This document shows, piece by piece, positions 1 to 20,614 of a stretch of DNA of 20,614 nucleotides; position 1 is the first letter of the stretch, and each line of letters begins with the position of its first letter. The notes beneath the pieces are model-generated. The model worked only from the letters and a program-made list of their open reading frames with translations, was not told the origin of the DNA and ran no database searches. The stretch comes from Candidatus Thorarchaeota archaeon SMTZ1-45 (GTDB lineage Archaea; Asgardarchaeota; Thorarchaeia; Thorarchaeales; Thorarchaeaceae), in the NCBI GenBank assembly GCA_001563335.1, contig LRSL01000046.1:1-20614 (forward strand), read 5' to 3'. The position numbers and the translations under genes are program-made.

Positions 1-223
1 AAAACGTCCGCACATGTTTCTGCACCAAGTTTCTTTTACTATAAGAGTTGAGGAATGGTCGTTTTTCTAAACTATAGTGAATCACTTATTGCTGACATTA
101 ATATGCTTATGCGGCATAATCAGTATATTGCGAGGGAGATTGAAAACACTACTCACTGACAATCAGCTCTAAACTGCATATTAATCCTAGATGTCGTTCT
201 TCGCAGATTAGGAGTGGTATCCA

Positions 224-1933
224 TTGTCATTAATGAGTAAAATATCCAAATGTGCGGCATCTCTGATTCTAGTCTTACTAGTGCTGAGTATGATGCCAAA
301 TGTGCTACTCGATTGCACCAGCTTAAATGTAGTAAAAAACTCGAAAAATTCAGAGAAGATCATCGCAAATGAACCTCATGGTCCTATAGTTATTAATGGA
401 GATGCAAATTTCACTTCTACTGCATTAGCTGAGGGCTGGACTGGGACTGGTTCTGTTCAGGAACCATATATCATCGAGAATTATGATTTCGTGCTTGGTT
501 TTACTCCAATCTCTAGTGTCAATATTAGTCATACTCAATCGCATTTTATCATCCGTAACTGCAATTTCCAAGGTCCCTTGGCAACCCCTTCATATGGGAT
601 ATTTCTTGATAATGTGACAAACGCTCAAATCATTGACAATGTCGTAACGGGCTATTCACACGCTGTAACCATCCCAATTACTTCTTCAAACATATTCGCG
701 TCAGGGAATAATTGCAGTTTCAATTCATATGGGATATATCTTCATGACTCAGAAGATAGCACAGTCATTAACAATATTTGCAATGGCAATTTCTTCTATG
801 GCATATTCCTTCATACATGTGAGTCCAGTTCAGTAATTAATAACATATGTAATGAAGATCCGATGGCAGGTATCTATATCTACAATTGCAGTTTTAACAC
901 TGTGTCTGGTAACACATGCAATGACAGCGATTTTGGCATATACCTTCAAGAACGTGGTTCACATGTTGTAACTAGCAATCTATGCGCTAACAACTCCAAT
1001 TGCGGATTTTTCTTCGATAATTGCGACTTGAATACTATTGCTAACAACACATCCATAGACAATACAATGTATGGTATTACCTTACAAAATATGGCCGACT
1101 TCAACAATGTTCAGTGGAATGCTTTAATCAATAATCCTGGAGATGATGCATCTGATTTCTCAAGTGGGAATGTCTTCACCTACAACTATTACTCCGATTA
1201 TAGTGGAGTAGATGCCAATCAAGACTACATTGGGGACACATCGCACACATTCCTCTTCAATTCTGATTCTTATCCATTAATGTACGTTCCATTTGCTCCA
1301 GAATGGGTTACTATCCCTAAGGATCAGATTATCGAGTTTGGAAATAACTTTGAGTACAATTTTCAATTTCTTACTTTGGAGCCTAGTGCTCCGTATGAAC
1401 TCCACGTGAATGACTCTGCAAATTTTGTAGTCATTAATGATGAAATGATTCAGAGTAGAATAACACTTCCCGTTGGTGATTATCCACTTGATGTGAATAC
1501 CACCAATGCTTATGGCTATTATACCAAAGAGATCTTTACGCTGGCTGTTCGAGATACAACTCCCCCAATTATCACTCATCCCGATGACATTACAATCACT
1601 GTAGGTGATGAAGGTCCACAGCTGGAATGGACACTATCAGACCTTAGCCCGCTTATTTATAGCCTTCTTAGAAATGGAACCGAAATTTCCTCGAGTACCG
1701 TACCCACGACAGCTGTGTATTTCTCAACTACCATTGAAACCTATACATCTGGTGTTTATAATTATACAATGGTCGGTGTCGATATTTGGGGGAATGTAGC
1801 TACTGATATGGTTCTTGTTGCAATACAGCCAATACCATTCATAGATGCAATGCTACCATGGCTATTAGTAGGTGTCATTGGTACTGTGGTCGCTATTGTT
1901 ATAGTCATTACAATCAGAAAACGGAGGAAATAG
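224..1933 (+). CDS. Membrane-anchored surface protein with right-handed parallel beta-helix (NosD/CASH-like) repeats and a C-terminal Ig/HYR-like domain
   Basis: Hydrophobic N-terminal signal (ASLILVLLVLSMMP); HGPIVINGDANF...GTGSVQEPYIIENY cap; repeated GIxL...NxxxNN beta-helix rungs; DTTPPIITHPDD...GVYNYT...DIWGN Ig-like module; C-terminal TM helix (WLLVGVIGTVVAIVIVITI) followed by RKRRK. The start could be TTG 224 (GGAGTGG at 211-217) or ATG 233. Confidence 0.85.
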   Translation: MSLMSKISKCAASLILVLLVLSMMPNVLLDCTSLNVVKNSKNSEKIIANEPHGPIVINGDANFTSTALAEGWTGTGSVQEPYIIENYDFVLGFTPISSVNISHTQSHFIIRNCNFQGPLATPSYGIFLDNVTNAQIIDNVVTGYSHAVTIPITSSNIFASGNNCSFNSYGIYLHDSEDSTVINNICNGNFFYGIFLHTCESSSVINNICNEDPMAGIYIYNCSFNTVSGNTCNDSDFGIYLQERGSHVVTSNLCANNSNCGFFFDNCDLNTIANNTSIDNTMYGITLQNMADFNNVQWNALINNPGDDASDFSSGNVFTYNYYSDYSGVDANQDYIGDTSHTFLFNSDSYPLMYVPFAPEWVTIPKDQIIEFGNNFEYNFQFLTLEPSAPYELHVNDSANFVVINDEMIQSRITLPVGDYPLDVNTTNAYGYYTKEIFTLAVRDTTPPIITHPDDITITVGDEGPQLEWTLSDLSPLIYSLLRNGTEISSSTVPTTAVYFSTTIETYTSGVYNYTMVGVDIWGNVATDMVLVAIQPIPFIDAMLPWLLVGVIGTVVAIVIVITIRKRRK

Positions 1934-1981
1934 TGGTCAAAATATATGCGGGTTCATAATTATACATTGAGGGCATTTATC

Positions 1982-2659
1982 ATGACAGAGTGGCTAGAAT
2001 ATACAATTGATTGGGGGTACTGGATAAACCCCGATACCTTTCGAACTCCACGAATCAAAAAATCCGTGAGAGTGGGAGCTGTTGTCTTTCTAAAGGGCCG
2101 TGAAACCTTGGCTGATGGCCGTCAGATAATTGTCACCACCTATGGTGTCGCAGGCAAGTCTGGAATAAAAGAGTTGAGCAAGAAGGAGGTTAGCTCAGTC
2201 CTAGCTTCTCAAATACTCGATTTCATGAGGACCAATAAGATGTATCCTCCAAAGACTAAGATGAAAAAGTCATATGCCAATGGGAATGTCAACCTAGACT
2301 ACTCTCCCACTGACTATGACTCATTTACAATAAATTTGACACCTAAAATGGTGGGTGGTGATGTGGAAGATTTTCTTTATGACCTAAATCCATTCAAAGA
2401 GGAGGTATCAGAAGATCATGACGCTTGGAGGGTTGAGTTGACTAAATCAAGTAGGTCTACATGCAGGACTTGCTCCAAAGCGATTCAGATAGGTGAGATA
2501 CGATTGGGTGAACCAACAATCTTCGACGGATATGTCAGTTATAGGTGGCATCATCTCAAGTGTGCAGCTCATCTTATTAGAGATACAAAACTCGATACGC
2601 TCGAGGGATACGAAGAACTCTCTCGAGAAGAGAAAGAACAACTGCAGAATGAAATATAG
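1982..2659 (+). CDS. PARP-type zinc finger (zf-PARP) protein with an uncharacterised N-terminal domain
   Basis: The C-terminal WRVELTKSSRSTCRTCSKAI...IRLG...FDGYVSYRWHHLKC...LEGYEELSREEKEQL follows the PARP1/DNA ligase III finger pattern (E-x-x-K-S-x-R-x-x-C-x2-C ... W-x-H-x2-C ... G-x-x-x-L). The ORF track starts at 1946; in-frame ATG 1982 is chosen tentatively. Confidence 0.8.
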   Translation: MTEWLEYTIDWGYWINPDTFRTPRIKKSVRVGAVVFLKGRETLADGRQIIVTTYGVAGKSGIKELSKKEVSSVLASQILDFMRTNKMYPPKTKMKKSYANGNVNLDYSPTDYDSFTINLTPKMVGGDVEDFLYDLNPFKEEVSEDHDAWRVELTKSSRSTCRTCSKAIQIGEIRLGEPTIFDGYVSYRWHHLKCAAHLIRDTKLDTLEGYEELSREEKEQLQNEI

Positions 2660-2702
2660 TGCAACCTATGTGCATTGATTTTCCATTCGTCATGTTATAA
2701 GA

Positions 2703-2879
2703 TTAGGAACTCGATTGCATACCTCTCTTGTCATGGATATAGATACTCAGTTGCGTGCCTCCTCTGTTCCTGAGAACATGTGCCGAAACCTCAACATCGA
2801 AACCAATGGTGCCATCTCGGGTCTCTATGTCCGTGACCATGAGAATTGCTTTCTCAATTGGTATTTTTAGACTCGTCAT
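2703..2879 (-). CDS. Small hypothetical protein (58 aa), weak AbrB/MazE-like beta-hairpin resemblance
   Basis: The ATG at 2879 is preceded on the minus strand by GAGGTGA, a good archaeal SD, which supports a real gene. The segment HVLRNRGGTQLSIYI is reminiscent of an AbrB-type hairpin. Confidence 0.45.
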   Translation of the reverse strand: MTSLKIPIEKAILMVTDIETRDGTIGFDVEVSAHVLRNRGGTQLSIYIHDKRGMQSSS

Positions 2880-2904
2880 CTCTTCACCTCGTCTCCTCAA
2901 ACAA

Positions 2905-2951
2905 ACATAATCATGTAATAGTATTACATATTACATTAATAAGTATTATGT
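2905..2951. promoter_or_regulatory. Palindromic/direct-repeat AT-rich element, candidate transcription-factor operator
   Basis: Perfect inverted repeat ATGTAATA-G-TATTACAT (2913-2929), a second TATTACAT copy (2929-2936), and outer inverted arms ACATAAT (2905-2911)/ATTATGT (2945-2951), all in the divergent intergenic region. Confidence 0.45.
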
Positions 2952-3017
2952 ATGTGGTTTTTAGTGCGTATATTCGCAGAAAGCAGAACTAAGGAGAAGA
3001 CAGAACGCTAGTTAGAA

Positions 3018-3056
3018 ATCTCCAAATAGGTCATATATTGGAGATAATGATGACCT
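3018..3056. promoter_or_regulatory. Two interlocked inverted repeats upstream of the carboxyltransferase operon
   Basis: ATCTCCAA (3018-3025)/TTGGAGAT (3038-3045) and AGGTCAT (3028-3034)/ATGACCT (3050-3056); a TATA-like TTATAT follows at 3064-3069. Confidence 0.35.
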
Positions 3057-3130
3057 TTCTTGGTTATATCAAGATTGAATCACATCAGAACTACTAAATA
3101 CATCATCAACAATGTTTAGGATGGCTAGCC

Positions 3131-4711
3131 ATGACCAAACTAATGATTACTGACACTGTTCTACGAGACGCACACCAATCCCTTCTCGCAACAAGAATGC
3201 GTACAGAGGATATGATTCCAATTTGTGAGAAACTTGACAAGGTTGGATACTGGTCCCTTGAGATGTTCGGTGGGGCTACCTTTGATTCCATGATGCGATT
3301 CCTTGATGAAGATCCATGGGAGAGACTTGAGGCTCTTCGAGAGGCAATGCCAAATACTCGTCTCCAGATGCTCCTCAGAGCTCAGAATGTAGTAGGCTAC
3401 CGTCACTATGCAGATGATGTCCTCGAAGCCTTTGTTATCGAAGCAGTAAAGGCTGGACTTGATGTCTTTAGAATCTTTGATGCACTCAACGACGTTCGTA
3501 ATATGGAAGCTGCAATCAAATTCGTCAATCGTGAGGGTGGTCATGTTCAAGCAAGTTTCTGCTATACCTTGAGTCCCTTTCACACAAACGAGAAGTTCGT
3601 TGAAATGGCTAAGATACTATATTCATTGGATGCTGATTCAATATGCATCAAAGACATGGCGGGGCTCATTTCTCCAGAAGCTGCATTTGATCTAGTAACC
3701 AAACTCAAGGATGAACTTGACATTCCTATCCAGCTCCACTCACACTATACAAGCGGGATGGCAGCCATGGCCTACCTTAAAGCTGCTGAAGCTGGAGTTG
3801 ATGTAGTAGATTGTGCAATTTCTGCTCTCTCAATGGCAACATCGCAACCCGCCACTGAGTCTATTGTTGAAGCCTTAAAGGGTAACAAACGTGACACTGG
3901 ACTTGACATCAAGCTTCTATCTGAGATTGCATCTTACTTTAGAAGAATCCGAAGGAAGTATGGTCAGTTTGAAGGAAGTCTGCAGGGTGTTGATCCACAG
4001 GTCCTTGTCTTTCAGATTCCTGGTGGCATGTTGTCAAATCTGGACAATCAGCTCCGAGAGCAAGGAGCACTCGACCGATATGATGAGGTTCTCAAAGAAG
4101 TACCCAGGGTAAGAGCTGAGTTGGGTTATCCTCCCCTAGTGACACCCTCGAGCCAGATTGTCGGAACACAGGCTACACTTAACGTGATCACAGGAGAGAG
4201 ATACAGCATGATTCCCACAGAAGTAAAACAATACATTCGTGGGTATTATGGTAGACCTCCTGCTGAGATTGATCCAGAGGTGAAGAAGAAAGCTATAGGC
4301 GATGAGGAACCATTAGACTGTAGACCTGCAGATATGTTAGAGCCAGAATTACCTGCTGCTCGAGAAGCACTGAAGGATATCCCACATGTTCCAAGAGATC
4401 TTGTTTCATATGCTCTCTATCCGCAATATGCTCTTGACTTCCTCAAACGTAAAGCTCAGCGAATGAGTCGAGGCATTATGACCACTGAACTTCAGGTTGC
4501 GATTGCTGCTGCTGTTCTTCATATGAATGGAACTGGACCAGAAGCTCTAGCTTCTAGTGTCGGTCGAGCTCAGACATGGGGTGATGTTGGAAGAACTGAT
4601 CTTGTCGAGAGCAGAACTATCCAACATAGTCCAGGACAATGGGATCGGTCAAAATCTGCTTGGTCATCTGCAGGTCGCAAGGATATTATGCGTGGAAGAA
4701 GTAGGGTGTGA
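3131..4711 (+). CDS. pycB: Pyruvate/oxaloacetate carboxyltransferase (pyruvate carboxylase subunit B / oxaloacetate decarboxylase alpha / transcarboxylase 5S family) without a fused biotinyl domain
   Basis: Family motifs LRDAHQSLLATR, GGATFD, EDPWERL, FRIFDALND, IKDMAG, HSH metal ligands, QIPGGM and YPPLVTPSSQIVG; no EAMKM motif in this chain. Confidence 0.92.
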   Translation: MTKLMITDTVLRDAHQSLLATRMRTEDMIPICEKLDKVGYWSLEMFGGATFDSMMRFLDEDPWERLEALREAMPNTRLQMLLRAQNVVGYRHYADDVLEAFVIEAVKAGLDVFRIFDALNDVRNMEAAIKFVNREGGHVQASFCYTLSPFHTNEKFVEMAKILYSLDADSICIKDMAGLISPEAAFDLVTKLKDELDIPIQLHSHYTSGMAAMAYLKAAEAGVDVVDCAISALSMATSQPATESIVEALKGNKRDTGLDIKLLSEIASYFRRIRRKYGQFEGSLQGVDPQVLVFQIPGGMLSNLDNQLREQGALDRYDEVLKEVPRVRAELGYPPLVTPSSQIVGTQATLNVITGERYSMIPTEVKQYIRGYYGRPPAEIDPEVKKKAIGDEEPLDCRPADMLEPELPAAREALKDIPHVPRDLVSYALYPQYALDFLKRKAQRMSRGIMTTELQVAIAAAVLHMNGTGPEALASSVGRAQTWGDVGRTDLVESRTIQHSPGQWDRSKSAWSSAGRKDIMRGRSRV

Positions 4712-4715
4712 TGGA

Positions 4716-5240
4716 ATGAGTCCAGAGTACAAGGTAACACTGGATGAGAAACCCTTCGAAGTCGATGTGAAGATGCTGGATGAAGGTGGACTACTTGTCA
4801 TCACTGTTGGCGACCAAAGCTTTACTATGAAACCCACTATGACAGAGGATGGTAATTGGATTGTCAACGATACAGCAATCGATTACTCGGTCAAGATTCT
4901 CAAGAAGACTGGAAAAGCCATTACTCTGGAGATAAATGACGAAGAACGTGTTGTTGAGTGGGAGAGAGTACGGAAACAAGATGCCGCGAAAAGTACAGCC
5001 AGTGCATCAAAGGGAGGACTGAGGGTTTCCGGTGGGGTTTATCCTCCAATGCCTGGGAAAATCACTGAAGTCCGTGTAAAGCAAGGCGATTCTGTTAAGA
5101 AAGGCCAGACAGTCTGTATTCTTGAAGCAATGAAAATGTTTAACGAATTGAAAACAAGTGCCTCTGGGACAGTGAAAGAGGTAAATGTTGAAATTGGGAC
5201 AATGGTGACTCCTGACGATTTACTTGTACTCATCGAGTGA
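4716..5240 (+). CDS. Biotin carboxyl carrier protein (174 aa)
   Basis: PPMPGKI...V..GDSVKKGQTVCILEAMKMFNE biotinylation motif; N-terminal beta-rich domain (YKVTLDEKPFEVDV). The real start is probably ATG 4716, 4 nt after the pycB stop; the track's 4557 start is an overlapping extension. Confidence 0.92.
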   Translation: MSPEYKVTLDEKPFEVDVKMLDEGGLLVITVGDQSFTMKPTMTEDGNWIVNDTAIDYSVKILKKTGKAITLEINDEERVVEWERVRKQDAAKSTASASKGGLRVSGGVYPPMPGKITEVRVKQGDSVKKGQTVCILEAMKMFNELKTSASGTVKEVNVEIGTMVTPDDLLVLIE

Positions 5241-5252
5241 GGTAGGAATGCA

Positions 5253-6419
5253 ATGGAACCAGTGAATGTCATTGGTGCTGGAATGACTTCGTTTGGTATT
5301 CTTGATGATTCGCTGATACAACTCGCTGAACAAGCCTCATTCAACGCAATGAGTGATTCACAGACTTTGGACCTATCTTTTGATCACCTTGTCATTGGCT
5401 CTCAAAATCCTGATGAGTTTGTCAATATAGGTCATTTATCAACACTCCTTGCTGACCGACTAGGAATGGTTCCCGCTGGAGCAACTCGCGTTGAAACTGG
5501 TCCATCATCTGGCTCTAGTGCATTCGAAGCAGCCTTCACGATGATTGCTTCTGGGCATTCCGACCTTGTTCTAGTGATTGGGGTAGAGAAGATGTCAGAG
5601 GTTGACCGTGGGATAGCTTCCAAAATTCTTGCCAAGATGATGTCCATTGAGAACGAAACTCGCTATGGAGCCACACCCTCTGCATTAGCTGCCATGGTTG
5701 CACGACGTTACATGCATGATTATAGACTTACACGCGATGAGTTATCATTGGTTCCTGTTAAAGCCCATAAGAATGGAGCTAAGAATCCCCTTGCCCACTT
5801 TCAAAAAGAAGTCACTTTAGAGAATGTCAATAATGCAAGGGTTGTTGCAGATCCACTTACCCTGTTCGATTGTTGTCCAACAAGCGATGGAGCTGCATCA
5901 GTCGTATTAGCCTCTGACAGAATGGTGAGCGACCTCGGACTATCGGACCAAGCTGTTCGAGTTCTAGGTGTTGGACATGGAACAGACTATCATGCAGTTC
6001 AACACAGACTATCTCTTACTTCATTCGGAGCGACAATCGCTGCTGCTGAGAGAGCGTTTTCCATGGCTAAGGTTGAAGCCAAAGACATTGATGTATGTGA
6101 ATTACATGACGCATTCTCCATTCTTGAGTTAATAAACATGGAAGACATTGGGATTACAGAACGTGGACATGCTATCGATTTGGTGAAAGACGGATCCACT
6201 GAGGTCGATGGACAGATTCCAGTCAATACAACTGGTGGTCTCAAAGCTAGAGGACATCCTACAGGAGGAACTGGCGTAGCACAGATTCATGATATATATT
6301 GTCAACTCATGCAGAAGGCGCCGAAAGACTTGCAGGTCAGCTCTCCAGTTTTCGGACTTACCCAGAACATTGGTGGATTTGGCAACAACATGGTGGTAGG
6401 ACTCTTTTCTGCTCCATAA
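5253..6419 (+). CDS. Archaeal/SCP2-type thiolase-fold protein with non-canonical active site
   Basis: VIGAGMTSFG, GVEKM, NPLAHFQKE, DCCPTSDGAA, ELHDAF, VNTTGGLKARGHPTGGTG and NIGG motifs; GAGGTAGG RBS upstream. The nucleophile loop reads VETGPSSG instead of the usual VExACASG. Confidence 0.9.
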   Translation: MEPVNVIGAGMTSFGILDDSLIQLAEQASFNAMSDSQTLDLSFDHLVIGSQNPDEFVNIGHLSTLLADRLGMVPAGATRVETGPSSGSSAFEAAFTMIASGHSDLVLVIGVEKMSEVDRGIASKILAKMMSIENETRYGATPSALAAMVARRYMHDYRLTRDELSLVPVKAHKNGAKNPLAHFQKEVTLENVNNARVVADPLTLFDCCPTSDGAASVVLASDRMVSDLGLSDQAVRVLGVGHGTDYHAVQHRLSLTSFGATIAAAERAFSMAKVEAKDIDVCELHDAFSILELINMEDIGITERGHAIDLVKDGSTEVDGQIPVNTTGGLKARGHPTGGTGVAQIHDIYCQLMQKAPKDLQVSSPVFGLTQNIGGFGNNMVVGLFSAP

Positions 6420-6674
6420 TCTGTCCTTCAATATTTCCTCAAACTATATTCATAAGATTCATCCAAGATTGTCTTATAAATTTCAGAATTTCCTCCTATC
6501 CTGTTAAGGTCTGGATATATGATATCAGAACGTAGCATCTCATAAAATCTCTGGGACTGAGTATGGATGCTGTGTGATGAGTCGTGATTTCAAACAAGGA
6601 AAAATGAGAGTCAAAAAGGCGTTTCCTTTAGTGTTGCAAAATCAGACCGATAAACCTCTGGAGAATAATTTGAT

Positions 6675-7841
6675 ATGCCCGAAGGTCTTGCTGTTTTGAA
6701 ATGGGATGATGAGCTTGGACCAGTAGTTACTTCAAAAACCCCTCAGAAATTGCAGATTGGCCTTGATCCTACAACATCAATGCGAGTCTATGGCATTGCT
6801 ACTCTTGGAGAAACTGAGGAGTCTCAGAAACCTGGTTTTAGTTCACTTGCTTTTAATGATTTCAAACTCGCTGTTTATTATGGCGGTCTTAACATGCATT
6901 TGAAAGGTCTACCATCAATGGTTTTCCTTGTACTCCAACCTGAGGAGGACTCAGATGTATACAAAGATGCATTACCAGAGATAGCCACTCAAATATTCCT
7001 CAATGCAGAAGATGACGAATACAAAGAGCTGGTACCTACGCTTTTCAAACAGATTACCAGATATACCCAAATGACGCCAGAACAAAGACAGGCATCGATT
7101 CTCAATGATCCTGTGAGAAGATCCATTGTCCAGACCCTGATGAAGAATGGAACTGTTTTGTCTACTGATCTTGAACAACTCATCTTTGAAGAAGTTGGAA
7201 AGAAGATAGATGTTGATATCATTCTGCGACCATTGGTAAAGATGGGATTAATCGCTACTGGGTGGGTAGAAGGCCTCTCTTCGGAGGTCATTTATCTGAC
7301 TCGAGCACTCTTTGTACTAAGGACCACCTCTCAAGATACAGTTCGAGCTGTCAGAAAGGGAAAGCTTCCAAAGGATGTCGCAGAACAATATCTTCAGACA
7401 TCAAGACGTTATCATAGAGATTATGTTGCTAGATTAAGGAAAGACCTCTTCGATACTATTTGGAAAGAAGCGGAAGAGCTTGCGAAGTGTATGTTAGACT
7501 TCGAAGCATATGACATAATCAGAGTTTTACGAGGTGGCCCACAAGAGAGTGAACATCTCCCTGTACTAGTTGAGCTTACTAAGGCTAAACTTAGGAAACA
7601 ACTCACCAGTTTGGAGAAGGCAAACATTGTAACGAGGATAAATGATGAAGATGGGCGTGAACATGTGATTCTTAAATGCAACCCTGAGGTTGTGACAGTC
7701 TATCCGGAATGGCTTATCCAAAGAACTGCTGACCTGTACAATGATGAAGAGATTGTGAGCAGGCAAGCAATGCATTATTTAGAGGTTCTAAAGAAGTCTC
7801 ATCCAAGTCAGGTTTCTAAAATGGCTGCGGAGGTGGTCTAA
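6675..7841 (+). CDS. Putative longin/uDENN-like N-terminal domain plus two winged-helix-like domains
   Basis: The N-terminus GLAVLKWDDELGPVVTSKTP fits the uDENN/NPR2-type (F/W)D/H-x-x-x-GP...P hairpin and is followed by a helix, three strands and helices in longin order. ILNDPVRRSIVQTL...ILRPLVKMGLI and AYDIIRVLRGGP...LRKQLTSLEKANIV look like winged-helix units. Confidence 0.6.
   Translation: MPEGLAVLKWDDELGPVVTSKTPQKLQIGLDPTTSMRVYGIATLGETEESQKPGFSSLAFNDFKLAVYYGGLNMHLKGLPSMVFLVLQPEEDSDVYKDALPEIATQIFLNAEDDEYKELVPTLFKQITRYTQMTPEQRQASILNDPVRRSIVQTLMKNGTVLSTDLEQLIFEEVGKKIDVDIILRPLVKMGLIATGWVEGLSSEVIYLTRALFVLRTTSQDTVRAVRKGKLPKDVAEQYLQTSRRYHRDYVARLRKDLFDTIWKEAEELAKCMLDFEAYDIIRVLRGGPQESEHLPVLVELTKAKLRKQLTSLEKANIVTRINDEDGREHVILKCNPEVVTVYPEWLIQRTADLYNDEEIVSRQAMHYLEVLKKSHPSQVSKMAAEVV
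7829..7836 (+). promoter_or_regulatory. Shine-Dalgarno site with stop-start junction (translational coupling)
   Basis: GGAGGTGG lies 5 nt before ATG 7842; the upstream gene's TAA (7839-7841) abuts the ATG. Confidence 0.75.
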
Positions 7842-10800
7842 ATGGGTGGCAATTACAGACTACTCCTCTTCATCAGTTTGCTGGCTCTATTCTTCTTACC
7901 ACTGACGAATACAGGACCTGTTTCAACACCAAATGCTGACTCATTTACATGCGAGGATAGTGCAATCGTTTCAGGATATCAAGATGAAGCGTTATGGTGG
8001 AACTCTTCCTTCATTTATCGTAGATACTTCAATTTCACAGAACCCAATGTAAGTGACAGATCTAATGTTCCAGTACATCTATTCCTGACATTCGAGAATG
8101 GACACTGTTATCGTGACTCAATCCGGATTCTCTTCTACGATACAATTGTATCAATACCTACAGAACAGCCATTTCAGGTCTGGAATGTTACATATTATTC
8201 AGGCACAGCATACATCAAATCTGCACGAATTTCAATAATCGTTGATGTTGCTAAGGATACAACGGAGGATGGTTACTATATCTATTATGCAAAACAAGAT
8301 GTCGGTTCAGTGAGTTATCCTAACTTCTATCCATTCATCTACACAAGTTACACATTCTCGCTGATTAACCTTGCTTCCTATTATGACACTAATAACTACT
8401 ATGTTGAGATGTATGATGACCCTTTGTATGGTGGAGACGGTACTTGGAAAGATCCCAACACCGTGAATGATGGAGTCGATATACGGTGGAAGAACTCGCA
8501 AGTAACTCCCGACAGTTCACCAACAGGGACCCTTAATAGATATGAAAATGTACGATATGAACCAACTTCAAGCTCCTACAGTGACTTCTTTGGATTTTAT
8601 CGAGTATACTCCAACTATCCAATGGCTGTTTCAATGGGTCAGGGAGATATGGGCTCTAACCCTGCACTCAATGATTGGTTCCCGGGTGTAAATGAGATGG
8701 GAAGTGGTCTTGGTACCAAGTTCATCCTCGGTGGAGTTGAGGGTTTTGAGAGTAGAAATGAGGGGAAATATTGGATTCAGGCGCATCAAGATAATACTGC
8801 AGTTTATGTGTGGACAGCTGGAGAAACTCTCGACTCAGGGTGGAGTTTCTATAATAACACAATTGTGTCAACCTGGCCTGCAATACTCAAAGCTGGTGAG
8901 TATATAGCTAAACGTGACGTTGTCTATACAACTTATGTCATTGCTAACTCCACAAAACCTGTTTCAATCCGTGCTGGTGACTCCGATGCAAGTTATGCTC
9001 GTGATATTGGAGGATTCTACCCTTCAACAACAGGCAAACTGGTTGGTGAAGAGTTCTATACCATAGATATGGGCAACTCAAATGATAGGACAAGAGTCAC
9101 CAATATTGGTACCACGCAGGTGACAGTTGAGTGGTGGAGAAGCACTGGCTCTGGTTGGGTTAAAGGAGCCAATCTCACAGATATTCCAGTGAATGGATCC
9201 GCAACAATACCTCGAGGAACTGCAAGTTCATCAGATCCCGAGGATATCCTGCGAATTAAGGGTCCTACAGGGTCAGAGCTTTTTGTTGAAGGAATCTATA
9301 ATGCCCCTAGTGTATCTGATCATGGTGATTGGAATCCTGCCATGACTGGCGACCGTTTTGGTCTTGATTATCGCATTTGGGGAGGTAGAGAACAGAAGAT
9401 TTTCATCATCGCTTGGGAGAACGCGAAGGTCGAAATCTCAAGCTATAGCGGGACTACAATACGTGAGATTGCACGTGGAAATACTGATTTCTATATGCCC
9501 GTTTCATCTAGTCAGTCTCTTCATGATTTACATTCAAACGCTACAATCAGTGTTGTTGTTGCTGGACGATTCTCAACTTCTGGTCCATATTATTACCCAA
9601 GTGGTGACCAAGGCTATGGTTGGATGGTCCCCGCATACTCATCTGAGAATGACCAAGCTGGAATTGATATAGTTTCAAGCGATGAAATCAAACTGTTCAG
9701 TCTTGACATAACAGTGACTGACCTTGACAATCAAGTAGTTGAGGGAGTCACCGTGACACTCTATAACACTGATGATACACTCTGGGTTGATGACAACTCA
9801 CTCAACCGTTCTGGACTAACTGGTGCGGATGGTCGAATACTGTTTGAAGGATTGAGTAATCAGACTTACAGAATCAAGTCATACGTCGATGCTGATGCTT
9901 GGCTTGCCAGTACTTATGACCATGTATGGGTAAGTAACTCCACTGACCAAGGTATTGAAGGATCTGTGACTCAAGTTACAATCAGATTGACCATAGCTGA
10001 CATTGACATCTACTTGACTGACTTAGATGGCAATCCCATGCTGGACACTGCTGATGAAACCACAAGAATGCGTCTTACCAATGGTACTAACCCACTTACA
10101 AATCATATAGCTCAAGGTCAAACAAACACAACAGGCTGGATTCACTTTGAAAGGATTCCAGCAGATGAGTATGATGTCTATGGATACTATGCTGGGTCCT
10201 TGGGCTGGTCTTATGGATATGCCCAAATGGATGACTTCGCAGTCTGGCATATTAGCTCCTCAGAATTTATTGGAAGATTCAGCCACAGTTGGCAAGTACC
10301 ACTTATCACCCTCGATATCCATGTTATATCATGGGACAATCTGGATGTTTCAGGTGCTACTATCACCATTGAGAATCCAGTCGACGCCAATCCAATCATA
10401 CGGAGTAGTGATGCAAATGGTGATTTCAGCTTCTATAGAGTAGCGAATGGAACATGGAATCTCGATGTCTGGAAAGATGATGACTATACTGGCACTCCGT
10501 TAGCACGTAACAATAGTGTATCATTGATAAATCAACAGACCAGCACTTCTAACACTGTTGAGTTACCCCTTACCCGGTTGATAATTAGGGTTCAATCTGG
10601 TGCAAGTCAAAATGTAGAAGGCGCTCAGGTGAATGTGAACCTTCTTGGTGTCGGACTTGTTGCTCAAGGTACAACCAACAGTACTGGACATGTGACCTTC
10701 TTCAACATTCATGCCAACATGACTGGTATTGTTGATTATAATGTCACTGCATTTTCAGGACTTGAGACCGCTTTCAAGATAGTCAAATGTGATAAGAGCT

Positions 10801-13800
10801 GGAACTATGTGAATCTGATATCCATTCAGCCACCTACGTGGGATCAACAATATTCTGAACTCAGTGCAGCAAACTACTTCAGGAATGTCCGATGGGGACA
10901 GACTATCAATCTCACGATAAGTTGGTTCAACAAGACTGGAAATCCAAGCAGTTACACAATTACTGCTATCCCCTATGATTCAACCTCTTGGTTGAATTTT
11001 ACAATTTACTATAACTCAATTCCAATCGGTTATGGTTATTGGACCTTAGCTTCCTTCGACGGTGTATTTCAAGAACCAAGCATCTACTTCAATGTTGAGA
11101 TCAACACATCTCTATGGATGATGAATGCATCAACGACCTCATACGAGATTGTCATACGAGCACATACATCCCTAATGTCTGATCCAACACCAATCATCAT
11201 CTATATAACCGTGCTACCAGCAACAACATCGCAGGGCATAGGAACTGGAGCAATCAATGAGTATTACGGGACACACAACGAGCATCTTTACTGGCTTTAT
11301 GATACTACAAACAGCTTGTATGTTGCTGGACTTGATGTATTCTCGTTTGTACTCAAACAGGGAACTGATGATTTGAAATCAGGATTGCTGACTGATAACG
11401 GTAATGGGACATATAGTTTACCAAATACTGCTCTCAGTGGGATTGGGATTGGTAGCTATGCTCTATATGTCACTCTACAGAAAGCAAACTATGTTAACCA
11501 GACCCTCTCTGTTGGTGTAACTATAACTAATCTTCCAATGGAAGTTGTCGTGGTTTCTGCTGATGATTATGTGTGGTCTACTTTGATAGCCTCCGAGTCA
11601 ATCGAGTTCCAATACGTGATAGCATGGAACTCAACTCCTAGTGAATTGAGTAATGTCCAAGTCACAATAGAGTGGTTGACCTATCCTGGCGCAATTTCCT
11701 ACCGGATCGTCAATCAGTTTCTGAGTTCCAGTATGGGTGTGTTCACATATACTTATGATGGGAATGTTGTACCGGTTGGAAACTGGACTGTGAGAATCAC
11801 ATGCAATCTGGTTAACTATGCAATAGCAACTGAATCCTTCGACAATATATATGTCAGCGAGGCACCAACAAATTTCATTGTTCCCCCAGCTGCAGAAACT
11901 GTTGATTGGACTGAGCCAGCAATTTTTGTAATTGAGTATACAAGGGTTAGTGATAGTACAGGTATTGCTGGTGCGTTGGTGTCTACTGATTGGATTGGGA
12001 CAGTAATTATCACATATCTTGGAAATGGTCAATACTCTGTAAGTTTTGATACAACAGTACCTGCAGATTCTTACACAGTCATAATCACTATCTCTGTAGC
12101 CAACCATGAAACAAAGGTAGATAGTGTTGACATCAATATTAATACGCCCGTGGCAATTGAAACCGAGTATGATTCGGAGGAAACTCCACTTACAGCATAT
12201 TGGACTCGAAGTTTTGATGTCGTGGTCAGATTAATGGACATGTCAAGAGATAACACAACCATTACAGGTGCCACCATACAATATGATTGGGTCGATTCAA
12301 TCAATCTCAACTTGGTGATTCCTGTAGGTTTCCTGACTGAACTCTCACCTGGAATATATGGAGTAACTCTACAGGGTGCTGATGCAGATCCCTTAATTGA
12401 TCTTTATTATATCACACTGACTGTTACAAGTCTCCCGTCACAACCCACATCTAGACTCTACCTTTTGATCCAAGATGTACCAAATGAAATCATTATTCCA
12501 GTGGGAGGGTTTGTTCCATACTATGGTGATATTGCTAGAGTTAGGTTCTATTGGAATAACACTCTAGATAATGATCCTATAACACTCCCAAGCTCTGCTC
12601 AATTTATAGTTGAGCCGATTGGTGTTGGTATTGGTGGATTGACCAATTATGGAAATGGTACGTATAGTTTCGACGTAGATACAAAAGCACTTGGAATGGA
12701 TGTTGACATCTATAGTGGGTTCTATCGTGTTCGTATATCGATGCAAGCCGATGGCTTTGAACCACTTGATGATGTATTTGTTTTCTTCCTTATGAGAGAA
12801 AGTCCAACATTTATGGAATTGGTGCATCCAGCAGAGGCTGAGTGGTCTAATGATCTGACAATCAGAGTCAATCTATGGGACTCGCGACACAATGAACTTG
12901 TCTGGGATGGAGCTTTTGTTGAAGTTGTCTATGGTGTATTTACAATTCAGCTTTATTCTCTTGGTAATGGAACCTTTGCAAGAACCTTTGACTCTTCCCT
13001 ATATTTTGCTGCTATAAATCCGGGTGATGATCCATATGAAGTACCAATCCAATACACGATACCAAACTATGTCAATGGTTTGATTGTCATTGATGTAATC
13101 GTGACTCCGATAATAGGTGAGCTAGAATTGAGCTTAACCTCTGATGTACCAACGGGAGCTTACAATGGCTCTTGGTCAGATTTTGTTAGAGTAGAATTTT
13201 CTGCAGTCTATTTGAGCGATGGAAGTCCTCTTCCTGAGGGAGTTGCAACTTATTATTGGGTGAACTACGAAACAATTGGAGGTACATTCACCTATGATTT
13301 ATTCAGATATTCTTTGAATATTGACACCTCTGAGGTTCCTGCAGGACTTAGGACACTAAGACTTATGGTCACTCTACAAAATCATTCTGTGATACCTTTC
13401 GATATTGAAATGAACCTTAGACCACTAGTTGCTACTTTTGAAACAGCAACGACTGAGCTTGAAGCAATATATGGATCAACAGAAAACATAGAAGTGTACT
13501 TTGATTTGACCTATTTAGGTTCGCCATTAATGGGCGCTGATGTCACACTCTATTGGAGCACCGAGGAATTTCCACATCGCATGTCGGGGACTAGATATGT
13601 TGTGTCATTCAGCGCTTCACAAGTATCAGGTCTCCAAGCACCTCAAGTCTATTTCCTAACTTTCGTAGCCGAACTTGAAAATTACACAGCACCTGCAATC
13701 GTGCTTGAGCTCAGTCTTCTAGCTCCTACAGCACTAAGTGTTAATACGGTCACTGTTGAGATGGGTCAGTCTATTACTGTCTACTTCAAGTACTATAACA

Positions 13801-14933
13801 CTCTTACTGGTGCTGCAATCACAGCGTCTGAGATTTTAGCCACTCTACCCGATGGTGGTCCTCTGCTTGTAAATGTATACAACTCAAGTCATTATTCTGT
13901 AGTAATTACAGCAGCTGATGTGGGAGAGATTTCTATTGATTACTATGAGATTCATTTTGTAATCTCAGCTGAAGGTTATCAGAGTTATACCGGTGAAAAT
14001 CCATACTCAATGAGAGTATATGTCGCTGAACCAACCTATGATTTTGGTCCTCTTGGAAGATATCCCCGAACGATGGTCAATACAATGCTATTGATGACCT
14101 TACTCTTCACAGTATTTGCTGGTTCAGTGGTTGGAGTAAGACGCATGCGTATTCCATATCAAATCAAGCAGATAGACAAAGCATTGAATCAGATAGGGAA
14201 GGGTAAGACTGCTAAAGTTGAGAAAATCAAGACTATGGGTATGGTAGTTTCGGAACTCCTCGCACCTGGTCTCTCAGAGCTTGACATCGCAGTTCCAGTC
14301 ATTGAGGCAGGACCAGAAGATGCTGGAATAACTATCCTCGATGAGTACACAGATGAGCTCCTTGGTGAGCTTGATGCACTTGATGACCTTGAAATTGAGG
14401 ATGAAGTACTCGAAGAGGACAACTTTGAAGCTGAACTAGAAGCTGAGCTTGATTCTATTGAAGCTATTGAATCTGAAGAAGTACCTGTGGCTGCAGATAT
14501 AGACACCGAAGAACTCACAGACTTTGAACCTGAAGTGAAGGAAGTTGTAGATGAGTCTGGTAAGGATATAACTGAACCAAAACCTGAATCAGAGGTTACT
14601 GAAGAAGTGGTTGAGGAACCTGATGATGAAGAATTGACACCTGAGATTGAGCTCGAGGAAACGGAGCTAGAAGACATTGAAAAGCCAGAACCTCGTGAAT
14701 CTAAATTCACAGATATTGAGGGTGAGGAAATCTCAACTATTGATGCTCTTGAAGTAAAAGAAGACGTAGAATCTGAAGATGATGCACGAAAAGTACGTAT
14801 GAGTAAGAAAGAGATGATTGACCTTTTGTCTTCCGAAATTAAGGAGCGTTATCCTGACAAAGAACTCAGGAAACTTAGCAAAGCCGAGCTTCAAGAGCTA
14901 CTCGACTATATGGATGAAGCTAGTGAGGAATAG
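7842..14933 (+). CDS. Giant (2363 aa) single-pass cell-surface glycoprotein: DUF2341-like and IgGFc-binding-like N-terminal region, prealbumin/CnaB-like and Ig-like repeats, TM helix, 264-aa cytoplasmic tail
   Basis: Signal peptide (LLLFISLLALFFLPL); WWNSSFIYRR...NVPV...YYIYY DUF2341-like start; many N-x-S/T sequons; beta-sandwich repeats; TM at about residues 2078-2099 (nt 14073-14138) followed by RRMR; D/E-rich tail. Confidence 0.85.
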   Translation: MGGNYRLLLFISLLALFFLPLTNTGPVSTPNADSFTCEDSAIVSGYQDEALWWNSSFIYRRYFNFTEPNVSDRSNVPVHLFLTFENGHCYRDSIRILFYDTIVSIPTEQPFQVWNVTYYSGTAYIKSARISIIVDVAKDTTEDGYYIYYAKQDVGSVSYPNFYPFIYTSYTFSLINLASYYDTNNYYVEMYDDPLYGGDGTWKDPNTVNDGVDIRWKNSQVTPDSSPTGTLNRYENVRYEPTSSSYSDFFGFYRVYSNYPMAVSMGQGDMGSNPALNDWFPGVNEMGSGLGTKFILGGVEGFESRNEGKYWIQAHQDNTAVYVWTAGETLDSGWSFYNNTIVSTWPAILKAGEYIAKRDVVYTTYVIANSTKPVSIRAGDSDASYARDIGGFYPSTTGKLVGEEFYTIDMGNSNDRTRVTNIGTTQVTVEWWRSTGSGWVKGANLTDIPVNGSATIPRGTASSSDPEDILRIKGPTGSELFVEGIYNAPSVSDHGDWNPAMTGDRFGLDYRIWGGREQKIFIIAWENAKVEISSYSGTTIREIARGNTDFYMPVSSSQSLHDLHSNATISVVVAGRFSTSGPYYYPSGDQGYGWMVPAYSSENDQAGIDIVSSDEIKLFSLDITVTDLDNQVVEGVTVTLYNTDDTLWVDDNSLNRSGLTGADGRILFEGLSNQTYRIKSYVDADAWLASTYDHVWVSNSTDQGIEGSVTQVTIRLTIADIDIYLTDLDGNPMLDTADETTRMRLTNGTNPLTNHIAQGQTNTTGWIHFERIPADEYDVYGYYAGSLGWSYGYAQMDDFAVWHISSSEFIGRFSHSWQVPLITLDIHVISWDNLDVSGATITIENPVDANPIIRSSDANGDFSFYRVANGTWNLDVWKDDDYTGTPLARNNSVSLINQQTSTSNTVELPLTRLIIRVQSGASQNVEGAQVNVNLLGVGLVAQGTTNSTGHVTFFNIHANMTGIVDYNVTAFSGLETAFKIVKCDKSWNYVNLISIQPPTWDQQYSELSAANYFRNVRWGQTINLTISWFNKTGNPSSYTITAIPYDSTSWLNFTIYYNSIPIGYGYWTLASFDGVFQEPSIYFNVEINTSLWMMNASTTSYEIVIRAHTSLMSDPTPIIIYITVLPATTSQGIGTGAINEYYGTHNEHLYWLYDTTNSLYVAGLDVFSFVLKQGTDDLKSGLLTDNGNGTYSLPNTALSGIGIGSYALYVTLQKANYVNQTLSVGVTITNLPMEVVVVSADDYVWSTLIASESIEFQYVIAWNSTPSELSNVQVTIEWLTYPGAISYRIVNQFLSSSMGVFTYTYDGNVVPVGNWTVRITCNLVNYAIATESFDNIYVSEAPTNFIVPPAAETVDWTEPAIFVIEYTRVSDSTGIAGALVSTDWIGTVIITYLGNGQYSVSFDTTVPADSYTVIITISVANHETKVDSVDININTPVAIETEYDSEETPLTAYWTRSFDVVVRLMDMSRDNTTITGATIQYDWVDSINLNLVIPVGFLTELSPGIYGVTLQGADADPLIDLYYITLTVTSLPSQPTSRLYLLIQDVPNEIIIPVGGFVPYYGDIARVRFYWNNTLDNDPITLPSSAQFIVEPIGVGIGGLTNYGNGTYSFDVDTKALGMDVDIYSGFYRVRISMQADGFEPLDDVFVFFLMRESPTFMELVHPAEAEWSNDLTIRVNLWDSRHNELVWDGAFVEVVYGVFTIQLYSLGNGTFARTFDSSLYFAAINPGDDPYEVPIQYTIPNYVNGLIVIDVIVTPIIGELELSLTSDVPTGAYNGSWSDFVRVEFSAVYLSDGSPLPEGVATYYWVNYETIGGTFTYDLFRYSLNIDTSEVPAGLRTLRLMVTLQNHSVIPFDIEMNLRPLVATFETATTELEAIYGSTENIEVYFDLTYLGSPLMGADVTLYWSTEEFPHRMSGTRYVVSFSASQVSGLQAPQVYFLTFVAELENYTAPAIVLELSLLAPTALSVNTVTVEMGQSITVYFKYYNTLTGAAITASEILATLPDGGPLLVNVYNSSHYSVVITAADVGEISIDYYEIHFVISAEGYQSYTGENPYSMRVYVAEPTYDFGPLGRYPRTMVNTMLLMTLLFTVFAGSVVGVRRMRIPYQIKQIDKALNQIGKGKTAKVEKIKTMGMVVSELLAPGLSELDIAVPVIEAGPEDAGITILDEYTDELLGELDALDDLEIEDEVLEEDNFEAELEAELDSIEAIESEEVPVAADIDTEELTDFEPEVKEVVDESGKDITEPKPESEVTEEVVEEPDDEELTPEIELEETELEDIEKPEPRESKFTDIEGEEISTIDALEVKEDVESEDDARKVRMSKKEMIDLLSSEIKERYPDKELRKLSKAELQELLDYMDEASEE
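9700..10710 (+). repeat. Four degenerate prealbumin-like/carboxypeptidase-regulatory-like protein repeats within the giant protein
   Basis: LDITVTDLDNQVVEGVTV..TGADGRILF; IDIYLTDLDGNPM..TNTTGWIHF; LDIHVISWDNLDVSGATI..SDANGDFSF; LIIRVQSGASQNVEGAQV..TNSTGHVTF. Boundaries are approximate. Confidence 0.65.
11390..13000 (+). repeat. Degenerate Ig-like stalk repeats with GNG-T/Q-Y/F turn motif
   Basis: DNGNGTYSL, YLGNGQYSVSFDT, ELSPGIYGV, NYGNGTYSFDVDT and SLGNGTFARTFDS recur at roughly 100-aa (or 200-aa) spacing. Boundaries are approximate. Confidence 0.6.
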
Positions 14934-14953
14934 AATACTATGTCAAAACCAAC

Positions 14954-14993
14954 GGGAACAGCACGGGTGTTCCCTGAGTTTACTTCAACTCAG
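14954..14993 (+). other. Two back-to-back stem-loops in the intergenic region between the giant protein and the GTPase
   Basis: GGGAACA (14954-14960)/TGTTCCC (14968-14974) and CTGAGTT (14974-14980)/AACTCAG (14987-14993), both perfect 7-bp inverted repeats sharing base 14974. Confidence 0.55.
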
Positions 14994-15036
14994 TATAGGA
15001 ATGCAAATGATACCATAACAACGGGATCGTGAAATC

Positions 15037-15921
15037 ATGATTCGAGAGATACACATCTTCAAAGATGGTCAAACTCTTTTTCAAGATGTCATAGTCCCTA
15101 ACAAAGATCTCGATACATCTGCAGTGATGATGTTGGTTTCATCTTCTGCAAAGAAGCTCCAAGAATGGAAAATTGATAGCATGGAGATCGAGCGCTACCG
15201 ATATGTCTACATGAACTCTCATGGCACACAGTTTATCTTAACAATGGACCGTCAAGCATCCCTTCAGAAAGTGACTGAGGCTATGATGGACCTTGTGTCG
15301 AAGTTCATGACAGTCTTTGAAAACGCCTTGGAAACCAACGAATGGAAATCTACCGATTTTTCACCCTTTGGTGTTGGATTCAGAAAAATAGTAGCTAAGA
15401 TACCTGTGAAGATGTGTCTTGCTGGACATGGTGGTACGGGAAAGACAACTCTCCTGGAGTTGGCAACTCTTCCATCACGTGGTCCACCACAAGAGTACAT
15501 ACCTACTTTCTTTGGTGATAAGGCACTTCTGAAAGCTGATTTTGATCCCTATATCTTCAGTATGTTCGACTTGGGTGGTCAAGATCGATTTGTACAGGAA
15601 TGGGGCAAGATTATCCGTTCTGGTAGCCTTGTCGTAATTGTTACTGATTCTACTAAAGATAATCTTTCTTGGACAAAACGTGTAGCTTATCCGGTCTTAA
15701 GAGCTGAACTACCCTATGCAAGGGCTATATCTATAGCAAACAAGCAAGATCTCAAAGGTGCTTTGTCTCCAGATGAAGTAGGAAAGAAACTGGGTGTACC
15801 GGCATATGGTATGCAAGCAAATCAACGAAACTTCAGAGACCGTTGGTTGAAACTGCTGAGGGCTTTAGCATTTGAAGAGATTGACTTTACCATCGTTGGT
15901 GAGATTGTGGAGGTGGATTAA
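15037..15921 (+). CDS. Longin-like domain fused to an Arf-related small GTPase
   Basis: G1 GHGGTGKTT (nt 15424), G2 YIPT, G3 FDLGGQDRF..W (nt 15568) and G4 ANKQDL (nt 15739) followed by the Arf-like KGALSPDEV. The N-terminal ~120 aa (MIREIHIFKDGQTLF...YRYVY...TQFILTMD...AMMDLVSKFMTVF) has the longin/AP-sigma pattern. Confidence 0.88.
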   Translation: MIREIHIFKDGQTLFQDVIVPNKDLDTSAVMMLVSSSAKKLQEWKIDSMEIERYRYVYMNSHGTQFILTMDRQASLQKVTEAMMDLVSKFMTVFENALETNEWKSTDFSPFGVGFRKIVAKIPVKMCLAGHGGTGKTTLLELATLPSRGPPQEYIPTFFGDKALLKADFDPYIFSMFDLGGQDRFVQEWGKIIRSGSLVVIVTDSTKDNLSWTKRVAYPVLRAELPYARAISIANKQDLKGALSPDEVGKKLGVPAYGMQANQRNFRDRWLKLLRALAFEEIDFTIVGEIVEVD

Positions 15922-15922
15922 G

Positions 15923-16489
15923 TTGTCAGATCCTAGTGATATCACAAAGAGTGTTGTCAATGAAGAGGAACGCAAGCGTTTGATTAGTGAGATTGGACAC
16001 ATAAAAGAAATTCTTGATAGCTTCAAATATGGCTTGAACTTTGAAGATTTTGCTGACGAGTTATTCAAAACAGTTGATAGGCAGACGCTAGCAATCAAGA
16101 AGCTTGATGAGAATCTTGCAGATATTGTTGAACGTATGGACCGTCTTGAGAAGCAATTCAATGAAGGAATCAAGGTTTCAGTATCTGGCGCAATCAGATC
16201 CGATTCTGGTCAAACCGAGAGCGAGGTTCTTCTTGATGACCTTTCGACTAAGAAAGAACTACCTTCTGAAGACCTCGTCGCGGATAAATCCCGGGCGGAA
16301 CTTGAGAGGGAAGTTGAAGAACTTAAGATTAAGATAGCACGTCTTTTTGAGAAGGAAAACGAGCTTGAAGAGATGGCAATGAATGATCCTGCTGGTGCTG
16401 AAGAGTATGAGGAAAAGGCGGGCACCGCTCGAGAGATGCGAAAGGGTCTTGAAGAACAACTGGAAGAGCTTGAAATGAGATTAGAGTGA
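15923..16489 (+). CDS. Acidic coiled-coil protein (188 aa) with a C-terminal helical hairpin
   Basis: Probable TTG start at 15923 with GGAGGTGG at 15909-15916, 1 nt after the GTPase stop; the track's 15872 start is an overlapping extension. Heptad-rich segments IKKLDENLADIVERMDRLEKQF and LEREVEELKIKIARL...LEEQLEEL. Confidence 0.75.
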   Translation: MSDPSDITKSVVNEEERKRLISEIGHIKEILDSFKYGLNFEDFADELFKTVDRQTLAIKKLDENLADIVERMDRLEKQFNEGIKVSVSGAIRSDSGQTESEVLLDDLSTKKELPSEDLVADKSRAELEREVEELKIKIARLFEKENELEEMAMNDPAGAEEYEEKAGTAREMRKGLEEQLEELEMRLE

Positions 16490-16501
16490 AGGTGAGAAAA
16501 T

Positions 16502-16858
16502 ATGGGATTGTTTGACAGCTGGAGACGAAAGAAAAAGCGTGCACCAACCACTGACACTAGGTTCCGTGAAAGACCGCAAGTTAAATCTGGAATGCAGACA
16601 GATGTGGATGTCACTGAAGCCGAACCAGAAACAGTATCATCACTTCTTGAAAAATATGATGAATTGGTACAGCGACGTGAGGCTCTATCGTTTGAACGAG
16701 AGAATCTCACTCGAAAACTTGAAGATGGAGAAATCGAAGCCACAGAGTTCAGAAAAGAACTGATGGCTAGAATTCAAGAAGCTGCACAAGTTTCTGAGAA
16801 TCTAAGATCAACTACAGCTAGATTAGCTCAACTTGGATATCGTGGTGCCTTACATTAA
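16502..16858 (+). CDS. Small protein with N-terminal amphipathic/polybasic segment and a helical hairpin (steadiness-box/SHOCT-like turn)
   Basis: AAGGTGA RBS upstream; MGLFDSWRRKKKR start; helix-LEDGEIEATEF-helix hairpin. Confidence 0.75.
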   Translation: MGLFDSWRRKKKRAPTTDTRFRERPQVKSGMQTDVDVTEAEPETVSSLLEKYDELVQRREALSFERENLTRKLEDGEIEATEFRKELMARIQEAAQVSENLRSTTARLAQLGYRGALH

Positions 16859-16869
16859 GGTGAGGAATC

Positions 16870-18288
16870 ATGTCGGATCGTGAAGACCATCAGCTGGGAG
16901 GCACTCCCGATTCACCCGACATGGAGAAAGAAACAAAACGATTAATGGATGAAGCTATTGCTAAGGAGTTTGCCACCTCGGACACTGATGAAACGACAAC
17001 AGCTCAGATTGATGTGACATTCCAAAGACTTCAAACAAGAATGGAGGACCTTCTTTCAACTATAGAGGATACGCTAAAAGCAGTCGGTCCTGATTTGGAT
17101 GTCAAGACCGTACAAATAGTTGAATCACTAAATAAAAAACTAGCAAATGCAGGTTTAGGAGTGTTCGCAACGCGAGCTGCAAAGATTGTCAAGGACGAAC
17201 TTGAATCCGAACTCTCTGTGGACGATGTGTTCAAACCCGTCCATGAAGTCATTGAGAAGAGTCGTGCTAAAATTGTAGACATTATTGAAAAGACAACAAA
17301 AGGTGCAGCTCGTAATGTGGAACAATCAACTGGTAGTTTACAAGCCAAGCTTTTACAAATGTACGTCAAGCTTGGAGAGGTGGATAAGCAGCTTGAAATT
17401 ACTCGTAGTGAAGTACGCAAATGGCGTGGAAAAGCCAACGAGTTGGAAGAACTGATGAAGCAAAGGGAAAATCTGATGACACAATCAAGTGAAGAGATAT
17501 TCCGTATGCATGAAAGTATCAAGGAACTTAATATACAACTACAAGAAAAGGATGACACTATCTCTGAATTGAAAGGTGAATTGGGTCAGGCAAGAGCTCA
17601 AGCGGAACAACAACAGGATCTATTGAAGGCCCTTAATTCTGCAGAACAAGTAGCAGCTAATTATGAAGCTAAAGTGTTAGAATTGTCGCAAATACAGGGT
17701 CAGCTTGTACAGGCAACTGAACAATTAGGTCAAAAAGATGATGAACTATCAGCTCTTCGAACAGAATTGGAACGAATTACTCAAGAGAAGATGTCTGCTG
17801 ACTCTCAGATTAGTGAGATGTCTGAAAAACTTGCTTTGCTAATGGGTTCTGAGAGGGACTATCAGGCTGAAGTTGATGGAATGAATACACGTGTGGCTGA
17901 ATTGCAAGCTCGATGGGATGCACTTTATCGGATAGCTGAAGATGATCCAACATTCAAGGCGTATTTCCTCATTGCTGATAAAACACAATGGTTCCAGCTA
18001 TCGCATCTCTCATCTGCGCTAGGTATTCCAACAGTACTCCTTAAACGAAATCTCCAGAAATTCGTTGATGTAGGCCTCTTGGAGATTAATGGTGATAGAA
18101 TCCGCCCTCGAAGTTTCTCAAATTTGATTAAAGATATGAAATCATCTGACGAAGAACTGATCAGGAGTGCTCAGACTGAATCTGATGAGAAAGAAACTGA
18201 ATCAATTGAATCTAAGGATTCACTCATATCTACTCCTGAATATACCCGCCCAGAGAAGGGCGATGATTATGAACAGGATGGAAGATAG
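16870..18288 (+). CDS. Long coiled-coil protein with a C-terminal winged-helix-like domain and acidic tail
   Basis: AAGGTGAGG RBS; about 200 residues of continuous heptads (approx. nt 17335-17940); DDPTFKAYFLIA...LSHLSSALGIPTVLLKRNLQKFVDVGLLEINGDRI winged-helix pattern; no Walker A motif. Confidence 0.8.
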   Translation: MSDREDHQLGGTPDSPDMEKETKRLMDEAIAKEFATSDTDETTTAQIDVTFQRLQTRMEDLLSTIEDTLKAVGPDLDVKTVQIVESLNKKLANAGLGVFATRAAKIVKDELESELSVDDVFKPVHEVIEKSRAKIVDIIEKTTKGAARNVEQSTGSLQAKLLQMYVKLGEVDKQLEITRSEVRKWRGKANELEELMKQRENLMTQSSEEIFRMHESIKELNIQLQEKDDTISELKGELGQARAQAEQQQDLLKALNSAEQVAANYEAKVLELSQIQGQLVQATEQLGQKDDELSALRTELERITQEKMSADSQISEMSEKLALLMGSERDYQAEVDGMNTRVAELQARWDALYRIAEDDPTFKAYFLIADKTQWFQLSHLSSALGIPTVLLKRNLQKFVDVGLLEINGDRIRPRSFSNLIKDMKSSDEELIRSAQTESDEKETESIESKDSLISTPEYTRPEKGDDYEQDGR

Positions 18289-18631
18289 TTTGGTTAAGAC
18301 ATTGGATGAAGTTATGCACTTCCTTGAGAACTATACAATTGCCTGGCATCATTGGTTGTTGATCCTTTCACTATTAAAGTTGGGTGGGAGCGGTACAAAA
18401 GCACAGATACTCCCTGTTTACAAACGAGAGGGATTTTCACCACATGCTATTGATAAGGTCTTCCAGATGGATTTGGAAGATTTGGGGGCAGCTATTGAAG
18501 TTGAAGGAGGCATCAAAAACTTAGACGAGCATTCAACTATCTACCTTACGGAAGATCCTAATTTTAGGAAGTTTTTGAAAAAAAACCTCAGAGATGTCGT
18601 CAGAAAATTCAAGACGCAAACGAGAGATTGA
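18278..18631 (+). CDS. Small hypothetical protein (117 aa), winged-helix-like
   Basis: Probable ATG at 18278 overlaps the end of the upstream gene by 11 nt; LILSLLKLGGSGTKAQILPVY...VFQMDLEDLGAAIEVEG...TIYLT fits a helix-turn-helix plus wing. Confidence 0.65.
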   Translation: MEDSLVKTLDEVMHFLENYTIAWHHWLLILSLLKLGGSGTKAQILPVYKREGFSPHAIDKVFQMDLEDLGAAIEVEGGIKNLDEHSTIYLTEDPNFRKFLKKNLRDVVRKFKTQTRD

Positions 18632-18639
18632 TGACTTCA

Positions 18640-18697
18640 AGTTTCCAATTGTTTCTTAATTCATCCACAATTATCTTATTTTAACTCTTCAATCTTT
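18640..18697 (+). terminator. Possible archaeal T-rich intrinsic terminator region
   Basis: Pyrimidine/T-rich tract (TTTCCAATTGTTTCTT...TCTTATTTTAACTCTTCAATCTTT) right after the last gene of the cluster. Confidence 0.3.
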
Positions 18698-18859
18698 ACG
18701 AATGAAAATGTTCGATATCGGACATATCAAGCTGCCTTAAGAATATCAGTGTAGGAACATACGATCTTGTCTCAGGTCCTGGCAAGAGAGTAGGGTGTTA
18801 TTCTAAACACACATCGTGGGTGTTTGCGAGCGGCTATATAATCATTGGACGGTCCCACA

Positions 18860-20614
18860 ATGAAGAGGAATTTGATTATCCCAGTTGTAATATTCATAGT
18901 CCTTAGTTTTTGCACACTTTGTACAACTATTGATTCTAATGAGTTGGAAATATTATCTATTAACCAGCAAATCTTCACAGTGTCTGGAGTTGGTGATGAC
19001 ATTGAAGACTATGTGGACCAACTCTCGAATATGCATACTCCTACAGACAAAGGTACACATTCTTCCTTCGTTAATCTACAATCATTCGACGCAGCGATGG
19101 ATACTCTTACTGAGTTGGATGTTGGTGATCCTACTATCAACGAATATCTCTATGTTGATGGTTTTTCTGGTACACATCAATGGGGTTTGACAGGAACTTC
19201 TCCATATTTAGATGCGGTGGATGGATCAAGTTACATATCAACAAACACTGACGGTTTTATAGATGAATGGTACACCTTCACTGATACTACGGGTAACTCT
19301 GGAGCTTTTTCTGTAAATGCGAGTGTCTACTTTATCTCAACAGATGGCAATGATGACTATTATTGGGAGATTGATTGGACAGATGATGGCGTTGCTGATG
19401 CCAGTGGTACAGTCGCGAATCCCGGTTCTGCTGCATGGAGTGATTTGGGTGTAATCTCAGGATTAGACACACCAGCAGAAGTTAATGCCGCTCGGTTGTC
19501 AATTCAATACTCAGCTCAAGGAGGTGCTGGTATAATGTCTGTTGATGCCGCCCGGCTTGGTGTTTATCATCTTGGTACTGGAAATGACTTTGAACTTGAC
19601 CTAGAAGTTGGATGGACCGCAGCTGACTTCGATGAGCTTAACGAGTATCTTTGTATCTATGCTGGGACTCAGGATTCAGAAGCTTTGATGGTCGATGTAT
19701 GGAATGGGGCATCTTGGGCCAATGTCATTGCTGATCTTGTTGCTAATCAGTGGAATAATGTTAGTGTCAGTTCATATCTCACAAGCTCATCTTTCGAGAT
19801 TCGATTTATTGATGCAAATCAAGCAAATGAGGGAACACTAGACACTTGGAATGTCGATGCAGTCTTACTTCATACTTGGACTCCCAGCTATATACCTGCA
19901 AATGATCAAGCACCTACTTTGGACAATCCAAGTGACACAGATAACATGTATGCCCAATATCTTGAGTATGAGGTTACAGTGTATGTGTCTGATCAGAATG
20001 GTTTTGCTGATATTGACTACTTGGAGATTGGATTGTGGGACGACACCCAGACCACAGAGTATTGTAGATTCAGGTACGATGAGGATACGAATGCTTTCAC
20101 AGAGGAATATGATGCTGGAACCTATGTGACTCTAAACACAGGAAGTTCCACTGCAACAGAGAGCGGCAATGATATCGATGCGACGTTCTATATTACTGTA
20201 GACTGGGACTTTCCTGACTCAACTGATTTGGATGCCAGATGCTATGTTATTGATACACAAACCGAGTCTGCAACTACATGGTATGAGGTCAATTGGGATG
20301 TTGAAACCAGACTTGATTTTTCAGTAGCTCCGAGCATTGATGATGGTTCAGGGACCGTAGACAGAGGTGACCTTGATGGGTCTTTCTCATTGACTGGTAC
20401 AATAATTTACTATACCTCCACAGATGACTATCCCTCCTCCACAGCAGTTGATGTTTGGGTGGCTGCCTCCGAGTACGGTACTACTGCAGGTCCGTGGAGC
20501 GATCTGACTCTTACTTCAGGTGCTTTTGATGTTACATGCTATGCTGATGATGTCGTTGGACAAGATACTTACACAATAAAGGTAGTTGAAGAAGGCGCAG
20601 GAGCAGGAGGAACT
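18860..20614 (+). CDS. Secreted/surface acidic beta-rich protein, 3'-truncated by the window edge (at least 585 aa; absent from the ORF track)
   Basis: Manual translation from ATG 18860 gives MKRNLIIPVVIFIVLSFCTLCTT (signal peptide)...EDYVDQLSNMHTPTDKGTHSSF...FELDLEVGWTAADFDELNEYLCIY...EALMVDVWNGASW...NQWNNVSVSSYLTSSSFEIRFID...YEVTVYVSDQNGFADIDYLEI...TYTIKVVEEGAGAGGT, with no stop seen before the window end. Confidence 0.85.
   Translation, partial: MKRNLIIPVVIFIVLSFCTLCTTIDSNELEILSINQQIFTVSGVGDDIEDYVDQLSNMHTPTDKGTHSSFVNLQSFDAAMDTLTELDVGDPTINEYLYVDGFSGTHQWGLTGTSPYLDAVDGSSYISTNTDGFIDEWYTFTDTTGNSGAFSVNASVYFISTDGNDDYYWEIDWTDDGVADASGTVANPGSAAWSDLGVISGLDTPAEVNAARLSIQYSAQGGAGIMSVDAARLGVYHLGTGNDFELDLEVGWTAADFDELNEYLCIYAGTQDSEALMVDVWNGASWANVIADLVANQWNNVSVSSYLTSSSFEIRFIDANQANEGTLDTWNVDAVLLHTWTPSYIPANDQAPTLDNPSDTDNMYAQYLEYEVTVYVSDQNGFADIDYLEIGLWDDTQTTEYCRFRYDEDTNAFTEEYDAGTYVTLNTGSSTATESGNDIDATFYITVDWDFPDSTDLDARCYVIDTQTESATTWYEVNWDVETRLDFSVAPSIDDGSGTVDRGDLDGSFSLTGTIIYYTSTDDYPSSTAVDVWVAASEYGTTAGPWSDLTLTSGAFDVTCYADDVVGQDTYTIKVVEEGAGAGGT

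Follow-up and report, generated by a model that had tools for sequence, protein, structure and literature searches.

The seven co-oriented genes at positions 6675-18631 of the plus strand, here named g1 to g7 and encoded by an uncultured Thorarchaeota (Asgard) genome, consist of two layers: an old core (g1, g3, g5 and g7) and an accessory trio (g2, g4 and g6), which includes the gene of a giant surface protein. A functional link of the cluster genes is supported, and the reading that we favour, at slightly better than even chances, is a membrane-proximal small-GTPase switch with a longin-type regulator, to which this lineage has linked a giant surface receptor. Beyond this we infer the binding between the products, the kind of activity (GAP or GEF) and which way the signal runs. 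The preliminary description had proposed a self-contained seven-gene machine; a functional unit of surface protein and longin/GTPase module stands, but the unit is divisible, the core existing without the receptor in 13 species. A literature search found no paper on this operon or gene set, for which the term "undescribed" can be kept; it does not extend to the component families, which are in print in the accessible parts of earlier work (Liu 2021; Tran 2024).

Organization of the gene cluster

An open reading frame check of the 20.6-kb window (the whole stretch of DNA that was analysed) found all seven genes at the places and in the orientation previously given, with gaps from g1 to g7 of 0, 103, 1, 12, 11 and -11 nt. 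The genes and the features discussed below are as follows.

6675-7841, plus strand: g1, 388 aa; predicted longin domain (residues 1-132), winged helix 1 (about 135-217), helical linker, winged helix 2 (about 276-342) and C-terminal helices
7829-7836, plus strand: ribosome-binding motif GGAGGTGG, 5 nt upstream of the start of g2, lying within the end of g1
7842-14933, plus strand: g2, 2363 aa; predicted type-I giant surface protein with a prealbumin/CarboxypepD_reg-like domain at residues 623-695
14082-14138, plus strand: g2 transmembrane helix, residues 2081-2099; hydropathy maximum, one such helix
14139-14411, plus strand: g2 juxtamembrane segment, residues 2100-2190 (RRMRIPYQIKQI...GLSELDI); cytoplasmic, conserved
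14412-14933, plus strand: g2 acidic low-complexity tail; 88 D+E against 24 K+R in 251 residues
14954-14974, no strand: G+C-rich 7-bp inverted repeat in the g2-g3 gap
15037-15921, plus strand: g3, 294 aa
15037-15405, plus strand: g3 predicted longin domain, residues 1-123; model pLDDT 79; invariant M1-I2-R3 and R53/R55
15406-15921, plus strand: g3 Arf-like GTPase domain, residues 124-281; G1 GHGGTGKT, T157, DLGGQ, NKQD and A261 intact
15909-15916, plus strand: ribosome-binding motif GGAGGTGG, 6 nt ahead of the g4 start
15923-16489, plus strand: g4, 188 aa, TTG start; coiled coil; conserved helices at both termini, acidic linker; accessory set
16502-16858, plus strand: g5, 118 aa; basic-amphipathic N-terminus, variable linker, conserved C-terminal helical hairpin
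16870-18288, plus strand: g6, 472 aa; long coiled coil, possible C-terminal winged helix (about 356-443); accessory set
18278-18631, plus strand: g7, 117 aa from the ATG at 18278; alternative TTG start at 18290

The repeated Shine-Dalgarno sites reported earlier were located. GGAGGTGG has only two copies in the window, both 5-6 nt before starts (g2 and g4); the expectation from shuffled sequence was 0.31, and two or more copies were seen in 2 of 100 shuffles. Of the four copies of AAGGTGA, one precedes the g5 start and one the g6 start, each by 6 nt; the total in the window is at chance level (mean 3.7). Because the g2-g3 gap of 103 nt (6 to 344 nt among orthologs) leaves room for a second promoter, a separate promoter for g3 onward is possible. 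The g7 family (113-117 aa, conserved WHHWL...GGSGTK...EGFS) starts in 22/22 orthologs at a TTG or ATG matching window position 18290, so g7 may begin 1 nt past the g6 stop, without overlap. The cluster is flanked on one side by a thiolase gene and, in relatives, on the other by the usual DUF35-type partner gene of the thiolase.

An old core and a jointly lost accessory set

Gene order, on whose conservation in relatives the preliminary description had made its proposal depend, is kept in the long-form loci compared from other Thorarchaeota species (16 complete, 10 truncated); 13 short loci were also compared. The g1-g3-g5 adjacency occurs in Thor-, Frey- and Jordarchaeota, and that of g1 and g3 also in Baldrarchaeota, these two genes being neighbours in 13/13 short Thor loci and in 10/10 Frey/Jord/Baldr-type loci. 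In the Frey/Jord loci g5 is the third gene, and its homolog in a Jord-type locus was matched by hhalign with a probability of 94% (E 1e-7). All three g1 paralogs in the present genome likewise have a longin-GTPase gene as their downstream neighbour. The g7 gene is present in every short locus (13/13) and in all long loci that extend to its position.

The accessory genes behave differently from the core: as a set they mark the complete long loci (16/16) and are nearly missing from the 13 short ones. g4 was found in 16/16 long loci versus 0/13 short ones, and g6 in 15/16 (the sixteenth is cut) versus 1/13; g2 orthologs of 2160-2470 aa are present in 12/14 complete long-form loci. The core without any giant is seen in 13 Thor species and in the Frey/Jord loci. 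On a tree of g1 and g3 the short form needs four changes, at least three of them forced by well-supported branches, and none of 500 label shuffles gave so low a number. We conclude that g2, g4 and g6 were lost jointly at least three times. The cluster as a whole is dispensable: its single-copy marker g5 was detected in 46 of 86 family genomes, and about half of these genomes lack the cluster.

Predicted proteins of the core

The product of g1 is predicted, from its structural model, to be a cytoplasmic NPRL2/NPRL3-like protein made of a longin domain and two winged helices. The AlphaFold model (pLDDT 92.8, pTM 0.85) gave GATOR1 NPRL2/3 chains as top Foldseek matches (E 1.4e-4 to 8.8e-4), and the best PDB matches were NPRL2/NPRL3 and yeast Npr2/3 chains, followed by an Asgard roadblock-longin protein and FLCN. 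A VIA superposition on 8fw5_B reached Z 11.8 (rmsd 2.8 over 122 residues). The modest Foldseek E (1e-4) and the TM of 0.28 reflect the fact that the domains superpose singly while their arrangement does not. The NPR2/NPR3 and other longin models of Pfam did not match g1 at E<=0.1; its own family comprises 485 representatives at E<=1e-3.

The longin domain of g1 carries the motif W10-D11-x3-G15-P16, of which W, D and G are kept in 68, 62 and 74 of 79 family members, respectively, and P in 19 only. The same spacing is reported for C9orf72, where W33-D34 and G38-P39 are needed for Arf GAP activity according to the accessible part of that work (PMC12290439). Among the Thor g1 orthologs, no arginine of the longin domain was found to be conserved, and an arginine finger of the NPRL2/FLCN/SMCR8 type is therefore not evident in g1.

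As modelled, g3 is a true longin fold and an intact Arf-like GTPase in one chain. Residues 1-123 superpose in VIA on the VAMP7 longin (Z 15.6, rmsd 2.2 over 116 residues) and on Sec22 (Z 13.9), and are nearest to SNARE, adaptor and TRAPP longins (VAMP7, Sec22, synbindin, AP-3 sigma). The G domain matched Pfam Arf (E 2.7e-11, 43.7 bits with a cut-off of 22.3) and, in a PDB profile search, Arf1 (E 1.7e-22), and the alignment shows all G1-G5 motifs to be kept. The earlier proposal of two longin-like proteins, one with an intact Arf-like GTPase, thus agrees with the predicted longins of g1 and the g3 N-terminus. The membrane-binding type of N-terminus proposed for g5 was also recovered: its start, MGLFDxWRRKK, is invariant in an alignment of 23 sequences. 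We take g5 as the candidate membrane anchor of the core.

The giant surface protein, its companions and the link to g1

The g2 product was described earlier as a transmembrane protein with a large ectodomain and a cytoplasmic tail, and its features bear this out: a hydrophobic signal-like N-terminal segment, 36 N-X-S/T sequons, one transmembrane helix and an acidic tail of 264 residues. A glycosylated single-pass surface protein is predicted. Its best-conserved stretch is cytoplasmic (residues 2101-2200, identity 0.56 versus 0.25-0.50 elsewhere), and the juxtamembrane segment 2100-2190 is our candidate docking site. A C-terminal helix motif of the tail (MIDLL..EIKERYP..LRKLSK.ELQELL) is common to about 9 of 15 orthologs. 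For g4 and g6, Pfam returned only weak matches of coiled-coil type, in line with the two coiled-coil proteins first proposed. A winged helix is possible at the g6 C-terminus, which in the Atlas model resembles the MarR/TrmB type; the winged-helix label of the preliminary description is thus well supported for g1 and a lead for g6, and was not recovered for g7.

Loki-type genomes connect giants of this kind to g1. Seven representatives of the g1 family are themselves proteins of 1330-2548 aa, in which about 100 residues separate a transmembrane helix from the g1 module at the C-terminus, and in one Loki-type genome two such giant::g1 fusions lie in tandem. In 19/19 evaluable sampled Loki-type loci, the gene just before the g1 homolog, 0-4 nt away, encodes a giant single-pass protein. 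The post-transmembrane segment of g2 aligned with the tails of the Loki giants and fusions (hhalign probability 69%, E 4.6e-5), which is suggestive of homology. A g3-like GTPase gene was found within about 9 kb in only 2/20 sampled Loki-type loci; the g1-receptor and g1-GTPase pairs are thus not always together. We regard the fusions as Rosetta-stone evidence and, owing to the joint loss of g2, g4 and g6 and to the Loki-type adjacencies and fusions, the predicted link between receptor and module as well supported.

Proposed function and alternatives

In the switch that we favour, the longin domains of g1 and g3 would pair, like those of NPRL2-NPRL3 or C9orf72-SMCR8, and the pair would serve as a platform setting the nucleotide state of the g3 G domain. 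The g5 protein may keep the complex at the membrane, in analogy to LAMTOR1 for Ragulator-Rag. The g2 juxtamembrane segment (residues 2100-2190) would dock g1, the coiled-coil proteins or both, so that events at the variable g2 ectodomain, such as contact with a partner cell or a surface, might be coupled to the GTPase switch; g4 and g6 could act as scaffold or effector.

The genomic evidence that ties g2 to the core would be the same if control ran inside-out, which we consider possible although rather unlikely. The GTPase core would then govern the placement, clustering or delivery of g2, which would be cargo or output and not a sensor, either by a MglA-MglB-like assembly of polarity or adhesion sites or by Arf/Sar1-like cargo sorting with longin-type adaptor subunits. 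The affinity of the g3 longin to SNARE, adaptor and TRAPP longins, its Arf-like G domain and the inheritance of the coiled-coil proteins together with the giant are consistent with this. However, the cluster contains no gene for a coat, SNARE or motor protein, and a core that occurs without the giant, as in the Frey/Jord loci and the 13 Thor species, must act on some other output.

It is improbable, in our view, that the cluster is a membrane-linked transcriptional relay with DNA-binding winged helices in g1, possibly in g6 and perhaps in g7, where GTPase and receptor would control the release of a regulator. Winged helix 2 of g1 does superpose on ArsR/SmtB-type repressors (Z about 9), archaeal HTH regulators were weakly matched in profile searches (E 1.4e-4), and the MarR/TrmB-like lead in g6 points the same way. 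However, the same two-winged-helix layout is found in NPRL2/NPRL3 and ESCRT-II, where paired winged helices mediate protein contacts, and the fused forms tether the module to the membrane by about 100 residues, a poor fit to DNA binding unless the tail is cleaved. A chance insertion of the giant and coiled-coil genes into a GTPase operon, with no functional link, is disfavoured and very improbable: the variable g2-g3 gap and the position between the thiolase gene and the DUF35-type partner, a site that evidently tolerates insertions, would allow it, but the giant::g1 fusions, the 19/19 Loki-type adjacencies, the repeated joint losses and the cytoplasmic location of the most conserved part of g2 argue against it.

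Comparison with known systems

GATOR1 (NPRL2-NPRL3-DEPDC5; SEACIT, Npr2-Npr3-Iml1, in yeast) is a GAP for RagA/Gtr1. Its NPRL2 and NPRL3, the best structural matches of g1, share the N-terminal longin domain followed by winged-helix domains, and both systems have a small GTPase partner, here a putative one encoded beside g1. The differences are that g1 has neither sequence-level membership nor a conserved longin arginine, and that no DEPDC5-like gene is found in the cluster. Moreover, the GATOR1 GTPase has a C-terminal roadblock, whereas g3 is Arf-like by sequence with an N-terminal longin domain, and the site of GATOR1 is the lysosome, whereas that of the cluster products is presumably the plasma membrane, beside a surface receptor.

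C9orf72-SMCR8-WDR41 is a GAP for Arf and FLCN-FNIP one for RagC/D; in both, a longin-longin heterodimer forms the catalytic pocket that receives a GTPase of the Arf or Rag type. C9orf72 shares the W-D-x3-G-P spacing with g1, as far as the accessible text on it goes. These complexes carry DENN domains where g1 carries winged helices, and a GAP role of g1 would be an analogy. Analogy likewise links g5 to LAMTOR1 of Ragulator, which is also short and mostly helical with an N-terminal membrane-binding signal; g5 could similarly hold a longin/roadblock-GTPase complex. Homology between the two was looked for and not found.

MglA-MglB of Myxococcus, a polarity module with a coiled-coil partner and gliding adhesion complexes, is similar in uniting a prokaryotic small GTPase with a regulator of roadblock/longin fold, tied to surface adhesion and coiled-coil partners. 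It differs in its GTPase family and in its regulator, a roadblock homodimer, and we know of no fused or adjacent giant single-pass receptor for it. In the SRP receptor, the longin-type SRX domain of SR-alpha pairs with Arf-like SR-beta at the membrane, and SR-beta chains were among the matches of the g3 G domain (Z 12.4-12.8); g3, in contrast, has both domains in one chain, lacks an SRP54-type NG domain and stands in an unrelated context.

Asgard NPRL2-like longin proteins and longin-GTPase fusions are already in print (bioRxiv 10.1101/2020.10.19.343400; PMC10933270). The accessible parts of these two papers describe the proteins and not their pairing, and do not mention the g5 partner, the giant receptor or the coiled-coil set; their supplements may list gene neighbourhoods. 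According to the accessible text of Tran et al. (PMC10933270), the GTPase genes of MK-D1 do not, as a rule, share an operon with genes for roadblock or longin proteins. Since relatives keep, fuse or lose the genes of the present cluster jointly, the cluster is a candidate, open to testing, for a link from receptor to GTPase in archaea.

Organization and surroundings of the gene cluster

Seven open reading frames, all on the forward strand, occupy positions 6675-18631 of the window, whose source genome is 3.5 Mb in size and 88% complete:

6675-7841 (+): g1, longin domain and winged helices
7842-14933 (+): g2, giant surface protein
15037-15921 (+): g3, longin-Arf-like GTPase
15923-16489 (+): g4, coiled-coil protein
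16502-16858 (+): g5, candidate membrane anchor
16870-18288 (+): g6, coiled-coil protein
18278-18631 (+): g7, small conserved protein

The co-orientation of the genes and the intergenic gaps of 0, 103, 1, 12, 11 and -11 nt from g1 to g7, as reported in the preliminary description, were confirmed by ORF calls and gap measurement. The same description had pointed to repeated SD sites, and both motifs do precede start codons. The sequence GGAGGTGG occurs twice in the whole window, each time 5-6 nt 5' of a start (g2 and g4), against an expected count of 0.31 in shuffled sequence. AAGGTGA lies 6 nt 5' of both g5 and g6, but with four copies in the window versus 3.7 expected it is not over-represented. 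The start of g7 in orthologs is the codon equivalent to window position 18290, and g6 and g7 remain tightly coupled with either start. Terminator-like sites numbered 8, versus 7.2 by chance, in a scan of bacterial type that is uninformative for an archaeon. A G+C-rich 7-bp inverted repeat (GGGAACA...TGTTCCC, 14954-14974) is located within the 103-nt gap between g2 and g3, and the length of this gap ranges from 6 to 344 nt among orthologs. Three serine-rich antisense ORFs of 173-177 aa (14189-14710, 16210-16743 and 17031-17558, all on the reverse strand) were rejected as genes, because they are shadows of forward-strand acidic and coiled-coil coding regions.

The carboxylase and thiolase genes next to the cluster (the latter at 5253-6419) were also rejected as members of the module, since their adjacency is plain synteny: in relatives (e.g., locus L013, 14220-15787) the cluster lies between the thiolase gene and genes for a DUF35-type protein (ChsH2 OB-fold/zinc-ribbon) and an acyl-CoA dehydrogenase. 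With such flanks, the cluster looks like an insertion in a lipid-metabolism neighbourhood. In the window, a surface-protein gene replaces the downstream DUF35/acyl-CoA dehydrogenase pair; it encodes a signal-bearing, surface-type protein of more than 590 aa without a Pfam match (18845-20614, +). Two further genes lie near the other end, one for a surface-type NosD/right-handed beta-helix protein with a C-terminal transmembrane (TM) helix followed by RKRRK (224-1933, +), and one for a 237-aa protein with a C-terminal PARP-type zinc finger (1946-2659, +; Pfam zf-PARP, E 1e-13, above the cut-off). The PARP-type zinc finger, a sensor of DNA nicks, is familiar mainly from eukaryotic PARP and DNA ligase III.

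Predicted structure of the longin/winged-helix protein g1

The structure of g1 (388 aa) was predicted with high confidence (pLDDT 92.8, pTM 0.85, from an alignment of 79 rows). In the model, the longin domain is followed by two winged helices with a helical linker between them, and terminal helices complete the chain; the predicted topology of the longin domain is beta-beta-alpha-beta-beta-beta-alpha-alpha. An N-terminal longin domain is a feature that the g1 model shares with NPRL2/NPRL3 of GATOR1/SEACIT. All five Foldseek matches at E<=1e-3 were NPRL2/NPRL3 or yeast SEAC chains, followed by an Asgard roadblock-longin protein, Fuzzy-Inturned and FLCN-FNIP2. With chains of NPRL2 length the Foldseek alignments covered 287-298 columns at E 1.4e-4 to 2.4e-4, with TM scores of only 0.27-0.29. 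A second, independent aligner superimposed residues 1-132 on the NPRL2 chain 8fw5_B (Z 11.8, rmsd 2.8 over 122 residues) and on the SEA complex chain 8adl_S (Z 11.0), and approximately residues 255-342 on ArsR/SmtB-type repressors (Z about 9).

By sequence, g1 does not belong to the curated NPRL2/NPRL3 family models of Pfam; a Pfam scan at E<=0.1 returned HTH_20 and TBC1D23_C alone, both below the cut-off. With regard to the catalytic arginine finger of the NPRL2 longin domain, no conserved arginine was found in the longin domain of Thor g1; among 79 family members no arginine column in residues 1-132 reaches 50%, and position 13 is R in 33 of the 79 and E in the window. A DEPDC5/Iml1-like gene was not found within the cluster. 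Compared with longins of the C9orf72/SMCR8/FLCN type, the DENN domain is replaced in the g1 model by winged helices and helical linkers. Window g1 carries both the GP motif of these GAP longins and the WD of C9orf72. In the available part of PMC12290439, the GP motif is placed at the start of beta-2, with an adjacent WD in C9orf72, where W33-D34 is required and G38-P39 is present. The window protein and all seven Thor rows of alignment A1 read W10-D11-D-E-L-G15-P16; across the family, the motif W10-D11-x3-G15-P16 retains W in 68, D in 62 and G in 74 of 79 members, and the P in only 19. A g1-type module also occurs in P0059, a fusion protein of 1020 aa that combines it with TPR repeats (Pfam TPR_12, E 2.5e-26) and a domain of the SIR2 type (SIR2_2, E 1.2e-11), an arrangement reminiscent of defence or NAD-consuming effectors.

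The GTPase g3 and the smaller proteins

In g3 (294 aa), residues 1-123 match the longin domain of VAMP7 with Z 15.6 (rmsd 2.2 across 116 residues) and that of Sec22 with Z 13.9, and residues 124-281 form a G domain of the Arf type (43.7 bits to Pfam Arf, cut-off 22.3; E 1.7e-22 to Arf1). The protein thus belongs to the Arf family by sequence and has intact G1-G5 motifs, with GxxGxGKT, T157, DxxGQ, NKQD and A261 invariant across 35 sequences. It differs from Arf proteins, in which an N-terminal amphipathic helix enters the membrane once GTP is bound, in having the 123-residue longin domain in that place, and from Rag/Gtr proteins, which carry a C-terminal roadblock dimerisation domain, in that its extra domain is N-terminal and of the longin fold. 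No Gtr1_RagA match was found for g3 in Pfam at E<=0.1; in a Loki-type homolog this match (E 2.3e-7) is weaker than that to Arf (E 1.8e-21). The fusion of a longin domain to a Rag/Arf-like G domain places g3 in the Asgard longin-GTPase class of Liu 2021 and Tran 2024. Within the g3 longin domain, R3 is present in 35 and R55 in 34 of 35 sequences, and both are mere candidate residues. A prediction of the g1-g3 complex from alignments A1 and A2 (score 0.14, mark 0.32) speaks neither for nor against binding.

The 118-aa g5 begins with an invariant MGLFDxWRRKK, continues through a variable linker and finishes with a conserved helical part, and its profile retrieved nothing but coiled-coil noise from the PDB. 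Pfam matches of g4 and g6 were of the coiled-coil type only; as a lead from modelling, the C-terminal end of g6 may be a winged helix. A winged-helix fold was not established for g7, as its profile had no PDB match below E 0.025 and its structure Atlas matches were all under 0.9; the gene itself is conserved.

Gene order and joint losses in Thorarchaeota

Scanning one genome per species by pattern yielded 56 loci, 45 of which are Thor g1 orthologs with at least 67% identity. Their distribution between a long form and a short form is presented in the table.

Forms of the 45 Thorarchaeota loci
Form; loci; remarks
Long (g2 directly after g1); 26; 16 reach g3, 10 end at contig ends
Short (g3 directly after g1); 13; g3, g5 and g7 in 13/13, g4 in 0/13, g6 in one (L027)
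Ending within g1 or shortly after it, or odd; 6; L056, L064, L065, L067, L078 and L080

Among the long loci that reach g3, g4 is present in 16/16, and g5 and g6 in 15/16, the sixteenth ending in g4. The position of g7 lies outside the fetched flank for most long loci, and the gene is present in every one that reaches that far (the window, L013, L015, L016 and L052). Gene order, the synteny of which had been proposed as a check, therefore held across the long-form Thor loci, with a conserved core in other classes.

A tree of concatenated g1 and g3 was built from the window, 15 other long loci, 13 short loci and four outgroups, L063 being omitted owing to its truncated g1. The basal branches are long forms, and the short label needs four changes, at least three of which are required by branches whose support is 95% or more; none of 500 label shuffles was as low as four changes. 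The accessory genes g2, g4 and g6 have thus been lost together repeatedly, and the four-gene core of g1, g3, g5 and g7 persists without them. The cluster as a whole is dispensable; of the 86 genomes of the family, 46 have a single match to a g5 profile, and among its 23 high-quality genomes the number is 14.

Several loci depart from these forms. L065 (6562-7544) has a truncated g1 with a g6-like fragment immediately after it, and L043 and L080 have a gene resembling g2 upstream of g1. In the long loci L032 and L052, g2 is either no longer intact or far shorter (longest ORF of 1275 and 693 aa, respectively), which may represent stages of g2 decay or assembly errors. Genes are permuted in L020 (13420-14952; genome G025, which belongs to another family within the same taxonomic order), since g1 is missing before g3 and a g1-like gene of 510 aa is placed between g6 and g7.

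Pairing of g1 and g3 beyond Thorarchaeota and in paralogs

Homologs of g1 and g3 (28-33% identity) are adjacent in all ten loci of the Frey-, Jord- and Baldrarchaeota types. In the Frey and Jord loci the third gene encodes a protein of 106-120 aa that starts with MG(L/I)xD/E and matches the g5 profile (hhalign probability 94%, E 1e-7), so that the pairing of g1 with both g3 and g5 is conserved. Within the genome of the window, all three g1 paralogs (contigs C46, C118 and C75) are followed by a longin-GTPase gene. The third of them (C75, 37869-41377, reverse strand) precedes a 602-aa protein with an N-terminal longin-GTPase and a C-terminal extension of about 325 aa, and ORFs of about this length with the same G-domain match were found in most other genomes of the genus. 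The proposal that a g4-like gene follows every g1-g3 pair was rejected, because the coiled-coil gene after the paralogous pair on C118 is unlike g4 (hhalign probability 0.1%). At E<=1e-10, matches to the g1 profile occur in 311 of 400 genomes from the phylum; in one family all 135 genomes have at least five, and several families are nearly without them (1/31, 0/12 and 1/22).

Link of g1 to giant surface proteins

The g2 protein (2363 aa) starts with a signal-like segment and carries 36 sequons, a prealbumin-like domain and a single TM helix (residues 2081-2099), followed by an acidic tail. Conservation of g2 is highest on the cytoplasmic side, with an identity of 0.56 over residues 2101-2200 versus 0.25-0.50 elsewhere among 14 orthologs.

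An exhaustive representative search with g1 gave 485 matches at E<=1e-3, among them seven proteins of 1330-2548 aa that carry the g1 module at their C-terminus. In six of these seven fusions (the exception is P0022) a TM helix lies about 100 residues before the g1 module, and four of the seven have an N-terminal hydrophobic segment. Five Loki-type regions, selected for tandem matches, contain arrays of two or three cassettes in which a giant single-pass protein is followed by a g1 homolog, the stop of the former overlapping the start of the latter; one region has two tandem fusions of a giant to g1, and in two of the five a g3-like longin-GTPase is encoded on the opposite strand. A less selected sample comprised 20 loci from the top of the g1-match list, one to two per genome and from two families only. 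A single-pass protein of 731-1870 aa is encoded directly upstream of the g1 homolog in 19/19 evaluable loci (the twentieth ended at a contig end), and a g3-like gene lies within about 9 kb in two of the 20. Adjoining the giant-g1 cassette in L086, one of these Loki-type loci, is a form-III-like RuBisCO large-subunit gene (11402-12724; Pfam RuBisCO_large, E 1.7e-48), and ORFs of 438-456 aa occupy the same position in many other sampled loci; this is probably plain synteny.

The genes g1 and g2 are a split form of the giant-plus-g1 architecture, in the order g1 then g2. The segment after the TM helix starts with RRMRIPYQIKQI... in Thor g2, and the pattern common to split and fused giants is ARIPxFVKK...K.IK......GLSLxDILG, with a motif RIPxxIKQ common to g2 and the Loki-type giants. 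Comparison of the g2 segment with the shared segment of the giants gave an hhalign probability of 69% (E 4.6e-5, 50 columns). This profile-profile result is better than that of the HMM search, in which the g2 juxtamembrane segment had just a 23-residue match to Loki giants (E 0.0035 in 59 sequences), and is still modest; the likeness of the tails, seen at the level of sequence, is suggestive only.

Discussion

The receptor tie rests on three independent kinds of evidence, namely gene fusion, adjacency in another class and repeated joint loss. Where the preliminary description proposed a receptor-GTPase unit, a strong functional link of the genes stands, and the steps by which such a unit would operate are what we infer. 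By analogy with NPRL2-NPRL3 or C9orf72-SMCR8, g1 and the longin domain of g3 may form a heterodimeric platform that would control the G domain of g3; g5 would anchor this platform to the membrane, the juxtamembrane segment of g2 would dock it, and g4 and g6 could serve as scaffold or effector. The receptor may drive the switch, or the switch may place the receptor, and the data fit both directions.

As treated in the accessible part of Tran et al. (PMC10933270), longin-GTPase architectures are described, the GTPase genes of MK-D1 lie generally outside operons with longin genes, and this lack of operons makes it difficult to match regulators to GTPases. The corresponding part of PMC12290439 reports Asgard FLCN/SMCR8-type longins with the GP motif and asks which GTPases they serve. 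The g1-g3 pairing, g5, the receptor link and the coiled-coil set are not described in the portions of Liu 2021, Tran 2024 and PMC12290439 that we could consult. Supplementary tables aside, no literature on the operon or on longin-tailed surface proteins was found; the component families are in print. The present analysis adds that the cluster has two layers, with an ancient trio of g1, g3 and g5 and an accessory set whose genes were repeatedly lost together, and it adds the 19/19 adjacency in Loki-type genomes, the post-TM motif common to the giants and the C9orf72-like motif in g1.

Asgard genomes encode dozens of small GTPases together with longin and roadblock proteins. To the open problem of matching regulators to GTPases in this group, the cluster contributes one concrete case, a conserved pairing in which an NPRL2-like protein goes with a longin-Arf-like GTPase and an anchor-like protein. 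A few soluble proteins and a single tail peptide from it are amenable to expression and assay. Given the homologous pairs in the sampled Loki-type genomes, a homolog may occur in a cultured Lokiarchaeon, which would permit localisation and proteomics.

A far broader reading, which we consider improbable, is that of a modular system widespread in Asgard archaea, in which variable giant receptors have a fused or adjacent NPRL2/C9orf72-like longin module that controls a longin-fused Arf/Rag-like GTPase at the plasma membrane, as a prokaryotic forerunner of the eukaryotic complexes GATOR1, FLCN-FNIP and C9orf72-SMCR8, which later moved to the lysosome. If it were true, eukaryotic Rag/Arf nutrient and membrane signalling would descend from an archaeal cell-surface sensing device. 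If the link between the surface proteins and the GTPase module holds, it bears on the origin of the eukaryotic longin GAP complexes and on how Asgard archaea sense partners or surfaces.
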